Shown: piece by piece, positions 1 to 64,000 of the stretch
How positions within the stretch are numbered: the stretch's first letter is position 1
How the letters are laid out: every line of letters starts with the position of its first letter
IMG/VR virus record: IMGVR_UViG_3300032046_006283
Location: 1-64,000 of that record
Strand: one strand, 5' to 3'
Source of the DNA: a virus
Length of the DNA stretch: 64,000 bases
Translations under genes and position numbers: made by a program
Notes under the pieces: generated by a model
Told to the model about the DNA's origin: nothing
The model's database searches: none
Seen by the model: the letters and a program-made list of their open reading frames with translations, nothing else

Positions 1-462
1 TTATATTGTTTGTTCTCTTAATACTTTCAAATAATCTAATGCTTTTTCACTATTTTTAAAAACTATACTCGCAGCCTCTACCACAAAAGCATGATTATGA
101 ATATTTCCATCTTCCATAACTACTACAGAATACTTACCTAAAATACAAGCCATAGCAAGCTCCATTACACAACCGATAGAAGTTATTTTAGAGTCAGTTA
201 AATCTAAATAAAGAATATCACATTGTCTTATCATCCAACTATCTCTTGACAAAATAGCGTGATTCGTTGCTACTTCTTCTCTATAATTTGCTGGCTTAAA
301 TCTCTCCTTTACATCTGTTCTTAAACACTTCTTCCCAGTCATAGGATGCAAAACTTCATATCCATAACTTTCCAATTCCTTTTTTACTCCTTCATAATAA
401 CTAACTACCTCATCATAAGTCAATCCTGAAATTGGATGTGCACAATAAATTTTAAAAGGCAT
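1..462 (-). CDS. Nucleoside 2-deoxyribosyltransferase-like protein
   Basis: KIYCAHPISG...DSWMIRQCDILY...SIGCVMELAMA matches the NDT/Rcl fold pattern; GGAGG RBS. Confidence 0.75.
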   Translation of the reverse strand: MPFKIYCAHPISGLTYDEVVSYYEGVKKELESYGYEVLHPMTGKKCLRTDVKERFKPANYREEVATNHAILSRDSWMIRQCDILYLDLTDSKITSIGCVMELAMACILGKYSVVVMEDGNIHNHAFVVEAASIVFKNSEKALDYLKVLREQTI

Positions 463-471
463 AATTCCTCC

Positions 472-951
472 TTACAATAAAACACCTTTTATTAAAGTTA
501 TAGCTTCTTCCATTGTATCTGTTAAAGCAATACAAAAAGAATTTATCCAAGGAGATCTGTTTTTAGAATCTCCAAAAACAAAAACAGGCCTTTTCAAAAC
601 ATAAGAAGTATAAAAAATTTCCATAGATGTTCCAAAATAAGGCCTTTGTACATTTTTTGGTAAATAAACTAAAATTCCATCACTACTTTTTATTTCTTTT
701 AAATCTTTCCACACAATATAATTACACGCCCATGGAGGATAGCTTTCAATTGAAGATTCTTTTTTAGGTATTCCTTTACCTTCCCACAAAAGTTTTATAA
801 TCATATTTTCTTTATCAAGAGGATTTATTGTTTCTATTTCTGGTTTTAACAATTCAGTAGCTTTTGATCTCCAAGCATTAGCATCAGCATAACTTAACCC
901 TTGAATACCTCCTGCTAAATATATTTTTGGCTTTTTTAATTTTGTACTCAT
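472..951 (-). CDS. Nucleoside 2-deoxyribosyltransferase-like protein (second paralog)
   Basis: KIYLAGGIQG...WR...DLKEIKSSDGILV...GTSMEI. Confidence 0.75.
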   Translation of the reverse strand: MSTKLKKPKIYLAGGIQGLSYADANAWRSKATELLKPEIETINPLDKENMIIKLLWEGKGIPKKESSIESYPPWACNYIVWKDLKEIKSSDGILVYLPKNVQRPYFGTSMEIFYTSYVLKRPVFVFGDSKNRSPWINSFCIALTDTMEEAITLIKGVLL

Positions 952-966
952 TAAAATACTCCTACT

Positions 967-1671
967 TTAAAAACTCCTTAATAAATAAATACCGTATGAG
1001 TCTTGATACAAATACACCCCACCACAATATCTTCCTAAACCTAATCCTCCCATCAAACCAGGACCGAATTTTTTAGAATATCCCCCACCTAAATCGAACC
1101 TAAAAGTTTTAAAAATAGATTTCTTTTCTTTCGCTTTATAAAACTTTACATCTGAAACTTTTAGTGTAGAATCTTGAGTATCTACATACACTCTATTTAT
1201 ATCACCAAACTTAGTCTGTGTATAGTAAACGGCAAGTAAAATAGGATCTCTAACAATAGTTAAACCCCATTTTCCAGAAGGATACAAAGCATAACCATTA
1301 ATATTATAAGGTTTGCGATATGCATTCATTATAATCCGTCCAGTATTCCCAGTATCTGGTATCACTGTTCCTTGCTGTAAAACAAAAATTATAGAGTCTT
1401 GCATTAAAGTTAATTTAGTTAAACTTTGAATTTTTTCATCTCGTACTTTTAATAATACTTTTAAGTCTTTATTTTCTGCAGCAATAGAATTTTTTTCTTC
1501 TGCAAGTTTAGAATAAAGAGTTGAATCTTCTACTATAAGACGATTTTGTCTTTGAATTTCATCTCTTAAAGATTGTTCTGTTTTTCTATGTTGGTAATTA
1601 GTATATGCAATGATACCCGCAAATAATACAACCATAGATAGAAAAATTATAACAAAAGTTTTAAAAGTCAT
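967..1671 (-). CDS. Membrane-anchored coiled-coil protein (possible lysis accessory)
   Basis: N-terminal TM helix, coiled coil, Gly/aromatic beta-rich C-terminus. Confidence 0.4.
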   Translation of the reverse strand: MTFKTFVIIFLSMVVLFAGIIAYTNYQHRKTEQSLRDEIQRQNRLIVEDSTLYSKLAEEKNSIAAENKDLKVLLKVRDEKIQSLTKLTLMQDSIIFVLQQGTVIPDTGNTGRIIMNAYRKPYNINGYALYPSGKWGLTIVRDPILLAVYYTQTKFGDINRVYVDTQDSTLKVSDVKFYKAKEKKSIFKTFRFDLGGGYSKKFGPGLMGGLGLGRYCGGVYLYQDSYGIYLLRSF

Positions 1672-1683
1672 TTTTTTTCTCCT

Positions 1684-1812
1684 TTATTTGATAAAATGTA
1701 TAAGAGCAATCAGAAGGCAAACCATAAAAGTAATGTCTCTAATTGCTTCTGGCCATTTCATATTCTGATCCTCACTTAACGTCATTTTATTGAGATCTAA
1801 ATTCTCTTTCAT
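1684..1812 (-). CDS. Small 42-aa protein with hydrophobic C-terminus
   Basis: Translated by hand: MKENLDLNK...ITFMVCLLIALIHFIK; GAGG RBS; fills an intergenic gap. Confidence 0.45.
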   Translation of the reverse strand: MKENLDLNKMTLSEDQNMKWPEAIRDITFMVCLLIALIHFIK

Positions 1813-1830
1813 TTTTCCTCCTATTCTTTT

Positions 1831-2052
1831 TTAATCTTTAATTCTTTTATAACATCTAAAACAAACTTTTTCCGGCGGGTAATCATCAGTTAAGAAAGTC
1901 TTTCTACTATGTCCAAAAATTGCACAAATAAATTTACCAAAAGTATCTTGTAAAACAAATTGCCTTGCCCATTCATACCCAAGAAGCCCACCCTCAAAGA
2001 AATTTTCTCTTCCGATCTTAGTGAATAAATTAAATCCTTGTCTATTATCCAT
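1831..2052 (-). CDS. Hypothetical protein (C..FGH...CxRC small Zn-binding)
   Basis: ORF with RBS; ICAIFGH...CFRC. Confidence 0.55.
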   Translation of the reverse strand: MDNRQGFNLFTKIGRENFFEGGLLGYEWARQFVLQDTFGKFICAIFGHSRKTFLTDDYPPEKVCFRCYKRIKD

Positions 2053-2067
2053 TTTTAGTTTTTCCTC

Positions 2068-2331
2068 CTAATCTTCTTCAACAACCTTTTTTCGAAGATT
2101 TTCTATTTGTTGAATTTTTTGAGCTTTATTCATAATTAATGTATAATCTAAACATTCCTCGAATGTAAATGCTTCTCCATTTCTATGATGTCCAGTATCA
2201 CACCAAGAACAAACATTAGTTCCTCCCATAGAAGCTTCAATTACTGGAAGACTACATATAATACAAGGTGCATTTTCATCATATTGAACTTCTATTTCAC
2301 CATCAGCTGTTTTATATTTTACAATTTTCAT
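2068..2331 (-). CDS. Hypothetical Zn-finger protein
   Basis: CIIC...CSWC; ATGA overlap with gmd. Confidence 0.55.
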   Translation of the reverse strand: MKIVKYKTADGEIEVQYDENAPCIICSLPVIEASMGGTNVCSWCDTGHHRNGEAFTFEECLDYTLIMNKAQKIQQIENLRKKVVEED

Positions 2332-3314
2332 TTTTTCTCCTTTCTAAGCCTTTCTAAATCTGATTCTACCATCATTTTCACTAATTCTTCAAATTTTACT
2401 TTTGGTTCCCAACCTAATTCTCTTTTAGCTTTACTATAATCTCCTTGAAGAACATTAACTTCAGCTGGACGATACAATGTCTTATCTAAAGATACATATT
2501 TTTTCCAATCTAAACCAACATAGTCAAAAGCTAATTCTACAAATTCTCTAATAGTATGTGTTTCTCCAGTAGCAATAACATAATCTTTAGGCTCCTTTTG
2601 TTGTAGCATCAACCACATAGCTTCTACATAATCTTTAGCATAACCCCAATCTCTTTTAGCATTCAAATTACCTAAAAATAATTTTTTAGATAATCCTAAT
2701 TTAATTTCTGCAACTCCTACAGATATTTTTCGACTTACAAATTCAAACCCCCTTCTTGGAGACTCATGATTAAATAATATTCCACTACAGGCAAACATTC
2801 CATAAGCTTCTCTATAGTTTCTCGTTAGGTCAAACCCTGCAACCTTAGAGATTCCATACGAAGATCTTGGATGAAAAGGCGTATTTTCATTTTGAGGAAC
2901 TTCTTCTGCCTCTCCAAACATTTCACTAGATCCCGCGAAATAAAACTTACACTTTGGAGCTCTTTCTTTTAAAGATGATAAAACTGAGTGCACTCCATTA
3001 ATATTTGTGTTAAGTGTAGAAAATTCATCTTCAAAAGAATAACTCACGAAACTTTGAGCAGCTAAATTATAGCACTCATTAGGTTTTACTTTCTCAACTA
3101 CACTAAATATGCTGGCATAACTCTCTAAAGAAGCGGGATGAAGAGTAATTTTGTTTAAAAGATGTCGAATACGATATAATCTATGTGCAGGATCTTCAAG
3201 AGCTACCCGGCGCACTATTCCATGGCATTCATAACCTTTTTCTAAAAGAAGTTCTAAAAGATAACTCCCGTCTTGGCCCGTGCATCCAGTGCAGAGGGCT
3301 ACTTTCTTATTCAT
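2328..3314 (-). CDS. gmd: GDP-mannose 4,6-dehydratase
   Basis: TGCTGQDGSYL, YNLAAQSFV, SSEMFG, YGISK, NHESPRRG, RDWGYAKDYV. Confidence 0.95.
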   Translation of the reverse strand: MNKKVALCTGCTGQDGSYLLELLLEKGYECHGIVRRVALEDPAHRLYRIRHLLNKITLHPASLESYASIFSVVEKVKPNECYNLAAQSFVSYSFEDEFSTLNTNINGVHSVLSSLKERAPKCKFYFAGSSEMFGEAEEVPQNENTPFHPRSSYGISKVAGFDLTRNYREAYGMFACSGILFNHESPRRGFEFVSRKISVGVAEIKLGLSKKLFLGNLNAKRDWGYAKDYVEAMWLMLQQKEPKDYVIATGETHTIREFVELAFDYVGLDWKKYVSLDKTLYRPAEVNVLQGDYSKAKRELGWEPKVKFEELVKMMVESDLERLRKEKK

Positions 3315-3323
3315 ATATTACCT

Positions 3324-3989
3324 CTAATTTATCTTCAATTTATCTTCAATTTCTTTTAAATTTTTTATAACAACTAATTTTAAATTTTTATAACCATATT
3401 CATTTAATAGTTTTCTTCTATCCTTATAATATTGTTTAAAAGATCTTTTTTCTAACCACCAACTACAAGGATGATATTCTAAAACTATTTTGTTATTTAA
3501 AAGAAAATCAAATCTTCCTAAGAAATTATGAATAACTTTATAACCTACCTTTATTAGGTAAATATAACAATTTCTTTCAGACAAAGAAGGAAAAAATTCA
3601 TTGTTGTAATGACATTTTTTACCATGACAATTTTTTAACACTTTTTGAATAATTTCTGGAGTATTATTCGTTTTAGTCATTTTTTCTCTCAATTTAGAAT
3701 CTTTCCAAGCTTTCTTTATTAAATTACTTAACTTGTTTAATACTTTAGGATCTTTCATTAATTCTTTCTGAGTTCTTAAATCATACCCATTTCGTTTAAT
3801 AATATTTCTTATAGTTTGAGGAGTACACCTATTTATTTTAGCTAATTCTAAAGTGCTTAATTTATTCTCAACATATTGTTTACAAATTTGTTGTTCTTTG
3901 ACATTTCTAAACATTTTAAGAGAATTTCTTACTTTTCTTTTATGTTCTTCTGTTTGTTTATATCCTTTTTTAGGACCTTTTTTTGACAT
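3324..3989 (-). CDS. Putative homing endonuclease (NUMOD3-like + HTH + PD-(D/E)xK-like nuclease)
   Basis: GYKQTEEHKRK; HTH QICKQYVENKLSTLELAK shared with 10171 and 34703 ORFs; C-terminal FDFLLNNKIVLEYH. Start moved to the ATG at 3989 to avoid overlap with the amidase. Confidence 0.6.
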   Translation of the reverse strand: MSKKGPKKGYKQTEEHKRKVRNSLKMFRNVKEQQICKQYVENKLSTLELAKINRCTPQTIRNIIKRNGYDLRTQKELMKDPKVLNKLSNLIKKAWKDSKLREKMTKTNNTPEIIQKVLKNCHGKKCHYNNEFFPSLSERNCYIYLIKVGYKVIHNFLGRFDFLLNNKIVLEYHPCSWWLEKRSFKQYYKDRRKLLNEYGYKNLKLVVIKNLKEIEDKLKIN

Positions 3990-3993
3990 TTTT

Positions 3994-4623
3994 TTATTTT
4001 TTAAAAGATTGCAACCAATCATATATTTCCCGCCCTGGGCACTCCGTACTACAAACATCCCGGTGCCCAAAAACGTTTTGTTTTGTTAATCCAAATGTTG
4101 CAATTAAATATTTTAATAAAATATCCAAAGAAGCTAATTGTCTTTCATCTACTGCTTGGTCATTTAGACCACCTAGTAAACACACACCAAGGCCAATAAT
4201 ATTCGATCCTTTAGCGTGCCACGTAATATCTGTAAATTCATTTGTTTGGTATACATTTCCTACTTTATCCATTATCAGAGAATAACAGATCCCTGGACAT
4301 CCTTGAGGTGAGATGTGATTTGGAGAAGTATGGTATTTTGCAATTTGTTCTATATCTTTAAATCCATTTTCTGTTGCAGTAGTTGCAGAATGATGCACAA
4401 TTATTTTCTTTATATTTTGTATTTTTCTTTGACTCCATTTACGCGTTGGATGATGAGGAAGTTTATTTATAATGTTTTCAATAGAAGGTCTAATATAAAT
4501 AGTAGGTTGTTCATTTGAAGATTCATTAGAAGGTTTTGGAGAATTATTTTCATTAGATGTAGTTTCTTGATTTTTCGGATTCTTTTTAAGTAATGCAAAA
4601 AACAAATTAATAAAATTTATCAT
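3994..4623 (-). CDS. N-acetylmuramoyl-L-alanine amidase (Amidase_2, endolysin candidate)
   Basis: IIVHHSAT, ITWHAKGSN, GVCLLG, FGHRD...TECPG. Confidence 0.88.
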   Translation of the reverse strand: MINFINLFFALLKKNPKNQETTSNENNSPKPSNESSNEQPTIYIRPSIENIINKLPHHPTRKWSQRKIQNIKKIIVHHSATTATENGFKDIEQIAKYHTSPNHISPQGCPGICYSLIMDKVGNVYQTNEFTDITWHAKGSNIIGLGVCLLGGLNDQAVDERQLASLDILLKYLIATFGLTKQNVFGHRDVCSTECPGREIYDWLQSFKK

Positions 4624-4656
4624 TTTTTATATTTAACTCCATCAATTGTTTTTGAT

Positions 4657-5127
4657 TTATGAAAAGTCCCATCTTTTCTTTATATATATTTTTCTTAATA
4701 TAAAAGGGCTGCAATTACATTTTTTAGTAGGAATCCAAAAACGTCCACACTTTTTACAACGCAACTTACTTTCTATCATTGTAGGAGCACTGCTCATAAT
4801 TATATTAATAGGAGTAATTGTACCTAATTTTTCATCTATAAGCTCAGTTTTATAATAAATAACATTCATTTGTATTTTCATATTTCTCTTTTTAAGCAAC
4901 CATTGTCCTAATTTACCATTCTTTTGAAAATATTGTTCATGTTTCCTAAACTTTGTATTTTCAGGAAAAGTAAAAACAAATTTCAAATAATTATTACTTT
5001 CTTCTCCAACAAAATGCACATATACAGGTACTAAACATTCAGCATAAAATGGAGCTTTACATATTTTTTCTTCTTTTGCTTTTCTTTTTAAAAAATTAAA
5101 CATTATTGCTCCTTTTCTCTTTTCCAA
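4657..5127 (-). CDS. Hypothetical protein
   Basis: ORF in the operon; CKKC...CNC near the C-terminus. Confidence 0.5.
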   Translation of the reverse strand: MEKRKGAIMFNFLKRKAKEEKICKAPFYAECLVPVYVHFVGEESNNYLKFVFTFPENTKFRKHEQYFQKNGKLGQWLLKKRNMKIQMNVIYYKTELIDEKLGTITPINIIMSSAPTMIESKLRCKKCGRFWIPTKKCNCSPFILRKIYIKKRWDFS

Positions 5128-5765
5128 TTATAATCTTTCCATCCCCCATATCTAACTCTATCCTTCAAGCAACTTCCTACTAAAACGCCAACAGCTTCAG
5201 GAATAGATTTACATTGTCCTGTAGTTATTCCAAAAGTAGCATCATCACCACAATCCCAACTATTTTCTCCTTTTCCTGCATGCGGTATACCTTCTGGAAT
5301 TTTAATCTCACATCGTCTTATTACTTTTCTAAACCATCGTGGATATTTCCATGTCCAATCAGCTAAAATAGCTTTTGCTGAATACACTTTCTCTGACATT
5401 GGAATAAGTATATCCCGTTCTTCAATAACCCTTTTAGTTACTTTAGCTTTACCTTTCAAAGTTCCTAATATAGGAAAATACCAATTCAAATCTCCTCGTT
5501 TCCAACCCATTGTATCAGAAAACAAGTTAACGCTTATTGAACCACCATTGTTAAACCATATTGTCAAATCAAGAGCCTTATCATAAAAATTATGTTTATA
5601 AAGTAATGAGCTAATAGCCAGGAAATCAAAAGATAAATAAAATTGAACAAAGAAGCCTAAACTAAATGTTATATGTTCACCAAAAGATAAACCTATTTGA
5701 GCCATTGGTAAAAAAGAAACTTCTACTATTATACTATTTTTGTTAAAATATATGAATTTTCTCAC
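5103..5765 (-). CDS. Hypothetical phage protein
   Basis: 220-aa ORF; GKGENSWDCGDD motif. Confidence 0.55.
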   Translation of the reverse strand: MRKFIYFNKNSIIVEVSFLPMAQIGLSFGEHITFSLGFFVQFYLSFDFLAISSLLYKHNFYDKALDLTIWFNNGGSISVNLFSDTMGWKRGDLNWYFPILGTLKGKAKVTKRVIEERDILIPMSEKVYSAKAILADWTWKYPRWFRKVIRRCEIKIPEGIPHAGKGENSWDCGDDATFGITTGQCKSIPEAVGVLVGSCLKDRVRYGGWKDYNWKREKEQ

Positions 5766-5790
5766 TTATTTTTTGTATCTCCTTTCTATT

Positions 5791-6066
5791 TTACTTTTCA
5801 GTTTTTTCTATTTTCTTAACTTCCTCTTCATAAGCGTCTAAAACGGTATCTTCTAAATCTTGCCTCATAGTTGAATTAATAGGATGACAAATATCCCTGA
5901 ACTTTTCATCTTTTCCTTTCTTATTTGGCATAGCAACAAAAAATCCTTGTTCGCCATCAATAACTTTCATTCCATGAACTACAAAGCAATCATCAAAAGT
6001 AATGTCTATAAATGCTTTGAGCCTATCCTTGTCTTTCAAAGTAACTCGCACATTGGTGATCTTCAT
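5791..6066 (-). CDS. spoVG: SpoVG family nucleic-acid-binding regulator
   Basis: MKITNVRV...LKAFIDITFDDCFVVHGMKVIDG...FVAMP...FRDICHPIN. Confidence 0.93.
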   Translation of the reverse strand: MKITNVRVTLKDKDRLKAFIDITFDDCFVVHGMKVIDGEQGFFVAMPNKKGKDEKFRDICHPINSTMRQDLEDTVLDAYEEEVKKIEKTEK

Positions 6067-6144
6067 TGTAAACTACTCCTTTTTAAAAGTTTAAAGTTGT
6101 TTTTGTTAACACTATAATATACAAATCTTTCTAAATATTTGTAA

Positions 6145-6402
6145 TCAATTTTTTCGCTTTTTTATACATCCTATAATTTTTGAAATTATTGCACATAAAG
6201 TAGCGGCAACCCATACACTATTAAACATCCAAATAGACCAAGTACCAGTGTGTATACCTACTAAAATAAAAGAAAGTCCTCCTATTAATTGCAGCCATAA
6301 ATAAATCCAGTTTTTAGCTTTAAATATTCCTAATAATAATAATATATAGGCAACAAATAAAGAAACAAATGCACTCCATTGACAGATACTACTTAAATTC
6401 AT
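6145..6402 (-). CDS. Small multi-pass membrane protein
   Basis: Three hydrophobic segments. Confidence 0.5.
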   Translation of the reverse strand: MNLSSICQWSAFVSLFVAYILLLLGIFKAKNWIYLWLQLIGGLSFILVGIHTGTWSIWMFNSVWVAATLCAIISKIIGCIKKRKN

Positions 6403-6590
6403 TTTATCCTATCCTTTTTCTCCAAATCCTCCAATCTATCAAGTATTGCTGAACCAAAAAACATCACTCCCCCCATGACCATGTGAATTTCATCATTCCT
6501 AATCAATGCTGTCATAAATATCAAAAATCCCAATAACACTACTATCTTCCATATATGTATTCTTTTCATTTTTTCCCTCCAACCATACAA
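6399..6590 (-). CDS. Small two-TM membrane protein
   Basis: Two hydrophobic segments and a charged C-terminus. Confidence 0.45.
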   Translation of the reverse strand: MYGWREKMKRIHIWKIVVLLGFLIFMTALIRNDEIHMVMGGVMFFGSAILDRLEDLEKKDRIK

Positions 6591-6693
6591 ACAAAAACCA
6601 CAACTATTGCATTGTGGTTATTTTTTAAATCTATTTTCTTCACTTTAAACCTCACTTTACTTTACTAATTTTATTACTCAAAACTTTTTTATT

Positions 6694-7587
6694 TTAAAGC
6701 TTTAAAAAATAATACATTTCTAATCTTTGAAAAGTATGTGTCATTTTTATAGCTTTCGGAATTTTAAACTTAGCATTTGACCCATCAAGCGCTTTAAAAA
6801 AAGCATTAGGATAAAATGTTTGTAAATAAGAAATAACATCTTCATACCATGCTATATTATCTATCAAACCATAATTTAAAGCTTCTTCTGGAAACAACTC
6901 TCTCCCATCACAAAAATCTGTCATTTGTGCAAGTAATTGTTCTGCTGTAGGAGTATATCCAAAATATTTAGTTATTTGTGTAACTATAACTTTTCCACGA
7001 GTAGCTAAAATTTGATTTAAAAATTCTTTATAAAATATATCTATCTCATACTGAATTCTATCTTTTTGGCATTGTTCTAAAGGAACATATGGAAAACCAG
7101 CTGCTTTATTTTTTCCACTTGTAAATAAATTATATGTAACACCTGCTTTAGAAGCTGCTTTTGAAAAATCTACATAAACAGCAAATACACCAATTGATCC
7201 TGTCATTGCTGATGGAGCACATATAATTTTCTCTGCAATTGTAGAAATCCAATATGCTCCAGAATATATTCCATTATCTGTATAAACATAAAAAGCTTTT
7301 CTATATTTTTTCTTTAATTGTTCAATTCCATGGGCCACTAATTTAGTTTCTGTAACTGAACCTCCAGGAGAATTTATTACTGCAAGAACAGCACATCCAG
7401 GTTTAGCAAAAGCATCTTCTAATAAAGGAAGCCAATCTAATGACACTACATCATCAATAGATACAACAGTAATTGTACTAAAAGCAATAGTAGTAGTAGT
7501 TTCAGTATTTTCTTTTAATTGAACATTACAACTTACTAAAAATAAAAAAAGTAAACAAACAATACAAAGAACCTTTCTCATATTCAC
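6694..7587 (-). CDS. S49 (SppA-like) peptidase with lipoprotein-type signal
   Basis: INSPGGSV, YSGAYWIS, TGSIGV, SGKNK; lipobox-like FLVSC. Confidence 0.88.
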   Translation of the reverse strand: MNMRKVLCIVCLLFLFLVSCNVQLKENTETTTTIAFSTITVVSIDDVVSLDWLPLLEDAFAKPGCAVLAVINSPGGSVTETKLVAHGIEQLKKKYRKAFYVYTDNGIYSGAYWISTIAEKIICAPSAMTGSIGVFAVYVDFSKAASKAGVTYNLFTSGKNKAAGFPYVPLEQCQKDRIQYEIDIFYKEFLNQILATRGKVIVTQITKYFGYTPTAEQLLAQMTDFCDGRELFPEEALNYGLIDNIAWYEDVISYLQTFYPNAFFKALDGSNAKFKIPKAIKMTHTFQRLEMYYFLKL

Positions 7588-7598
7588 CTTCCTTATCT

Positions 7599-7838
7599 TT
7601 ATAAGTATCTTAAAATATTTAATATACCTAAACCTATTAATATTCCAACAATAATATTAAAAATTGATCTAAAAATCTTATTACTTTTTAACTTAGAATA
7701 AAAAGCACACACTTCTTTATAAAGTTGTAAAGAACTAATTGATGCTGCACACACATATGTCCTAAAAATTATTCCTAACAAAAATCCTATTAAAAGTAGT
7801 ATTATTTGATACATTATAAAAGATATTTCTACAAACAT
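7599..7838 (-). CDS. Small membrane protein
   Basis: Two TM segments; GGAGG RBS. Confidence 0.5.
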   Translation of the reverse strand: MFVEISFIMYQIILLLIGFLLGIIFRTYVCAASISSLQLYKEVCAFYSKLKSNKIFRSIFNIIVGILIGLGILNILRYL

Positions 7839-7850
7839 TTAAAGCCTCCT

Positions 7851-8759
7851 TTACGAATCTTTTTGTTTTTCTTCTTTTTTTTCTTCTTTTTCTACCTCTT
7901 TTTCTTTTTCTGTTTCTTCTTCTTTATCTTCTAATGCTTGGTTGTTTTCTTCCTCTATTTTTTTTCTTTTTTTCTTTCGCATTTTAGAACATTGCTCCGA
8001 AGTAAATTTTGAATCAAAAATAAATTGATAACAAATTTCCTCGAGCCAATCACAAATTCTATCAATAGGAATCAAATAACACATATGAGCAACATCTTCT
8101 TCCTCACCTTTTTTTGTGTCTATTGTTTCAACCAAAGTTGATATCCCTACAAGTTCATAACTCTCTTCTTCTTTATCATTAATAACTAAAAATATACCTC
8201 CGCCAGAATTACCATCAATAATAGGGCTACTACTCATCCAATACTTTTGTTTCTCTATTTCATCATCCATAGAAGTAATTTCACCTTTAGTAGGGACTGG
8301 AGGATGCCCTAAACTACAACCACAAGCATAAACTTTATCATAAATATTTATATCTTTTACATTCTTTGAATGCATTTTTACCACATACTTAATTTGTTCA
8401 TTACTTCTTAACTTTAGTAATGCAACATCCTGGTCTCTATCATATGCAACAATATCAGCATCAATTGCAATACGCCCTACATTTCTACTAAAATTTTGAT
8501 ATTTAAAAAATTCAACAGTTATTGTTGCTCGTTTTTCTTTCTTAATATCTTTTTGAAAAACAGTATTCCATTCTTTTTTAACTTCAATTGCTTTCTCAAT
8601 CACATGATAATTAGTTAAAACATAAGTCTCGTAATCTTCAGAATCCTTCTTTATAGGTTTAGAATAAATTACAGCACCACTTCCGCAATCTTCAGTAGTT
8701 TTAATAAGAGATAAAGTATATAACATTTCTTCATGCTTTTTCTTTGTAAATTTATTCAT
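7851..8759 (-). CDS. Trypsin-like serine protease
   Basis: Catalytic triad motifs VLTNYHVI, DVALLKL, GNSGGG. Confidence 0.9.
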   Translation of the reverse strand: MNKFTKKKHEEMLYTLSLIKTTEDCGSGAVIYSKPIKKDSEDYETYVLTNYHVIEKAIEVKKEWNTVFQKDIKKEKRATITVEFFKYQNFSRNVGRIAIDADIVAYDRDQDVALLKLRSNEQIKYVVKMHSKNVKDINIYDKVYACGCSLGHPPVPTKGEITSMDDEIEKQKYWMSSSPIIDGNSGGGIFLVINDKEEESYELVGISTLVETIDTKKGEEEDVAHMCYLIPIDRICDWLEEICYQFIFDSKFTSEQCSKMRKKKRKKIEEENNQALEDKEEETEKEKEVEKEEKKEEKQKDS

Positions 8760-8772
8760 ACTTTTTAAACCT

Positions 8773-10110
8773 CTACTCTTCTAAAATTTCATTAACCTGG
8801 TCAACTATAGGGGTATTTACATCATAAACATAAGGATTTTTTATTTCTGGAATATTCTGTAAATTCAAATGATATCTAAAACTTAAACCATGTTCTTCAT
8901 GCACCCCAGCAAAAAATTGATTTGCATGAGTTCCCAAAAACAATTTGCCAACTGAAAATTCAGTTCCTCCAATTACACTTCCATTTATAATTGTTTCTCC
9001 ATCAACATCGTCTAAAGTTCCAGCGCTATGAAAGTGAGCCAAACAAACATAATCGATTTTTATATTTTTTGAACTTAGCAACGCTCTAAATCTTCCTATC
9101 ATTCTTTGAATTCCATACCACGGCATCCCTGCCCAACTATTTATATTATCTCCATGTAAAAATAAAAATGTTTTTCCTTCAATCTTTTTAATTGTCCAAA
9201 AGCTTTTAGGAAAATTAAACTTAATATTTTTTTGATCTTTTAATAATAAATTTAATAAATTGTAAGTTATATAATCCCAATTCACATATCTCTTTTTAAA
9301 TCTTATCTCTTTATGCATCCTTCCGTGATTACCTACAACACCATCTATTTCTATTTCTGGAAATACCTGAGCGAGGTCTAATAAAAACTGAGCTAATACT
9401 AAAGCAGTACCTTCTGACCATTCAATAGGAGTGTTTTCAGCAGTTTCAACCAATTCGTCGTGAATAATACCACTTACAATATCACCTAACATTCCGATTA
9501 CCAACTTTGGAAATTCATATCCTCGAAGTTTATTTAAAGTAATATCTGTAATACAATTTGCAAGGTATTTTAACCTATTTTTCATTATATCAAAATTATA
9601 AGCATTCAAATCTCCTATTTCTGCAGCCTGAACTACTTCACCAGAATGTAAATCTGATAAAAGCAACAAAGCTGTTTCTTTGGTTTTTTCAATTTTAATG
9701 GAAGGTTTTATAATTGGAATTTTAACGGTGGGCAATGCTTTAATAGTATTTCTAAGAACCTCTAAAATACTTTCTTGAAGATTTGTATCTTTATTAGCTA
9801 CTCTATATTTCGCAGCAACAATAAATAATTGAGATTTTAATTTCTGTATCTCCCTATCTTTTTCGACTAAAAGATCAATTTTTTGAGAAGGCATTTCTGT
9901 TACTTGTAATTCTTCATATACTTTTTTAGACTTTTCAGACTCACATTTATCATAAGAAATATTAAGCCTTATTAACTTATTAACAATTGCTATTGTAGTT
10001 CTATTACTTTTAAATTCTTTATTCAAAGAATCAACAAAATCTTCTGGATGAATTCCTTCTGAAATCTTCTTCTTTATAAAAGTAATTTCTTCTGGAGTCC
10101 ATTTACTCAA
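8773..10110 (-). CDS. Metallophosphoesterase with N-terminal HTH/Myb-like domain
   Basis: SDLHSG, LGDIVSG, GNHGR, LHGD, AHFH; N-terminus WTPEEITFIK. Confidence 0.8.
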   Translation of the reverse strand: MSKWTPEEITFIKKKISEGIHPEDFVDSLNKEFKSNRTTIAIVNKLIRLNISYDKCESEKSKKVYEELQVTEMPSQKIDLLVEKDREIQKLKSQLFIVAAKYRVANKDTNLQESILEVLRNTIKALPTVKIPIIKPSIKIEKTKETALLLLSDLHSGEVVQAAEIGDLNAYNFDIMKNRLKYLANCITDITLNKLRGYEFPKLVIGMLGDIVSGIIHDELVETAENTPIEWSEGTALVLAQFLLDLAQVFPEIEIDGVVGNHGRMHKEIRFKKRYVNWDYITYNLLNLLLKDQKNIKFNFPKSFWTIKKIEGKTFLFLHGDNINSWAGMPWYGIQRMIGRFRALLSSKNIKIDYVCLAHFHSAGTLDDVDGETIINGSVIGGTEFSVGKLFLGTHANQFFAGVHEEHGLSFRYHLNLQNIPEIKNPYVYDVNTPIVDQVNEILEE

Positions 10111-10170
10111 TTAAACCTCCTGGCTTTTGTTTCTAATTAAATATACAATCTTTTTAATAAATTTCAAAGG

Positions 10171-11088
10171 TTAAATTTGGTTTAAAAGACTATTTTTTAC
10201 AAACTCTACATTATTTAAAATATCATTTTCCCAAAAACGTAAAAGAATGTAACCATTTTCTTTTGCTATTTTATTCACTTCTGCGTCTCGCTTCTTATTT
10301 TTTAATTGATATTCACTAAATTTCTTATAAAACTTTGGATTTCCATGGTGATAATCTCCTTCAACTTCTACTAAAATATTGGTGTTCAAAAAATGAAAAT
10401 CTACTAAATGATTACCTAAACGAAATTGTTTTTCATAAGGGATACCTAAAAATGTTAATATATCTTGCATCGCAAGTTCTGGTTTAGTATCTTTGTAAGG
10501 ACCTGGATGAGTTTGAATACGAACTAACGCAGCTTCACTTTTAGATCTTGAAGTAAAGTCATTTCTCTTAAGAATCTCTTTAATGGTCGTATTGTCACAT
10601 TTCCACTTTTTGCTTAAAATAAGAGTACTTGGTTTTTCTTTTGAAAAATACTCTTTACAAATTTGTAATTCTTGTTCTTTTGTAAATTTTTTATGTATAT
10701 CACTTGTTTTTTTACGTATTTCTAAATCTACCCAAGCCTCCTTAATAGTTCTTAAAGTACCTCCATTTCTTATAATAATATTTCTTATAGCAGAATTACT
10801 ACAATCCCATTTCTTAGCTAAAGTATAAATGCTTGGTTTTTCTTTAGAAAAATATTCTTTACAAATTTGTTTTTCTTCTTTTTTGGAAAATATTTTTCTT
10901 GTTTCCCATGAGTTTCTCAAAATACCTTTATTTCTTCGAATAATGTGTTCAATAGTTGTCGAATTGCACTTCCATTTCTTACCTAAAGTAATAATACTTA
11001 GTCTCTCATCGGAAAAATATTCATTACAAATTTGTTGCTCTTCTTCTTTTGTAAATTTATTATTACCATTCATTTTTAAAAACTCCAA
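10171..11088 (-). CDS. Vsr/DUF559-like homing-type endonuclease with three N-terminal HTH repeats
   Basis: Three repeats of F(T/S)KxxExQICxEYFS; C-terminal TKPE...VDF...VEVEGDYHHG...LRFWENDI. Confidence 0.8.
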   Translation of the reverse strand: MEFLKMNGNNKFTKEEEQQICNEYFSDERLSIITLGKKWKCNSTTIEHIIRRNKGILRNSWETRKIFSKKEEKQICKEYFSKEKPSIYTLAKKWDCSNSAIRNIIIRNGGTLRTIKEAWVDLEIRKKTSDIHKKFTKEQELQICKEYFSKEKPSTLILSKKWKCDNTTIKEILKRNDFTSRSKSEAALVRIQTHPGPYKDTKPELAMQDILTFLGIPYEKQFRLGNHLVDFHFLNTNILVEVEGDYHHGNPKFYKKFSEYQLKNKKRDAEVNKIAKENGYILLRFWENDILNNVEFVKNSLLNQI

Positions 11089-11097
11089 AACTTCTTT

Positions 11098-14000
11098 TTA
11101 AATTTGTTTATCTTCTCCTCCAGGTACACCAGGAGTAACACCAAAATCAGGAAAAATATCTTCTTTGATTGGTTTCTTCTTTTTGAGCAAGTTGCTCTCG
11201 CCCCACTGATCTTCACCATAATCTGGAGCCTCAGATTGTGCTGGTTCTGAAGGATAACTTGGCCCTTGATCTTCTCTTAAAAGTAAAGAAGGGCTATTAT
11301 AATTTGTATCAGAAGGTTGACCATAAAACCCTTCTTTTTGTCTAAGATTTAAAGAACTAACTTTTAAATTTCCTAATTCATCAAGAAACGATTCATCAAA
11401 ATTTCTAATTAAATAATCTCCATAAACACCAGATATATGAGCTTCGTGTATTACTTTATCTATCGCAATCATTTTCTCTTGAGGAGTTTTAGCATTTTGT
11501 AAAACTTCTACTAAATATTTCTCTACTTCTATTTGGTTTTTTAAATCCTCGGAAGGAAATCCAGAAACTTCCCATCCATCCCATTCAATCCACCCTTCTA
11601 AAACAATAATAAAACTTGAAATAATTTCATCCATTAAAGAAATATCATAAAGACCTTTTGCTTCTTGTTTATATAATCTTATAAGATCTTGTTTTTTAAC
11701 ATATACTACTACATCCTCATATGCTTTTTTCTTTAAATTTAACGAAGCCATATCAATTCGAGGATCTAAATTATGTTCTACAATTGAATCATTTTTGTCA
11801 TGCCTTGGAGGATTTGTTCTACGTAATTTTTTATCTGTTTTATCAATTACTTGTGAATCTTCTGGAATTTCAGAGTCAGATATAATAGCTTTTTTCTTAT
11901 TTGTTACTTTTTTCTTTTTCGGCCAAGAATGAGGATAATCTAAAGACTTTAATATAGGATTTGAAACTGAACTTTTTCGAAATAAAAGAGAAGCTTCTTT
12001 CATTAAACCTTTAAATGTAGCTATTTTTTTCAAATTTAAACTTTTATAGAATGAGAATTCTTCAACTTCTTTAGGAGTATTAGGATTATTATCAGCATAA
12101 TAACGAACATCTATATCTTTATCTTTAGTCAACTCTGTTAATGTTTCAGAAGGAGTATTTGGATTCTCTGCAACTCTTGCACGAACACTTGAATATTTAT
12201 CTTTAGCTAATTCTGCTAATGTTTCTGAAAGAGTATTTGGATTCTCTGCAACTCTTGCACGAACACTTGAATATTTATCTTTAGCTAATTCTGCTAATGT
12301 TTCTGAAAGAGTATTTGGATTCTCTGCAACTAGAATGTGAACATTTCGGTTTTCATCTTTAGCTAATCCGGCTAAAGTTTCTGGAGAAGTATTTGGATTT
12401 TCTGCTACACATTGACGAATTCTCACCTTTTTATCTTTTGCTAATTCTGCTAAAATTTCTGGAGGAGTAGAAGGAGCTTCAGCAATTTCTAAGCGATCCC
12501 ACGCATCTTTCTCTTTTATAATCTCCAGAGGAGTAAAATATCTTTTAGGAGTTACAACTTCTTCTCCTCTTAATTTTAAATCTTCGGCAACAAGTTTTTG
12601 AAGATCCTTCGACAAATAAGACATTAGTTGTTCTGGAGTAGCTTGTGCTTTTATTTCTAAAGCATCTGAAAACCATTCTTTGATTCTAGGAAAATCATGA
12701 AACATTAAACCAGTGTTATGCTCAACGTCATTTATATGATCAATGATAGTTATAAGTTGGTTTGTATCAGAATTATTTTTAAGCTGAATTAAAGATTCAA
12801 CTATATGACCCCAAGGTTTACCACCATATTGAGAATACCATTTTCCTTTATTATATAATTCTTGAAGCTGTTCTAATGTTAAATCTTTAAAAGCAGGTAA
12901 ATTAAGTTTCTCTTTCCAATATTCCCATCCTAACAAAGTACCAAACCACTTTTTTCGTTTCAGTGATATTAATGCATCTCGATGTTTTGAGGCTTCTGCA
13001 TAAACCATTTTTGTAATTAGAGGAACATAAACTTCTTTAACTTGATTAACAATCATATCCTTATATTCTTTAGCATAAGAATTTGTTTCTAAATATTGAT
13101 CAGAAAGTAAAGAAACACCATAAAAGTCAAAGAAAAGTTGTTTGTCTATTTGAGCTATTTTACGAAGAGATAAAGATGATTTTACACTCATACCACTATA
13201 AAACAAAATAGAGTTTGCAAGATATTTTTGCAACTCTTTTAAATTATCAATTCTATTTACATTATTTATAATCTTTCGTTTATCGTCTTCATCAATATTA
13301 GATGGTTCAACTTTATCTAAAATAATTTGTTTTGCTGTTTCTAAATTTGTTGCGCTCCAAACATCTTGAGCAATATCTTCTAAAATAGATTTAACAGGTC
13401 CTTTATAAGCAGAATTAATTTTAGAAATAAAATCTTTCTTTGATTTTGTTACAAATTCAACGTTTTCAGCATAACTTCCCGCGATTATGTTAACACCCTC
13501 TGATAATCCTAAAGTGTCTATTAAATCTGAAAGATTGTCTGAAAATTCTTCAAATGAACCAGTACCTTCATACCATCTAATATATTGAGGTTTATAAATA
13601 TTGTATGTGCCTCTTGTTACTAAATCAAACTCTCTACCATTTGTAGGTAATCCAATAGTTTCAAACCAATGTATATGAGTCATCATAGGATCTGGATCAA
13701 AATAAATTTTTCCTTTATATATAGCCCAAAGTCCTTCATTTTCTCCAATATAAGAAAATCTTAAACTTCCAACAACTGGTGCCGGAGTTAAAGTAAAATA
13801 ACTTAAATCTACAAGTAACTGATTACGAATTGCCCAAGCAATATCTTCACTACGATCTTTTGAAATATTCAAATCGTCTTCTAAATGCAAAATTAATTCA
13901 AATATAAACACTGATCTATCTAATTCTTCATAAATTTCTCCAGCATCATTTAAACGTTCGTATTGTTTAACAAAACTTTCTACAAACTCTTTTTCTGTAG

Positions 14001-17000
14001 GTGTTAACATAACTTTTTTTATTATACCAAATTCATCTTGTGTTTTTTCTTGAGTTTTCTTTTTTAATGAACCGAAATGTGTTAATTTACCTTGTTCTTT
14101 CAAAAAAGTGATTAAATTATCCCAAGCTTCATAACTTTCTTTTTCTTGTTCTTTCGATATTCCTTCTTCAGCTGCTTTATCAAGATAATCTTCATATTCT
14201 ATTTTTAAATGCATAAGTATTGAAAAATCAATATGCATCATATTTATAACATTGTCAATAGCAATAATTTGTGAATTAATATCAAAAGCACTATTTAACT
14301 CTTCTAAACGTTGTTTCATTTCTTCTATAACTTGTAATTCACCTGCTTCTTCTCTAACACTTCCCGGATACCTTTTATACCATTTTAAATAATCTTCAAA
14401 AAAGAACATTAAATCTCGAACAACTTTATTTGTTAAACTATTTAACTTTTTTTCTATTTGTTCAAACTTCTGTATTTCTTTATCTGTTAAAGTTCCTTCA
14501 TTATATTTTTGTTCCAATTCTCGATATTGAATTTCAAGGTCATAAACTGCTTGAAGTTCATTAGGGGTAACAACTGCTTTCTTTCTCATACTTAAAGATG
14601 TTTTAAATTCTTTCATTTTTTGACTCATTGCAAATTCTATAATAGAAGCTTCATCTTCTGTTAATTGACCAAAATCTAAAGCTGTATTCATTTCTTTTTT
14701 GATTTGATTTATTTCCTCTTCATTTTTTGCTTTATCTATATTTTTAAAAAAAATACGTTCTTTCTTTTTGGAAGATACTTTTGTACCTGTAAAAAGTTTA
14801 TAAGCTTTTTCAACCCATTCTGATATATTTGTATCTCCCCAATTATTTATCAATTCATAAATAGATGCTTGTATTATATAAGCCGGAATTAATGTGTGTA
14901 AAGCCTTAGCCGCTTCAGTTCTATGAATACCATCAATTACTTTGTATCTGCCGTTGTCAGGCACCGTGATAATAGGTTTAATTGGTGTTCCTTCCTTGTA
15001 TAAAGCTACTAATTTTTGTACTTTTTTAGGATCAGCACCTAATTCATTCCATTCACTCGGATCTATTAAATTTGGATCTAACTCGGAAAGTTCTATATTT
15101 ATGTCTTTTATTCCTTCTTCTTCAAGGAATTTATCAATACCTTCTGGAGAATAATCTTCTAATAAATCTTCTTCTCTATTTGCTATTACTTTTCGAAAAG
15201 TTAAATTACTAACTTTTAAATTACCTAATTCTTCAAAAAAGGAGCTATAAAAATCTTCAACTAAATATTCTCCATATAATCCTGTTTCATGTGCTGTATT
15301 TATAGTGTGGTCTATTGCTATCATTTTATCTTGTGGTGTTTTAGCTAATTTCAACATATCAATTAAATATTTTTGATCCTTTACTAATTTCGGAGTGCTT
15401 TCATATTCAGGATAATATTGAACGTTTGATGCAATCAAAATTGTTAAAATTCTTATAAATTCTGAAATAATTTCATCCATTAATTCTTCATCATATATAC
15501 CTTTAACTTCTTGCTTATATAATTTTTTTAAATCCTGAGTTGTTATACTTGATGTTGGATATTCCTCAGGCACTTCTATTTTATAAAAATCTTTAAATTC
15601 TCTTTTTAATTTATCAGCAAAAACCATTTCTTTTATATCTGTTTCAAAAGTTAAATAACTTTCTTTTTTCAAAACTTCTTTTTTACATTCATCACAAATT
15701 CCATGACTTATATATGGTAAATATTTAGAATACTCTTCATTAGTTAAATGCTTAATAATATGTCTTGTACTTCTATCAAATATTCCTTTACACCAAGCGC
15801 ATATACCATATTTTGAATAATCTAAATTTTCTATGTCAATTTCTTTAGTTTCTTCTTGCGGAACTTTTTCCATAGGAAGGTCTTTCTGCATATCAGATCT
15901 CATATTTAAACTACCAATTTTTAAATTACCTAATTCTTCAAAAAAAGTTTCATCAGAATCTGTTAAAGTCTCTCCATATGTTCCAGAAGCGTGAGCAGTA
16001 TGTATTACTTGATCAATAGCAATCATTTTTTCTTGAAGTGTTTTTGCTTCTTCTAGAATCCTTATTAATTTTTTTGTTTGTTTTTCTTGTTCTGGATCGT
16101 ACCACTTATTAAATTCCTCTAACAAATAAATAAACTTTGAAACAATTTCATTTAACAATTTTTCATCATATATACCTTTAGCTTCTTGTGTATATAATCT
16201 TATTAATTCTTGTTTTGTAACTAAAGAAGATGCAATTCTATTAAGAAAAGTTTCTAAATCTTCTTCTTCTTGAGCTTTTCTTTTCATATTTAAACTACCA
16301 AAAGGTTTTGTAACGGGTCTTTGGAAACTTTTCCAAACTTCTTTTCCAAGTTCTTTCCAAGTAGGAAATTTTTTCTTTTCTTTTGGTTCTGGTTCACCAA
16401 ACTCTTCAACTGGAATAGGAATCTCTTCTTCTGGTTCTATATCTAATTCAAATGTTAAAGGTTTTGTTTCTTTCTCTTCTAAAGGTTTTTCAATAGGTTT
16501 TTTAACTTCTACAGGTTCTTCTTTTTCAATTATAGGTTCTTTCTTTAGCATCTCAACTTTAGGAACTTCTTTAACTTCTTCATGTTTTGTCATTCTTATT
16601 TCATCTGGTAAAAAAGGAGAAGTAAAACCTACTGTAAATACAGTAGCAATATTTCTAGAAACATTTGTCAACTCTGTAATTTTTACATCATAAGAACCAT
16701 CTGCATTTTTCTTCTTTATAATCCCTTTTCCTTTTAAAGTACCTCCTGGACCTTTTCTTGCAGCTCCAAAAAATCTGGTAGTATCAAAAACAACCTCATC
16801 ACCTACATTGAATTCTTTTCTTTCTGCAGCAACTTTATTTTGAGCATTTTTCTTAAAAATTTGAGAAATAGGTGAAAAAAATTCTTCGCTTTGTACTGGA
16901 AATTCATTAAATCGAAGTTTAAGTTGTTGTGGAATTATAAATTGTTCTTCAATATTTTTTCGTATAGTTTCTTTTAAACCTTTTTCATGTTTAAATTCAA

Positions 17001-18393
17001 AAGGTTTTTCAAAAGCTTTATATTTATCTTTTTGTTCTTCTTTATCCTTTTCTTTTTTTAGTTTTAATTTATCCATAAATGTAGGTTCTGAAAATACTAT
17101 ATCCATTTGTACAAACTCTTGAATTAAAGGTTCGTTAGCTTCTTTCTTTCTCATATTCAAACTCGCTGTCATTTGAGAAGCTGGATTATCTTCCCATAAC
17201 CAAGGACTTCTTTCTATCCTTTCAAGAGAAGGAAATACTATATTATAACCTTGATCCGCTTCTCTATCTTCCCACCTATCTTCTCCTTGTTGATAAGTAT
17301 GCCAAGATTGATGTTCTCCTTGAATTTCATCTAAAGAATTGTCTGGAATAGGTTCAGAAACGGTGGATGCTTGTCTCCTAATTACTTTAAAACTTTTTAA
17401 TCCTCTAAATACTTTAGCAATGATACCTCTTTGAATAACTTCTTTAGCTAATTCTATTTCTTTTTCAGTTACATCTGTCTTCTTACCTCTTGCTATATCC
17501 CATATTTCATCTGGACTGTATTTGTTCAAGAGGTCGGAGTAAGGAACATCTATTATATTTGGAATTTTTTCTTTTAAAGTTTCTTCTTCTTTCGTAATCA
17601 AAAGATCTTTTAATATTTCTTTTTCTTTTTTAGAAGGTTCTCTTAATCCTAAAGATTCAGCCATAGCTTCTTCAATTGCTTTTAATACTAAATCTTTTGA
17701 AAATGCTTCTTGTAAACCATATTCTTCCATAACATAAATTTCCCAATTTTTAATAAAAGATTGTGGAAATTTATTTGAAAAATCTGCAATTAATCCATTT
17801 ATAAAATGCATACTTACATTTTTCTTTTTCGCTATATGATTTACAAAATAATAAACATCTATTCGAGAAACAATTTCAGAACCATATTTATTAAGTTCCT
17901 TCAAAATTTCATCCACATATAATGACCAATCTTGAGCTTCTTTTTTCATATTTAAACTTCCACATATTCCAGGACCATAAGAAGGAGATCCTGGAGTTGA
18001 ATCATATTCCATTGGATTAGAAACATTTGGATCTATGTTAAATATATTACCTTGCTCATCTGGATAATTATGAAAAGGAAATCTTAGTTTTGGTTTTTTT
18101 GGACCTTTAGGATATTCATCAGACTTTCCTGGTTCATAAAAATTTTCTTGGAGTGTTTCAGCATCTGCTTTTTTAAAATTTAAAGAAGCGACTTTTGAAA
18201 TATAAGGTAAAATTGCATTCCTTAATTCATTTGGTGATTCAAACCAAGTACCTTGGAGTTTATCCAATATATATTTTTCATAATAAGGATAATTTGGATG
18301 TCCCGGAGGAACACCATATTCACCTAAAAGTTGAGAAACCAAATTAGGATCTGCAACAATCCAATTTGGTTCCCTTCCAAATCGCAATTTCAT
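11098..18393 (-). CDS. Giant 2431-aa mosaic protein (ParB-like domain, LRV repeats, triplicated helical domain, KOW/SH3-like module)
   Basis: Uninterrupted ORF; ParB-like KVIDGIHRTEAA; recurring SLNMxKKA linkers. Confidence 0.8.
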   Translation of the reverse strand: MKLRFGREPNWIVADPNLVSQLLGEYGVPPGHPNYPYYEKYILDKLQGTWFESPNELRNAILPYISKVASLNFKKADAETLQENFYEPGKSDEYPKGPKKPKLRFPFHNYPDEQGNIFNIDPNVSNPMEYDSTPGSPSYGPGICGSLNMKKEAQDWSLYVDEILKELNKYGSEIVSRIDVYYFVNHIAKKKNVSMHFINGLIADFSNKFPQSFIKNWEIYVMEEYGLQEAFSKDLVLKAIEEAMAESLGLREPSKKEKEILKDLLITKEEETLKEKIPNIIDVPYSDLLNKYSPDEIWDIARGKKTDVTEKEIELAKEVIQRGIIAKVFRGLKSFKVIRRQASTVSEPIPDNSLDEIQGEHQSWHTYQQGEDRWEDREADQGYNIVFPSLERIERSPWLWEDNPASQMTASLNMRKKEANEPLIQEFVQMDIVFSEPTFMDKLKLKKEKDKEEQKDKYKAFEKPFEFKHEKGLKETIRKNIEEQFIIPQQLKLRFNEFPVQSEEFFSPISQIFKKNAQNKVAAERKEFNVGDEVVFDTTRFFGAARKGPGGTLKGKGIIKKKNADGSYDVKITELTNVSRNIATVFTVGFTSPFLPDEIRMTKHEEVKEVPKVEMLKKEPIIEKEEPVEVKKPIEKPLEEKETKPLTFELDIEPEEEIPIPVEEFGEPEPKEKKKFPTWKELGKEVWKSFQRPVTKPFGSLNMKRKAQEEEDLETFLNRIASSLVTKQELIRLYTQEAKGIYDEKLLNEIVSKFIYLLEEFNKWYDPEQEKQTKKLIRILEEAKTLQEKMIAIDQVIHTAHASGTYGETLTDSDETFFEELGNLKIGSLNMRSDMQKDLPMEKVPQEETKEIDIENLDYSKYGICAWCKGIFDRSTRHIIKHLTNEEYSKYLPYISHGICDECKKEVLKKESYLTFETDIKEMVFADKLKREFKDFYKIEVPEEYPTSSITTQDLKKLYKQEVKGIYDEELMDEIISEFIRILTILIASNVQYYPEYESTPKLVKDQKYLIDMLKLAKTPQDKMIAIDHTINTAHETGLYGEYLVEDFYSSFFEELGNLKVSNLTFRKVIANREEDLLEDYSPEGIDKFLEEEGIKDINIELSELDPNLIDPSEWNELGADPKKVQKLVALYKEGTPIKPIITVPDNGRYKVIDGIHRTEAAKALHTLIPAYIIQASIYELINNWGDTNISEWVEKAYKLFTGTKVSSKKKERIFFKNIDKAKNEEEINQIKKEMNTALDFGQLTEDEASIIEFAMSQKMKEFKTSLSMRKKAVVTPNELQAVYDLEIQYRELEQKYNEGTLTDKEIQKFEQIEKKLNSLTNKVVRDLMFFFEDYLKWYKRYPGSVREEAGELQVIEEMKQRLEELNSAFDINSQIIAIDNVINMMHIDFSILMHLKIEYEDYLDKAAEEGISKEQEKESYEAWDNLITFLKEQGKLTHFGSLKKKTQEKTQDEFGIIKKVMLTPTEKEFVESFVKQYERLNDAGEIYEELDRSVFIFELILHLEDDLNISKDRSEDIAWAIRNQLLVDLSYFTLTPAPVVGSLRFSYIGENEGLWAIYKGKIYFDPDPMMTHIHWFETIGLPTNGREFDLVTRGTYNIYKPQYIRWYEGTGSFEEFSDNLSDLIDTLGLSEGVNIIAGSYAENVEFVTKSKKDFISKINSAYKGPVKSILEDIAQDVWSATNLETAKQIILDKVEPSNIDEDDKRKIINNVNRIDNLKELQKYLANSILFYSGMSVKSSLSLRKIAQIDKQLFFDFYGVSLLSDQYLETNSYAKEYKDMIVNQVKEVYVPLITKMVYAEASKHRDALISLKRKKWFGTLLGWEYWKEKLNLPAFKDLTLEQLQELYNKGKWYSQYGGKPWGHIVESLIQLKNNSDTNQLITIIDHINDVEHNTGLMFHDFPRIKEWFSDALEIKAQATPEQLMSYLSKDLQKLVAEDLKLRGEEVVTPKRYFTPLEIIKEKDAWDRLEIAEAPSTPPEILAELAKDKKVRIRQCVAENPNTSPETLAGLAKDENRNVHILVAENPNTLSETLAELAKDKYSSVRARVAENPNTLSETLAELAKDKYSSVRARVAENPNTPSETLTELTKDKDIDVRYYADNNPNTPKEVEEFSFYKSLNLKKIATFKGLMKEASLLFRKSSVSNPILKSLDYPHSWPKKKKVTNKKKAIISDSEIPEDSQVIDKTDKKLRRTNPPRHDKNDSIVEHNLDPRIDMASLNLKKKAYEDVVVYVKKQDLIRLYKQEAKGLYDISLMDEIISSFIIVLEGWIEWDGWEVSGFPSEDLKNQIEVEKYLVEVLQNAKTPQEKMIAIDKVIHEAHISGVYGDYLIRNFDESFLDELGNLKVSSLNLRQKEGFYGQPSDTNYNSPSLLLREDQGPSYPSEPAQSEAPDYGEDQWGESNLLKKKKPIKEDIFPDFGVTPGVPGGEDKQI
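12075..12500 (-). repeat. Leucine-rich-variant (LRV/HEAT-like) 24-aa repeats, including an exact 72-bp tandem duplication
   Basis: VAENPNT(L/P/S)xETLAELAKD about six times; KYSSVRARVAENPNT repeated identically at DNA level. Confidence 0.85.
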
Positions 18394-18395
18394 TT

Positions 18396-18587
18396 TTAGT
18401 TCTCCTTTGTGTATCTCACTTTCTTTTTATACTCATAACTTACTATCTTATTTTGATGCACAGTAATTAATGTTTCACTATACGGAGAACTAGACAAATC
18501 TTTTATTATATCCTTAATTTTCTTCAAATCCTCTTCAGATACTTGTTGTAATATAGTAGCAATTTCAGTTATAATCTTTTCTTTCAT
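18396..18587 (-). CDS. Small protein, DUF2292/YezD-like
   Basis: YSETLITVHQNKIVSYEYKKKVR resembles the DUF2292 pattern. Confidence 0.45.
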   Translation of the reverse strand: MKEKIITEIATILQQVSEEDLKKIKDIIKDLSSSPYSETLITVHQNKIVSYEYKKKVRYTKEN

Positions 18588-18588
18588 T

Positions 18589-19236
18589 TTATTCCTTTAC
18601 CATATATAATTTAAACTTTTCCACTAAATGAAAGATGTTACCTGTTATAACAATTTGAGGCTTTAACATTTCTTCTACTTTTACAACTTTTGAATCTCTT
18701 TGGATTTTTTGTTCTTGTACTGCAATATCATTTAAAGCAGATGATATACTGGTAATTTCAGTAATATTAAAATCACTAGTAGTTATTTCTTTTTCGGTAA
18801 CCTCAAATTTTTCTACATTGCCAAGTGTAACTTTAAGTTTTGAAACTGGTTTATCATCTTCTACTTTATTTGTTCTAAGAGCACTCATTGCATCCAATTT
18901 TAAAAGATTCGTTTCTTCCAATGGATAAACTTCTACTCCTTCAGATTTTTGCACTTCTATTCCTTTCAATGAAGGTCTTTGTTTTTCGACTTTAACAGAT
19001 TTTCCCGTAATAGACGTATTATCTCCAGGTAACCCTTCAATGTTAAGGTCTACTACTAAAGAATTTTCAACATACTGAATTGTCAATGATTTTACATCCT
19101 TTGAGTCAACTTTTTTACCATTAATAATAACAATAATGGTATCATTGTAAAATTCTCCAGCTTTATGTGCTGGATTAACCTTTCCAACATTAATAGCAAC
19201 TTCTGTTGGATTAACACCTTTACTTCTTTTAACCAT
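18589..19236 (-). CDS. Hypothetical protein
   Basis: 215-aa ORF with strong AGGAGG RBS. Confidence 0.6.
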   Translation of the reverse strand: MVKRSKGVNPTEVAINVGKVNPAHKAGEFYNDTIIVIINGKKVDSKDVKSLTIQYVENSLVVDLNIEGLPGDNTSITGKSVKVEKQRPSLKGIEVQKSEGVEVYPLEETNLLKLDAMSALRTNKVEDDKPVSKLKVTLGNVEKFEVTEKEITTSDFNITEITSISSALNDIAVQEQKIQRDSKVVKVEEMLKPQIVITGNIFHLVEKFKLYMVKE

Positions 19237-19279
19237 AACTCCTCCTTTACTTTTATTTAAAATTTTTAATTTCTAAATT

Positions 19280-19510
19280 TTAGAAGCGTGGAATAAAAGT
19301 TGTAGATAATAATACCACAGAATGTAAAACTTCTGGAGCTAAAAAGAAACATCTAACAGAATCTTTAGCTATATCCCAAGCATATAATTTCCCATCTCTT
19401 AGCTCAAGAGGTTCAATTGTACGAGTTGAGCGCTCATTTTTTTGATTTGTGTAGTCAATTTCTAACATTTGATGGTTTTGAATTGCGATATAAATATCTT
19501 CAACTGCCAT
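19280..19510 (-). CDS. Stand-alone WYL domain protein
   Basis: LEIDYTNQKNERSTRTIEPLEL...LYAWD...VRCFFL. Confidence 0.8.
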   Translation of the reverse strand: MAVEDIYIAIQNHQMLEIDYTNQKNERSTRTIEPLELRDGKLYAWDIAKDSVRCFFLAPEVLHSVVLLSTTFIPRF

Positions 19511-19512
19511 AA

Positions 19513-21417
19513 TTACCATTTTCTCCTAAATGATTCTTTTCCGCCTATTCTATCTTTTGCACTGCTTTTATTACTTCTAAAGCCTTTAAATAAAGAATCA
19601 CCTTTTTGAGGATTTATAACTCTACCTAAAGATATAGGTGAACCTAAATTCTTATGTAACTCTCTAATAGTTTTACTTGACATTTCTTTTCTTATGGCTA
19701 ATCTATATACTAAATTTGCGGTGCAAACCGCAAAATCATCTGAAGTAATTGGACCTGAAGTAGGAGCTGCATAGTATACAGTCCCGCCGGCGATAATTTT
19801 TTGTAGATATTTAAGTTCTAATTTTAATTTATTAACCCAATTCTCAGTTGGATCAGAATCCATTTCATAACACAATACTTGCCCTTGATTTAATTTTTCT
19901 AAAAAAGTTCCAAATATTTCACCTTTATATTGATTCGTGAAAGTTGTTTCAAATGCGGGTAATTTCATCTTTCTTAATGTATGAATACTATTAACTGAAT
20001 TCCATTGATCATAACAAATCTCCATTACTTGTTTTCCAGCTGCGTTTAAATTCGAAATCAAATTTAATAAATAATTCATTACAATATCAGGATCAATTCT
20101 TTCCACAACAATATGGCCATCACCTAAATTCTTTGTAGTAGGTTCAAAACCTTTCAATCCATCCACCCAATACTTTTCAGAAGGGCGATCCTCTCTATGT
20201 CCCCAAGCAAGAGCATAAGTATCTGACTTGCTCGCGGGATCAATTGTAATAATATACAATTGTCCAGGTCTTCCTCGTAATAATATAGGAGCGCTCGGTA
20301 CAACCATTTCGTCTACTTTTTCGGGATTCAAGAACGAAGAAGCAGGTTCTCCAAAGTGGCCTCCATATTCCATCGAAGCAGATATTGGATCTTTAATAAA
20401 ATCAACATTAAAATCTTCTCTTTTAAATCTTGGATTTGCTTGCCAAGTTGATAATTGAAAAAGTAAATAATTTGGATTCGGTATAGCTTTTTCACCCTCG
20501 TTTTGTTCTTTACCACCAGCTAAACAATATAAATAGTAAAACTCTCCTGCTTTTTCTGCAGGACTCGAAATTGCAACAATTAATCCATCTTTTCCAAAAT
20601 CTTTTACAGAAGGTGTCAAAGCTGTCCACATTGCATGATCAGTTTGAGGAGATTCAATAACTTCTAAAGTTGAACGTTTATATTTAGATCGTCCAAAATG
20701 ACCGAATTCATCAAAAATAAGGATCAGGATTGCTTTTCCTCTTTTAGTTGCTGCAGATGTAGTAACCGATTCAATACAAACAGAACCACGCAGAATATTC
20801 TTTTTCATTACTCCTTTTTTACGTGACTCATTGTATTTACGAATTTGAGAATTCAAAAACAAATCATATGGAGAAAACAATCGCAATTCAGTTTCATTGT
20901 CTTTATCAAAATCAATATATTTTTGAAAAAATTCAAGTTTTTTGACATTATCTTTTATTAATTGGAAAGTTTCCTTAGCCTGCTCACCGTCCGAAGCACA
21001 ATTCATTATGTATATAGGATGTCTTTCTCTTATTTGATAATGCCTTTGAGGATTGCCCTTACATATTAGTTTGTAAGCTTCATAAGTTGCAATCCAAGAA
21101 ACTAAAGATGATTTACTTCCCCTTCTTCCAATAACAAGAATTAAAACTTCTATAATTTGATTTATATCTTTGCTATCAAAACGAAAATCAATTTCCCACT
21201 CAGTTTTTAAAGCATCAAGGAGATTTTTTTCTTCTTCAGTAAAAGGATACTTTTGCCACAAACCATATAATACTTTCAAAACAAGACTTTGAAATGGAAA
21301 TGGGTTTTCACTTAACCATTTATGAGAAGTGGCGAAGATTAAAGCATCAACAGGTTCAACAGGAGAAGTTAATTCTATTTTTTCATTATATTTTTCATTT
21401 ATAAAATCTTTAAACAT
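19513..21417 (-). CDS. terL: Terminase large subunit
   Basis: Walker A VIGRRGSKS, Walker B ILIFDEFGHF, AISSP, nuclease ITIDPASKSD, CYDQWNS, SDDFA. Confidence 0.85.
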   Translation of the reverse strand: MFKDFINEKYNEKIELTSPVEPVDALIFATSHKWLSENPFPFQSLVLKVLYGLWQKYPFTEEEKNLLDALKTEWEIDFRFDSKDINQIIEVLILVIGRRGSKSSLVSWIATYEAYKLICKGNPQRHYQIRERHPIYIMNCASDGEQAKETFQLIKDNVKKLEFFQKYIDFDKDNETELRLFSPYDLFLNSQIRKYNESRKKGVMKKNILRGSVCIESVTTSAATKRGKAILILIFDEFGHFGRSKYKRSTLEVIESPQTDHAMWTALTPSVKDFGKDGLIVAISSPAEKAGEFYYLYCLAGGKEQNEGEKAIPNPNYLLFQLSTWQANPRFKREDFNVDFIKDPISASMEYGGHFGEPASSFLNPEKVDEMVVPSAPILLRGRPGQLYIITIDPASKSDTYALAWGHREDRPSEKYWVDGLKGFEPTTKNLGDGHIVVERIDPDIVMNYLLNLISNLNAAGKQVMEICYDQWNSVNSIHTLRKMKLPAFETTFTNQYKGEIFGTFLEKLNQGQVLCYEMDSDPTENWVNKLKLELKYLQKIIAGGTVYYAAPTSGPITSDDFAVCTANLVYRLAIRKEMSSKTIRELHKNLGSPISLGRVINPQKGDSLFKGFRSNKSSAKDRIGGKESFRRKW

Positions 21418-22198
21418 TGATTTCACTTTTTAAACAATTATATTCTCTTAATCTTGTAATAAGTGTGTCTGTAGAACATCCAAAAAAAGTAGCTGTCTTT
21501 TTCAAAGTATTATTTTGAATAATATAATAGTTAAATAATTCTTCTTTATTTATTTTATATTTAAAATGAGGACTGTTCTCTCCTATATTTGCCTTCCTTA
21601 TTTTTTCCTTTGCTTTATCAGAATGATGTTTACCATAAAAAGGATTGTTTTTGCCTTTTCGAGAGGCACTCATTTTTATCCTAGTGCTTAACGTCAATTT
21701 TTTACCTATATTTGCAATATATATTTTTCTTCTAGTTTCTTCAGAACGTTTTTTCCCTTTATTAGACAATTTTATTTTTTGTATAGTTTCTAAAGAACGG
21801 GGCTTACCAAAATTTGGATTCAATTTCCCTTTTTTAGACTTACTCATTTTTCTTTTACTTTTCTCAGAAAATTTCAAACCTGTGCACCCTTCTCCTCCTA
21901 ATGTTAAATTATAACCTTTACCATTACTTATAAAAGAATCATACTGATGAATAAATTCTTTTTCTTTTATTTTTAATTCCTCAAAATTATCAGAAAAATA
22001 AATTTCTTTATATTCAAAATTTTTTAAACCATATTCTGCAATTTTTCTATCAACCAATTGACTTTCTTTAACTTTACCCTCTTTACATTTCTGTGCCCAC
22101 CATATATGATCTTTCCATCGCCGTTGATAATTTGTAGAATCAATACCAATGTAGTATTTATTATTTATTTTATTTTTTATATAATATGTTACACCCAT
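21410..22198 (-). CDS. GIY-YIG homing endonuclease with NUMOD3 repeats
   Basis: VTYYIKNKINNKYYIG, GYNLTLGGEG, NPFYGKHHS. Confidence 0.9.
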   Translation of the reverse strand: MGVTYYIKNKINNKYYIGIDSTNYQRRWKDHIWWAQKCKEGKVKESQLVDRKIAEYGLKNFEYKEIYFSDNFEELKIKEKEFIHQYDSFISNGKGYNLTLGGEGCTGLKFSEKSKRKMSKSKKGKLNPNFGKPRSLETIQKIKLSNKGKKRSEETRRKIYIANIGKKLTLSTRIKMSASRKGKNNPFYGKHHSDKAKEKIRKANIGENSPHFKYKINKEELFNYYIIQNNTLKKTATFFGCSTDTLITRLREYNCLKSEINV

Positions 22199-22199
22199 A

Positions 22200-22967
22200 T
22201 TATTCTTCATCACTTTCATTGTCTATAATTTTTGCATCAGCAATTACCATATCTTTAGGATTTAACAATGGGGTTATTTTTTCATCTAATTTTTCAATAA
22301 ATCTTTCTTTAACTCTATCTCGAACTACAGGATCATCTATTTCTTCGATTAACACATCTACAAAATCTTCAATAAACTTTTTTATTCCTTCTTTAATGTT
22401 TTGTATCATAACAATGTTCACATTAACTACTCCAGGACCTTGTTCTATTTTCATGTGAGTCAACAAATCCTTAGTAAGGCCTTTCATAATTTCATCAATT
22501 GCAGATGTTACTTCTTGTATTTCTTTTCTATAAAAAAGACTTTTTTCACTTTCTGGTTTACTTTCCAAACTCTTTTTAAGTGCTAAAAGTTCCCAAAGAT
22601 TTTTAATACGTGCATCGTATAATAAGTTCACGGTTTTTATTTTATTCAGAGTTTCATTATATTTTTGTTGATACAATTCAACAACTGCTGGACTAAAATC
22701 TGTCAATGTAAGTTCCCGTTTCTTTTCTTCAATTTGAGCTGCCTTTTTTGGATCGCAATGATGTTTATGACTATTAATATTAGTGCCAGTCAAGCCTCCA
22801 GGAATCTGAGATCCCCACTTATCAATAATTTCATGATAAGTCATTGTACCTTCTAAAAGAACAATAGTAATTTCATTTAAAAAAGAAGACTGACAAATCT
22901 TACATCTTTTAGAAACTCTAAGGAGTCCTTTAACTTTAGGTTTTTCTTGATTTTTTGATTCCGCCAT
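22200..22967 (-). CDS. Putative terminase small subunit
   Basis: RCKICQ...HKHH Zn/HTH N-terminus, helical body, position upstream of terL. Confidence 0.5.
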   Translation of the reverse strand: MAESKNQEKPKVKGLLRVSKRCKICQSSFLNEITIVLLEGTMTYHEIIDKWGSQIPGGLTGTNINSHKHHCDPKKAAQIEEKKRELTLTDFSPAVVELYQQKYNETLNKIKTVNLLYDARIKNLWELLALKKSLESKPESEKSLFYRKEIQEVTSAIDEIMKGLTKDLLTHMKIEQGPGVVNVNIVMIQNIKEGIKKFIEDFVDVLIEEIDDPVVRDRVKERFIEKLDEKITPLLNPKDMVIADAKIIDNESDEE

Positions 22968-22973
22968 AATTTT

Positions 22974-23126
22974 TTAGTTAAATTTAACTTTTTCTTTTAC
23001 TTTTTTTAAAAGGTTGCATCCCGGATCAGCGCATTTATAAAGTTTCATTTTTATGCCTTCTTTTAAATCACCAATCGTTACACCATTTTTACAAAGTATC
23101 ATTTCTTTACCGCATGTACATTTCAT
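22974..23126 (-). CDS. Small Zn-ribbon protein (50 aa)
   Basis: Translated by hand: MKCTCGKEMILCK...YKCADPGCNLLKK. Confidence 0.55.
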   Translation of the reverse strand: MKCTCGKEMILCKNGVTIGDLKEGIKMKLYKCADPGCNLLKKVKEKVKFN

Positions 23127-23134
23127 ACTTACAC

Positions 23135-24553
23135 CTACTTTCTTTCAAACTCTTTACCATTGTATCGAGCAATGATAGTATTTTTATTTTCATCACACGT
23201 CTCTAAATTTACAGGACGTGTCCAAATTTCATATATATATTTCAATGTATAATTCATATAATTTTCATGTAAAGGAATATTTTCGTGTCTATGTTTTAAA
23301 AATAATTCTTTTGTATTATTATAATTATCGTCAACAAGATCTATAATTGGTAATCCATGATTAGATAATAAAAACAAAAATTTTTGTTTTATATTATCAA
23401 AATCACGACTTGAAATTTTATATTGTTCATCTCTTTTGTCATAATCATATGTAAACAACTTATGTTCTTTACACATATCTTCTGTAAAGAATTCATCTAC
23501 AAAATTTACGTCGTCAAATAACTTAACAACTTCAAAAATTTTTTCTTTACCTTTGTTCCATTTTTTATCCCAATTTTTCTTCATTTCAATATCAATACAT
23601 AAATTCCAATCAGAACCAGTTCTACCTTTATTCCAACGGAGTTCAATATCTTGAAACAACATAAGACCTAATTTATAAGGATTAAAGATACTTGAAGAAA
23701 GAATGCGTGAACAATGATCTGCAAATTCTACTAAATCAGAATCGTTAAGATATTTTGGTGCTAATTTTGTATGAACATAAGTTGCAAACCCTTCATTCAT
23801 GATTTTAGTTTTTATTAAAGATAAAAAATATTTACTTTCTTCCCGAACCATAGCTATAATATCTTGTTTCCAATCATCAATAGGTGCATTTTTAGCTAAA
23901 AATAATAAAACATCTTGAGTAAATTCAAACTTCTTTTCTTTCTTCTTTGCTTTCATTTTTTCTTTTTGTTGCTCAATATATTCATGTGGATTTATATAAG
24001 AATCCATATATTTCTTATCAACTTGTATTTTTAGAACATCTTCTTCTTCTTCTTTAATTTGTTGATTTAACTTCAGAAATATATTTGGATCTATTAAATC
24101 TTCAATAGAAAGACAAAGAGTAATAAAGTGTTCAACCTCATCTATTCCATATTTTTCTATATAATTGTTAATTCTTTTTTCATGATTTTTTAATGCTTCA
24201 ATCATTAATGGATTTACTTTAGAACACCACAAATTATTTTTAAAAAAATGAGAATGTCCAAAAACATGCATAATTACCATTTTTTGAAGTGCATCAGAAT
24301 TTGCTTTATCCAAATACGCAATAGAAGGAGTTGTATTCAAAACCATTTCATATATATGACTTAAACCATAAACATGCAATTTATATAAATATTCAAATTG
24401 TTCTCCCCACCGCCAATGGGCATAACGATTAGGAAATCCTGAATATGCTGCTAAACTACAAAGTTCCTTATAATCAACAAATAAAAATTCTACAGGATGA
24501 AAATCTAATCCAAAATCTTGAGCAATAGATTCTAAGTCTTCAAAATTTATCAA
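23135..24553 (-). CDS. spoVR: SpoVR/YcgB family protein
   Basis: GFPNRYAHWRWG, IYEMVLN, HVFGHSHFFKNN, TKIMNEGFA, NPYKLG. Confidence 0.93.
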   Translation of the reverse strand: MINFEDLESIAQDFGLDFHPVEFLFVDYKELCSLAAYSGFPNRYAHWRWGEQFEYLYKLHVYGLSHIYEMVLNTTPSIAYLDKANSDALQKMVIMHVFGHSHFFKNNLWCSKVNPLMIEALKNHEKRINNYIEKYGIDEVEHFITLCLSIEDLIDPNIFLKLNQQIKEEEEDVLKIQVDKKYMDSYINPHEYIEQQKEKMKAKKKEKKFEFTQDVLLFLAKNAPIDDWKQDIIAMVREESKYFLSLIKTKIMNEGFATYVHTKLAPKYLNDSDLVEFADHCSRILSSSIFNPYKLGLMLFQDIELRWNKGRTGSDWNLCIDIEMKKNWDKKWNKGKEKIFEVVKLFDDVNFVDEFFTEDMCKEHKLFTYDYDKRDEQYKISSRDFDNIKQKFLFLLSNHGLPIIDLVDDNYNNTKELFLKHRHENIPLHENYMNYTLKYIYEIWTRPVNLETCDENKNTIIARYNGKEFERK

Positions 24554-25668
24554 TTGACTTTCTCCTTTCTTGTTCCAAGAAAATCAATCAATGTTTGAAA
24601 AATACCATCTTTATCTTTCAATTTACTTATTAAATAATTATCAAAACTTCCTGTTAAATCTTCTAACTTTTCTGAAAACCTTTTGTTTTCATAGTATGAG
24701 GGTTCTCCAACTTCTGCATAACAAAAAAGATTTATATTAGGTAATATATCTTTTTCCAAATATCCTTTTGAATCTTTATCATCTTCTCCACCAAAAGTTT
24801 CTCCATCAGAAAAATGAAAAACATAAACATTTACTGTTTCTGGAGGAAATCTTTTTCTTAAAATTTCATTACATAATTTATAAGCATCAGAAAAATAAGT
24901 ACCGCCGCCAGTAGATAAAGAAAAAAATTGTTCTCGATTAACTTCTTTAGCATTTGTATCATGCACAATATATACAACATCCACTTGTTTATAATGAACC
25001 TTTATCCAAATATCTATCCAAAAAATTGTTTGTCGTATAAGTTGTTTTAATTCATCATCAATAGATCCAGAAATATCTTGAATTAAAACTATAACTGCTT
25101 GATTTATAGGTTCCTCAATAGTCTTCCAAGTTTTATAACGTTTATCCTTTTTTACTGGAATTATTTTTGGATCTTTAAAATCAAAAGTTCCTTCTACAAT
25201 ACTTCGTTTTAATGCTTCTTTAAATGTCCTTTTAGAATGTTTTAATGATTCAGGCCCAATACGCCCTATTCCTGTAAACTTATCTTTTATTACTTTAACA
25301 TTTTTACGTCCTTTAGGTTTTAATCGAGGTAAATTCAATTCCTTAGCTAAGATATTTGCTAATTCTTCAAAAGTAATATCTACTTCAATTGCATGATCTC
25401 CAGGAGAACTGCCTGCTTTTTTTTCACCTGTATTATCTGGGCTCATATCTAAAGGATCTCCAATATTTCCTTCTCCGGCACCTACACCACCTGTATTTTT
25501 CCTTCCATATTTAAAATGAGGAATATCAATCTGAGGAACTGGTATTTTAATAACTTTTGATCCTTCTTTTCCAACAAAATGTTCTGTTTGAATAAACTTT
25601 CGAATATTTGATTTTATATATCCTTCAACCAATTTTTTAAATCTAGACCTATCTCTTGTAATATTCAT
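24550..25668 (-). CDS. yeaH: YeaH/YhbH (DUF444) vWA-domain protein
   Basis: PHFKYG...GVGAGEG, DISGS MIDAS, GGGT, FHFSDGE. Confidence 0.9.
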   Translation of the reverse strand: MNITRDRSRFKKLVEGYIKSNIRKFIQTEHFVGKEGSKVIKIPVPQIDIPHFKYGRKNTGGVGAGEGNIGDPLDMSPDNTGEKKAGSSPGDHAIEVDITFEELANILAKELNLPRLKPKGRKNVKVIKDKFTGIGRIGPESLKHSKRTFKEALKRSIVEGTFDFKDPKIIPVKKDKRYKTWKTIEEPINQAVIVLIQDISGSIDDELKQLIRQTIFWIDIWIKVHYKQVDVVYIVHDTNAKEVNREQFFSLSTGGGTYFSDAYKLCNEILRKRFPPETVNVYVFHFSDGETFGGEDDKDSKGYLEKDILPNINLFCYAEVGEPSYYENKRFSEKLEDLTGSFDNYLISKLKDKDGIFQTLIDFLGTRKEKVN

Positions 25669-27695
25669 TATTTTTCTTCCCGCGCTATAATACTTCCTAC
25701 ATATGCTAGTACATTTTCAGCACATTCATCACAATATCCATAAACTTCTTTTAACCTTTTCTTTAGTGCATTTAATTTCTCAAGTGTATCATCATCTTTT
25801 ACTGTTGAAACAGCACCAGAAAGTTTAATATTGTGTTTCTGGTCCTTAAATAATTTCAACTCCAAAGCACGGTACAATCTTTCATTTGCCTTATAATCAA
25901 ATGTTTTCTTTTCAATAGTTAAACTTGCAATGTAGTTCATAATTTGAGTTCTAAATTCATCCTTTCGAGATTCAGATATATCAATTTCTTCCTCAATAGA
26001 TCTCATTAACCTTTCATCGGGTTCCTCATATTGTTTAGTAAATTCATTTCTAACCTTTTCTTTCTGAATATACGCTCTAACATTTTCTATATAACTATTG
26101 CAAAGGCGTGCTAAAGCACTATCATCTGCACACATTGCACGCTGTATTTCATTTTTTACAATTTCTGTATATTCCTCTTTGACAAGAGCAATAATTTCTT
26201 TGTACCTTTTTTTCACATCAATAGAAGAAATTAATGAATAGTGATCTAAGCCTTCTTCAAATTCTCTCAAAACTAAAAATGGATTTATACAATTTCCAGA
26301 TTCTACATGCACTAAAGCATTTGATATTTTATCTTGAACAAAACGAGGAGAAATTCCTTCCATACCTTCACCAATAGATTCATCTTTAATTTCATCTAAA
26401 GCTTCTTCATTAAAATCTGGAATTGTTTTTCCATTATATAACTTCATTTTATTTACTAAAGTCAAAGAAGCTTTCTTAGGATCTTTCAAACGTGTTAAAA
26501 TAGCAAACATCGCAGCCACTTCTAATGTATGCGGGGCCATATGTTTACCTACAATATTTTTCGGAGAAAAATCTTTTTCATAAATTTTAATTTCATTATT
26601 CAATTTTAAACAATATGGAATATCAATCTTTATTGTTCTATCTCTCAAAGCTTCCATATATTCATTAGATTGTAATTTTTTAAATTCAGCTTGATTTGTG
26701 TGACCAATTATTACTAAATCAATATCAGTCTGTGCAAAATTCTTTGACTTAATTTTATGTTCCTGACTTGCACAAAGCAAATCATATAAAAAAGCAACAT
26801 CTAATTTAAGAATTTCTATAAACTCTATAATACCTCTATTAGAAATGTTAAATTCTCCAGTAAAACTAAAAGCTCTTGGATCGGAATCAGAACCATAAAT
26901 TGCTAACTTTCTATAATTAACATCTCCTGTTAATTCTGTACTATCCTGATTCTTTTCATCTTTCGGTTGAAACGTCCCTATTCCTATTCTATCTTTTTCA
27001 GAAAATGTAATTCGTTTTACAGTTATATGTTCTAAAACTTTCGCCCAATCTCCTTTATAAAAATCCATCAAATTTTTAAATATATATCTACATGGAGGAC
27101 ATAATTCACTTTCTGCCATCAATTTTTTATCTGGAAACTTATCATAAAACTTTTGACGTAATTCTAAAGGAATCAAATGAACAGGGTCTTCATTCATTGG
27201 ACATCTAAATTCTTTATCAGGACCAAAAATATTCTCTGTTTCTGGAGTTGATTTCCAACCAAAAGTAAAAATAGCTCCTGCATCAGTTTTAGAATATTCT
27301 TCAAGACCTTTTTTCAAAAGACGGACAATAGTTGACTTAGAAGATCCTACAGGTCCATGCAACAAAATAATTCGTTTCTCAGGACCATAACCTAAAGAAG
27401 CTGAACGAAACAAATTTACTAAATTCATCAAAGACTCTTCTAAATCATAAATTGCGTCCTTTCCATTATTAAGGGGGTCACTAAAAAATTTATAAATTAT
27501 TACTCTTTTCTTACCAATTGTTTTTTCTTCGGTACCATAAAACAAAATCATATTATACAATCTACTAAAAGCTGTTTGTATCAAATTTGGATTCTCTTCA
27601 AGTTTTTCAATATAGTCTTTAAAGGAACCACGCCAGTGCAACTTTTTATAAAGCTCAGGATTCTGCGCTTCCTTCAGTTTTTCTACTATATCCAT
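25668..27695 (-). CDS. prkA: PrkA/YeaG AAA+ 'serine protein kinase'
   Basis: LLHGPVGSSKS, FQPKDEKNQDSTELTG, SNRGIIEFIEILK, GMEGISPRF. Confidence 0.93.
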   Translation of the reverse strand: MDIVEKLKEAQNPELYKKLHWRGSFKDYIEKLEENPNLIQTAFSRLYNMILFYGTEEKTIGKKRVIIYKFFSDPLNNGKDAIYDLEESLMNLVNLFRSASLGYGPEKRIILLHGPVGSSKSTIVRLLKKGLEEYSKTDAGAIFTFGWKSTPETENIFGPDKEFRCPMNEDPVHLIPLELRQKFYDKFPDKKLMAESELCPPCRYIFKNLMDFYKGDWAKVLEHITVKRITFSEKDRIGIGTFQPKDEKNQDSTELTGDVNYRKLAIYGSDSDPRAFSFTGEFNISNRGIIEFIEILKLDVAFLYDLLCASQEHKIKSKNFAQTDIDLVIIGHTNQAEFKKLQSNEYMEALRDRTIKIDIPYCLKLNNEIKIYEKDFSPKNIVGKHMAPHTLEVAAMFAILTRLKDPKKASLTLVNKMKLYNGKTIPDFNEEALDEIKDESIGEGMEGISPRFVQDKISNALVHVESGNCINPFLVLREFEEGLDHYSLISSIDVKKRYKEIIALVKEEYTEIVKNEIQRAMCADDSALARLCNSYIENVRAYIQKEKVRNEFTKQYEEPDERLMRSIEEEIDISESRKDEFRTQIMNYIASLTIEKKTFDYKANERLYRALELKLFKDQKHNIKLSGAVSTVKDDDTLEKLNALKKRLKEVYGYCDECAENVLAYVGSIIAREEK

Positions 27696-27745
27696 ATAAA
27701 GCCTCCTAAAAGGTTTTATGTTACTTTACTTAAAAATAATTCTTT

Positions 27746-30700
27746 TTACAAAGCTAATTCTAATTGATTTCCCTCTTCTACAATCTCACTTAAAGATTTA
27801 ATATATGCCCATAATCCTGATCCTAATTCTCGAATTGCATCAAATACATTAGCTTCTTTTGTAGAACCTTCTCGTTTTGGAAACATAGTAAGAACTCGTT
27901 GCTGAACCTCTTCATTCAATGAACTCGCTCCACGTTCTGCTTTTTCTAAATAGATCTTTGCATCTTCACCGAATTTTTCCAAAAGCTTTTCCACTCTCCA
28001 TTTATCCGAAGGTTTAAATTTCTTTTCTTTTACAGAAGTGTCTAAATACAAGAAAAATTCTCCAAGATCAATTACTTGAGTCTGAGCTTGTTCAACCAAA
28101 GAGGAGAGCTTTTCTATTCCTTCTTGTAATTCAGCGGCCTCTGTTACTGATCCATGTTCTTCCTGAATCTTTCTAATTTGTTCTTCTACTTTTGCCCTTG
28201 CTTCATCTACAAGAGATTTAATTTCGCCTAAGCGTTGTTTGTGATTTTGAACTTCATGAAAAGTTTTCTGCATTTCAGGAGTAGCAACAGGAGCTTCTTT
28301 TACTTCTTCTGATGAAGGTTCGCCGTGGGGCTTTGTTTTAAGTTCTTTAAACTCCGTTTTAGGTTTTTCTTTAACATCAACTTCTTCTAGTGCAAATCTT
28401 AATGAAGCTTCTTTTTCTAATAAATACTCACCACCTAAAATATCTAATTCTTCTTTATATTTGTCCAAAGTAGGCCGAAAATGAACTTGCGTTTGAGGAC
28501 TTAAAGTTCCAAACACACTTTCAACTTCTTCTATCCACTTAGAAATTCTTTTTGCATTTTTTGCAGGATCTAAAAGTTTAACTTTCCCTGAATCCCAACC
28601 AGATAATACATCTAAGCCTCTATTTATTTTATCTAATATTTCTTGTATTGTTTCTTCTGAAACACTTTCTTTCTTCATAACTGAAAGTTTAGAAGCTTCT
28701 TTTTCTGTTTCCTCTTCTGGTTCGTATTCAACAGCAGGTAATACAACTTCTTCTAACTTCTCTGCGTGTTCTGTTTCATCCTCTGCCATATCTTTAAGAG
28801 CTTTTTCTGCTTTAGGACATTCAACTTCTTTGGCCATATCATTATACATTTCAGCGCCTTCTTGTTCTTCTTCAATATGCTCCTCTACCATTTTTTCAGA
28901 AAGATCAGCTGTTTTCTTTATTGAAGCTTCTTTTTCTTCTGTTTCTTCTAAATTAGTAATTAAATCATCAATATCCTTTCTATACCATTTCTCCATTAAA
29001 CTTAAATGATTTTTAAAATAATCTAACACTGTCTGAGCAGCTCTTTCAAGAGCATCATAATTTCTTTCGTCTGTAAATTCTTCTAAATCTGAAGCAACTT
29101 TGTTCTTCACATTTTGAGGAACACTTCTAGACCTTGTGACTGCTTTAACAACATCAATAGCAAAATCTTCATCTGTAAGAACATAATCAGCAAAAATTTC
29201 AAATCTTTCTTCTGGAGTTTTTTCAAAAAGATCAGCTGTTTTTTCTTTTAAAAAAGCATAAGCAGCCTTTTCAAGATCAACCAAAGAATATAACATTTTT
29301 CTTCCATCTTCCAAAAGAACTTCATAAGCAGTATATACTATTCCCGTTCTTGGTGATTTATAATTTGGAATAATATCAACAACGCTTCCTTTTAAACCTG
29401 CAATAGTTTTTACCTCATCACCTACTGTAAAACTTTTTTCAGCCTTTTTTCGTATTTCTTGAACTATTTCGTTAGAAGATTTACCTTTTGTTGAATCAAA
29501 ATCTTTTTTCTGAACTATTTTTTCCAAATTTTCTTTCTTTGCATGCACTACAGGATAGTGTTGATCTTTAAGTTTCTTGTCAATAATTTCTTCTAACTCT
29601 TTTCTGGTCATACGAGAAACTTCTGAAGTAATTTTAGTTAAATCAAAATCTAAAGGAATTTGGCCTGCTCTTACATAATCTTCAACAAGCATTCTTAAAC
29701 GCTCTATTGGAATTTGTTTTCCTGTTTCGTCGGTTTCATGATAACCAGTAGGTTCAGCTTTTTTCTTTATTGAAGCTTCTTTTCCAAACTTTGCTTCTTC
29801 GTAATCTTCTTCTTTAAATTCAAATCCTGGATGTTTTTCTTCTATAATCTTTTTAATTTCATTAAATGATTTTCCTTCTTTCACGCCTTCAGTTACAATT
29901 TCATAAATAAAAGGTGCAATGCCTTCTGCTGGAGAAGCTTTTTTAACCTTTTTATTTGAAGAAGCTTTCTTAGAAAAAACAAAAGTATCTTTATCAGCAT
30001 GACCACAACCTATTAACTGACCTCCACAAATAGGGCATCTTTCAATATCGCAACCAAAATGATGAATGTTACCTAGTTTATTTACTATATTACAATCATG
30101 GCAGCGTTCATTCACATCGAAATATGATGTATCTCTAAGATATCCTTTTCCTTTCAAATTAATATATTCTTTTGTACAGGTTTCCGTTTTAGGATCTGTC
30201 ATTTCTAACATACACTCTTCACATTTCACTGCTCTTTTTTGTAACGAAGCTGTTTTATGTCTATCTCCTTTTCTATGCCAAATACCTCCAGCAACATAGT
30301 TCATACATTTATCATGACTCCAACCTTTTTCTCGCATACAGGTTTGAACCATACTTTCAAGTTCTTCTTTTTCTGGAGCGGTTTTGGTTAAAGAAGCTGC
30401 TTTTTCCATTTCTTCTATTCTTTCACTTCCACAATAAGGACATTTAAATTCATTTTCTACCCATTCTTCATGAGTCATAGTTTCTCCACAGTCTAAACAT
30501 AGGCCCAGTCTATATTCTTCTTCTTCTTCCTCTGATTCTTCTTCCGCAGCAGATTTAGTAGTAGTAGGTATTATAGAAGAACCTCCTCTAAACATTTTTT
30601 GAACAGCTCTATCTTCTTCAGGAAGAATTCCTTGATTTGATTCTTCATAAGGAACACCAAAATCTGGATCTACATCTGTTTGTTTTGCAACACTATAATC

Positions 30701-31984
30701 TGGATCTGGATCAGTAAAAGGAACTAAAGTCTTTTCGTCTCTTAAACTCTTTTTCACTAATTTATCAATTTTTTCATCAACTGAAGCCATAGGAGCTGTA
30801 GGAGCTACCATAGGTCCTCCAGGTAAAGTTTCTTGAGTAACACCTCCACCAGGAGTAGCTTGAATGTTTAAATCAGCACTTGGAATAGGAGCAGTTTTCA
30901 TTCCTGTTTCATCTGTTAATATAGCATCAATTCCTGTAGTAGAATCAATAGTATAAATCTTTCCTTGATATTCTACCTGCTGTCCCGGAACAGGAACACC
31001 AGCAGCTGTTTTCTTTTTAGTAGAAGCAATCTTTTTCACCTGAATTTGAGAATATTCTTCTTTTTCTCCATCCTCAAATTGAACAACAAAGTTTCCACTC
31101 TCAGGACTTATATAAGTAATCACTGCAAGTTCTCCATGTCTTTCAGTTCCTAGTGAATCGACCTGAATTGTTTCTCCTTCGTAATATAATTCCTCAGCTG
31201 TTTTCTTTTTAGCAACAATTTCTCTAAATCTTGTAAAATCTTTTTCACGAAAATGCATTTCAGGAACAATAAAGTTTGGTTCAGGAGCTCCAAAAACTTT
31301 ACCAGATGTAAAACTCTGAACGCCTTCTTTTGTAAAAGGAATTTCACTACCTTGTAAAGTCTTAAAAATCTTTGGAAGCATAACTTCTCCAGAAGGAGTA
31401 ATACCTGCAACAGCAACCACCCTAAATCTAACATCATTATTATCTACTGACTCTATAGTATATTCTGCATATTTAACATTTTGAGGCCCACCTTCATAAA
31501 TTGCTTCTCTCATTCCTCTTTGAAACTTTAATTGAGGATTAAACATACCAACAGAAACTGCAAACTTTCCTAATATATGTGCAACCCTTTCTAAAATTGC
31601 ACGATCCACCCACTGACTAGGAACATAGCCAGGGACTATATTTTGATTTAAGTATAAATCAGCATTCCTATTTATTTTACTTATATTTGTAGCTACTTTA
31701 ATTATACGATCTTTAATAAGAACAGAGCTACAAACAGGACAAGAAACAAAACTTTGGCCATTACGAACAGCTTCGATAAATTGTTTTCGTAATGAAGAAG
31801 CACCAAAAGATTTTTTACATCCTTGGCATGCATAAGATAAAACAACTTCTTTCATATTATCTTTAACATATTTTTTTGCTTCTTCTTTCTTTTGAGATTG
31901 TTTACTTGCAATCTTTTTTAATCTTTCAGCTTTAAACCACTTTCGGGTTCCTTTATTTCCTTTTTGTTCTTTAGGTATCAACAT
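27746..31984 (-). CDS. Large 1412-aa mosaic protein (Zn ribbons, SH3/KOW-like, ferritin/rubrerythrin-like, coiled coil)
   Basis: CQGC..CPVC; CLDC..CPYC; CHDC..HHFGCD..CPICGGQ; EEEQEGAEMY..DETEH; repeated KEASxKKxA linkers. Confidence 0.8.
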   Translation of the reverse strand: MLIPKEQKGNKGTRKWFKAERLKKIASKQSQKKEEAKKYVKDNMKEVVLSYACQGCKKSFGASSLRKQFIEAVRNGQSFVSCPVCSSVLIKDRIIKVATNISKINRNADLYLNQNIVPGYVPSQWVDRAILERVAHILGKFAVSVGMFNPQLKFQRGMREAIYEGGPQNVKYAEYTIESVDNNDVRFRVVAVAGITPSGEVMLPKIFKTLQGSEIPFTKEGVQSFTSGKVFGAPEPNFIVPEMHFREKDFTRFREIVAKKKTAEELYYEGETIQVDSLGTERHGELAVITYISPESGNFVVQFEDGEKEEYSQIQVKKIASTKKKTAAGVPVPGQQVEYQGKIYTIDSTTGIDAILTDETGMKTAPIPSADLNIQATPGGGVTQETLPGGPMVAPTAPMASVDEKIDKLVKKSLRDEKTLVPFTDPDPDYSVAKQTDVDPDFGVPYEESNQGILPEEDRAVQKMFRGGSSIIPTTTKSAAEEESEEEEEEYRLGLCLDCGETMTHEEWVENEFKCPYCGSERIEEMEKAASLTKTAPEKEELESMVQTCMREKGWSHDKCMNYVAGGIWHRKGDRHKTASLQKRAVKCEECMLEMTDPKTETCTKEYINLKGKGYLRDTSYFDVNERCHDCNIVNKLGNIHHFGCDIERCPICGGQLIGCGHADKDTFVFSKKASSNKKVKKASPAEGIAPFIYEIVTEGVKEGKSFNEIKKIIEEKHPGFEFKEEDYEEAKFGKEASIKKKAEPTGYHETDETGKQIPIERLRMLVEDYVRAGQIPLDFDLTKITSEVSRMTRKELEEIIDKKLKDQHYPVVHAKKENLEKIVQKKDFDSTKGKSSNEIVQEIRKKAEKSFTVGDEVKTIAGLKGSVVDIIPNYKSPRTGIVYTAYEVLLEDGRKMLYSLVDLEKAAYAFLKEKTADLFEKTPEERFEIFADYVLTDEDFAIDVVKAVTRSRSVPQNVKNKVASDLEEFTDERNYDALERAAQTVLDYFKNHLSLMEKWYRKDIDDLITNLEETEEKEASIKKTADLSEKMVEEHIEEEQEGAEMYNDMAKEVECPKAEKALKDMAEDETEHAEKLEEVVLPAVEYEPEEETEKEASKLSVMKKESVSEETIQEILDKINRGLDVLSGWDSGKVKLLDPAKNAKRISKWIEEVESVFGTLSPQTQVHFRPTLDKYKEELDILGGEYLLEKEASLRFALEEVDVKEKPKTEFKELKTKPHGEPSSEEVKEAPVATPEMQKTFHEVQNHKQRLGEIKSLVDEARAKVEEQIRKIQEEHGSVTEAAELQEGIEKLSSLVEQAQTQVIDLGEFFLYLDTSVKEKKFKPSDKWRVEKLLEKFGEDAKIYLEKAERGASSLNEEVQQRVLTMFPKREGSTKEANVFDAIRELGSGLWAYIKSLSEIVEEGNQLELAL

Positions 31985-32027
31985 TTTAAAACCTCCAATA
32001 TTTTATATTTATATTTTATTTTCTTTT

Positions 32028-34256
32028 TTAAAAAACCTCAGGAGACTCAAGATCTGATTCTTCTTCTTCCACTTCTTCTGTTTCCTCTTCTTCTGGTTCT
32101 ATAGGTTGTTCTGAAGGAGAAACTTCAGCACCTTTTGGTTCTTCTTCTTCTTTTTTTTCTTCAGTTACTCCTTCTTGATCTCCAAAATTTATACTAAAAT
32201 CTTTAGTTTCTGGATTTAAAGTAATTGTTATTTCTTCAAGTTCTTCCTCTTCAGGTTCTTCTTCTCCATCTAATAATTTTTTAGGCTCTCCAGGTAATTT
32301 TGGATGACCTGTTTCTTTTACGGTCCAATTCATAGGCTGAAGTTTACTTGAACTTCCTGCGCCTCCCCCACCTCTTAACGCTTCCATTCCATCAGCTGTT
32401 TTCTTCAAATTCTCTTTTTTCGCTCTACCATATAATTGTACTACTCGTTTTGCTATTCCAAAAAGATGTTGAAATTCTTTTTCATTTACTAAATATCCAT
32501 TTTGATCTAACCATTCTCTTAAAGCTTGTTCAACATGTTTTATCTCATTACCAAGATACCCAAGAGTTTCAAGAAATTTTTCACTCTCTACTAATTCTCT
32601 TTCTACTCTAATTAAAGATATTTCAACTGCTGTTTTTATAGTTGCTTCTTTTATAATACTACTAATTTTTTCATTAATTGCTTCTAATGGAATTTCTTTC
32701 TCAATTCCTTCACCTTCTTCTTCCATCTTATATAAACGAGTATAATAATCAGGAAGTTCATTAAGATGGTCTAAAGCAATCTTTGCATAATTTGTAGCAT
32801 TGCCTTCACCAACAACTCCAGAGTGTTCAATTTCAACATTCATTCCTTTTGTAAATTCATCTAAATTCACGAGCTTCCAATCAACACCTAAAGAATCTCC
32901 TATACGTTTTGCTTCATCAGCTGTAAATATGTTTATAAGATTATCGTGTTCTGCTGTTTTCTTAGAAGCTTCTTTCAATAAAACAATACTATATTCTTCT
33001 TCATTATACCATAGTTGCTCGTCTTCGTTCCCAGATCCTGTAATTTCAATAGTTTCGTGCATATCACCATCATTACCAAGGTATTCATCAACTTGAGCAA
33101 TTGTTACACTTGGAGCAATAGTAGTATTCTCTTCTTTATCCATTATTTGAACTTTATCACCAACCTTAAATGAAATCTTCTTTATCGAAGCTTCTTTTTC
33201 AACTTCTTCTCCAAGTTCCTTTTCTATCTCTTCTTCTGTTTCCTCTTCAGGTTTTTCTAAAGATTCTTCAACAGGACTTGATGGAGTATTTAATTCTTTT
33301 AAATATTTTAAAGCTTTAGGATTGTCAAACCACATAATAACATTTTGAGATTTTTTATTTTTTGCAAATTTTAATAAATTTTTTCCTTTTAACCAAGTTT
33401 TAATTGCTTCACTATAATTACCAACACCTTCATTTTTATCTTTTTCAACTAAAAAATCATATAATTCTTTAGATGTTTCAGGTGTAAGATTAATACCAAA
33501 TGCATCTAAAACTTGATCGTGTAAATCTTCAACATCACTATCAACAAATTGTGCTCTCTTTTTTAAAGAAGCTTTTTCATTTACTCTTTTAGTATAAACA
33601 ACTTTTTCTAATTGATTTCTATTGTATGAAGCTTTGCACTTACACTGAATTTTTCCAACAGTCTTCAAACCTTGCAAAGAAATTTCTTTATTACAAACAG
33701 AACAAGAAGCAACTGCTCTTATGGTATTATCTTCAAACCATGAAGAAGGCATATCTTTAAAAATAACTTGAGAACGATCTGGAACAGCAGATCTAACTTC
33801 TCCTATCTTCCCATTATATTTTTCATAAAGATGACCAAAAGGAACATTTATTTGAACTACTGTTCCTGGAGTATAGGAAATTTTTTTGGAAGAAGTCTTT
33901 TCTATTTTTGTTCTTTCTTCAATAATTTCCTCTTTTTTCTGTATTGAAGCTTTTACTTGACGTATAATTTTATCATCTTCCCCTGTATAAACAACAACCC
34001 AGCGCTCATCTTTACCATTAGCATTTTTTATTGTTTCAATAACCCATATACTTCCAGCATCAGCATCTGTTTTCTTTTTATATATATCATAGCCTACTTT
34101 CTCAAAATCTTCTTCATTTCCTTTAAAAAGAATAGCACCTCGTTTTCGTAAAACATTAACTCTTTCATTATATTTTACTAAATTAAGAGCCTTATTAACA
34201 AAATTTGGAATTTCTTCCATTTTTCTTACCTGATTCAAATATGATTTATTTACCAT
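32028..34256 (-). CDS. ~742-aa mosaic protein with DUF5661-like and KOW-like modules
   Basis: GMNVEIEH...KIALDHLNELPDYYTRL; FKVGDKVQI; KEASxKK linkers; acidic tail. Confidence 0.75.
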   Translation of the reverse strand: MVNKSYLNQVRKMEEIPNFVNKALNLVKYNERVNVLRKRGAILFKGNEEDFEKVGYDIYKKKTDADAGSIWVIETIKNANGKDERWVVVYTGEDDKIIRQVKASIQKKEEIIEERTKIEKTSSKKISYTPGTVVQINVPFGHLYEKYNGKIGEVRSAVPDRSQVIFKDMPSSWFEDNTIRAVASCSVCNKEISLQGLKTVGKIQCKCKASYNRNQLEKVVYTKRVNEKASLKKRAQFVDSDVEDLHDQVLDAFGINLTPETSKELYDFLVEKDKNEGVGNYSEAIKTWLKGKNLLKFAKNKKSQNVIMWFDNPKALKYLKELNTPSSPVEESLEKPEEETEEEIEKELGEEVEKEASIKKISFKVGDKVQIMDKEENTTIAPSVTIAQVDEYLGNDGDMHETIEITGSGNEDEQLWYNEEEYSIVLLKEASKKTAEHDNLINIFTADEAKRIGDSLGVDWKLVNLDEFTKGMNVEIEHSGVVGEGNATNYAKIALDHLNELPDYYTRLYKMEEEGEGIEKEIPLEAINEKISSIIKEATIKTAVEISLIRVERELVESEKFLETLGYLGNEIKHVEQALREWLDQNGYLVNEKEFQHLFGIAKRVVQLYGRAKKENLKKTADGMEALRGGGGAGSSSKLQPMNWTVKETGHPKLPGEPKKLLDGEEEPEEEELEEITITLNPETKDFSINFGDQEGVTEEKKEEEEPKGAEVSPSEQPIEPEEEETEEVEEEESDLESPEVF

Positions 34257-35074
34257 AGTCAAATGCCTCCATTAATTTATTTTTAACTTCATCTATATTT
34301 CTTAAAATATCATCTTCCCAAAATCTTAAAACTACAAAACCTTTTTCCTTTGCTAACTGTTCATTTTTAACATCTCTTTCTTTTTGCCCTAATTGAATTT
34401 TATTAAAACTACTAAACTTTTTTGGATTTCCATGCCAATAGTCTCCGTCAACTTCTACAAGAAAAGGAGAATTTAGAATATGGAAATCAGCAACGTGATT
34501 ACCAACACGATATTGTTTCTCATAAGGAATATGTAGAAATATTAAAATTTCTTCCATTTTAAGTTCAGGTTTAGTATCTTTAAAAGGACCTTTATAATCT
34601 TTAACATATTGTAGCATATATTTCTGCTGTTCTTTTCTTTTTTGTATTCCTTTTTCACTTTTATAAAACTCTTTAAGAGAATTTTTTAACTTTTTTCTTG
34701 TTTTATCTAAAACAAATATGTCCTTCAAGAGAATTACTGGTTAATTGTTTTGCTTTTTCAGACCTAAATTTGCCTGTATTAATTCTTCGTAATTTTTCCA
34801 TTATCCATTTTGGACGTGGTATATCTTTTTTTGAATCACTTATTCTTTTAACACCTTTGTTTGTTTCTTTTGTCAATCCTTTATTCCATGCTTTTTGACC
34901 TATATGAGAATCCCTTTTATTTCTTAAACAATACCCATTTCTTTTAACAACATTACCAATAGTTGTTTGAGTACAATCCATTATTTTTGCTAATTTAATA
35001 GTACTTAATTTATCTTCAACATATTGTTTACAAATTTGCGTTTCTTGTTCTTTTGTAAACATTCTATTTGACAC
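34246..35074 (-). pseudogene. HTH-NUMOD-DUF559/Vsr endonuclease split by a 1-nt frameshift
   Basis: Removing one T near 34714 joins ORFs 34703-35074 and 34246-34728 as ...LEGHIVLDKTRKKL..., giving the architecture of the 10171 and 53590 paralogs. Confidence 0.7.
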
Positions 35075-35101
35075 TTTTTTATCCTAATTAAAATTAATAA
35101 A

Positions 35102-35236
35102 TTATTTTCCACCATTATTCTCGAGACATTCCGCACAAACTTTTTTTCCATCAGAATCAAAAAGAACACGAACTTTTTTGCCACATTTATCACATTTCGT
35201 CAATATTTGTGTTCCTTTGGCTTTCTTTTTTAACAT
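35102..35236 (-). CDS. Small Zn-finger protein (44 aa)
   Basis: Translated by hand: MLKKKAKGTQILTKCDKCGK...VCAECLENNGGK; GGAGG RBS. Confidence 0.6.
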   Translation of the reverse strand: MLKKKAKGTQILTKCDKCGKKVRVLFDSDGKKVCAECLENNGGK

Positions 35237-35249
35237 AATTTCCTCCAAA

Positions 35250-35343
35250 ACAATAAAATAATATCCAAAAACTAAGATAACCTTAATTATATATTCATAT
35301 TATATTATAGGAAAAAAAGAGGAAAAATAGAAGAAAAGAGCTC
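35250..35343 (-). promoter_or_regulatory. Probable promoter region for the large-protein/terminase block
   Basis: Non-coding AT-rich gap with minus-strand TATAAT hexamers, preceded by a pyrimidine tract. Confidence 0.35.
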
Positions 35344-35344
35344 T

Positions 35345-35626
35345 TTAGAGTGCTTTTTTAGAATTGTCTTCAGTATCTCTACTGTCACCCACAAGACCTA
35401 ACAAATCGTCAGCAGACAATTGAAGATACAAACACAATTTCTTGAAAGTCTTCAGAGAAGGATATTTTTTTAAATCTTCATACTGCTTAATTCTATTTCG
35501 ATGAATTTTTATTTCTTGAGCCATCTTTTTCTTTGTATTAAAAGGCTTAATCATTTGCTTCCTACGTTCTTTAAGTAGTTCATTATCAATGACTTTCCAA
35601 CCATCGAATTTATCCTTTATTGTCAT
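35345..35626 (-). CDS. XRE-type HTH protein
   Basis: MAQEIKIHRNRIKQYEDLKKYPSLKTFKKLCLYLQLSADDLLG. Confidence 0.75.
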   Translation of the reverse strand: MTIKDKFDGWKVIDNELLKERRKQMIKPFNTKKKMAQEIKIHRNRIKQYEDLKKYPSLKTFKKLCLYLQLSADDLLGLVGDSRDTEDNSKKAL

Positions 35627-37020
35627 TCAATTACTCCTGTGTCTTCTTCGTAACCTTTTTTACTCAATTCAGTAGGATTTTCTTGACAAACTTCTTCAAC
35701 CAAATTATCACGAAAACCTACAGGTTTTTTCATAGGACTAACTTTAATGTATTTTTTCAAAACATCAAGAGCAGCTTCAAAATATTGTTGCTTTAAAATA
35801 ACTTTATTGTTCTCTAAAGAATTACCATCAATAGCAAAACCTGCAGCAGTTATTATAAGTTCTTTTAAGAGGGCTGGAGTAAAACCTTCTGATCCTTCTA
35901 TAATCTTCTTCCAATTTATTTCACTATCAACTTTTAAATCTTTACAAAAACGAAAAAGCATTTTTTGTCTTTCTTCTCTATTAGGTAATTCCATTTTTAT
36001 TATTCTATCAAATCTTCCAGGTCTTTCTTTTATTGCTTCATCTAAAAGCTCAGGATGGTTTGTTGTCATTATTATCAATACACCTTCGTTCTCAATAAGG
36101 CCATCAACTTTATTAAGAAACTCTCCTAAAATCGATGAATTGTTTCCTTGGTTTCTACCCATACCATAAAAATCAGCATCTTCCATAAATAATATTGAAG
36201 GAGCAGTTTCTATAGCTAATTCAAATAACATTTCAATAGTTCTATAAGGATCATTACTAACAATATACTTCGGAGTAACCCAAATAAAAGTTGCACCTTC
36301 AATTGTACAAACTAAAACTTTTCCTAAAAGAGTTTTACCTACACCTGGAGGACCTGTTATTAAAATACCCCTCTTTGTAGGTAATCCATTCTCTTTATAT
36401 ATTTTAAAGTTTGCTAAATACTTTTCAATATTTCGAGTTATTTCATCTCTCAGTTCAGATGATAAAATTATATCATCCCAAGTATGAGATTTTACTTTTA
36501 AAAACTTTCCGTAAGGAGTAATTTTTTTATTTTTCAAAAAACTATGTTCACAAATATATATATTAAAATCTTTAACAATTTGAACCACTTCTTCTTTATT
36601 TTCTTCAGTAGAATAAACTTTTAAAAATCCTACAAAATCACTTTCTCCAAAATCTACAGAAACAATAAACTTTTTATTATCTTTAACTAAAAAATAAACC
36701 CCTTCAGTAACAACTTCCACAAAATTGTCAAGACTTATTTCAACTAATTGCCTAGAAACATTTCTAATCCCTTCATATCCACACCAAACTAATTTTTCTA
36801 CTTTAAAACCTTTTTGTTCTAACACTTTAGGTAAAAAATAACAAACAAGAGGTAACTTAAATATAGGATACGTTTGTTTAACATTATAAAGAGAACCTAC
36901 AGAAACTCCAAAATAATCACTTAGTATTCTTTCTTTAATATTAGGAGGATCATTCACGTCTCGTATTATTTCATATAATTCACCTAAAGTAGCATCTAAA
37001 AACTTTTTCTCTTCATCCAT
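35623..37020 (-). CDS. AAA+ ATPase
   Basis: GILITGPPGVGKT, ILFMEDAD, TTNHPELLD, RPGRFD. Confidence 0.9.
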   Translation of the reverse strand: MDEEKKFLDATLGELYEIIRDVNDPPNIKERILSDYFGVSVGSLYNVKQTYPIFKLPLVCYFLPKVLEQKGFKVEKLVWCGYEGIRNVSRQLVEISLDNFVEVVTEGVYFLVKDNKKFIVSVDFGESDFVGFLKVYSTEENKEEVVQIVKDFNIYICEHSFLKNKKITPYGKFLKVKSHTWDDIILSSELRDEITRNIEKYLANFKIYKENGLPTKRGILITGPPGVGKTLLGKVLVCTIEGATFIWVTPKYIVSNDPYRTIEMLFELAIETAPSILFMEDADFYGMGRNQGNNSSILGEFLNKVDGLIENEGVLIIMTTNHPELLDEAIKERPGRFDRIIKMELPNREERQKMLFRFCKDLKVDSEINWKKIIEGSEGFTPALLKELIITAAGFAIDGNSLENNKVILKQQYFEAALDVLKKYIKVSPMKKPVGFRDNLVEEVCQENPTELSKKGYEEDTGVIE

Positions 37021-37022
37021 TT

Positions 37023-37448
37023 TTAGGCCTCACTTATGTTATTAAAACTTTTCCAAATTATTGACCCCACAACAAGCAATGGCGCTTCCGTCAATATTGT
37101 ACTTACATAAACTGGTATTTTTGCAATATATGTTATAGGTATCTTACCTTTATAAATTTGATTGAACATATCAAATGGAAAAGATACTTTTGATAATATA
37201 ATAGTATCAAAAATATCTTTACTTATAAAAATTGCAATAGGCTTTCTATTTTGTTTCAATAAAATAATTCTTTGTTTAGCCATAGCACTAAGTAAAATAT
37301 CATCATTTAAAATAATGTCTCTTACTTTATCAAAAAACTTTTGTAACATTACTTCACGTAATGTATCTTGTACATTACAAAATTCTTGCAATCTTTTCTT
37401 CACTAAACGATCAAACAAATCACTTAGGATTGGAATCTTTACTCTCAT
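37023..37448 (-). CDS. Hypothetical protein
   Basis: ORF in the operon. Confidence 0.5.
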   Translation of the reverse strand: MRVKIPILSDLFDRLVKKRLQEFCNVQDTLREVMLQKFFDKVRDIILNDDILLSAMAKQRIILLKQNRKPIAIFISKDIFDTIILSKVSFPFDMFNQIYKGKIPITYIAKIPVYVSTILTEAPLLVVGSIIWKSFNNISEA

Positions 37449-37848
37449 TTTCTTTTAGCTCCTTTAAACGTTGATCTATTAACGATAAAATCTCTTCCGC
37501 AAATTTTGTATCACGGAATAGTAAATCAATTAATTTTATAAATTTAATGAGTAGGTCTTCATCACAAACAGTTATAATTGTTTTTGTATCTCCTACTAAA
37601 CGTTCAAAATGAATCCAAGGAACTTTGTTTTCTCCTGCAAGTTTTTTAGTTTCATATACTCTAGTAAAAACAGAATTTTTTCTGCGTGTTTTTCCTTCAA
37701 CTAAAGCATGTTTATATAAAACGTCACCTAAGCGTTTTTTACCAGAATCATCCCTATTGTTGCGACCAGACAATGGATTTCTACGAACTCCAAACCATTC
37801 CCCAATTTGAGCTTCAAAATTTTTAAAAATTGTGTTACGCTTACTCAA
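37420..37848 (-). CDS. PD-(D/E)xK nuclease, probable Holliday junction resolvase
   Basis: FEAQIG...NPLSG...GDV...VEGKTR. Confidence 0.65.
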   Translation of the reverse strand: MSKRNTIFKNFEAQIGEWFGVRRNPLSGRNNRDDSGKKRLGDVLYKHALVEGKTRRKNSVFTRVYETKKLAGENKVPWIHFERLVGDTKTIITVCDEDLLIKFIKLIDLLFRDTKFAEEILSLIDQRLKELKENESKDSNPK

Positions 37849-38482
37849 TTGTACTCACTCCTTTTTCATTCAATTTTACATTAAAAGTCTTCATGGCATA
37901 CTCGGACAGTAATTCGTTATGAGTTATTAGTATAATTTGTCTCTTAAAAGTTTTTGTTACCTCTACTAAAAATTTACCAAAATTAGAAATATATTGAGAT
38001 GAAATCATTTTACCTGGCTCATCCAAAAATAAAGGGCCAGGGATTCCAAGTAATTCTAACACAACTAATCTCAAAATCAAAGATACAATATCTACTACAC
38101 CTCCACCATACGTTTCTGTAATTTGACCTTTAATTTTCTTCTCTTGATCTGTCCATTCTAAATAAAAATCTGCTTCTATTTGATTTCTACGAGAAACAAA
38201 TTCAACTTTAAATTCAATATTAGGATCTTCAAATACAGATTGCAAACCATGAGTAACTAAAATTTCTATTTCATCTTTTATTTTTTTTCGTGCAACGACG
38301 CTTGCTTTTTCAAATAAAAGAAGCACATTTTTATAAATTTCTATTTTCTCTTTATCCTCTTTAAGTTTATTAGTAATATTTTCAAAGAGCTTCTGTTTCT
38401 CTTCATACCGCCCTTTGATCCGTTCTAATTTTAAAACTTCTTGATTATAAGAACTTTTTAATTGCTCAAATTTATTTTTCAT
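37841..38482 (-). CDS. Rad50/SbcC-like ATPase, C-terminal half
   Basis: Coiled coil followed by signature YGGG, Walker B LFLDEP, H-loop ILITH; no Walker A. Confidence 0.85.
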   Translation of the reverse strand: MKNKFEQLKSSYNQEVLKLERIKGRYEEKQKLFENITNKLKEDKEKIEIYKNVLLLFEKASVVARKKIKDEIEILVTHGLQSVFEDPNIEFKVEFVSRRNQIEADFYLEWTDQEKKIKGQITETYGGGVVDIVSLILRLVVLELLGIPGPLFLDEPGKMISSQYISNFGKFLVEVTKTFKRQIILITHNELLSEYAMKTFNVKLNEKGVSTIE

Positions 38483-38726
38483 TTATTATACCTAAAGATA
38501 TTTGAAGTTTTTGTTCAATTTCTAACAACTCAGATTCTATTGTCTTTTTAAGTTTTTCAATTTCATCTGGAAGGTTTTCTGGAGTATACCCTAATGTAGT
38601 AATATCTGATCTTAAATCATCTCGTTTTTGTCTTAAATTTCTTAATTGCTCTTCCTTACGAATTTTCTCAGATTTTAATCTCTCAAGGTCTTTTTTAAGA
38701 CTTTTTAATTTCTCTTCACTATTCAT
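38472..38726 (-). CDS. Small coiled-coil protein
   Basis: Heptad-rich 84-aa ORF overlapping the SbcC C-half. Confidence 0.6.
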   Translation of the reverse strand: MNSEEKLKSLKKDLERLKSEKIRKEEQLRNLRQKRDDLRSDITTLGYTPENLPDEIEKLKKTIESELLEIEQKLQISLGIINEK

Positions 38727-38740
38727 TTTTTCTCCTTAAT

Positions 38741-38905
38741 TTAATTTTTCTTAACATATTTAAAAAAGCCTTTTAAATATTTTCTACAACCAGGACCAAC
38801 CATCATTGGATGTTGCCATTTATCTTTTGGATTAGCTCTTACTTGTATTTCTTTTAAATCTTCAAATTCTTGTAAACAATATTCACAAAATCTTGATTTT
38901 TTCAT
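38741..38905 (-). CDS. Small hypothetical protein (54 aa)
   Basis: Translated by hand: MKKSRFCEYC...GPGCRKYLKGFF; AGGAG RBS. Confidence 0.45.
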   Translation of the reverse strand: MKKSRFCEYCLQEFEDLKEIQVRANPKDKWQHPMMVGPGCRKYLKGFFKYVKKN

Positions 38906-38906
38906 T

Positions 38907-39587
38907 TTATACTTTCTCCTTACCTATCAATTTTAAAAAATTATCTTTACCATGTTTTAAAACAAAACTATCTGGGTCCTCTCCTTCAGGTAATTCTACA
39001 CTCTTTACTTTCACATCCACCTGTTGTAAAAGTTTTATAGCTTTTTCAGTTGCTTTTTGACCCGCAGTATCTGGATCAAAAGCAATAACTACTTCATCTA
39101 CATAACGACATATCAATCTTGCTTGATCCGAAGTAAATGAAGACCCTCCTAATCCTGAAACATTAGTGATTCCATTTTGAACTAAACTTATAACATCAAA
39201 TTGTCCTTCAACTAAAATAATATAATCTAATTTGTCTATTTCAGATTGTGCTTGGAATAATCCATATAACATTCTACCTTTTTGAAAAATTGGAGATTCT
39301 TTTGAATTTCTATATTTTGGTTCATCTTCATTAGACAAAGCTCTACCTACAAAACCACAAGGATTATCATAAATATCAAAAAAAGGAAAAATCAAACGGT
39401 CACTTAAAGACCATTCATAACGTGAATCTTCTGGAGCATAACCTAACTTAAAGAGCTCAATCATATCTTTATTAATACTTCTTTTCTGAAGATATTCAAG
39501 AGCTTTAGAAGACTTTAATAATTGCTGTTGAAAATACTCCATAGCAATCTTATTAGTTTCAATTAAATGTTCTAATACTTTATTCAT
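38907..39587 (-). CDS. dnaG: DnaG-type primase catalytic core (TOPRIM), no Zn-binding domain
   Basis: FKLGYAP, RLIFP, GFVGR, PKYRNS, LVEGQFDV, AFDPDTAG, DPD. Confidence 0.88.
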   Translation of the reverse strand: MNKVLEHLIETNKIAMEYFQQQLLKSSKALEYLQKRSINKDMIELFKLGYAPEDSRYEWSLSDRLIFPFFDIYDNPCGFVGRALSNEDEPKYRNSKESPIFQKGRMLYGLFQAQSEIDKLDYIILVEGQFDVISLVQNGITNVSGLGGSSFTSDQARLICRYVDEVVIAFDPDTAGQKATEKAIKLLQQVDVKVKSVELPEGEDPDSFVLKHGKDNFLKLIGKEKV

Positions 39588-40530
39588 TAACCATTGCCTC
39601 ATCAATTATATTAATTGCCTCTTTAACTATTTCCTCATCAACACTTTCCTCTTTAGCTATCTTTAATACTAAACTTTTAACATCTTGTCTTTCTAAATTT
39701 CCTGTTCTTTCGGAAAGTGTTTTCATAAATTCTAAAATTCTTCCTGACATTTCAGAACCTAACTTAGTAGCATTCTTAAATACTTTCTCGGAAGGTTCAG
39801 CACATTTTAACGGAACAATTTCATAATCAATATCTTTCTCTATATCTAAAATAACAACAGATGGTAACCATTTTCTTTCTATATTTTCTACTCTTCCTAA
39901 TGACCCTGGATTTATAAACAATGTATTGTTTATCTTTTGAGGTTCCCATCCAGGATGAAAATGAGCTGAAAGGAAAATATCTGCCTCAGTTTTTATATCC
40001 TTTATTAAAGTATATTCATCAAAAAAAAGTTTATCAACTACCATTCCATGTGCTACTTCTATTAAAACATCACTTGGATTGTCTTTCTTTACAAAATAGT
40101 TTTTAGGATTTGAATCAAGGTTATAAGAATGATGCGCTCCTTTTACAACTACATTTCTTCCTAAACTTTCTCCTACAATAGTTCCTTTCTCTTTATTTAA
40201 TATACAAGTTACACCAGAAGTTTCTAAAACACCTAATGCAGTTCTATACAAAGTATCATAGTTATAGCCGATAATTTCGTGAGATCCAAGGACTGAAAAA
40301 ATTGAGGCATTCCAACTTTTGAATATTCCCATAATTTCATTAACTAAAGACAGCGAAGGACAAGGTGAATGGAAAAGGTCACCCCCATTCAAAACGGCAG
40401 CTATTTTATTATTTCTAATTAACTGTCCAATTTCTTGTAGTTTATTTTGTAAAGTTTTAGGATAATCATCTATACGACTGCAAGGATTATTTCCTCTATA
40501 ATGGAGATCTGTAAAAAACAATATCTTCAT
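39580..40530 (-). CDS. Mre11/SbcD-like metallophosphoesterase nuclease
   Basis: TDLHY, GGDLFH, GSHE, AHG, AHFH, INPGSLGR. Confidence 0.85.
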   Translation of the reverse strand: MKILFFTDLHYRGNNPCSRIDDYPKTLQNKLQEIGQLIRNNKIAAVLNGGDLFHSPCPSLSLVNEIMGIFKSWNASIFSVLGSHEIIGYNYDTLYRTALGVLETSGVTCILNKEKGTIVGESLGRNVVVKGAHHSYNLDSNPKNYFVKKDNPSDVLIEVAHGMVVDKLFFDEYTLIKDIKTEADIFLSAHFHPGWEPQKINNTLFINPGSLGRVENIERKWLPSVVILDIEKDIDYEIVPLKCAEPSEKVFKNATKLGSEMSGRILEFMKTLSERTGNLERQDVKSLVLKIAKEESVDEEIVKEAINIIDEAMVNE

Positions 40531-41126
40531 ACTTCCTCATATTCTAATTGAATATTTCCAAACGAATCCACATTTGTATTTAAGTCTTTACGACTTGCTA
40601 AAAAATCAGCCAAATAAACTATAAATTCCAATTTTGTATATTTTTCTAAAGGTTTTTTTACAGATTCAGGAGACCAAGGGCCCATATGATATCTAATCAA
40701 AGTAAAAATTTCTTGTTGCCACGGTTCTAATTTATCACCTGCATATCCTTTATAATATTTTTCAACTAATATAGGATGGTTTACATAATCCTCATAACTA
40801 CCTTTTCCTTTTCCACCTTTACACCCATCGTGTAAAATACAAGCTGCAATAACATTGTCTCGTGTTTCATCATTAATTTCATTTCCAAAAGCACTTATAA
40901 ATTTCAAAGCAAACCACACTACTCTTTTCGTATGAATAAGCAATCCTGAAGTTGAAAGAGCACAAGCTGGATGATACTTTCCAGTGCTTGATGCAGGTTG
41001 CGTCCAGAAATATTCTGGAAAAATATCTAATGTTTCTTTAACCCATTTACGAGTTTCGTTGTTTTTAATTAATGCTAAAGTCTTTTCAAATACTTGTTTT
41101 TTACTTTTTTCCGATAATACTTTCAT
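40527..41126 (-). CDS. HD-domain hydrolase
   Basis: PASSTGKYH, GLLIHT, ILHDGCK, HMGPW, LADFLAS. Confidence 0.85.
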   Translation of the reverse strand: MKVLSEKSKKQVFEKTLALIKNNETRKWVKETLDIFPEYFWTQPASSTGKYHPACALSTSGLLIHTKRVVWFALKFISAFGNEINDETRDNVIAACILHDGCKGGKGKGSYEDYVNHPILVEKYYKGYAGDKLEPWQQEIFTLIRYHMGPWSPESVKKPLEKYTKLEFIVYLADFLASRKDLNTNVDSFGNIQLEYEEV

Positions 41127-41695
41127 TTTACTTTCTCCCAAATTAAACAAACACGAAACCTATGATTTGTACTACGTATAATACCAATGGTACCTACTAA
41201 ACGTAATTCTTCTTTTCTATACATAGGATATGCTTGGTCAAGCCAAACTAAAAAACCTCCAGGTTTCAATATTTTATAACATTCTTTAACAACTTTATTA
41301 CGTTTAATTAAAGGAGTTCCATAATGTAAAGCATCTTCTTCAGAATAAGGAGGATCTGCAACAATTAAATCAATAGAATTAGATTCAAAATATTTAGATA
41401 ATTCATGAGCATCTCCTACAATATCAGGATTCAAATCTTGATTTATATCAAATCGAATCCCTTTTACATCTTCAGAAAGACTTCCACTAAATAAATGAAC
41501 AATTTTTTCACAATCAGGAAACATACACATAACTCTTTTTAAAAAAGTAGGTGGATATTCTCCATAAAATTTATTTTTAGATTGATAATTATTACCTATC
41601 ATCCATACTCCATAAAGCCATCTGCCGGATACTACCAAAGGAGGATATTTAGGAAAACACTCGCTATACAATTTTGTTCTATCAAATAAATTCAT
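41123..41695 (-). CDS. Small amino-type DNA methyltransferase
   Basis: HLFSGS, RFDIN, VADPPY, ILKPGG. Confidence 0.7.
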   Translation of the reverse strand: MNLFDRTKLYSECFPKYPPLVVSGRWLYGVWMIGNNYQSKNKFYGEYPPTFLKRVMCMFPDCEKIVHLFSGSLSEDVKGIRFDINQDLNPDIVGDAHELSKYFESNSIDLIVADPPYSEEDALHYGTPLIKRNKVVKECYKILKPGGFLVWLDQAYPMYRKEELRLVGTIGIIRSTNHRFRVCLIWEKVK

Positions 41696-41880
41696 TTTAC
41701 TCCTTATATTATGCTACATCCACAATTTTCGCAACTATATTCATCTCCAGCTTCTATCCTTCTAAAGGCATCTCTTCACAATCTTCATCCTCATAACCTG
41801 CTTGTTCTGCACACTCAAAACTACAAAAATAATGTTCAAAATCTGCTTCGCCAGCATCAACTGCATCGTAATCTGTTGCT

Positions 41881-42249
41881 CTAATTAACATTTTCTATTC
41901 CTCCTTCAATAATTTTTTTCCTCTCTTCATTTGACATTAAAACAAAATCTTTTAAACTATATTTGGGTTTATCTTGAATTCCTGCTTTCTCTCTTTCTTT
42001 AAATTTTTGATAAGCTCTCTCTTCAGATGTTTCTTTCACTTTATCAAGAATTTCCCATTGCAGAATTCCTATGTCTGATCTACAATGTCTACATCGGGTA
42101 TTTCCGAAGCGCCCTTTTGGAAGATTCTGTCTAACATCGTTATAGTTTCCACACTCATCACACTCAATTCTTAACCAATAATATATGTGATTTTTACCTT
42201 TCAATTTTACTCCTCCTTTTTTCTTATCTTTAATCCCACCATAATTCAA
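41881..42249 (-). CDS. Hypothetical Zn-ribbon protein
   Basis: CDEC...CRHC. Confidence 0.5.
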   Translation of the reverse strand: MNYGGIKDKKKGGVKLKGKNHIYYWLRIECDECGNYNDVRQNLPKGRFGNTRCRHCRSDIGILQWEILDKVKETSEERAYQKFKEREKAGIQDKPKYSLKDFVLMSNEERKKIIEGGIENVN

Positions 42250-42565
42250 AATAAATATGATGTTCCTTTATTGAAGTCCCTGAGTTTAACTCTACTTTAT
42301 CTGCACCATAATCTGATACCCTCATTCCAAGTCGGATCATTCCTATTGCATTAAATCTTGAAACATCAAATCCTAAAACAACTCTATCATTATGAACAGG
42401 ATTCCCTCCCGACTTAACATAAAACAACCCATATTCAGAACACAATTCGTCCAAATCATTTTTTAATGAATTATAACAAAACACGCGATCATCTCCACCA
42501 GTCAACTTTTCTAACTCCTTCATTAACTCTTCTTTTTCTTCATAAGAAAGTTCTCGATAAGACAT
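42230..42565 (-). CDS. Hypothetical protein
   Basis: ORF ending ELWWD. Confidence 0.5.
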   Translation of the reverse strand: MSYRELSYEEKEELMKELEKLTGGDDRVFCYNSLKNDLDELCSEYGLFYVKSGGNPVHNDRVVLGFDVSRFNAIGMIRLGMRVSDYGADKVELNSGTSIKEHHIYFELWWD

Positions 42566-42568
42566 TTC

Positions 42569-43708
42569 TTATTCCTCCACTATTTTATTTATAACACTTT
42601 CGGATATTGGTTGTTCACAAATAGGACATATTTTTAAATTTTCTAAAAATAATTTTAATTCATTAGCTTTTGTTTTAACGCTTTTATCTAATTTCTCAAT
42701 ATCAGTTTCACATTTTGTTATCTCGTTAAAAACCTCTAATTGGTTTTCTAAATCAAAAGCTTTTTCTAAAAGTTTTAAATTAATCTCAATAGGTTCAAAA
42801 CTAATTTCTTGGTCAACTAAAGTTTTTAAACGTTTTACTTCCTCTTGCAATATTTTTTCTTCAGCATTAACATTATTAAAACTAACACTCAAATTATTTA
42901 TTTTCTGAAACAAAACAAAAGCTTTCTCAACATTTTCAAGAGAAATAGTATCAACTATTTTTAATTTTTCATAGTCCTCTTTTGTTTTCTTACCTTGCTT
43001 TACTACCTCTTTTAAATCAAGTTCTAAAGCTTGCAATTTTTCTAACAACAAAATATTTTTATCAACTTTCTCTAATCTTTGTTTTAGATCTTGTAATTCT
43101 TCTTCACACTTTTGAATATCAATAAATTCAGATATTTCTTTTTCTAAATTTTCAGCTACTTCAGTATTACCCTTAATTTCTGTAGACAATTGTCTTATAT
43201 GCTTATTTACTTGAATAATAGCACGATCTAAAATATCTACTCCAGAAAGCATTCCTAATACTTTAGCTTTTAAAGATGGAGGAGAATTCAATAAAAAGGG
43301 ACCATCAAGTTGGTCTGCAAAGTTCAAGTCTAATCGAATAGTTTCAAAATCAATTTCAGGTATTTTAAATACTTGAGTAATTTCAACAGGTATTTCTCTA
43401 CCAAATTTTCCAAAAGTTGAATTGTTTAAAATATATTCATTTGTCTTAGTTTCTCCTTTTGAAACAATTACTCTGCGTCCAATTTCATTATCATCATCTG
43501 TTACAACACTAATAACACATTCATTTTCATCTACATTTACAAAATTATTCCCGTCAGGAGTGTTTCTTATTATCTTCTTTAAAGCCCTTAGAATAGATGA
43601 CTTTCCTGTGTTTGTAGGACCTACAATAATATTTAGTCCCCCCACGAATTCCAAAACTGTATTTTTATGAGATTGAAAATTTTTAATTTTTAATTTTTTT
43701 ATTTGCAT
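42569..43708 (-). CDS. Rad50/SbcC-like ATPase, N-terminal half ending at the zinc hook
   Basis: IKNFQSH, GPTNTGKS, Q-loop DQLD, coiled coil, terminal CPIC. Confidence 0.87.
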   Translation of the reverse strand: MQIKKLKIKNFQSHKNTVLEFVGGLNIIVGPTNTGKSSILRALKKIIRNTPDGNNFVNVDENECVISVVTDDDNEIGRRVIVSKGETKTNEYILNNSTFGKFGREIPVEITQVFKIPEIDFETIRLDLNFADQLDGPFLLNSPPSLKAKVLGMLSGVDILDRAIIQVNKHIRQLSTEIKGNTEVAENLEKEISEFIDIQKCEEELQDLKQRLEKVDKNILLLEKLQALELDLKEVVKQGKKTKEDYEKLKIVDTISLENVEKAFVLFQKINNLSVSFNNVNAEEKILQEEVKRLKTLVDQEISFEPIEINLKLLEKAFDLENQLEVFNEITKCETDIEKLDKSVKTKANELKLFLENLKICPICEQPISESVINKIVEE

Positions 43709-43994
43709 TTTTGTTTTTCTTTTTCGGTAGTTCTATATTTACAAATGAATACATCTTACCATCTACAACGTGCATACTTAATGTAATAGTATAATTTCTA
43801 TAACCATTATTATACAAAAGATCATGCAACCGTTTCATTTCACCATTTAAAAGAAGATCACATTGAATATACATTTCATGACCACATGAACTACAAGTAT
43901 TAAAACCATTATCGCGTAATAATTTAACTATCGATCTAATTGGTTTTTCTATATATTCATCATACCAATTCATTATTTTTATTCTCCTAACCAA
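43683..43994 (-). CDS. Hypothetical protein
   Basis: GFNTCSSCGH motif. Confidence 0.5.
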   Translation of the reverse strand: MVRRIKIMNWYDEYIEKPIRSIVKLLRDNGFNTCSSCGHEMYIQCDLLLNGEMKRLHDLLYNNGYRNYTITLSMHVVDGKMYSFVNIELPKKKNKNANKKIKN

Positions 43995-44268
43995 GCTTCT
44001 GTATTAAACGTTCAATTTTACTTTCTTCTTGAAATAATTTCTTTTTAATTTTTTCAAGCTCTTTAATTTTATTCTTCTTTTCCTTAATAGTATTCTCTAA
44101 TTTTTGAGTCATCTTCAACATCTCAGATATCAAAATTTCTCTTTCTTTTTCTAACCTTCTCACGTTAGCTTCTAAATTCTCTAATTTACTTGGAAACAAT
44201 GACATTCTATTTTCCTCCTTTAATTTTTTTCTTCGGTGGTTTGCAAAACCACGGCATTGCTCTATCAT
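43987..44268 (-). CDS. Small coiled-coil protein
   Basis: Heptad-rich; true start is probably the MSLF ATG near 44205. Confidence 0.45.
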   Translation of the reverse strand: MIEQCRGFANHRRKKLKEENRMSLFPSKLENLEANVRRLEKEREILISEMLKMTQKLENTIKEKKNKIKELEKIKKKLFQEESKIERLIQKLG

Positions 44269-45148
44269 AAGTAAAAAATGGAACTATTGCTCCAACAGGA
44301 TATTTTTTAGCATATCTTTTACAAACTTCATAATAATCAGATAAAGGTATTCCAAGCCATTTACCTTCGTTCCACAGTTCATTCAATTTTGTACCTTTCG
44401 CAGGGCGACAATACATTGCATGCACTTGAATAACATTTGGTAAAGATAAAGAAAGTTTAATAGACTCTTCAAATTCTTTTTTCGCAGTTTCATTATCAGA
44501 AACATAAGGCTTTGCTAATATATAAATAACATATTTAAAATTATCATTTTTACTTACTACTTCTTTAACCTTTTCAAAATTGAATCCTTTATTAATTTCT
44601 TTGCTCCTATTTGGAAATACCGTCTCTAATCCTATACAAACTTCCATTTCAATTTCTGGTTTTTCATCCGGAATAAATTCTGGACGTGATTCTACTCTTA
44701 GTTTCTCTACTCCATTTTGTTTTAAATACTTAACAATATCTTTCCAAGAAACTTGTAATTGTTCAAAATCAAAAAATGATCCAGAGTTAAAAATTTTAAA
44801 CCAAGGAGGAAAACCTCCATATTTTATTTTATAATCATCTAATTGTTCCCAAACATTTAATGCTGTAGTAGTTAAATCAGTACCTTTTTCAAAACCACAA
44901 AAACAACATTTTCGCCAACTGCAAGGTCTTACAGTTAAACAAATTGTTTGTATATCTGTCCAAACTGGCTTTATATATTTAGACACCTTTTGAACTTTCA
45001 ACACTTCAACTTTATCTGTTTCATGCCCTGCTTTTTTCAATCCTTCCATGAGTACTTCTGTTACGTGAATTTCATCTATTGCTTCTAATCTAATCCACGC
45101 AAGATTCCCTTTATAATTAATATTCACAGCAAACATAGACATAACCAT
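44207..45148 (-). CDS. Radical SAM enzyme, RaSEA (archaeosine synthase beta) family
   Basis: CSWRKCCFCGF (Cx4Cx2C), KIFNSGSFFD, VESRPEFI, IGLET, INKGF, YILAKP. Confidence 0.82.
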   Translation of the reverse strand: MVMSMFAVNINYKGNLAWIRLEAIDEIHVTEVLMEGLKKAGHETDKVEVLKVQKVSKYIKPVWTDIQTICLTVRPCSWRKCCFCGFEKGTDLTTTALNVWEQLDDYKIKYGGFPPWFKIFNSGSFFDFEQLQVSWKDIVKYLKQNGVEKLRVESRPEFIPDEKPEIEMEVCIGLETVFPNRSKEINKGFNFEKVKEVVSKNDNFKYVIYILAKPYVSDNETAKKEFEESIKLSLSLPNVIQVHAMYCRPAKGTKLNELWNEGKWLGIPLSDYYEVCKRYAKKYPVGAIVPFFTYDRAMPWFCKPPKKKIKGGK

Positions 45149-45201
45149 ATTTCCTCCTTATTAACTCAATGAATATAAAACTGATATATTTCATCTTCCT
45201 C

Positions 45202-45216
45202 TATATTATACACAAA
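45202..45216 (-). promoter_or_regulatory. Phage promoter-like motif TTTGTGTATAATATA
   Basis: Intergenic; identical 15-mer at 52377-52391; contains TATAAT. Confidence 0.55.
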
Positions 45217-45218
45217 CT

Positions 45219-46022
45219 TTATATTATATCTTTTGTTTTTTCAGCTTCAGTTAATATATCTATATCACACAATTTAATAATTTCAAGAAAAGGTACATAT
45301 CTATGAAAATTTCTAAACACTTCATATTTATTAATTGAAAAATATTGTTTGCATCGTAAATACACTTGCCACAAATCTGGATAACTATTTGTATAAGATA
45401 AAACAAAAGGATCATTCCAAAATTCTTCTGGAACAACTCCTATTGTAGTTATTACTACTTTATGATAATCTTCTAAAGGATATGGAAAAATATTATTCAC
45501 TACACTTCCATAAATTTCTTGATGTGTTTTAGAAACATTATAAGGTCTCTTAGCAGAACAAGGTAATAACAAGCACTTCTTTTTATCAGTTTTAAAATTG
45601 CACATTTTATCTAACAATTCACGAACATAAGACCTATTATAAGAATGGAAACTTGACATTACAGTTTTATTTGTTAATTTATCTTTAGTAATACCGCTTA
45701 AATCCGCTTGCATTAAAATATCAGAACATATAGGTGTAAATGACGCAAACATTTCTATTAAATCTCTTAGACAATTATTTTCTTGTGCTCGTTTTATCCA
45801 TTCCAAAATCTCTTCAATAGAATAAATTGTCCACAATCCATAATCAATGTCTTTCCTGATAGTTTCTCTTTCAACATCATGGCCAAAATAAATTAAAAAT
45901 GGCACTTGACTTAATGGTGCATTTTTTATTAACCATCTTTCTTTACGCCCGCGCGAAGCAAAAGAGCGTAAAGCAGTTCCATTATAGGTAAATGGATACT
46001 TTTTAAAATCTACTATATTCAT
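45219..46022 (-). CDS. arcS: ArcS-like archaeosine synthase domain (DUF5591)
   Basis: LLLPCSAKRPYNVSKTH, VVITTIGVVPEE. Confidence 0.75.
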   Translation of the reverse strand: MNIVDFKKYPFTYNGTALRSFASRGRKERWLIKNAPLSQVPFLIYFGHDVERETIRKDIDYGLWTIYSIEEILEWIKRAQENNCLRDLIEMFASFTPICSDILMQADLSGITKDKLTNKTVMSSFHSYNRSYVRELLDKMCNFKTDKKKCLLLPCSAKRPYNVSKTHQEIYGSVVNNIFPYPLEDYHKVVITTIGVVPEEFWNDPFVLSYTNSYPDLWQVYLRCKQYFSINKYEVFRNFHRYVPFLEIIKLCDIDILTEAEKTKDII

Positions 46023-46042
46023 TAGATTCCTTTAAATTATAA

Positions 46043-46143
46043 AGGGAGATGTAGGAGTAGGACGATATATTAATTATTTCAATATTAATTATTTCAATTA
46101 CTTTTTTATTAATTCTTTCATCAATTTTTCCAAACATCTCCCT
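46043..46143. repeat. 10-bp inverted repeat enclosing tandem 15-bp AT-rich repeats
   Basis: AGGGAGATGT (46043-46052) / ACATCTCCCT (46134-46143); ATATTAATTATTTCA x2 (46067-46096) plus a degenerate copy (46106-46120). Confidence 0.7.
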
Positions 46144-46163
46144 CTCAAATAAAAACCTTAAAG

Positions 46164-46646
46164 TTAAAAGTCAATATCATCATCCACAGCCTTAGGCTTT
46201 ACTTTCGGCTTCTCTTCTTTCTTTTCCTCTTTCTTTGGTTCTGCAGTTTGTGTAGCTTTCTTTAAAGCAGATAACTCTTCTGCCTTTAAAGCTCTGCACT
46301 TTACAACGTTACAATAAGTCTGTGTTTTTCCTTCTTTCTCTTCAACCAAAATACGACATACCTTTCCAACAAGAGAATCAAAAGTAAACGTAGCACCTAT
46401 TTCTAATTCAAAAGAAGAATCTAAAGCCTTAATCCAAGTTGACGTCTTATTATCTGGAGTCACCTTTTTACTGGTAATACCAGTAACTTTCTTACCTTCA
46501 TTATCAGGATCATTTAAGACTTCAAAAGTAAATTGCACAAGAGGACTAAATTGTCCTTCTTTCTCATTTACATCAAATAACTTCGCAGTAAAAGATCCTT
46601 CGGTTTCCAAATAATCATTCTTCTCAACTTCCCCTTTAATCACCAC
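46164..46646 (-). CDS. Putative single-stranded DNA-binding protein
   Basis: Beta-rich core, acidic tail DDDIDF, located near recA; AGGAGG RBS. Confidence 0.6.
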   Translation of the reverse strand: MVIKGEVEKNDYLETEGSFTAKLFDVNEKEGQFSPLVQFTFEVLNDPDNEGKKVTGITSKKVTPDNKTSTWIKALDSSFELEIGATFTFDSLVGKVCRILVEEKEGKTQTYCNVVKCRALKAEELSALKKATQTAEPKKEEKKEEKPKVKPKAVDDDIDF

Positions 46647-46681
46647 TATTGTTCACCTCCTTAATTTTTTAATTTTATAGT

Positions 46682-47263
46682 TTAAAAATTATCATCATAT
46701 TTTTTGCCAATTACTTTTCGTTGAATTTCTCCTATCTCTATTTGTGTTTGTATTACTGTTAATTGTCTTGATATGTTTTTATCTGTTTTTTCAAATCCTT
46801 TCAACTTTTCACGGCAAATTTCAGTATGCGCTTTCGCATCATTTAATGCTTTTTCAGCAAAAAACTTTAACTTTCCAATATCTTCAATTTTTTCTTCTGC
46901 AGCTGCTTGTCTTAAATTTTGATTTGAAAGAGCAGCTACATCTTCAGATCTGAGTTGAATTCTTAGATATTTCTCATAAAACATTTTTGTATCATTAAAT
47001 AAAGAATTAAACTTATTTTCATTTGCAATTGCATTCATTACAATAGTAACAATACGCTCCATATAACTATTAATTGCAGCTATTTTCGCATTCAATTTAT
47101 CTAAACCAACAGAACTAGGGTCTGGGTCTAATGCAATAATATAATTATCTAATTCTTTTTCTATTTCAGAATAATCTAAAGGTTCTGTATTCTCAAATTT
47201 CTCTTGTAATGTTTCTAATTTTGCAAACCAAGGAATATTTTCAACCTTACTTTGAATTGCCAT
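46682..47263 (-). CDS. Helical hypothetical protein (possible recombination mediator)
   Basis: Coiled-coil ORF between recA and the SSB-like gene. Confidence 0.45.
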   Translation of the reverse strand: MAIQSKVENIPWFAKLETLQEKFENTEPLDYSEIEKELDNYIIALDPDPSSVGLDKLNAKIAAINSYMERIVTIVMNAIANENKFNSLFNDTKMFYEKYLRIQLRSEDVAALSNQNLRQAAAEEKIEDIGKLKFFAEKALNDAKAHTEICREKLKGFEKTDKNISRQLTVIQTQIEIGEIQRKVIGKKYDDNF

Positions 47264-47567
47264 CTGTTTTCTCCAATATTTTTTTCAAAGATAAATCTAA
47301 TTCTTTATCTTTTTCTCTGGTCATTTTTATATCTATATTAACAAGAGCCTTCACAGCTTGAAACATTTGATTATTAATTTCTTTTAACTTTTCTTTATCT
47401 TCCAGTTTATCTAAATCTAATTCAATTTCTGCTTCTAAAATTGTAGGAAGAAAATCCCAAAAACTATAACTTAAAGAACTCGCAATTTTTCTTCCATATC
47501 CTTTTGTTATTTTAATAATTTTTAAAGCCATCTTAAAAATCCTCCTCTTTATTTTCTTGAATATCAC
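47247..47567 (-). CDS. Hypothetical protein
   Basis: ORF; probable start at MALK after GGAGG. Confidence 0.5.
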   Translation of the reverse strand: MIFKKIKRRIFKMALKIIKITKGYGRKIASSLSYSFWDFLPTILEAEIELDLDKLEDKEKLKEINNQMFQAVKALVNIDIKMTREKDKELDLSLKKILEKTDGNSK

Positions 47568-48561
47568 TATTTCTCTTTTCCCAAATCTTAGTATAAACTA
47601 AATCATATGTTACAGGATCTTTTAACAAAGACATAAATCCATCTTTACCATTTGCAGTAACTCTGTCATCATCAATAAGAGTATATTTAGGTCCTGACTT
47701 ACGAATTACATTCCTACGTAATCCTTCTTCTAAAAGTAAAAGTTCAAAATTAACACCTTTTTCATAAAGAACAGGAAATTCACCTCTTCTTCTTGGAGGA
47801 GCTAACTTATTTTTTACAACACAAACATCAATACTATGGCCCAAAAGAATGTCTCCTTTTTTAACATCTGACTTCATTACTTTCTTTACTTTATATCTTT
47901 GAGAAGCATAAAACTTTAAAGCTCTACCTCCAGGAGTCTTTTCAGGGTCGCCCCACATAACTCCAACTGCATCTCTTACTTGATTAACAAAAACTAAACA
48001 AGTTTCTGTTTTATTCAATTCAGGTGCAATTTTTCGTAACCCTTTACCCATTATACGTGCAAGAAGTGCCATTTGTTGATCTTCCATAGCACCTTCTATT
48101 TCTGCTTGAGGTACTAATCCAACAACAGAATCAATAACTACATATGCAAATATATTACTTTGAACAAATTCTAAAGCCATATCAAAAGCTTCTTCAGCAC
48201 TTACTTGACCTACTGCTTCGATCATATTTGTATCTATTCCATAAATTTCCATCCACTCTTTTGGAGTGCCATACTCTAAATCAAAATAGACAGAAGGTTT
48301 ATTATACTTCTTTTGTGCATTGCCCATTGCTTGAAGTGTTAACAAACTTTTACCACTGCTTTCTGGACCAAAAATTTCTATCATATTACCTTGAGGAAAA
48401 CCTCCTATACCTGAAGCAATATCAACAGTAATAATACCAGTTGAATAAGCATTCTTAGAAACTTTATCTAAATTTATTATTTTGTCTTTATATTTATTCT
48501 CCATGTATTTCTTAAACACTTTTGGATCTTTTGGAACTTCACCTTTACTACTTTTAGTCAT
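47533..48561 (-). CDS. recA: RecA recombinase
   Basis: EIFGPESSGKS, VIDSV, VFVNQVR, TPGGRALKFYAS, VVKNKLAPP. Confidence 0.95.
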   Translation of the reverse strand: MTKSSKGEVPKDPKVFKKYMENKYKDKIINLDKVSKNAYSTGIITVDIASGIGGFPQGNMIEIFGPESSGKSLLTLQAMGNAQKKYNKPSVYFDLEYGTPKEWMEIYGIDTNMIEAVGQVSAEEAFDMALEFVQSNIFAYVVIDSVVGLVPQAEIEGAMEDQQMALLARIMGKGLRKIAPELNKTETCLVFVNQVRDAVGVMWGDPEKTPGGRALKFYASQRYKVKKVMKSDVKKGDILLGHSIDVCVVKNKLAPPRRRGEFPVLYEKGVNFELLLLEEGLRRNVIRKSGPKYTLIDDDRVTANGKDGFMSLLKDPVTYDLVYTKIWEKRNSDIQENKEEDF

Positions 48562-48770
48562 TCTTTATCTCCTTTCTTTATCTCTAAATCGAAAGATGTT
48601 TCATACATAGAGAAATTCACAATAGTGTAACCAACTATTTCTCCAGTATCCATATCCCTTCTTTGCACTGCTCCAGATTTATGATCATAACCAATAGCTG
48701 ATTTGGGTTTATCGAAAGCAATATAAAGAACATCTGAATCCTTATCATAGTCTAAGTGTAATATCTTCAT
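48558..48770 (-). CDS. DUF2283 family protein
   Basis: YDKDSDVLYI...GEIVGYTI. Confidence 0.75.
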   Translation of the reverse strand: MKILHLDYDKDSDVLYIAFDKPKSAIGYDHKSGAVQRRDMDTGEIVGYTIVNFSMYETSFDLEIKKGDKE

Positions 48771-48773
48771 CTT

Positions 48774-49178
48774 TTACTCCTTTTCTTCTTTCCACCTTTT
48801 TGCAAAATTTTTAATTGTATCTAATCCATAAAATCTCATGGATTTGTAAATTAACAATGGTGTTCGTTCTTCGGCAATTGGCCCGCAAAGCACACAGTTA
48901 ACTCCGGACTTAAATAATTCTAAAACTGCTTCTTTATCTTCTTCACTTGTATTAAAGAATATCCTTGGAACATCTTCTTCCTTCTTCCTCTTAAATAAAA
49001 TCTTAGGAAATTTCATTTTTGAAATACCTCCAGGCATTGTTCTATTATCAACATCTAAATCTACTACAATACCTCCGCATACTGAACACCATCTAACAAC
49101 AGTTGAACAACCTACACCATTTTCTAATGTTTCATAAATTATTTCTAACTCATGATCTTTTCCATCAATACATGGCAT
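48774..49178 (-). CDS. Hypothetical protein
   Basis: VVRWCSVCG. Confidence 0.5.
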   Translation of the reverse strand: MPCIDGKDHELEIIYETLENGVGCSTVVRWCSVCGGIVVDLDVDNRTMPGGISKMKFPKILFKRKKEEDVPRIFFNTSEEDKEAVLELFKSGVNCVLCGPIAEERTPLLIYKSMRFYGLDTIKNFAKRWKEEKE

Positions 49179-49193
49179 ACTTTTTCTCCTTCT

Positions 49194-50003
49194 TTAACTT
49201 TCACTATTATATTTTTCCATCGTCTCTATATTCTTTAATACAAGTTTTTCAACACTTTCCGAAACAGTTTTAATACCAAAATAATCATCAGGCCTTTTCG
49301 GAGCTTCAAAATATAAATCGTGTGTTTCTTTAATATCAATATCATTCAAAGCACATATAAACGCTTTTGAAGAATCAGCACTTCTAATAAATTCAAAACG
49401 TTTCAAATACTTAATCTCAATAGGATGTCCTCCTATACCAAGACAATGAAATTGTTTATTATATTTTGAGAAATTAAAATGTTTATTCAAATAACTTATA
49501 ACTGCAATCCTTAATAAACTTTTAGGAATACCCCACGCTCGAAATGCTTCATTTATAGCACCATATGAAAAACCTATAGTATCTACTTCATTCATTTGTA
49601 ATAACTCTAAAAAACATTTTTCATACTCATCAATAGTTTTTCCTTGAGGAACTGCCATTAAACTTAATGACTGAATAATTGATGATGTGTTATTTGATAA
49701 TTCATTCAGAGCTTCTTTCACACGTTGAATAGTTATTGCACCATCAAGATAACAATCTGGTAAAACTAATTCTTTAGCCCAAACCAATTCAGTTGCTTTA
49801 ATAACATCATCTAAAGGAAAAGCATTACCATATTCAAAAGCACCATTATCCATTATAATAAAATCATTTCTGAAACTTTTTTCTCGATACACCTCTTCAT
49901 ACTGCTTGTTTTTCAAAACTTCAGGTGCAATTAAAAGATGTATAGTAGAATTTTGAGTACACATTCTTACATAATTTACAGGAACAATATGACAAATCTT
50001 CAT
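49194..50003 (-). CDS. TGT-fold protein (DpdA-like deazaguanine transglycosylase)
   Basis: IIMDNGAFE, LVLPD, MAVPQG, FHCLG, RSADSS parallel the TGT motifs DSGGF/QG/HxLG/D. Confidence 0.7.
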   Translation of the reverse strand: MKICHIVPVNYVRMCTQNSTIHLLIAPEVLKNKQYEEVYREKSFRNDFIIMDNGAFEYGNAFPLDDVIKATELVWAKELVLPDCYLDGAITIQRVKEALNELSNNTSSIIQSLSLMAVPQGKTIDEYEKCFLELLQMNEVDTIGFSYGAINEAFRAWGIPKSLLRIAVISYLNKHFNFSKYNKQFHCLGIGGHPIEIKYLKRFEFIRSADSSKAFICALNDIDIKETHDLYFEAPKRPDDYFGIKTVSESVEKLVLKNIETMEKYNSES

Positions 50004-50004
50004 T

Positions 50005-50541
50005 TTAAAACTCCTTGCAAATAATATCTTCAATATGTTTAACTCTTTCTTCAACAGAGCCTCTTATTATAAAGTAATTAGGATACAATGAATAAAAAGT
50101 CTCTAATAATTTTTGTATCTCACTATCAATAGTTTTTTGATACTCAATATCTTCAGCTCTAACACCATCCCTAACTAATGGAAATTCTATTGGAAGGTAA
50201 AAAACAAAATCTGCAAAATGTTGTGCTTCTAATTGACACAATGCAAATAATAATCTCAATACATAATCAGGTAATTTATTATTTACTGCATAAGCAGTTT
50301 GCCGTATTATAGAACTTACAGAAATAAAATCTTGTTTTGTATTTGTATTTAATTGATTCAAATACCTTCTAATTGTTGTTAACTGACTTTCTATGTCATT
50401 AGTTTTATTTATTTGAAATCCTTCTTGCTGTGCATTACGATGAATACCATCAATAAGGTGTAAAGAAGGATGTCTCTTTTGAATTTCCTTTGCTAAAACT
50501 GATTTACCTGTTCCTTGAGCACCTACTAATAAAATTTTCAT
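50005..50541 (-). CDS. P-loop nucleotide kinase-like protein (AAA_28/dNMP kinase-like)
   Basis: GAQGTGKS, FYLPIEFPLVRDGVR, GSVEERV. Confidence 0.72.
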   Translation of the reverse strand: MKILLVGAQGTGKSVLAKEIQKRHPSLHLIDGIHRNAQQEGFQINKTNDIESQLTTIRRYLNQLNTNTKQDFISVSSIIRQTAYAVNNKLPDYVLRLLFALCQLEAQHFADFVFYLPIEFPLVRDGVRAEDIEYQKTIDSEIQKLLETFYSLYPNYFIIRGSVEERVKHIEDIICKEF

Positions 50542-50553
50542 ATTTTTTCCTTC

Positions 50554-50997
50554 TTAAACAATTCCTATAATATTTGGAAATAATATCATTAACTCTCTTA
50601 AAAAAGAGTCTTGAGAATCAGAAATATGAATAGCATTAGCTGGTAATTTTGAACCAAATAATTGTCTAATTGTTCCTTCTTCTGCTTTTTCTGGATCAGT
50701 ATCACCCGCAAGTCTTCTTAAATTAGAAATGAATTGAGAATATGAAATACCCGAAGTATCTTCAACAACTAAAACTAAAACAGGATCAGAACTCATATAT
50801 CTAACATTACGTTCAAAAAAATCTTTTCCTTTATGTTCTTGATAAAACTCACAAGCCCTTTCATAACTTAATAGCATTGTTTGTGCAATTGTAATACGAC
50901 TTTTTCCTAACCATTCTATTATTGCAATTATTCTTCCAACATTACCTTCTTTAACTGCATCTGGTTTAATAATACATAAACATAAACATTTAGACAT
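50554..50997 (-). CDS. ndk: Nucleoside diphosphate kinase
   Basis: IIKPDAV, FYQEHKGKDFF, GTIR, NAIHISDS. Confidence 0.93.
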   Translation of the reverse strand: MSKCLCLCIIKPDAVKEGNVGRIIAIIEWLGKSRITIAQTMLLSYERACEFYQEHKGKDFFERNVRYMSSDPVLVLVVEDTSGISYSQFISNLRRLAGDTDPEKAEEGTIRQLFGSKLPANAIHISDSQDSFLRELMILFPNIIGIV

Positions 50998-51009
50998 TTT
51001 TATTTCTCC

Positions 51010-51375
51010 TCACGATGATATCTCATCTAATTTTGAACCTTCCACCCAAAGGTTTCCTTCTCTATCCTTATAAGCAATTATATGTTCAATAAAAACACTA
51101 TGAGCAACGTAAACAAAAAGATTAACTTCACCTAACTTTTTCAATTCACTTTCTGGAATCTCTTTTGTTTCATTTGTAGGAAAATATAAATCCTTGCCAC
51201 CTAAATCTAATATATTTAATCCAGTTTCTTCATAAAATTGATCCACATTATCCCATCCACCTTCTTGAGCATATAATTCTGCTCCTCCTCCCATTTCTGA
51301 TAATATTTTAACCATTTCCATTTTTATTCCTCTTTTCTTATAGATCTCTGTGATGTCCAGGTTGAGGATTCCCAA
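51010..51375 (-). CDS. Hypothetical protein
   Basis: Acidic ORF; probable start near 51321. Confidence 0.45.
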   Translation of the reverse strand: MGILNLDITEIYKKRGIKMEMVKILSEMGGGAELYAQEGGWDNVDQFYEETGLNILDLGGKDLYFPTNETKEIPESELKKLGEVNLFVYVAHSVFIEHIIAYKDREGNLWVEGSKLDEISS

Positions 51376-51436
51376 AAAATAATTTACAACAGAACTGATA
51401 TAAACAACACTTGATCATCATCTCCTTATTCAAATT

Positions 51437-51772
51437 TTAAAATTTACTCGGGAAAATTGATATTGGAAAAGTAAGTATCATATAAACTATGCATAACATA
51501 AATATTCCCATAATTGGTAAAAATATTCTACCGAACCAATCATTTTCTATTTCATATTCCTTCGGTGGAAATGGTGGGAAATCATCGTCACCAATTAATC
51601 CAGCAACTACAGCAGCTGCAGTAAACTCAGTCCCGCTATAGATACTATATAGAAGTTGAAACGCTTTTGGTATAAATGCTGATGAAATCAGAAGAACTCC
51701 GAATGCACTTACTAGTAAAAATATAAATATCAATGATACTCCCATAGCTATTTCTAAAATATGCCAAATCAT
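51437..51772 (-). CDS. Membrane protein
   Basis: Hydrophobic segments; AGGAGG RBS. Confidence 0.55.
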   Translation of the reverse strand: MIWHILEIAMGVSLIFIFLLVSAFGVLLISSAFIPKAFQLLYSIYSGTEFTAAAVVAGLIGDDDFPPFPPKEYEIENDWFGRIFLPIMGIFMLCIVYMILTFPISIFPSKF

Positions 51773-51789
51773 TTCATAACCTCCTTTAC

Positions 51790-52356
51790 TTATTTATCCA
51801 CTATTTTAAATACACCTTTTTCAATCTTCTGAATTCTATACTTTTTCTTTAACTGCTGAATAATTCCATAAATAGTGCGATACTCCATTTTTAATATTTT
51901 CACCATTTCTTTCACTGGAGTTCCTTTTTTAAGTTCTTCAAGAATTTGTTGATTCTCAAATTTACCAGTTTTATTCCTATTTTCTTTTTTAGAACCTTCT
52001 TCCACTTCTTCAGTTTCCGGTACTTTTTTTAATTGCAGAATATACTTTTCAGAAACTTCATCATCATGTGAAATCTTAGCACCAGTTAATATAGAATTAA
52101 CATTCTTAACTGAAGGTAATGTTTGAAGGTCAGTAGCCTCCAAAGGATAATCTGGATCTAAAAATAATTCAGTTCCCCAAGAAGTATATACAACAACCTT
52201 TTTAAGAATACCCTCAGAATCATTTTCACGCCTTAAAATTTGAACCGGATAAAAACCCCAAAGACATTCTTTCTTGTTATTATCAAGTTGTTTACCACCT
52301 CTTGTTAAATAAATAGATCCTAATTGTGCGTCTTTTGCTGCAATTTTTTCTGCCAT
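51790..52356 (-). CDS. Protein with C-terminal winged-HTH-like domain
   Basis: ILEELKKGTPVKEMVKILKMEYRTIYGII; own promoter motif and GGAGG RBS. Confidence 0.55.
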   Translation of the reverse strand: MAEKIAAKDAQLGSIYLTRGGKQLDNNKKECLWGFYPVQILRRENDSEGILKKVVVYTSWGTELFLDPDYPLEATDLQTLPSVKNVNSILTGAKISHDDEVSEKYILQLKKVPETEEVEEGSKKENRNKTGKFENQQILEELKKGTPVKEMVKILKMEYRTIYGIIQQLKKKYRIQKIEKGVFKIVDK

Positions 52357-52376
52357 AACTATACCTCCTCTTACAA

Positions 52377-52391
52377 TATATTATACACAAA
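52377..52391 (-). promoter_or_regulatory. Phage promoter-like motif TTTGTGTATAATATA
   Basis: Identical to 45202-45216; just upstream of a GAGGAGG RBS. Confidence 0.6.
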
Positions 52392-52435
52392 TTCAAAGGT
52401 ATAGTTGCATATTATTTTATACAATCTATATCTTT

Positions 52436-53527
52436 TCAATTTTCATTCAAAAAATGTTTTGTAAGCATTGATAATATTCTACCACCAATCGCTTGCAGTT
52501 GTAAAGAACTTCTCCATTCATATTTTTTACTACAATCAGTCACTCTATTATAAGCATCATAAACATTAACATCAGTAGCTTCCGGTTCTTTTTGACCTTC
52601 TGCAAACAATTGTCTATTATAAGATCTCTTAAAATCAACTAAATGAAGAATTGTTTTTCGTCCTTCTTCATCTTTTCCTATAACAGAATCGGCTTGTTCT
52701 TTACCCGCAATTCGATTAACAGCTTTCCAAACACTCTCAACTTGAAAATCAGTCAAAGAAGTTTCTGGTATTTTACTATAAACAGTACTTAGTCTTTCAA
52801 CGTTCACTTTTAAATTTTGAACATTCTGCATGAAATATTGAAAATCTTTATTCAAAGAAATATTCTTATTCGAATCCCTTCTTACACATCCCCAATCGCT
52901 TGTCATCGTAGCACCATTCTGGCAAGTAAGTCTGTAAAGATAAAGACGTGCCATCGCATCTCTATCTCCAGTATCTGAATTTAAAATACGAAAACCTATT
53001 TTTGTAATATCTCCAACTTTCGGTTCTAAAGGTTTTATTGCTGAATTTATTACATTAAGGTCAAAACCACGAGGCCCTATTCTCATTGATTCCCATTCAA
53101 TGGTAGTCATATTCTTAAAAAGTTTGTCAATTTCTGTCAAAAATTCTTTATTAGGAAAAGGTCTATATTTTGACTTAACAATATTTACAATTTCATTTTC
53201 TTTTCCTATAAGAAGAATTATACCTTCATCTTTTTTCTCTCGAAGTAACCGAGTAATATTCTTCTGTAACAAATCGATCGGAATCTTTCTTGCAAATGGA
53301 TCTGGAATTTGTAAAAACCTACAAAGAGATTGTAAACTCCATTGCGTCATCTTTCTAATGTTAGTATCTACAATTAAATTAGCAATACCATCTAAAGAAA
53401 CCTGAATGTCAGCAAAAGACACCTTCTGAGAAGTGGTATCAAATGGCTCAATTGATTGCAGTGCATTTTCCATATTTAACACATTTACACATTCTTTTTC
53501 TGGTGCAAAATCTAATTCTTCATACAT
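52436..53527 (-). CDS. DUF932/DUF945-like protein
   Basis: VKSKYRPFPN, GFRILNSDTG, LYRLTCQNG, YDAYNRVT. Confidence 0.7.
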   Translation of the reverse strand: MYEELDFAPEKECVNVLNMENALQSIEPFDTTSQKVSFADIQVSLDGIANLIVDTNIRKMTQWSLQSLCRFLQIPDPFARKIPIDLLQKNITRLLREKKDEGIILLIGKENEIVNIVKSKYRPFPNKEFLTEIDKLFKNMTTIEWESMRIGPRGFDLNVINSAIKPLEPKVGDITKIGFRILNSDTGDRDAMARLYLYRLTCQNGATMTSDWGCVRRDSNKNISLNKDFQYFMQNVQNLKVNVERLSTVYSKIPETSLTDFQVESVWKAVNRIAGKEQADSVIGKDEEGRKTILHLVDFKRSYNRQLFAEGQKEPEATDVNVYDAYNRVTDCSKKYEWRSSLQLQAIGGRILSMLTKHFLNEN

Positions 53528-53589
53528 ACAAAATCCTCCTTTTACTTTTAAATACACAAATTTTTTCCAAAACCAAACAATTATATTAA

Positions 53590-54351
53590 TTATTTTACTT
53601 TAACTTTCATTAACTCTTTAACAATTATATTTTTATTATTCAAAATATCACTTTCCCAAAACCTCAATACTATAAATCCATTTTCTTTTGCTAATTGCTC
53701 ATTTTTAATATCTCTTTCTTTTTGTTTTAATTGTATTTCATTTAATTTACTATAAATTTTCGGATTACCATGCCAGTAATCTCCATCTACTTCTACTAAA
53801 ACGTTAGTGTTCAAAAAATGAAAATCTGCTAAATGGCTACCTACACAGTATTGTTTTTCATAAGGAATGTTCAAAAATATTAGTATCTCTTCCATTTTAA
53901 GTTCAGGTTTAGTATCTTTGTAAGGACCTTTATAATTTTGAAATTGAAATAATGTTTTTTCGCGTATTTTATTTTTTGTTCTTTCAGAAAGTTTTCTTCC
54001 TTTAAGTTTTTCACTTCCCTTTTTTATTCTTTCATCTGTTTCCTTTGTTAATCCTTTATTCCAAGCTTTACGCTCCATATTCGCAATACTTATTTTTTTC
54101 TTTATAACATCAGAAAGGGGTTTCCTTTTTTTACCTTTTTTTAAATTGCTTAATTTTTTTCTTGTATCATTAGAACGTTTTTGACCTGTATTTGCAATTT
54201 TTATTTTTTTAATTACTTCAGGGCGATTCATTACCTCTTTTGTATGATTACTTATTAACTTTTTTATTTCATTTGCTTTTTCAGTTCCAAATATTTCTTC
54301 AAAAGTTTTACCTTTATTCCATGGAATATGCCCCTTTATATATTTACTCAT
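53590..54351 (-). CDS. NUMOD3 + Vsr/DUF559-like homing-type endonuclease
   Basis: GHIPWNKG, AWNKGLTKET, TKPE...ADF...VEVDGDYWHG...LRFWESDI. Confidence 0.82.
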   Translation of the reverse strand: MSKYIKGHIPWNKGKTFEEIFGTEKANEIKKLISNHTKEVMNRPEVIKKIKIANTGQKRSNDTRKKLSNLKKGKKRKPLSDVIKKKISIANMERKAWNKGLTKETDERIKKGSEKLKGRKLSERTKNKIREKTLFQFQNYKGPYKDTKPELKMEEILIFLNIPYEKQYCVGSHLADFHFLNTNVLVEVDGDYWHGNPKIYSKLNEIQLKQKERDIKNEQLAKENGFIVLRFWESDILNNKNIIVKELMKVKVK

Positions 54352-56873
54352 CCCTTCTCCTTTAATTCTACCAATTTACCCCATCTATCACCTACAGAAA
54401 TATCAACACCCATCTTAACACGAATAGGACCTGCTATAGTATCATAGCCTCTTGCAACTTCCTCTTTTATTATTTTAATAAAATTATCTTTTTCTTCTAT
54501 TGGAACTTCATAAATTAAAGAGTCATGAATAGTAAGAACTAATTTTGCTTTACTCTTTATTTGTTTTAAACGATTATAAATTCTAATGCCAGTTATAGCA
54601 GTAATATCAGCAGCCATCCCTTGTATTGGACTATTAACAGCTTGCCTCATTGCATCACTTCGTTCTTTTCTATCATGCATATCCATATTATCATTCCAAG
54701 GAATTTGTGCTGCAGGAAGTCTTCTAATTCTTCCAAAAGCGTTTCTTACTTCACCATATTTTTGAGCTACTTTTTGAATATTAAATATCCATTCCTTTGC
54801 TTTTGGATATCGATCAAAAAATACTTTTCTAATATATTCAGCTTCTTTTTCTGTCATTCCATGCTCTTCTGCTAAACTTTTTGCACCACGGCCAAACATA
54901 ATTCCAAATACAGAGTTTTTTGCTTGCTGCCTTTCCTCTTTTGTAATCGTTTCTATTTTCTTACCAAAACAAACAGATGCTGTTTGTTTATGAATATCAA
55001 TACCAGATTTTATATCTTCAGTCATTTTTGGATCGTTAGAATAATGGCCCCAGCATCTAAATTCTGCTTGCCTTTGATCAATTTCTACTAAAACACATCC
55101 AGAATTAGGTATAAAACATTCTTTAATTTCACTGCCTCGAGGAATGTTTTGAAGATTAGGATTCGTACTCGAAAGTCTACCAGTTACTGTTCCATCTACA
55201 TGATAATCTGTATGAATTCTACCATTCTCATCTACTCTATTAAGCATTCCTATAACATAAGTACTATATAATTTACTTAAATCACGATGTTCTTTCAATT
55301 TAGTTAATTCTGGAGAGTATTCTACTAAAACATCTAAAGTTTCTGCATCTGTAGATAAATTCCCTTTTTTAGTTTCTTTTACCGGTTCAAGTCCAAGAAC
55401 ATCAAATAACAATATTCGTAATTGTGTAGGAGAATTCATATTAAAAACAATAGGTCTTACATATTTTTGCACATATTGTTCTTTAGTAAGTTTTGATTTT
55501 ATTTTTAAACTATCATACTTCTTTTCAACTTTTTTCGCAGCAATATCCCACAATCTTTTTTCAGTAATGTTCACTGCGTCTGTTTCTCTAAATTCTTTTT
55601 CAATGACTTTTAAACGTTCTGAATATTTAACTTCCAATTCTCTAAGGCGCTCTATATCTAATCGGACGCCATCATATTCAGTATCTATTAATACTTTCTG
55701 AAATGGTATGGTAATCTTGTTAAGCAGCCTCATTAATCCTTGTTCTTCAAGCATTGGCTTAAATTTCTTATAACAACAAAAAGTTGCATCAGCATCCATC
55801 GCAGAATATTTCCAAAGAATATCATTTGGAATAATTGCATAAGAAATATTTTTTGTTGTTAAATATTTATCCAACACATCTTCATATCGCCCCATATCAG
55901 GGAAATAGCGCAAGACCATAGGAGTTAATCCATGTCCTTCTCTTCCTGCATTCTCATCTAAAAGATGATGCGCAAGCATTGTATCAAACGCAAAATTATT
56001 TACTTCAATCCCAAAAGTTCTTAAAAACTGAATATCAAATGATAAATTTTGTCCTATTTTATAAACATTATTTTCTAACACTTTTTTTAGTTCACTCACT
56101 ACATATTCTTTTTCTTCGGAGTTCCAAAACTCTTGACAATATTGTTGCAATATAGGCAAAACTACTCCTGTTCTTTCTTTCCAAGAAAAACTACAACACA
56201 AAATTTTATCTTTTTTAGGATCTAAACCACTTGTTTCTAAATCCAAAGTAAAAGCTTCAGCACTGTTTAATTTCTCAAAAAGTGTTTTAGCTTTCTTTAT
56301 CGTATTCGCAACTACATATTTTGCAGGTTCTGGTTCTACAGGATTATTCAACCATTTTAAAACATTTCTTAAATGGTCTATCATTGTCTCTTGCATTCCT
56401 AAATTTCTACAAATATATGCGGGGTGATAAGTAGGCATTATCCAACAATTATATTTATCACTCCAATAACGAGATCCTGCATATTTTGTAATACCATCTA
56501 AATTAAGTAAATATTGAAGAGCAACATTACCTAAAGGAACAATAATTTTTGGTTTAGTTATTCTAATATCTTCTTCAAGGTAAGGAACACAAGCATTTAT
56601 TTCTTCTGGTTCGGGGTTTCTATTATCGGGAGGACGACACTTCACTACATTATCAATTCTAAAATCCTCTCTACGTGCTTTTATTAATTGTAAAATAATA
56701 TTAAGGCGCTTACCAGCAGCTCCTACAAAAGGCTCTCCTATTTCGTCTTCTTCTACTCCTGGGGCTTCTCCAATTAACATTATATTAGCGGGAGTAGGAC
56801 CTATACCTTTAATACAAGAGTTTTTACACTCTTTAAATAAAGAACACTTATTACAATTCATATACTTTACCAA
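54348..56873 (-). CDS. polA: Family A DNA polymerase with N-terminal family-4 uracil-DNA glycosylase and 3'-5' exonuclease domains
   Basis: IGEAPG..ED..GEPFVG, CRPPDNR, YHPA; DLETSG; TGRLSSTNPNLQNIP, RQQAKNSVFGIMFG, TIHDSL. Confidence 0.93.
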   Translation of the reverse strand: MVKYMNCNKCSLFKECKNSCIKGIGPTPANIMLIGEAPGVEEDEIGEPFVGAAGKRLNIILQLIKARREDFRIDNVVKCRPPDNRNPEPEEINACVPYLEEDIRITKPKIIVPLGNVALQYLLNLDGITKYAGSRYWSDKYNCWIMPTYHPAYICRNLGMQETMIDHLRNVLKWLNNPVEPEPAKYVVANTIKKAKTLFEKLNSAEAFTLDLETSGLDPKKDKILCCSFSWKERTGVVLPILQQYCQEFWNSEEKEYVVSELKKVLENNVYKIGQNLSFDIQFLRTFGIEVNNFAFDTMLAHHLLDENAGREGHGLTPMVLRYFPDMGRYEDVLDKYLTTKNISYAIIPNDILWKYSAMDADATFCCYKKFKPMLEEQGLMRLLNKITIPFQKVLIDTEYDGVRLDIERLRELEVKYSERLKVIEKEFRETDAVNITEKRLWDIAAKKVEKKYDSLKIKSKLTKEQYVQKYVRPIVFNMNSPTQLRILLFDVLGLEPVKETKKGNLSTDAETLDVLVEYSPELTKLKEHRDLSKLYSTYVIGMLNRVDENGRIHTDYHVDGTVTGRLSSTNPNLQNIPRGSEIKECFIPNSGCVLVEIDQRQAEFRCWGHYSNDPKMTEDIKSGIDIHKQTASVCFGKKIETITKEERQQAKNSVFGIMFGRGAKSLAEEHGMTEKEAEYIRKVFFDRYPKAKEWIFNIQKVAQKYGEVRNAFGRIRRLPAAQIPWNDNMDMHDRKERSDAMRQAVNSPIQGMAADITAITGIRIYNRLKQIKSKAKLVLTIHDSLIYEVPIEEKDNFIKIIKEEVARGYDTIAGPIRVKMGVDISVGDRWGKLVELKEKG

Positions 56874-57052
56874 TACTTTTTATCTGCTTTTTTAACTGAC
56901 TTAAAAGGATCAAAATTTAATTCTATCATACGTTCAATCTTATCAAATTCAGCTTGAAGTTCAATATACCGTAAGTATTTACGATATTTAAACGAAAATA
57001 CTATTTTAAACAAATGAATAAGTCGATATAAAATTTTCTTAAATTTATTCAA
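56867..57052 (-). CDS. Small hypothetical protein
   Basis: ORF overlapping the polA start. Confidence 0.35.
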   Translation of the reverse strand: MNKFKKILYRLIHLFKIVFSFKYRKYLRYIELQAEFDKIERMIELNFDPFKSVKKADKKYW

Positions 57053-57223
57053 ACTTAATTTCTATTTTAACTTAAAAAATATTTGTTTCAATGTTTTTAA
57101 ATTAAGATACTTTCTTTCTTTTAAAATCAAAATGAACCTTTTAGTAATTCTATACCACCAATGCCAAAGATAAAAAATAAATCCAATCCAAAATATTAAA
57201 AACACAACGCTTAAATAATACAA

Positions 57224-57430
57224 TTATTTTCCTTCAACAAATTTAGCTTTTTTTGAATCATTTCCAGGAAATCCAGAACCTTTAAAAATAATACCTCCAG
57301 AACCTCCTGTAATAAGACTGGGGATTTTCTCACCACATTGTGAACATTTATCAACATGTTCAACATTCATAGGCATTTCTTTTTCCCATTTAATATTGCA
57401 TTTTTTACAAAAAAATTCATATGTAGCCAT
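57224..57430 (-). CDS. FmdB-family Zn-ribbon protein
   Basis: MATYEFFCKKC...CSQCG...IFKGSGFPGND. Confidence 0.85.
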   Translation of the reverse strand: MATYEFFCKKCNIKWEKEMPMNVEHVDKCSQCGEKIPSLITGGSGGIIFKGSGFPGNDSKKAKFVEGK

Positions 57431-57443
57431 AAAATACCTTTTA

Positions 57444-57674
57444 CTACTTATTCTGGCTGAGTTTATAAGATGCATACATCTTTTGTAAATGTTCTATAAA
57501 TGAAGACAATTCCCTAACTTTAATAAAAAATATTCCAGTGTCAGAATCAGTTACTAAAAGATTCTCTTCTTTTAAATACTTGATAAATCCTTCATGCATT
57601 AATTCAACTCTAAGATCACTATTCTCTGTTGGAGTAATACACAATTCCAATTCTGGAATAAGAGTATTATCCAT
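57444..57674 (-). CDS. Hypothetical protein
   Basis: ORF with AGGAGG RBS. Confidence 0.5.
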   Translation of the reverse strand: MDNTLIPELELCITPTENSDLRVELMHEGFIKYLKEENLLVTDSDTGIFFIKVRELSSFIEHLQKMYASYKLSQNK

Positions 57675-57684
57675 AAGTCACCTC

Positions 57685-58152
57685 CTATTTATTTTTATTT
57701 TCAATTAATTTTTGTTTCAATTTTTCCCAAAAAGCACATGGACTTGCAGCCATTATTTCATATTGCCAAATATTCTTTAACTCAAAAAATTTATCATTCG
57801 CAACACTATCTTCAAGATAGTTTTTAGTCATAAAAGTCCATATAATTAAAATAGAATTAGGATTATTTTCTAAAAATTTCTCTATTCTTCTTCCATAACT
57901 ATCTATTAATCCTGGAGAGCCTAACATTATTCCTCCATAATCTACTACTAAAATATCAAAATTTTCATTATCTAAAGAAAGGTCCCTAAGATCTCTAAAT
58001 ACAAAATCAATCTCCGGCATAAATTCTTTAAAATATTTCTTAATCGTTTTTCTCTCATCTTCTGGAGTTGTTTCTATAATTAATGGCCTCATAAAATCAA
58101 CAAATATTCCAACCGTTAATTTTTTTGTTTTACTTTTTTCTTTTTTACTCAT
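57685..58152 (-). CDS. Hypothetical protein, possibly receiver-like fold
   Basis: FDILVVDY; alternating beta/alpha pattern. Confidence 0.4.
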   Translation of the reverse strand: MSKKEKSKTKKLTVGIFVDFMRPLIIETTPEDERKTIKKYFKEFMPEIDFVFRDLRDLSLDNENFDILVVDYGGIMLGSPGLIDSYGRRIEKFLENNPNSILIIWTFMTKNYLEDSVANDKFFELKNIWQYEIMAASPCAFWEKLKQKLIENKNK

Positions 58153-58295
58153 CTAATTTATCTCCTCTATTTCTTCATATTGAGTATCAAATTTTTGTAG
58201 ATCAATATCTTGGATTATCCCCATTGTTAACATTACTAAATATAAAACGATAAAGTAAATAATAATTCGCTTTAATATTTTTTTAATATTTATTT

Positions 58296-58733
58296 TCATC
58301 TACCACTACTTCCATATCCTTTTTTTCCTCTTTCACTCTTTGAAAGTTTATCAACTTGAATCAACTTAGTTTTTGGTAATCTAAAGAAAATAATTTGAGC
58401 TATCTTATCACCTTTTAAAATTTCCATAGCTTCTGCTTTATTCGAACATTGTGAACTATTCCGAATAAAAATAGACACTTCATTTCTATAACCAGAATCT
58501 ATAACTCCATGATGCACAACTTTACCTTCTTTTCCATAACTACTACGAGTAAAAACTATACCAACCCATCCAGGAGGAATTTCAAAGCACACTCTAGTAT
58601 GTACTTCAGTGCATTTACCAAAAGGAATTATAACATCTTCAGTCGCATACAAATCCCACCCAGCATCATATTCATACGCTTGAGTTGGCAACTTAGCATC
58701 TGGATGTAATAACTTACATTTTACTTTAATCAT
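58296..58733 (-). CDS. dut: dUTPase (trimeric)
   Basis: AGWDLY, RSS, GVIDSGYR, KIAQ, RGKKGYGSSG. Confidence 0.93.
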   Translation of the reverse strand: MIKVKCKLLHPDAKLPTQAYEYDAGWDLYATEDVIIPFGKCTEVHTRVCFEIPPGWVGIVFTRSSYGKEGKVVHHGVIDSGYRNEVSIFIRNSSQCSNKAEAMEILKGDKIAQIIFFRLPKTKLIQVDKLSKSERGKKGYGSSGR

Positions 58734-58745
58734 AATTTTATCCTC

Positions 58746-59108
58746 TCATCTCATCATCGAATTAATTATACAAACTATTTCTTTCCAGTTATCTTCAAAT
58801 CTTATACCCCTGTCATCAATATAAACATCTGCAACTACTTTTCCTTCAATTCCTTCATCAACCTTATCAAAAGGAATATTATTTTCTCTCAAAAACTTTT
58901 CCATAATTTGTTTTTGAGCTGCTCTTTCAGTAATACTTGAATGTATCATAGCATTTGTTCTACAAGATGTAACAATAATGAAACATCCTAAATAATCTTT
59001 CAATAAATTAATACTATAAACAACATCTTCCTTCAAAGGTCCTATTTCAGGATATGTATCTTCAACTATAGTTCCATCAAAATCTATTGCAACATAAAAT
59101 GGTCTCAT
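58746..59108 (-). CDS. HAD-superfamily phosphatase
   Basis: AIDFDGTIV...YPEIG, ADVYIDDR. Confidence 0.85.
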   Translation of the reverse strand: MRPFYVAIDFDGTIVEDTYPEIGPLKEDVVYSINLLKDYLGCFIIVTSCRTNAMIHSSITERAAQKQIMEKFLRENNIPFDKVDEGIEGKVVADVYIDDRGIRFEDNWKEIVCIINSMMR

Positions 59109-59671
59109 TGTACACTCCTAACCTTATAACAAGCTTGTTGAATATTATCAAATTCTTCTGCAAAATTTTGCATTACAAACCTACTCCAAGAAGCTAAATC
59201 CAAATCTTTATCAAAATCTAAAAATCCAGTAGCCCTAACAGGACAATTTTCTCCTACTTCAATATTTAATCCTATATGTATAAGGCCTGAAACCAAAGAC
59301 TTTGTTGCAATTGAAACAGAAAACTTTTTATCATTAATAAAAATATCATCTCCTTTTCGTTCTATTGACATATCTTCCAAACTAGCTCTCCGTTGAAGAT
59401 GATCAACAATTATTGAAATAAAAAGTCTTTGAAAAGCAACTGTTTCTCTTAAAGAGGCATCAAAAATTTCAATAATAAAATGTAACATTTTTTCACTACT
59501 AATATAATCTCCGGCTAAACGATCTTCACAATCAACCAAATGTTCTCTCACTTTCGCAGGTCCTATAAAACAAACAATACTATTACCTACAAGATCATTT
59601 TCATAACCAAAAAGCGAATGCAGCTGTGTACCATCATACTTTAATTCATTTTCTAAAAATTTATATTTCAT
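59105..59671 (-). CDS. DUF366 family protein (BPL/LplA-like fold)
   Basis: YDGTQL, SIVCFIGP, MLHFIIE, RKGDDIF, KFSVSIAT, IHIGLNI. Confidence 0.8.
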   Translation of the reverse strand: MKYKFLENELKYDGTQLHSLFGYENDLVGNSIVCFIGPAKVREHLVDCEDRLAGDYISSEKMLHFIIEIFDASLRETVAFQRLFISIIVDHLQRRASLEDMSIERKGDDIFINDKKFSVSIATKSLVSGLIHIGLNIEVGENCPVRATGFLDFDKDLDLASWSRFVMQNFAEEFDNIQQACYKVRSVQ

Positions 59672-59673
59672 AT

Positions 59674-60375
59674 TTACTCCTTTTGATATTCTATTGTATC
59701 TTTTAAATTGTTTGCTTCAAACGCTGCTAACCTTTCAATACAAGCGGGACATTTACCACAAGAAGGTTTACCTTTATAACAGGAATGAGTTAAATGATAT
59801 GGAACACCTAATTTCATTCCTATATCAACGATTTCTATCTTTGTCTTTTCAACAAATGGTGTATGAATAAATACTTCCACTCCATGCGTAGAACCTAAAC
59901 TTAATGCCTTTTCTAAGCAAGTAAAGAAAGGTCTACGGCAATCTCTATATGATTCATAATCTTCTTTCACAGGAGTCATATAAATTTCAATAGGATTAAG
60001 TTCTAAAGATTCTCCGTATGCCGCTGCTAATGTAGCTAACATTACATTACGAAAAGGAACAACTGTTTGAATCTGATCTTCCATATTTTCAGGAACCTTC
60101 CAAGTATTATCTGTTAAAGCACTATGACCTATGTGAGTTAAATCAAAATTTAAAACCTTTAAATCTTTTACTACATAATCTCCATACCTTTTTTGATACT
60201 CTTCAACAACCTTTTTTGCAGCTTCCAATTCCACGACATGTTTTTGACCATAATTAACACTCAAAGAATAAATTTCACTCATTACAAATTCAAATTTAGG
60301 ATCTAACAAATAACCGAGTAAAGTTGCCGAATCCATACCACCTGATAAAAGAATTATACATCTTGGTCTTGTCAT
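59674..60375 (-). CDS. queC: 7-cyano-7-deazaguanine synthase
   Basis: LSGGMDS, NYGQKH, VPFRN, YRDCR, HSCY...CGKCPACIER. Confidence 0.95.
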   Translation of the reverse strand: MTRPRCIILLSGGMDSATLLGYLLDPKFEFVMSEIYSLSVNYGQKHVVELEAAKKVVEEYQKRYGDYVVKDLKVLNFDLTHIGHSALTDNTWKVPENMEDQIQTVVPFRNVMLATLAAAYGESLELNPIEIYMTPVKEDYESYRDCRRPFFTCLEKALSLGSTHGVEVFIHTPFVEKTKIEIVDIGMKLGVPYHLTHSCYKGKPSCGKCPACIERLAAFEANNLKDTIEYQKE

Positions 60376-60389
60376 TTTATTATTCTCCT

Positions 60390-60860
60390 TTATTTCTTAT
60401 TGTTTTCATAAGGAAATTCGATCCAACTATCTGCGTCTGCCCCTGCAATGAAATAATCAGGATCAAACTGCGAACCTCTTTTATAATATAATACACTTGT
60501 TCTAATATTATTGAACCCTTTTTCTTTATATAAATCAACTACTACCTGCATTGTCTTTCCCGTATCACATAAATCATCAATGATCAAAATTTTACTTTCT
60601 TTTGTGATATCAGGAAAGCACAAATATGAAGGTTTTCCAAGTTTTAACTTTGATTGTTTATTTTCTTTAGTATAAGAACTAGCAACAATTATGTCTAGTG
60701 GAACGTTATAAGCTTCAGATATTATAAGTCCTGGAAGAAGTCCTCCACGAGAAATCGCAACAACAAGATCAATTTCTTCTTGAGCATGAACCAACAACAT
60801 TTCTTTAAGTTTATTAATTAGTTGTAAATAATATTCCCAAGATACTTTTTCTATATTCAT
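60390..60860 (-). CDS. Purine phosphoribosyltransferase (Gpt/Hpt-like)
   Basis: AISRGGL, LIIDDLCDTGKT, WIEFPYE. Confidence 0.88.
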   Translation of the reverse strand: MNIEKVSWEYYLQLINKLKEMLLVHAQEEIDLVVAISRGGLLPGLIISEAYNVPLDIIVASSYTKENKQSKLKLGKPSYLCFPDITKESKILIIDDLCDTGKTMQVVVDLYKEKGFNNIRTSVLYYKRGSQFDPDYFIAGADADSWIEFPYENNKK

Positions 60861-61642
60861 TTATTAACCTCTAATAAACTATTTATTGTTTTTTCGCAAC
60901 ATTCTTTTTTTATATCTATAACAAAACATCTTCTACCTGTTTTTTCTGCCTCAACTAATGTAGTGCCGGATCCTACAAAAGGATCAAATATAATATCATT
61001 AATAACTGAGTACATTCGAATAAGTCTGTAAGGTATTTCATTTGGAAATGGAGACATTTTTTCATAATCTTTTTTACCTGCAATTGCCCAAATTTGAGAA
61101 AACCACTTATTTCTTTCTTCAAAAGTATAAGCACTTGCATATCTATTTTTATCTTTTGACAAAAACTTTCTAATATTTCCTTTTCTAAATAATAAAATAA
61201 ATTCACAGTCAAGAGTTACATAAGCATTAGTTGGAAGCATTCCACTCCCTAAAAAACTATTAGGTTTATTTGTTGGTTTTTTCCACAAAATATAAGGTAA
61301 AACATTAAAACCCAAATTTCTAAAATTATTCAATATTATAGAATGATTTTCCCATAATTGAAAATTATCATTAATTTTCCGTAACGCATCTCCTATATTA
61401 ATACAAACAATACCTCCTTCAATAACACTATCAAATAAACAATCCCATACTCTATTCAAATATAAATGTTGAGACTGAAAGTTTCCTTCCCAATTCCACT
61501 TTTCAAACATAGGATAAGGAGGAGATGTAACTACTAAATTAACTAAATGTGTTCCTAAAAGATATTTAATATGCGCAGGATTTGTAGCATCCCCCCACAT
61601 TACTCGATGTTTTCCATTAGTCCAAAATTCGCCAAAATTCAC
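60857..61642 (-). CDS. DNA methyltransferase (N4C/N6A, beta class)
   Basis: VTSPPY before DPFVGSGTT. Confidence 0.9.
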   Translation of the reverse strand: MNFGEFWTNGKHRVMWGDATNPAHIKYLLGTHLVNLVVTSPPYPMFEKWNWEGNFQSQHLYLNRVWDCLFDSVIEGGIVCINIGDALRKINDNFQLWENHSIILNNFRNLGFNVLPYILWKKPTNKPNSFLGSGMLPTNAYVTLDCEFILLFRKGNIRKFLSKDKNRYASAYTFEERNKWFSQIWAIAGKKDYEKMSPFPNEIPYRLIRMYSVINDIIFDPFVGSGTTLVEAEKTGRRCFVIDIKKECCEKTINSLLEVNK

Positions 61643-62304
61643 TATACACCTCTTTTGTTTCCCCAGATTATTTTATGTATTTGAAGACTAAGTTTTACAT
61701 TAAGATTATCTTTTAAAATCCATTTCGCAAGATCTTTTGGATTCAATTTTTCCCAAACCGGAGAAAACAAAATACTTCCTTTAATATTAAAATTTGTAAT
61801 AATTTTCTTAGCAAAATTATAATCATTTTTATTAGCAATTACAAATTTCACCTCATCATCTTGACGAATATCTTTTAAATTAATCCAACACATTTTTTCA
61901 GTCATTCCAGTAGAAGGACATTTTATATCCATGCTAAAAGTCACATATGCTAAATACTTTTGTATAGGAATACTTCCGTTAGTTTCAATTAAAATAAAAT
62001 ATCCATTATTATATAATTTCTCAACAAGAACAAAAGAAGTAGGATCTAACAATGGTTCTCCTCCTGAAAGTAATATATTTTTACAATTATATTTTTTTAC
62101 TTGATTTAAAATGTCATTTATTGACATTTCTTTTCCTTGATTATAAGCATATGGAGTATCACAAAAACCTTTTCCATTATAATTACAACGTAAATTACAT
62201 CCTGTAGTTCTTATAACAATAATACGAGTTCCACTAGTTTTCCCTTCGCCAGATAAAGTATAATATATTTCATTAATTTTCAATTTATCATCTTTCAATA
62301 TCAT
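61642..62304 (-). CDS. queE: 7-carboxy-7-deazaguanine synthase (radical SAM)
   Basis: EIYYTLSGEG, GCNLRC...CDTPY, GGEPL, ETNG, QIHKIIW. Confidence 0.93.
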   Translation of the reverse strand: MILKDDKLKINEIYYTLSGEGKTSGTRIIVIRTTGCNLRCNYNGKGFCDTPYAYNQGKEMSINDILNQVKKYNCKNILLSGGEPLLDPTSFVLVEKLYNNGYFILIETNGSIPIQKYLAYVTFSMDIKCPSTGMTEKMCWINLKDIRQDDEVKFVIANKNDYNFAKKIITNFNIKGSILFSPVWEKLNPKDLAKWILKDNLNVKLSLQIHKIIWGNKRGV

Positions 62305-62908
62305 TAATTACTCCTTGTTTCAACCAACTTTTTATAGGTTCAAAAGTTTTTCTATGATATGGAGTAAGTCCATATTTTTTAATTGCTTCAAGATGCTGTT
62401 TTGTACCATATCCAATATTAGTTCCCCATCTGTATACTTTATACTTTGGATTTTCGCCAACTAACTTTTTTATATATCTATCTCTTAATACTTTTGCAAT
62501 AACAGAAGCAGCCATAATTGCAGAAATTTTTGTATCCCCTTTCACAATCCATCTTTGAGATGCTTGTAACTTTTCTATATGTCCTTTTCCATCTATTAAT
62601 ACTTTATCTGGAATTCCTTTTCTTTCAATTACTTTATCAATAGCTCTTTTCATAGCTAAACGTTCTGCATAATAAATATTCAATTCTTCAATTTCCTCAA
62701 CACTCGCATGACCTATTGCAAAAGTAATTTTTAAATCTTCAATTTGTTTAAAAACTTCTTCTCTTTGTTTAAAATTTAATTTTTTTGAATCATTTAATCC
62801 TTCGATATTATATTTTTTATCCCACCATATAGCACCTGCAACGACAGAGGCTACCAAACTTCCACAGCCACAAGCATCACATCCAATTATATGTTTAAAT
62901 ATTTTCAT
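62288..62908 (-). CDS. rnhB: Ribonuclease HII (atypical first motif)
   Basis: LNDSKKL, LIDG, VKGD, AASVIAKVLRD, GYGTKQH, HRKTF. Confidence 0.88.
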   Translation of the reverse strand: MKIFKHIIGCDACGCGSLVASVVAGAIWWDKKYNIEGLNDSKKLNFKQREEVFKQIEDLKITFAIGHASVEEIEELNIYYAERLAMKRAIDKVIERKGIPDKVLIDGKGHIEKLQASQRWIVKGDTKISAIMAASVIAKVLRDRYIKKLVGENPKYKVYRWGTNIGYGTKQHLEAIKKYGLTPYHRKTFEPIKSWLKQGVINDIER

Positions 62909-63210
62909 TACCATCCATCTCCGCTATCTGGCCAAGGGTCCATCAATTCTTCTGTGGTTATTCCTAATAATCTCATCATTTGATTACTGCTCATACCCTC
63001 AGTTCCAGTATCTACTTTGATTGATTCATTTTTCCAACATTCATCTACAGAATTATTTAGATTAGTTTCTATTCCATAATTTAATTGTGCCCCTTCATAT
63101 CGCGCGTAAAATATCTTTCCAATGTCTAATTCTCCTTCCCATTGAGAAGGATACGCGCCAGAAGTTTTACGTAATTTTTTAAGTTTTAATCCAAGATTAA
63201 TTGATTCCAT
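62908..63210 (-). CDS. Hypothetical phage protein
   Basis: AYPSQWEG...FYARY. Confidence 0.55.
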   Translation of the reverse strand: MESINLGLKLKKLRKTSGAYPSQWEGELDIGKIFYARYEGAQLNYGIETNLNNSVDECWKNESIKVDTGTEGMSSNQMMRLLGITTEELMDPWPDSGDGW

Positions 63211-63223
63211 TTTTATTCTCCTT

Positions 63224-64000
63224 TTAAAAATCCCAATTTCTTTTAAAATAAGCTACTGCATTATGTGCGTGAATACTTTCAAAAGAAATAACTTTAACAC
63301 TATAACCTTTAATATTAGATATTTTATCTAGAGCAAGAGCAGTATCCCTTGCAACATCTTCTACAAACTTTGGATTCTTAAAAGAAAATTCAGTAACATA
63401 CTTTTCATCTGGTCTTTTCAGTACAGGATAAATTCCACAACTACCCATTTTTTCTAATATCGAAACAACATCTTCAATCCATAAAGGTTTTCCAACAAAG
63501 TTCAAACGTGCTGTTACAAGCGCTCTCTGATTATGTGCTCCAAATTTGCTTATTTCTTTACTGCAAGGACATAAAGTAATTATAGGAACAGATACCTCTA
63601 AATAAAACTCATATTCTTCAGAAGTTAATCGTCCAACAAAAGCACATTCATATCCTTGAATTCCAGCAACTTTTTTTACAGGTGATTCTTTCGGAATAAA
63701 ATACTTAAATTTTATACTTGCATATGAATCTTTTGTTTTAAGGCTCCTTTTTAATTCTTTCAAAAATTTCTTTAACTTTTTCGAATTCATTGTTTTATAA
63801 CGATAATTCATTAAAGTAACAGCAAAACGGCTCATATTTATACCTTTTATATCTTCTGAAAGATCACCATACATTGATACAATCGCTTGAGTATGTTGAT
63901 ATTTTCTTTTTTCTTTCCTACCTACTAATATTGGAAAACTAACATCTTCTATACCAACTCTATGAAGAGGAATTCCGCGTTCATCTTTCGTAGCTTGCAC
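63224..64000 (-). CDS. folE2: GTP cyclohydrolase FolE2 (type IB), probably 5'-truncated at the window edge
   Basis: KGINMSRF, TLCPCSKEIS..GAHNQR, LKRPDEK, NPKFVEDVAR, ESIHAHNA. Confidence 0.93.
   Translation of the reverse strand: MQATKDERGIPLHRVGIEDVSFPILVGRKEKRKYQHTQAIVSMYGDLSEDIKGINMSRFAVTLMNYRYKTMNSKKLKKFLKELKRSLKTKDSYASIKFKYFIPKESPVKKVAGIQGYECAFVGRLTSEEYEFYLEVSVPIITLCPCSKEISKFGAHNQRALVTARLNFVGKPLWIEDVVSILEKMGSCGIYPVLKRPDEKYVTEFSFKNPKFVEDVARDTALALDKISNIKGYSVKVISFESIHAHNAVAYFKRNWDF

Follow-up and report, generated by a model that had tools for sequence, protein, structure and literature searches.

Polyvalent proteins are giant proteins of phages and conjugative elements, of 2-15 unrelated domains, that, according to the main text of Iyer, Burroughs, Anand, de Souza and Aravind 2017 (PMC5512222), are proposed to be delivered with the DNA and to release their domains by proteolysis, through peptidase domains that the chain itself carries (zincin MPTase, assemblin-like). 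Their hallmarks are conflict domains, namely zincin MPTase, DdrB-like ParB, ART, NTase, helicases and methylases. The protein studied here, P0001, comes from a 64,000-nt stretch of phage DNA (the window), and is likewise a giant phage protein of many unrelated domains, within the 2-15 range given there (PMC5512222). The overlap may extend to domain types, with a weakly matched ParB-like module in P0001 and a Pol-beta nucleotidyltransferase-like module in its homologue P0003 (NTP_transf_2, E 0.0016, below cut-off). Gene neighbourhood is a further likeness, the gene lying near packaging and virion genes, with TerL here and portal and capsid protein in a relative. Unlike in polyvalent proteins, no embedded peptidase was found in the P0001 clade, and one fixed peptide marks the joints of P0001, several genes, protein termini and points of module exchange; no description of a shared junction peptide was found in PMC5512222, whose main text does not use the word “linker”. 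The zincin signature HExxH is missing from P0001, P0003-P0006, PP2 and PP3, for which reason an embedded zincin peptidase was discounted in this clade, and is present in the distant relatives P0027, P0031 and P0043. Since no embedded peptidase was found, a trans-acting enzyme would be needed.

The prohead-protease systems of T4 (gp21 and the capsid-targeting sequences found in IPI-III and Alt), phiKZ (gp175) and SPN3US are comparable to the P0001 system, and motifs of the T4/phiKZ type end in Glu (A-x-E, L/I-x-E or S/A/G-x-E). By contrast, the consensus of the P0001 junctions is basic and its logo holds no Glu. In SPN3US, as the text of PMC10052503 presents it, the prohead protease gp245 processes head-internal and ejection proteins, and a short motif is common to many head proteins of such large myophages, much as one is to several head-module proteins of the relative here. 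The same text has N-terminal propeptides of about 20 to 250 residues being removed, a size that the relative's leaders of 21 and 52 aa fit, long regions being cut at several motif copies, and the protease cutting its own C-terminal part (PMC10052503). Each substrate in that system is one protein with its propeptide, whereas P0001 carries about 15 swappable units in one chain. This phage resembles neither T4 nor phiKZ: the capsid protein of its 90%-complete relative (G001) is phrog_2522, and the head-maturation-protease domain, part of a 1444-aa protein, is phrog_18299. P0001 is not a member of the T4/phiKZ-type substrates, though it may work like them.

In RNA viruses and in African swine fever virus (pp220/pp62), a viral protease cleaves polyproteins at a consensus site; this protease is separately encoded or embedded, and of the chymotrypsin-fold or cysteine kind. 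P0001 shares with them the single ORF and the consensus junction peptide, many mature products are proposed for it too, and one candidate for its protease is a separately encoded trypsin-fold enzyme. Their gene order is fixed and their products are essential replication or core proteins, while the P0001 family differs in order and content from one close relative to the next, and its modules look accessory. A literature search did not find a junction-coded polyprotein of the P0001 type described, nor any tailed-phage example under the phrases searched.

P0001 is encoded by an ATG-initiated ORF of 2431 aa at 11098..18393 on the minus strand (Table 1). The sequence-only reading had taken it for a “cassette polyprotein”, with unrelated domains separated by a recurring linker, and all 13 linker copies that it listed are there, each no more than about 16 nt from the coordinate given. 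Eight of them fit the strict form S-L-N-[MFL]-[KR], and all 8 SLN triplets of P0001 are directly followed by [MFL][KR]. Leu or Phe stands in place of Met in 7 of the 13. Across the six frames of the window, SLN[MFLI][KR] has 8 matches, every one inside P0001. Residue shuffles of P0001 gave on average 0.03 strict and 0.49 loose matches, with none of 5000 reaching 8 strict or 13 loose, and 3 loose and no strict matches turn up in the 21,094 aa encoded by the 91 other non-overlapping genes on the minus strand of the 73-kb contig. The motif is therefore enriched against both shuffled controls and the rest of the proteome, the copies at aa 828, 1063 and 2347 not being independent: each closes a helical module, these three modules are paralogous, and their final residues (ELGNLK[VI]) belong to the repeat. 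The junctions near aa 335, 1442 and 1543 are decayed, so not every joint would be cut. An assembly or gene-calling artefact was discounted on the recurrence of the ORF in independent contigs; P0002 is identical to P0001 except for one missing 26-aa repeat in module C.

Table 1. Modules and junctions of P0001 and other genes of the window discussed here; the higher coordinate of each junction is that of the codon of the Ser or Asn before Leu.
Feature	Residues (aa)	Position (strand)	Description
Module E	1-69	18187..18393 (-)	Folded N-terminal domain; first in P0001, P0003, P0004, P0006
Junction 1, SLNFKKAD	70-77	18163..18186 (-)	At pLDDT drop; module A inserted here in P0003, P0004
Module F	78-145	17959..18162 (-)	Pro/Gly/Tyr-rich, predicted disordered; 75-79% identity to relatives
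Junction 2, SLNMKKEA	146-153	17935..17958 (-)	By low-confidence stretch 124-149
Module D	154-330	17404..17934 (-)	Helical; terminal small domain aa 281-330, pLDDT 96
Module H	331-410	17164..17403 (-)	Acidic, Trp-rich, predicted disordered; own motif-bounded module in relatives
Junction 3, SLNMRKKE	411-418	17140..17163 (-)	Within low-confidence stretch 331-421
Module G	419-699	16297..17139 (-)	Conserved IIPQQLKLRF, small beta domain (KOW/SH3-like, strands 553-576), long Glu/Lys/Pro-rich tail
Junction 4, SLNMKRKA	700-707	16273..16296 (-)	
Helical module copy 1	708-827	15913..16272 (-)	Signature ..KMIAID.VIH.AH..G; module cluster of 15 members
Junction 5, SLNMRSDM	828-835	15889..15912 (-)	pLDDT 49-64
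CxxC..CxxC zinc-ribbon-like segment and helical module copy 2	836-1062	15208..15888 (-)	
Junction 6, NLTFRKVI	1063-1070	15184..15207 (-)	
ParB/Srx-like module	1071-1265	14599..15183 (-)	DGIHR motif
Junction 7, SLSMRKKA	1266-1273	14575..14598 (-)	
Diverged helical module	1274-1441	14071..14574 (-)	..QIIAIDNVINMMH..; matches P0003 1257-1443, P0006 721-889
Junction 8, SLKKKTQE	1442-1449	14047..14070 (-)	Degenerate, without the hydrophobic residue
Module I, first half	1450-1542	13768..14046 (-)	57% identity to P0005 90-178
Junction 9, SLRFSYIG	1543-1550	13744..13767 (-)	Degenerate; module B inserted here relative to P0003, P0005
Module B, then module I, second half	1551-1739	13177..13743 (-)	Module B signature GLWAIY.G..Y...H..WF..GLP
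Junction 10, SLSLRKIA	1740-1747	13153..13176 (-)	
Module C	1748-2117	12043..13152 (-)	Helical part (phrog_20946) and LRV repeats aa 1969-2093
Junction 11, SLNLKKIA	2118-2125	12019..12042 (-)	
Module K'	2126-2216	11746..12018 (-)	Basic, low complexity, conserved ..RRTNPPRHDKNDSIVEHNLDP..
Junction 12, SLNLKKKA	2217-2224	11722..11745 (-)	
Helical module copy 3	2225-2346	11356..11721 (-)	
Junction 13, SLNLRQKE	2347-2354	11332..11355 (-)	
C-terminal tail	2355-2431	11101..11331 (-)	Acidic, Pro-rich, ends ..GG..KQI; 67-69% identity to homologues
Terminase large subunit		19513..21426 (-)	Three ORFs upstream of P0001; phrog_2 E 1.4e-19
Candidate processing enzyme		7851..8759 (-)	302-aa trypsin-fold (HtrA/DegP-like) serine protease without signal peptide
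Sister polyprotein, 1412 aa		27746..31984 (-)	Related junction (K/E)-E-A-S-[LI]-K-K-[KT]-A
Sister polyprotein, 744 aa (DUF5661)		32028..34262 (-)	Related junction as in the 1412-aa sister

As for the domains between the motifs, the LRV repeats proposed earlier are recovered by Pfam (PF01816, E 2.5e-17), and the CxxC..CxxC pattern is present at aa ~865-905. The three copies of a helical domain also hold, with about 70% nucleotide identity among them, and two more diverged copies can be read. For the ParB-like domain the matches are weak (phrog_1033, E 1.3e-6; TIGR00180, E 5.7e-5, below its cut-off), and phmmer with P0001 against PDB sequences returned ParB/SbnI only, at E 0.04-0.6. The KOW/SH3-like module is suggested by a single indication, two predicted beta-hairpin strands at aa 553-576 with pLDDT 64-76. 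Some modules are also found as stand-alone small proteins, the helical one as P0015, P0020, P0024 and P0046 and the ParB-like one as P0021-P0030; a HMMER search gave 44 hits in all. The ParB/Srx-like module is missing from the four homologous polyproteins and is matched by stand-alone proteins of 120-160 aa only.

Predicted structures place the motifs outside the confidently folded cores, which agrees with their proposed position in linkers. In a model of aa 1-720, module E has pLDDT 94-95 over aa 11-60, falling to 42 past aa 70. In the AF2 model of helical module 1 the core has pLDDT 85-95 and the flanking motifs 55-75 and 49-64. Junctions 2, 3 and 4 lie within or border stretches below pLDDT 50 in the aa 1-720 model, which is poor overall (mean pLDDT 54, 12-row alignment), so that low values there may reflect missing information rather than disorder. 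Searches with the helical module gave no Foldseek match in the PDB at E <= 0.001, generic helical bundles as the best of VIA-align wide (Z 6.6), and no usable match in the ESM Atlas. With the aa 1-720 model, Foldseek against BFVD gave meaningless TM-scores of about 0.07, and the best VIA-align wide row had Z 6.3, phage core/ejectosome rows (9vvp_I, Z 5.4; 8vb2_I, Z 4.4) being at noise level.

Five homologues keep the N- and C-terminal modules fixed and change the order of the middle; one of them, P0004, carries the label Candidatus Cloacimonetes MAG. On the sequences compared, module E appears as the opening module in every full-length homologue, and the C-terminal tail is the last module in P0001, P0003 and P0005, every complete homologue. 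Between these ends, P0001 reads E F D(+H) G A A ParB .. C K A tail, P0003 reads E A F C D B A G A I .., and P0006|P0005 reads E F D H. A A G B. | I C B J B. A K A tail. P0001 comprises about 15 units, and 11 module families are common to the homologues, module B forming a cluster of 8 copies. The end domain of module D directly precedes the motif in relatives (P0003, PP2, P0011-P0017) and is followed by a decayed one in P0001 (..RGIIAKVFRGLKSFK..). Modules were thus gained, lost and reordered at the motif, as the earlier proposal implied: of 756 BLAST segment ends, 28% are no more than 5 aa away from a motif, where the figure for random positions is 6%.

The family consensus at the joints is [SAG]-[SK]-L-[SN]-M-R-K-[KT]-A-Q. 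We scored 74 sites in 7 proteins, with 21 in P0003 (one overlapping pair), 14 in P0004, 11 in P0001, 10 in P0006, 9 in P0005, 6 in PP2 and 3 in PP3. In the logo, built from the 70 sites of the 74 with full flanks, the most frequent residues are S32/K15 at -1, S28/N27 at +1, Met at +2 (46/70), K64 at +4 and A40/S9 at +6, with positions 0, +2 and +3 partly set by the search expression. The motif is kept as amino acids, and not as nucleotides, across proteins diverged by 47-60%. Among 50,697 phage records, a tblastn search with P0001 gave two weak partial matches covering 4-5% of the query, an IMG/VR pattern scan with P0001 alone had no match, and metagenome contigs scanned with module-F and C-tail alignments returned two already known contigs only; the genomic context consequently rests on 3 genomes.

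The motif is not limited to the giant protein. In G001 it is carried by the portal-adjacent PP2 and the tail-module PP3, with the site counts given above, and it lies at aa 52 of a 297-aa head-module protein and at aa 21 of a 117-aa ORF beside TerL. Several head-module proteins of this genome thus share it, short N-terminal leaders included, and the 52-aa and 21-aa leaders resemble N-terminal propeptide sites. The L-S-M-R-K motif does not occur in the G001 protease-scaffold protein, major capsid protein or portal, a point against the cleavage reading set out below. Protein termini carry it too. P0005 begins MTLFMRKKAG, downstream of a GAGGGGGAGGGG ribosome site, and PP3 begins MLYSLSFRKTSQ. 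All five PP2-type proteins (G001 PP2, P0011, P0012, P0013, P0017) open with M-K-(K)-(N)-K-L-x-M-R-K and close with ..L-S-M-R-K-(EGSRE|KGK). That the peptide acts as a signal and not as a spacer is well supported by its retention at the termini of separately translated proteins.

PP2 of the relative also shows a 265-nt duplication, at 91% identity, flanking its LRV block. A “sigma-factor module” in the same protein was dropped, the SigK/SigY/ECF models reaching E of about 2e-6, far below cut-offs, and is a lead only.

The three checks on enrichment, placement outside folded cores and exchange at the motif were all favourable, so the modular reading of P0001, and with it the peptide as a recognised signal, is well supported. 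What this signal does is less firm. Our leading explanation, which we hold to be a little better than an even prospect, is that the junction peptide serves as a code by which cargo polyproteins of the virion are cleaved site-specifically. On this view P0001, from a large and uncultured tailed phage, would be a cargo polyprotein that resembles a polyvalent protein; its fixed ends (the folded domain E and the acidic C-terminal tail) enclose about 14 changeable units, both folded mini-domains and conserved disordered peptides. The ten-residue peptide [SAG]-[SK]-L-[SN]-[MLF]-[RK]-K-x-[AS]-(Q) would be the recognition site of a site-specific endopeptidase that divides the chain into units, its cut most likely falling within M-R-K-K. 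From a 280-kDa chain this would give predicted fragments of 73, 76, 265, 289, 128, 235, 203, 176, 101, 197, 378, 99, 130 and 81 aa, or 8-42 kDa. The chain may be loaded into the capsid whole, perhaps through domain E, and the pieces delivered into the host; proteolytic release, head loading and an effector role are all conjectural for these units. The same peptide marks several other head, portal-adjacent and tail gene-module proteins of the near-complete relative, and a sister form, (E)-A-S-[LI]-K-K-[KT]-A, marks two further giant genes in the window.

An uncut chain is an unlikely competitor. Here the giant protein would work whole, as beads on a string, with the peptide, repeated ahead of each module, as a flexible hinge or as a short linear motif that docks to a partner such as DNA, the portal or a component inside the capsid. 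The strongly basic character of the motif (Arg or Lys at +3, Lys at +4 and frequently also at +5) would suit binding to DNA or an acidic surface, and at protein termini, where the motif is kept, there is no joint to cut. N4-type virion proteins and many polyvalent proteins are also said, in the main text of PMC5512222, to transfer at full length. A hinge, however, would not need a fixed ten-residue sequence with an invariant Leu and Met/Leu/Phe. The N-terminal leaders of 4-5 residues and C-terminal stubs of 2-5 residues look like trimmed propeptides, and the modules occur as independent small proteins as well, both of which count against an uncut chain.

Evidence at the DNA level bears on a further alternative, already raised by the sequence-only reading, in which the 24-33 nt encoding the peptide serve primarily as microhomology for cassette exchange and the peptide is a passenger. 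The word AGTTTAAATATG has 3 exact and 2 one-mismatch copies in the P0001 ORF, and at up to one mismatch the whole window holds 7, against 2.05 expected. The pattern TTRARYATGARRAAR is found on the coding strand only (forward/reverse 0/4, 0/13 and 10/0 in three genomes), its reversed control giving 0-1 matches, a point in favour of the cleavage code. Two P0001 copies have 33 nt in common at 91% identity (family D8). Together with the homologue breakpoints at the motif and the duplication around the LRV block of PP2, this pair favours a seam, as do the narrow codons of Leu (TTA/TTG in 47/48 copies against a background of 69%) and Ser +1 (AGT in 20/21 against 28%, p 3e-10). Protein-level selection at a position that alternates between Asn (AAT) and Ser, though, would be expected to give the AGT bias, and under any mechanism the breakpoints that survive would lie between domains, since selection keeps domains intact. 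Synonymous codons of Ser(-1), Arg(+3) and Ala(+6) are used as in the rest of the genes (p 0.07-0.3), and conservation across the diverged proteins is at the amino-acid level. The seam thus has partial support; as the primary cause of the motif we find it quite improbable. Internal starts or programmed slippage, giving nested products without proteolysis from the motif Met or from slippery R-K-K codons, have still less in their favour. Met is commonest at +2, M-R-K-K-A looks like a typical N-terminus and the codons are A-rich; yet a Shine-Dalgarno-like word precedes 0/5 motif ATGs of P0001 against 65/92 real gene starts, the replacements of Met noted above remove the start, and the lack of stop codons between modules would allow nested C-terminal products only. 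AAG is enriched at +4 (31% against a background of 15%, p 0.005), which interrupts A-runs. We dropped this possibility, which is very remote, on the Shine-Dalgarno and codon evidence.

If the cleavage code holds, three sources for the enzyme would be conceivable: the cytoplasmic HtrA-like protease of the window, the head maturation protease as in the relative, or a host enzyme. The first matches PF13365 (E 2.5e-12) and, below cut-off, TIGR02037 (E 5e-11). Its triad H52/D111/S185 is invariant in 3/3 genomes, where it keeps the same relative position, two to three genes downstream. Relatives of this enzyme in other phages have signal peptides in at least 11 of 15 non-self loci, with N-termini read by eye, and the flanks examined around them hold no giant gene bearing the motif. 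A metallophosphoesterase again adjoins the enzyme in one low-GC phage, so the enzyme's place here may reflect that pairing and not the polyprotein. A predicted complex of its aa 1-256 (3-row alignment) with P0001 aa 690-730 scored 0.04, where the mark is 0.32, and weighs neither way. The S49 peptidase at 6694-7587, the sole phrog_53 match in the window, was rejected as processing enzyme, since a lipoprotein signal can be read at its N-terminus (MNMRKVLCIVCLLFLFLVSC) and its neighbours are small membrane proteins. The place of P0001 near the terminase suggests a possible association with the virion, but in the relative terminase and portal are about 38 kb apart.

Should the cleavage code be true, a single phage gene would deliver a whole changeable set of small proteins, and a short motif would suffice to read the mature products from hundreds of kilodaltons of “hypothetical” giant phage proteins. 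Polyprotein processing would extend to tailed phages, beyond the RNA viruses and the few large DNA viruses of eukaryotes that are known to use it. It would also explain the fast reshuffling of injected arsenals, and yield a protease and site pair of defined specificity.

Lastly, a wider scheme can be drawn, a “polyprotein regulon”, which we offer as tentative and regard as rather doubtful. One basic junction code would exist in two dialects, L-[SN]-M-R-K-K-x-A and E-A-S-[LI]-K-K-[KT]-A, both read by a dedicated phage endopeptidase, the head, portal-adjacent and tail-module proteins of relatives being included. The fixed N-terminal domain would be a single loading ticket into the capsid for the many passengers of the chain, and cutting would free 14 or more small effectors and conserved acidic peptides for injection. 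The junction might double as a seam for exchanging cassettes between genes and genomes, in a manner similar to exon shuffling. P0001 and its two sister polyproteins, the three giant genes of the window, add up to 4587 codons, about 21% of its 64 kb.

The junction peptide of P0001, the 2431-aa modular ORF, is real and occurs far beyond chance. The 13 copies claimed by the sequence-only reading were all found, 8 of them matching the strict form S-L-N-[MFL]-[KR] and 3 terminating paralogous helical modules, so that these three are non-independent. None of 5000 residue shuffles of P0001 attained the observed count, and the strict form is absent outside P0001 from every frame of the window and from the other 91 genes of the contig (21,094 aa). 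As for the domains proposed between the copies, LRV repeats were detected by Pfam, as its sole detection in P0001; the ParB-like domain has matches, which are weak.

Out of 74 scored sites, the 70 with full flanks give the consensus [SAG]-[SK]-L-[SN]-M-R-K-[KT]-A-Q (Leu = 0). Ser(-1), Arg(+3) and Ala(+6) draw freely on their synonymous codons, while Leu is TTA/TTG in 47/48 copies, Ser(+1) is AGT in 20/21, and AAG is enriched at Lys(+4). We read this pattern as selection at the protein level, accompanied by three side effects: a locked Asn/Ser toggle (AAT/AGT), A-run avoidance and perhaps common descent of linker DNA. This leaves room for a secondary role of the linker DNA as a recombination seam, the alternative originally proposed. 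Translation does not start at the motif Met, with a ribosome-binding word upstream of 0/5 motif ATGs vs 65/92 real gene starts.

The P0001 family has a cassette architecture. A word-indexed search retrieved five relatives: P0002, equal to P0001 less one 26-aa LRV repeat; P0003 (3263 aa); P0004 (2830 aa, partial, labelled as a Candidatus Cloacimonetes MAG protein); and P0006 and P0005 (1479 and 1873 aa), neighbouring genes on a single contig. The clade is rare, since exhaustive HMMER with P0001 aa 1-1200 against 1.84 billion representatives gave only 44 proteins at E <= 0.001. When seven proteins were split at the motif and the resulting pieces clustered, 11 module families were shared. Module E comes first in 4/4 proteins with an intact N-terminus and the same acidic tail comes last in 3/3 with an intact C-terminus. 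Middle modules vary in order and content between homologues, as expected if modules are gained and lost at the motif. P0003 and P0004 have a helical module between E and F that P0001 and P0006 lack there; module C is right after F in P0003 and ninth of twelve segments in P0001. Compared with P0003 and P0005, P0001 has module B inserted at a decayed joint, GSLRFS. The ParB-like module is found in P0001 only, matches elsewhere being limited to stand-alone proteins of 120-160 aa. Of 756 BLAST segment ends, 28% lie no more than 5 aa from a motif, vs 6% of random positions; the segments are mutually non-independent.

Predicted structures place the motifs outside confidently folded domains or at their edges, as the sequence-only reading had supposed, around E, F, H, G and the helical module. 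The helical module is predicted with a mean pLDDT of 78.8 and a core of 85-95 (16-row alignment), its flanking motifs having 55-75 and 49-64. The model of P0001 aa 1-720 has a mean pLDDT of 54, a test limited by its shallow 12-row alignment. Within domain E the score is 94-95, and junction 1 is precisely where it drops to 42. Coil with pLDDT <50 is predicted for modules F and H and for the tail of G, and junctions 2, 3 and 4 are within or border stretches of pLDDT <50. Fold searches with the predicted models gave no convincing match.

The junction system is larger than P0001 alone. A sister junction, (K/E)-E-A-S-[LI]-K-K-[KT]-A, is present in two giant ORFs upstream of it, and on the 73-kb contig AS[LI].{0,2}[KR][KRT] matches nowhere but in the three giant ORFs (4, 4 and 3 matches). 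The 168-kb relative G001, 90% complete, was scanned whole with a coding-strand-only DNA pattern and a protein expression, and four motif places were found besides P0003 (Table).

Features of the window, the contig and related loci (the rows from terminase to S49 peptidase follow transcription order)
Feature	Position	Strand	Remark
Terminase large subunit	19513-21426	-	637 aa; first in order
ORFs of 79, 215 and 63 aa	between terminase and P0001	-	
P0001	11098-18393	-	2431-aa ORF
HNH endonuclease	directly after P0001	-	
SbcD-like metallophosphoesterase	between HNH endonuclease and protease	-	
Trypsin-fold protease	7851-8759	-	302 aa
Small membrane protein	after protease	-	
S49 (SppA-like) peptidase (..FLVSC)	6694-7587, after small membrane protein	-	N-terminus reads as lipoprotein signal; amid four small, mostly hydrophobic ORFs (5791-7838)
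Homing endonucleases, HNH and GIY-YIG-type	10171-11088 and 21410-22219	-	
PrkA / DUF444 (YeaH) / SpoVR trio	23135-27695	-	complete; between sister polyproteins and terminase
Giant ORF	27746-31984	-	1412 aa; sister junction
Giant ORF, DUF5661	32028-34262	-	744 aa; sister junction
Family-A DNA polymerase	54348-56873	-	fused N-terminal uracil-DNA-glycosylase-superfamily domain
G-I-R-L(F) repeat ORF	72085-72588 of the contig		outside the window
PP2 of G001	L003 7323-10880	-	1185 aa; immediately downstream of portal; six motif sites
297-aa protein of G001	head module		motif 52 aa after start
117-aa ORF of G001	immediately upstream of terminase		motif 21 aa after start
PP3 of G001	between tape-measure-like gene and tail protein		518 aa; LRV module and helical module
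Mobile-element loci of relatives	L001 4709-7945; L002 2807-5809; L003 10997-14197; L025 9845-11887		

Both modules of PP3 recur in the giant gene. A leader of 2-5 residues followed by the motif opens PP3, P0005 and 5/5 PP2-type proteins, and the latter all end in the motif plus 2-5 residues. The junction peptide thus behaves as a signal and not as a spacer, because chain ends that retain it are expected of a recognition site and not of a mere hinge. Terminal copies keep L-x-M-R-K and sometimes lose Ala, which likely places the putative scissile bond within M-R-K-K.

In PP2, the LRV block is flanked by a 265-nt duplication (91% identity). One motif-bounded PP2 module has sub-threshold sigma-70-family matches (E about 2e-6), and a separate 268-aa ORF directly downstream may be sigma-like.

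Unlike the architecture and the signal-like motif, the cleavage and packaging of P0001 and its processing enzyme are what we infer. The trypsin-fold protease is a candidate enzyme, with an invariant His/Asp/Ser triad, no signal peptide, the same position in 3/3 genomes and C-x-K-M-R-K-K conserved near its C-terminus. It resembles the DegP/HtrA protease domain; HtrA enzymes prefer aliphatic P1 residues, which would fit cleavage of L-S-M-R between Met and Arg. Its homologues in other, higher-GC phages (33-37% identity; L019-L024, L027, L029-L032) count against it: N-termini resembling signal peptides open the protein at 11 or more of the 15 non-self loci, and the fetched flanks contain no motif-bearing giant gene. 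Also against it, a metallophosphoesterase is again its partner in one low-GC phage. The version lacking a signal peptide is found in the three junction-code phages. In G001, a head-maturation-protease domain opens a 1444-aa protein adjoining the capsid gene, in which the L-S-M-R-K motif is absent and several K-[KT]-A words can be read. Although its PHROG name is "head maturation protease", the S49 peptidase may, together with the small ORFs around it, form a cassette related to the envelope or to lysis, and would then be no head protease.

The head-maturation motif of giant phages is acidic. Among known mechanisms, head maturation in giant phages comes nearest to our reading, and in SPN3US a single motif serves many substrates with short and long propeptides; each substrate described there is a single protein, whereas P0001 is a many-module chain (PMC10052503). 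The nearest described kind of protein is the polyvalent protein, whose release is attributed to embedded peptidases in a source with no "linker" in its main text (PMC5512222); unlike polyvalent proteins as proposed there, the P0001 clade has no embedded HExxH. Under phage-polyprotein wording no tailed-phage literature was found, the polyprotein papers found being RNA-virus work only.

The window has a G+C of 29%, with nearly all long ORFs on the minus strand, and comes from a 73,124-base virus record reported as 33% complete and classed as provirus. The PrkA/DUF444/SpoVR trio (Pfam E 1e-77 to 1e-99) is absent from the ORFs read upstream of terminase in G001. The polymerase fusion matches PF03167 (E 3e-32) and PF00476 (E 3e-101). 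Mobile elements are dense in the window and its relatives: Pfam detects inteins in the relatives' terminase genes, and sequence reading adds one in the portal and one in the catalytic-Ser region of a homologous trypsin-fold protease. The terminase of the window has no intein. At the far contig end, one ORF consists nearly entirely of a short tandem G-I-R-L(F) repeat.

Follow-up and report, generated by a model that had tools for sequence, protein, structure and literature searches.

The cut motif of T4 gp21 is A-x-E. The protease motifs of SPN3US gp245 and phiKZ gp175 also end in Glu (L/I-x-E), nine head proteins of SPN3US are cut by its prohead protease at a three-residue motif, and in T4 the N-terminal propeptides have a second task, guiding proteins to the prohead core (PMC10052503). 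In the staphylococcal phage 80alpha, the capsid and scaffold N-termini, which mimic ribosomal protein L27, are cut by the host protease Prp (PMC9405229), while encapsulin cargo is brought inside an HK97-fold shell by a short peptide whose core is small-Ser-Leu-basic (PMC7925596). The polyvalent proteins of phages and conjugative elements (Iyer, Burroughs, Anand, de Souza and Aravind 2017; PMC5512222) combine many unrelated small domains in one polypeptide, and their processing by embedded peptidase domains has been proposed. The accessible part of that paper describes no conserved junction peptide, and the word "linker" occurs in it 0 times; the literature that we searched likewise gave no description of such junction peptides.

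Three mosaic proteins on either side of the terminase gene

The window, a stretch of 64,000 nucleotides, belongs to a 73-kb contig from an uncultured large phage, which is 33% complete and contains 100 ORFs (23,959 aa in total), with no capsid, portal or scaffold genes among them. Three giant mosaic proteins together make up 4,587 aa, and the other 97 ORFs 19,372 aa. The mosaic genes, as well as all tags and domains placed within them below, lie on the minus strand. The 1412-aa protein (family A, 27746-31984) is composed of five conserved blocks with lineage-specific inserts between them and tags at all boundaries. The 742-aa protein (family B, 32028-34256) starts with the ATG at 34256, or, if the TTG at 34262 is the start, its ORF occupies 32028-34262 and codes for 744 aa. 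The 2431-aa protein (family C, 11098-18393) contains a ParB-like stretch, LRV repeats and a helical module in three copies. An earlier note on this DNA had placed the giants on both sides of the terminase, and the terminase gene is indeed found between them, at 19513-21426. All of the motif strings quoted in that note are present in the translations of the three ORFs, including AKKENL in both smaller giants and the LRF variants, one of them in the MKLRF start of the 2431-aa protein.

We class the three giants with the polyvalent proteins of phages, as a variant with a junction tag. Such proteins carry 2-15 unrelated domains, and here we find DUF5661, LRV repeats, a ParB-like stretch, Zn ribbons and a helical repeat module; they are late or virion genes of portal-terminase phages, and here the terminase lies between the giants, while in the relative G002 a further tagged giant adjoins the portal and a tagged module gene is located in the tail cluster. 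The extensive mosaicism, the portal/terminase neighbourhood and the ParB-like stretch are also common to both, and packaging and delivery with the DNA, as predicted for polyvalent proteins, would be predicted for the giants as well (PMC5512222). Unlike the polyvalent proteins described in the accessible part of that paper, the giants have a lineage-wide 8-residue tag at module boundaries and termini and no embedded peptidase detectable by Pfam at E <= 0.1, the ParB-like PHROG match (E = 1.3e-6, in the 2431-aa protein) being the only candidate for a hallmark domain of the polyvalent class, whose hallmarks include a DdrB-like ParB and a zincin-like peptidase. As to the domains proposed in the earlier note, the DUF5661-like module is a full Pfam DUF5661 match (E = 2.8e-18, profile positions 1-65 of 65) at aa 451-516 of family B (32715-32912), and the CxxC pairs of the Zn ribbons are visible in the sequence; the ferritin/rubrerythrin-like helix pair reached only 17.9 bits with Pfam rubrerythrin, under the cut-off of 22.8, and the supposed KOW/SH3-like modules matched no KOW or SH3 family at Pfam E <= 0.1.

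A tag specific to the giants

The tag is real and specific to these proteins. It spans about eight residues, with a consensus of about [A/S/G]-[S/N]-h-[K/R]-K-x-A, and each chain carries it between modules 7-12 times. Two dialects are seen, A-S-(I/L)-K-K-T-A and S-L-N-h-R-K-K-A, the latter being that of family C. A ten-column matrix trained on relatives only, i.e. on other genomes, found 15 tags at >=13 bits in the three giants versus 0 in the other 97 ORFs. At >=9 bits there were 20 matches in the giants and 4 in the other 97 ORFs. The same >=13-bit test yielded 18 versus 0 in the relative G001 and 19 versus 6 in G002, where the six outside matches are spread over one DNA polymerase ORF and three additional proteins of the polyvalent, portal or tail-module kinds. 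The regular expression [AGS]SL.[MLF][KR] has nine matches among the 100 ORFs, all within the 2431-aa protein, and K[EKAT]A[ST] has 8, 3 and 1 matches in the three giants and four in four other ORFs. In composition-preserving shuffles of each giant (300 shuffles, neighbouring matches merged), the mean was 0.05-0.43 matches versus 5-7 observed, and the observed count was reached by 0 of 300; in the same test, the other ORFs pooled gave 5 matches at >=9 bits versus 2.26 +/- 1.53 expected. Regular expressions, matrix and shuffles therefore agree with the earlier claim of a peptide code common to the three genes, and within the contig the matrix and shuffles confirm that it is absent from metabolic and replication proteins.

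In family B, the DUF5661 domain, whose limits are defined independently of the tag, lies between two tags, one just before it at aa 430-439 (32946-32975, 18.3 bits) and one after it at aa 538-547 (32622-32651, 12.2 bits), and further tags are located at aa 122-131 (33870-33899, 15.1 bits), 230-239 (33546-33575, 16.5 bits), 357-366 (33165-33194, 14.1 bits) and 616-625 (32388-32417, 14.2 bits). In family C, regular expression and matrix both recovered the tags at aa 69-78 (18160-18189), 145-154 (17932-17961, 13.9 bits), 699-708 (16270-16299, 16.5 bits), 1739-1748 (13150-13179, 19.2 bits) and 2216-2225 (11719-11748, 15.3 bits). Those at aa 1265-1274 (14572-14601, 18.6 bits) and 2118-2127 (12013-12042, 10.6 bits) were scored by the matrix, and those at aa 410-419 (17137-17166), 1441-1450 (14044-14073) and 2134-2143 (11965-11994) were found by regular expression, as were two that end copies of the helical module, at aa 827-836 (15886-15915) and 2346-2355 (11329-11358). 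The module that follows aa 1739-1748 forms a separate gene in G002, with a tag at its start.

Module boundaries and selection on the peptide

The giants are strings of small, freely exchanged and probably independently folding modules, and the tag marks the boundaries. In family A, which has orthologues with 45-62% identity to the 1412-aa protein in the best local alignment, four conserved-block boundaries are tagged in 10/10 orthologues, and the inserts between them are unalignable. Such tags are found at the end of block 1 (aa 256-265, 31190-31219, 17.3 bits) and at the starts of block 2 (aa 321-330, 30995-31024, 12.5 bits) and block 3 (aa 736-745, 29750-29779, 21.5 bits). Others are at aa 529-538 (30371-30400, 17.3 bits), 578-587 (30224-30253, 8.9 bits) and, before the rubrerythrin-like block, 1019-1028 (28901-28930, 20.4 bits). 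A double tag-like stretch at aa 672-684 (29933-29971) has regular-expression matches at residues 672 and 681, and a degenerate tag at aa 1095-1107 (28664-28702) was recognised from sequence and regular expression, the coordinates of both being obtained by arithmetic. An LRF variant at aa 1191-1198 (28391-28414), found by regular expression and orthologue alignment, is aligned with S-K-K-T-A and S-R-K-K-K-A in orthologues. Of 505 BLAST alignment ends, 14.9% are no more than 5 aa away from a tag, versus 3.5% at random, and two modules common to families A and B (60-66% identity) have a tag or a tag-like basic stretch at their ends. AlphaFold models the core of a stand-alone module (approximately residues 21-130) with pLDDT 81-94 and both of its tags with about 50 or below, so that the tags are predicted to lie outside the folded cores.

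Low-confidence segments between folded cores are also where a passive linker would be expected, that is, a preferred flexible and soluble joint copied along with the modules and having no specific partner; modules do move together with their flanks, and a tandem triplication of S-I-K-K-T in one orthologue represents a local duplication. Still, we consider a passive role improbable. The tag keeps fixed positions across the 45-62% identical orthologues, while the adjoining linker residues vary; its Ser is kept across both codon families; and the same 8-mer is shared by giant proteins from 19 other representative clusters at <50% identity, while 99 of 122 representatives (27,702 aa), mostly weaker matches, are without it. 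Protein termini, which need no joint, retain tags as well.

The extensive module exchange exactly at tags, together with the tandem expansion of one of them, could in principle point to a recombination signal at the DNA level, with the repeat offering microhomology for in-frame exchange. The codons make this barely conceivable: same-residue codon identity among 20 tags is 0.560, not above the 0.583 expected from codon usage, and the conserved Ser is encoded by both TCN and AGY codons (TCT, TCA, TCG, TCC and AGT). Since the tag codons vary freely, the tag is selected at the protein level and not as DNA.

Head proteins and the possible role of the tag

Because the window's contig is without a head module, and thus without capsid, portal and scaffold, the test of head proteins was run in relatives, from which all head evidence comes. 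The earlier note had expected the motif in head proteins, and this holds there for the protease-scaffold and the portal but not for a full tag in the capsid protein. Four orthologues of the protease-scaffold giant, whose gene adjoins that of the capsid, contain 3, 3, 3 and 1 tags, and an invariant K-L-E-K-I-A-S closes the protease domain (4/4). The portal has one tag match. At capsid N-termini, the full matrix at >=9 bits matched 5/114 proteins versus 7/114 for the rest of the protein. A putative reduced form of the tag, h-x-K-x-A, is strongly conserved at the N-termini of these HK97-fold capsid proteins: with a pattern set after seeing the data, and in homologues not independent of each other, [LIVMF]-x-K-x-A is matched within the N-terminal 40 aa of 93/113 (shuffle mean 6.2), at a density of 33.6 per 1000 aa N-terminally versus 0.54 elsewhere.

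We tentatively prefer, and consider quite possible, that the tag serves as a recognition tag in head assembly, being a cut site of the maturation protease and possibly also a loading signal. The three giants would then be "polyvalent" proteins associated with the virion of an uncultured large myovirus, entering the prohead through recognition of the tag by the head-assembly system. The phage maturation protease would cut at or beside the tag, with Ala probably as P1 or P1', and the freed modules would travel with the DNA; N-terminal tags would serve as short propeptides. Packaging, cutting, scissile bond and enzyme are all what we infer. The substrates of T4 gp21, SPN3US gp245 and phiKZ gp175 are similar in carrying a short motif, present there on head-internal and ejected proteins and recognised by the prohead protease; however, the cuts in those phages mainly remove N-terminal propeptides (PMC10052503), whereas here the tag recurs between modules. 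Their Glu ending is absent from the tag, in which Lys(-2) and Ala(0) are conserved; in this genome a Glu often precedes the tag, but it is not conserved in orthologues.

In relatives, the tag starts and ends some separate ORFs. Core-motif sites start in the first 10 aa of 5/122 representatives (0.99 expected) and are found in the last 15 aa of 4/122 (1.48 expected), some C-terminal tags being only 2-6 residues from the protein end, and a stand-alone module of 171 aa is flanked by two tags. Tags near the C-terminus or flanking the 171-aa protein make little sense as pure cut sites, and terminal tags are explained by targeting no less well than by cleavage. They would suit a cargo-loading peptide that docks, without cleavage, at a common prohead receptor (candidates are the scaffold, the portal and the HK97-fold capsid protein on its inner side), leaving the giants intact as multivalent beads in an encapsulin-like manner. 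The HK97 fold of the capsid protein agrees with such docking, as does the resemblance of the tag core small-S-h-[K/R]-K, with L, I or M as the hydrophobic residue, to the encapsulin G-S-L-[K/R] of PLTVGSLRRGG and DGSLGIGSLKG (PMC7925596); G-S-L itself occurs in five tags of the 2431-aa protein. We nevertheless regard docking without cleavage as rather unlikely: the resemblance extends over only 3-4 residues, the tags of the protease-scaffold and the invariant site ending its protease domain fit cutting better, and encapsulin peptides are terminal, one per cargo protein, whereas the window's tags are internal, several per chain, terminal ones being present in some relatives (PMC7925596). We also think it unlikely that the tag is a cargo-loading code of a tailed phage, in which Ser-hydrophobic-Lys-Lys, akin to encapsulin targeting peptides, would dock modules onto the inside of the HK97-fold capsid or onto its scaffold, with cutting secondary or absent. 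Such a code could be employed at either terminus as well as between modules, and a single peptide rule would then suffice for one lineage to load exchangeable effector modules totalling several thousand residues per genome.

Some tags in relatives, namely M-K-K-L-N-M-R-K-K-L (N-terminal) and K-L-N-L-[R/K]-K-T-A (internal), recall the 80alpha system, and might be thought to copy a host N-terminal cleavage signal for cutting by a host enzyme, as with L27 and Prp. K-L-N-L and the spacing to Ala are common to tags, MLKLNLQFF'ASKK and the 80alpha N-termini, and the 80alpha signal is likewise short, with an L-N-L core, Ala just after the cut, and several head proteins carrying it (PMC9405229). Such mimicry seems very improbable, however. 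Compared with the Prp/L27 motif MLxx(D/N)LQ(F/L)F'A(S/H)KK, the tags retain L-N-h and the Ala spacing, but have [R/K]-K-x where the Prp signal has Q-(F/L)-F before the cut; unlike the 80alpha signals, as far as these are covered in PMC9405229, they are without F-F and mostly internal. The Prp gene (PF04327) was found in 0/3 phage records.

Should the tag prove to be a code for loading or cutting, sequence would suffice to read what the mature heads of an uncultured large-phage clade contain, giant unannotated ORFs would turn into defined modules with ends predictable for expression and structure work, and phage capsids would be linked in a testable way to the loading of encapsulin cargo.

For the cutting that we prefer, two candidate enzymes may be considered. 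One is the scaffold-fused protease domain of the relatives, in which we found a phrog_18299 "head maturation protease" stretch (E = 9.6e-11); the domain has no PDB sequence match, its model (pLDDT 40) does not confirm the fold, and the window's contig contains no counterpart. The other, a candidate tag protease only, is an HtrA/DegP-like serine protease without a PDZ domain (7851-8759, minus strand). In 3/3 genomes its gene lies downstream of the one for the family C giant and is separated from it by an exonuclease gene, and in the window a DUF559 endonuclease ORF lies between the two as well.

Layout of the giants and their modules

Matches to Pfam and PHROGs show the window to belong to a large phage, with replication and repair genes (RecA and a family A DNA polymerase among them), a G+C content of about 29%, and every gene on the minus strand; the window covers 64 kb of a virus record of 73,124 bases, which is rated 33% complete. 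An earlier note had placed giant genes on both sides of the terminase, and this is borne out: the 2431-aa ORF (family C, 11098-18393, minus strand) lies on one side of the large terminase (19513-21426, minus strand, Pfam/PHROGs), and the 1412-aa ORF (family A, 27746-31984, minus strand) lies on the other, together with an ORF of 744 aa from TTG, or 742 aa from ATG 34256 (family B, 32028-34262, minus strand). The data presented here establish that a short basic peptide found in these giants is a protein-level recognition tag, located at module boundaries and at the termini of virion-module proteins.

Alignment of the 1412-aa protein with nine metagenomic homologues (10 sequences) yields five conserved blocks, between which the inserts vary by lineage. 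The tag is present at four block boundaries in all 10 sequences, namely where block 1 ends and where blocks 2, 3 and 5 begin; block 3 closes with K-K-K-T-A in five sequences and with K-K-E/D-x-L-E-K in the remaining five. At the start of block 5, the form S-L-R-F-A aligns with S-K-K-T-A, S-K-K-I-A and S-R-K-K-K-A in homologues, so that the LRF motif of the earlier note is a variant of the tag. In a metagenomic orthologue of the 1412-aa protein (P0008), the tag preceding block 3 is tandemly triplicated (S-I-K-K-T three times, residues ~571-590). Over 19 giants, 14.9% of 505 BLAST alignment ends fall within 5 aa of a tag, as compared to 3.5% for random points.

Two modules are common to families A and B (60-66% identity) and carry a tag or a tag-like basic stretch at their ends. 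Of the domains proposed for these proteins, DUF5661 is confirmed by Pfam (E 2.8e-18) and occupies aa 451-516 of the 742-aa protein, between tags at aa 430-439 and 538-547; the ferritin/rubrerythrin-like assignment does correspond to a Pfam rubrerythrin match, but one under the family cut-off, and for the KOW/SH3-like modules neither family was matched in Pfam at E <= 0.1. A helical module occurs in three copies in the 2431-aa protein, and each of ten aligned copies has a tag or tag-like stretch at both flanks. In the AlphaFold model of a 171-aa stand-alone version, pLDDT is 81-94 for the core (about residues 21-130), ~50 for the N-terminal tag and <50 for the C-terminal one; Foldseek returned no PDB match to the helical module model at E <= 0.001. 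For conserved block 1 at the N-terminus of the 1412-aa protein, an Atlas look-up scored no higher than 0.78, too low for use. We consider it quite improbable that the tag is a passive linker between such modules. The giants also retain family-specific C-terminal endings across genomes (-G-G-E/D-x-K-Q-I, -E-Q-L-E-L-x-L and -P-x-V-F, ending at window positions 11098, 27746 and 32028), which could be separate signals.

Specificity, level of conservation and breadth of the tag

All motif strings originally quoted were found in the translations of the three giants. When 100 ORFs (23,959 aa) were scanned, the regular expression [AGS]SL.[MLF][KR] produced 9 matches, every one in the 2431-aa protein. 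A matrix of 10 columns, with the last Ala of the tag as its anchor, was trained exclusively on tags from other genomes. At 13 bits or more it matched 15 times within the giants (4,587 aa combined) and not once within the 97 remaining ORFs (19,372 aa); at 9 bits or more the counts were 20 and 4. After residues of each giant were permuted in 300 shuffles, with neighbouring matches merged, the mean fell to 0.05-0.43 matches versus the 5-7 observed, a number reached in 0/300 shuffles; the other ORFs, pooled and merged in the same manner, had 5 matches versus 2.26 +/- 1.53 expected. Leaving out one genome at a time yielded 18 matches in giants and 0 elsewhere in G001, and 19 and 6, respectively, in G002 (both are related IMG/VR records). 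The regex, matrix and shuffle counts thus show that the motif is real and specific. Its consensus is [A/S/G]-[S/N]-h-[K/R]-K-x-A followed by a weak Q/E/D, in a sequence logo partly predetermined by the regex that gathered the sites.

It is the peptide that is conserved, and not the DNA. TCT, TCA, TCG, TCC and AGT all serve as codons for the conserved Ser. When positions with an identical residue were compared between 20 tags, 56.0% of the 616 pairs also shared the codon, versus 58.3% predicted by codon usage of the genes. Since conservation acts on the peptide, a recombination signal is disfavoured, and a role of the tag as a DNA signal has, in our estimate, a very small chance of being correct, with codon identity slightly below prediction and Ser specified by both TCN and AGT.

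A search of 1.84 billion representatives with the helical-module profile retrieved 122 proteins, 23 of which are tagged once or more (threshold 9 bits); 19 of these 23 were outside the matrix training and contain 45 tags in 21,093 aa, with giants bearing 7 and 9 tags among them. The other 99 (27,702 aa), mainly weaker matches, contain zero tags at this threshold; the module thus also occurs untagged, and the tag is a code of the lineage. In 5 proteins the start of the core L-[NSGQ]-[MLIF]-[RK]-[KR] lies among the first 10 residues (0.99 expected from even placement), and in 4, one possibly a fragment, it lies among the last 15 (1.48 expected). Tags at protein termini keep docking only, as in encapsulins, under consideration, as does the resemblance of the tag core S-h-[K/R]-K to the encapsulin G-S-L-[K/R] described in the part of the source available (PMC7925596); on balance, we regard docking as the sole role of the tag as unlikely.

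Tagged proteins in the head module of relatives

Head and tail genes are absent from the window's contig and present in G002 (168,267 bases, 90% complete), which, like G001 (106,979 bases, 55% complete), is syntenic with the window. The G002 capsid protein matches phrog_2522 (E 9e-54) and has the HK97 fold by NCBIfam, and the N-terminal part of a 1444-aa protein matches head-maturation protease family phrog_18299 (E 9.6e-11). Sheath, baseplate and an intein-bearing portal candidate, named by sequence and position only, are also present. The earlier note had expected capsid, portal and scaffold proteins to carry the motif if it is a maturation signal. In relatives this holds for scaffold and portal, with 3 tag matches in the G002 protease-scaffold protein (a giant beside the capsid gene) and 1 in the portal candidate, but the capsid N-termini fail with the full matrix. 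Only three G002 matches of at least 11 bits are in replication/endonuclease proteins.

Protease-scaffold orthologues in the head loci of further relatives have 3, 3 and 1 matches, and the protein encoded directly upstream keeps a tag near residue 50. The protease domain itself terminates in K-L-E-K-I-A-S, invariant in 4/4 orthologues. Next to the G002 portal, an 1185-aa LRV-repeat giant (L010, 15322-18879) has a tag at its start and another 5 residues before its end; a sigma-factor-like stretch in it was seen by eye only, and PHROG assigns the following gene to the sigma factors. A 518-aa gene of the tail cluster begins with a tag and matches a module internal to the window's 2431-aa protein, and two further tagged proteins, of 297 and 117 aa, lie outside the giant families. 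G001 has the family C gene split into two ORFs, the second of which begins with a tag.

The full matrix did not single out capsid N-termini (5/114 at 9 bits or more versus 7/114 for the remainder of the protein). A reduced pattern, [LIVMF]-x-K-x-A, chosen after inspecting the capsid sequences, occurs within the first 40 aa of 93/113 full-length homologues (33.6 per 1000 aa, versus 0.54 over their remaining length, and a mean of 6.2/113 and a maximum of 15 in shuffled N-termini), mostly 5-6 residues ahead of a conserved D-P-Y. Some more distant capsid relatives differ in their N-terminal motif, I-K-K-E-A-A types being one example. Since the pattern was tested post hoc on homologues that are not independent, this link between capsid and tag is suggestive only. 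Annotated gp27 of phage G, which at 40% identity is the closest capsid relative in culture, lacks an N-terminal extension.

Candidate enzymes and neighbouring genes

The reading that we rank first, and hold tentatively, is that the tag is part of head assembly, in which a maturation protease would cut at it and in which it may also act as a loading signal. Such a tag would resemble T4 propeptides, which, according to the part of the source available, both target proteins and are removed (PMC10052503). We consider mimicry of the host Prp type highly unlikely. In architecture and context the giants match polyvalent proteins, for which embedded peptidases have been proposed; in the available part of that paper, junction peptides are undiscussed and the word "linker" occurs 0 times (Iyer et al. 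2017, PMC5512222). A literature search, with subscription journals outside its coverage, found no paper on such junction tags.

Ala(0), the last residue of the tag, would suit HtrA-family enzymes, whose preferred P1 residues are small and aliphatic. The trypsin-like protein (7851-8759, minus strand, Pfam/PHROGs), a candidate for the tag enzyme, is HtrA/DegP-like without a PDZ domain and conserves His52, Asp111 and Ser185 in three orthologues; in 3/3 genomes its gene lies downstream of family C, an exonuclease gene separating the two. The last 45 residues of this HtrA-like protease form a very highly charged Lys/Glu tail behind a basic K-M-R-K-K-K-R-K-K. When a complex between the protease (residues 1-262) and a junction stretch of 41 residues was predicted, the score was 0.01 with the mark at 0.32, which speaks neither for nor against binding. 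The scaffold-fused protease domain of relatives is the classical candidate for the tag enzyme; its AlphaFold model has a mean pLDDT of 40.1, too low to confirm the fold, and neither this domain nor the HtrA-like protease has a PDB sequence match. The S49 protease (6694-7587, minus strand, Pfam/PHROGs), a PHROG "head maturation protease", was rejected as the head protease: it is SppA-like (TIGR00706, E 8.9e-29) and reaches just 14 bits with the ClpP-related head-maturation model, the cut-off being 120. An N-terminal hydrophobic signal and lipobox-like L-V-S-C, both seen by eye, make it probably an exported lipoprotein protease; its G002 orthologue also has a hydrophobic N-terminal anchor by eye. 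The complete PrkA/DUF444 (YeaH-like)/SpoVR trio (23135-27695, minus strand), which separates the 1412-aa giant from the terminase region, was rejected as the processing system because neither G001 nor G002 has it at this position.

Homing-endonuclease-type ORFs (DUF559/Vsr-like, GIY-YIG and HNH; 10171-11088, 21410-22219, 34246-34728, 34703-35074 and 53590-54351, all minus strand) are interleaved with the giants and the terminase, which a GIY-YIG homing endonuclease adjoins (minus strand, Pfam/PHROGs). In relatives, endonuclease ORFs stand between giant genes, and LAGLIDADG-type inteins are found in the terminase and in the portal candidate, the latter named by sequence only. The DNA polymerase (54348-56873, minus strand) has a uracil-DNA-glycosylase-superfamily domain fused at its N-terminus. 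A 7-deazaguanine-type base synthesis cluster (FolE2-type GTP cyclohydrolase, QueC, radical-SAM enzyme and DUF366; 57685-64000, minus strand), together with the adjoining DNA methylase and phosphoribosyltransferase, suggests that the phage DNA is modified.
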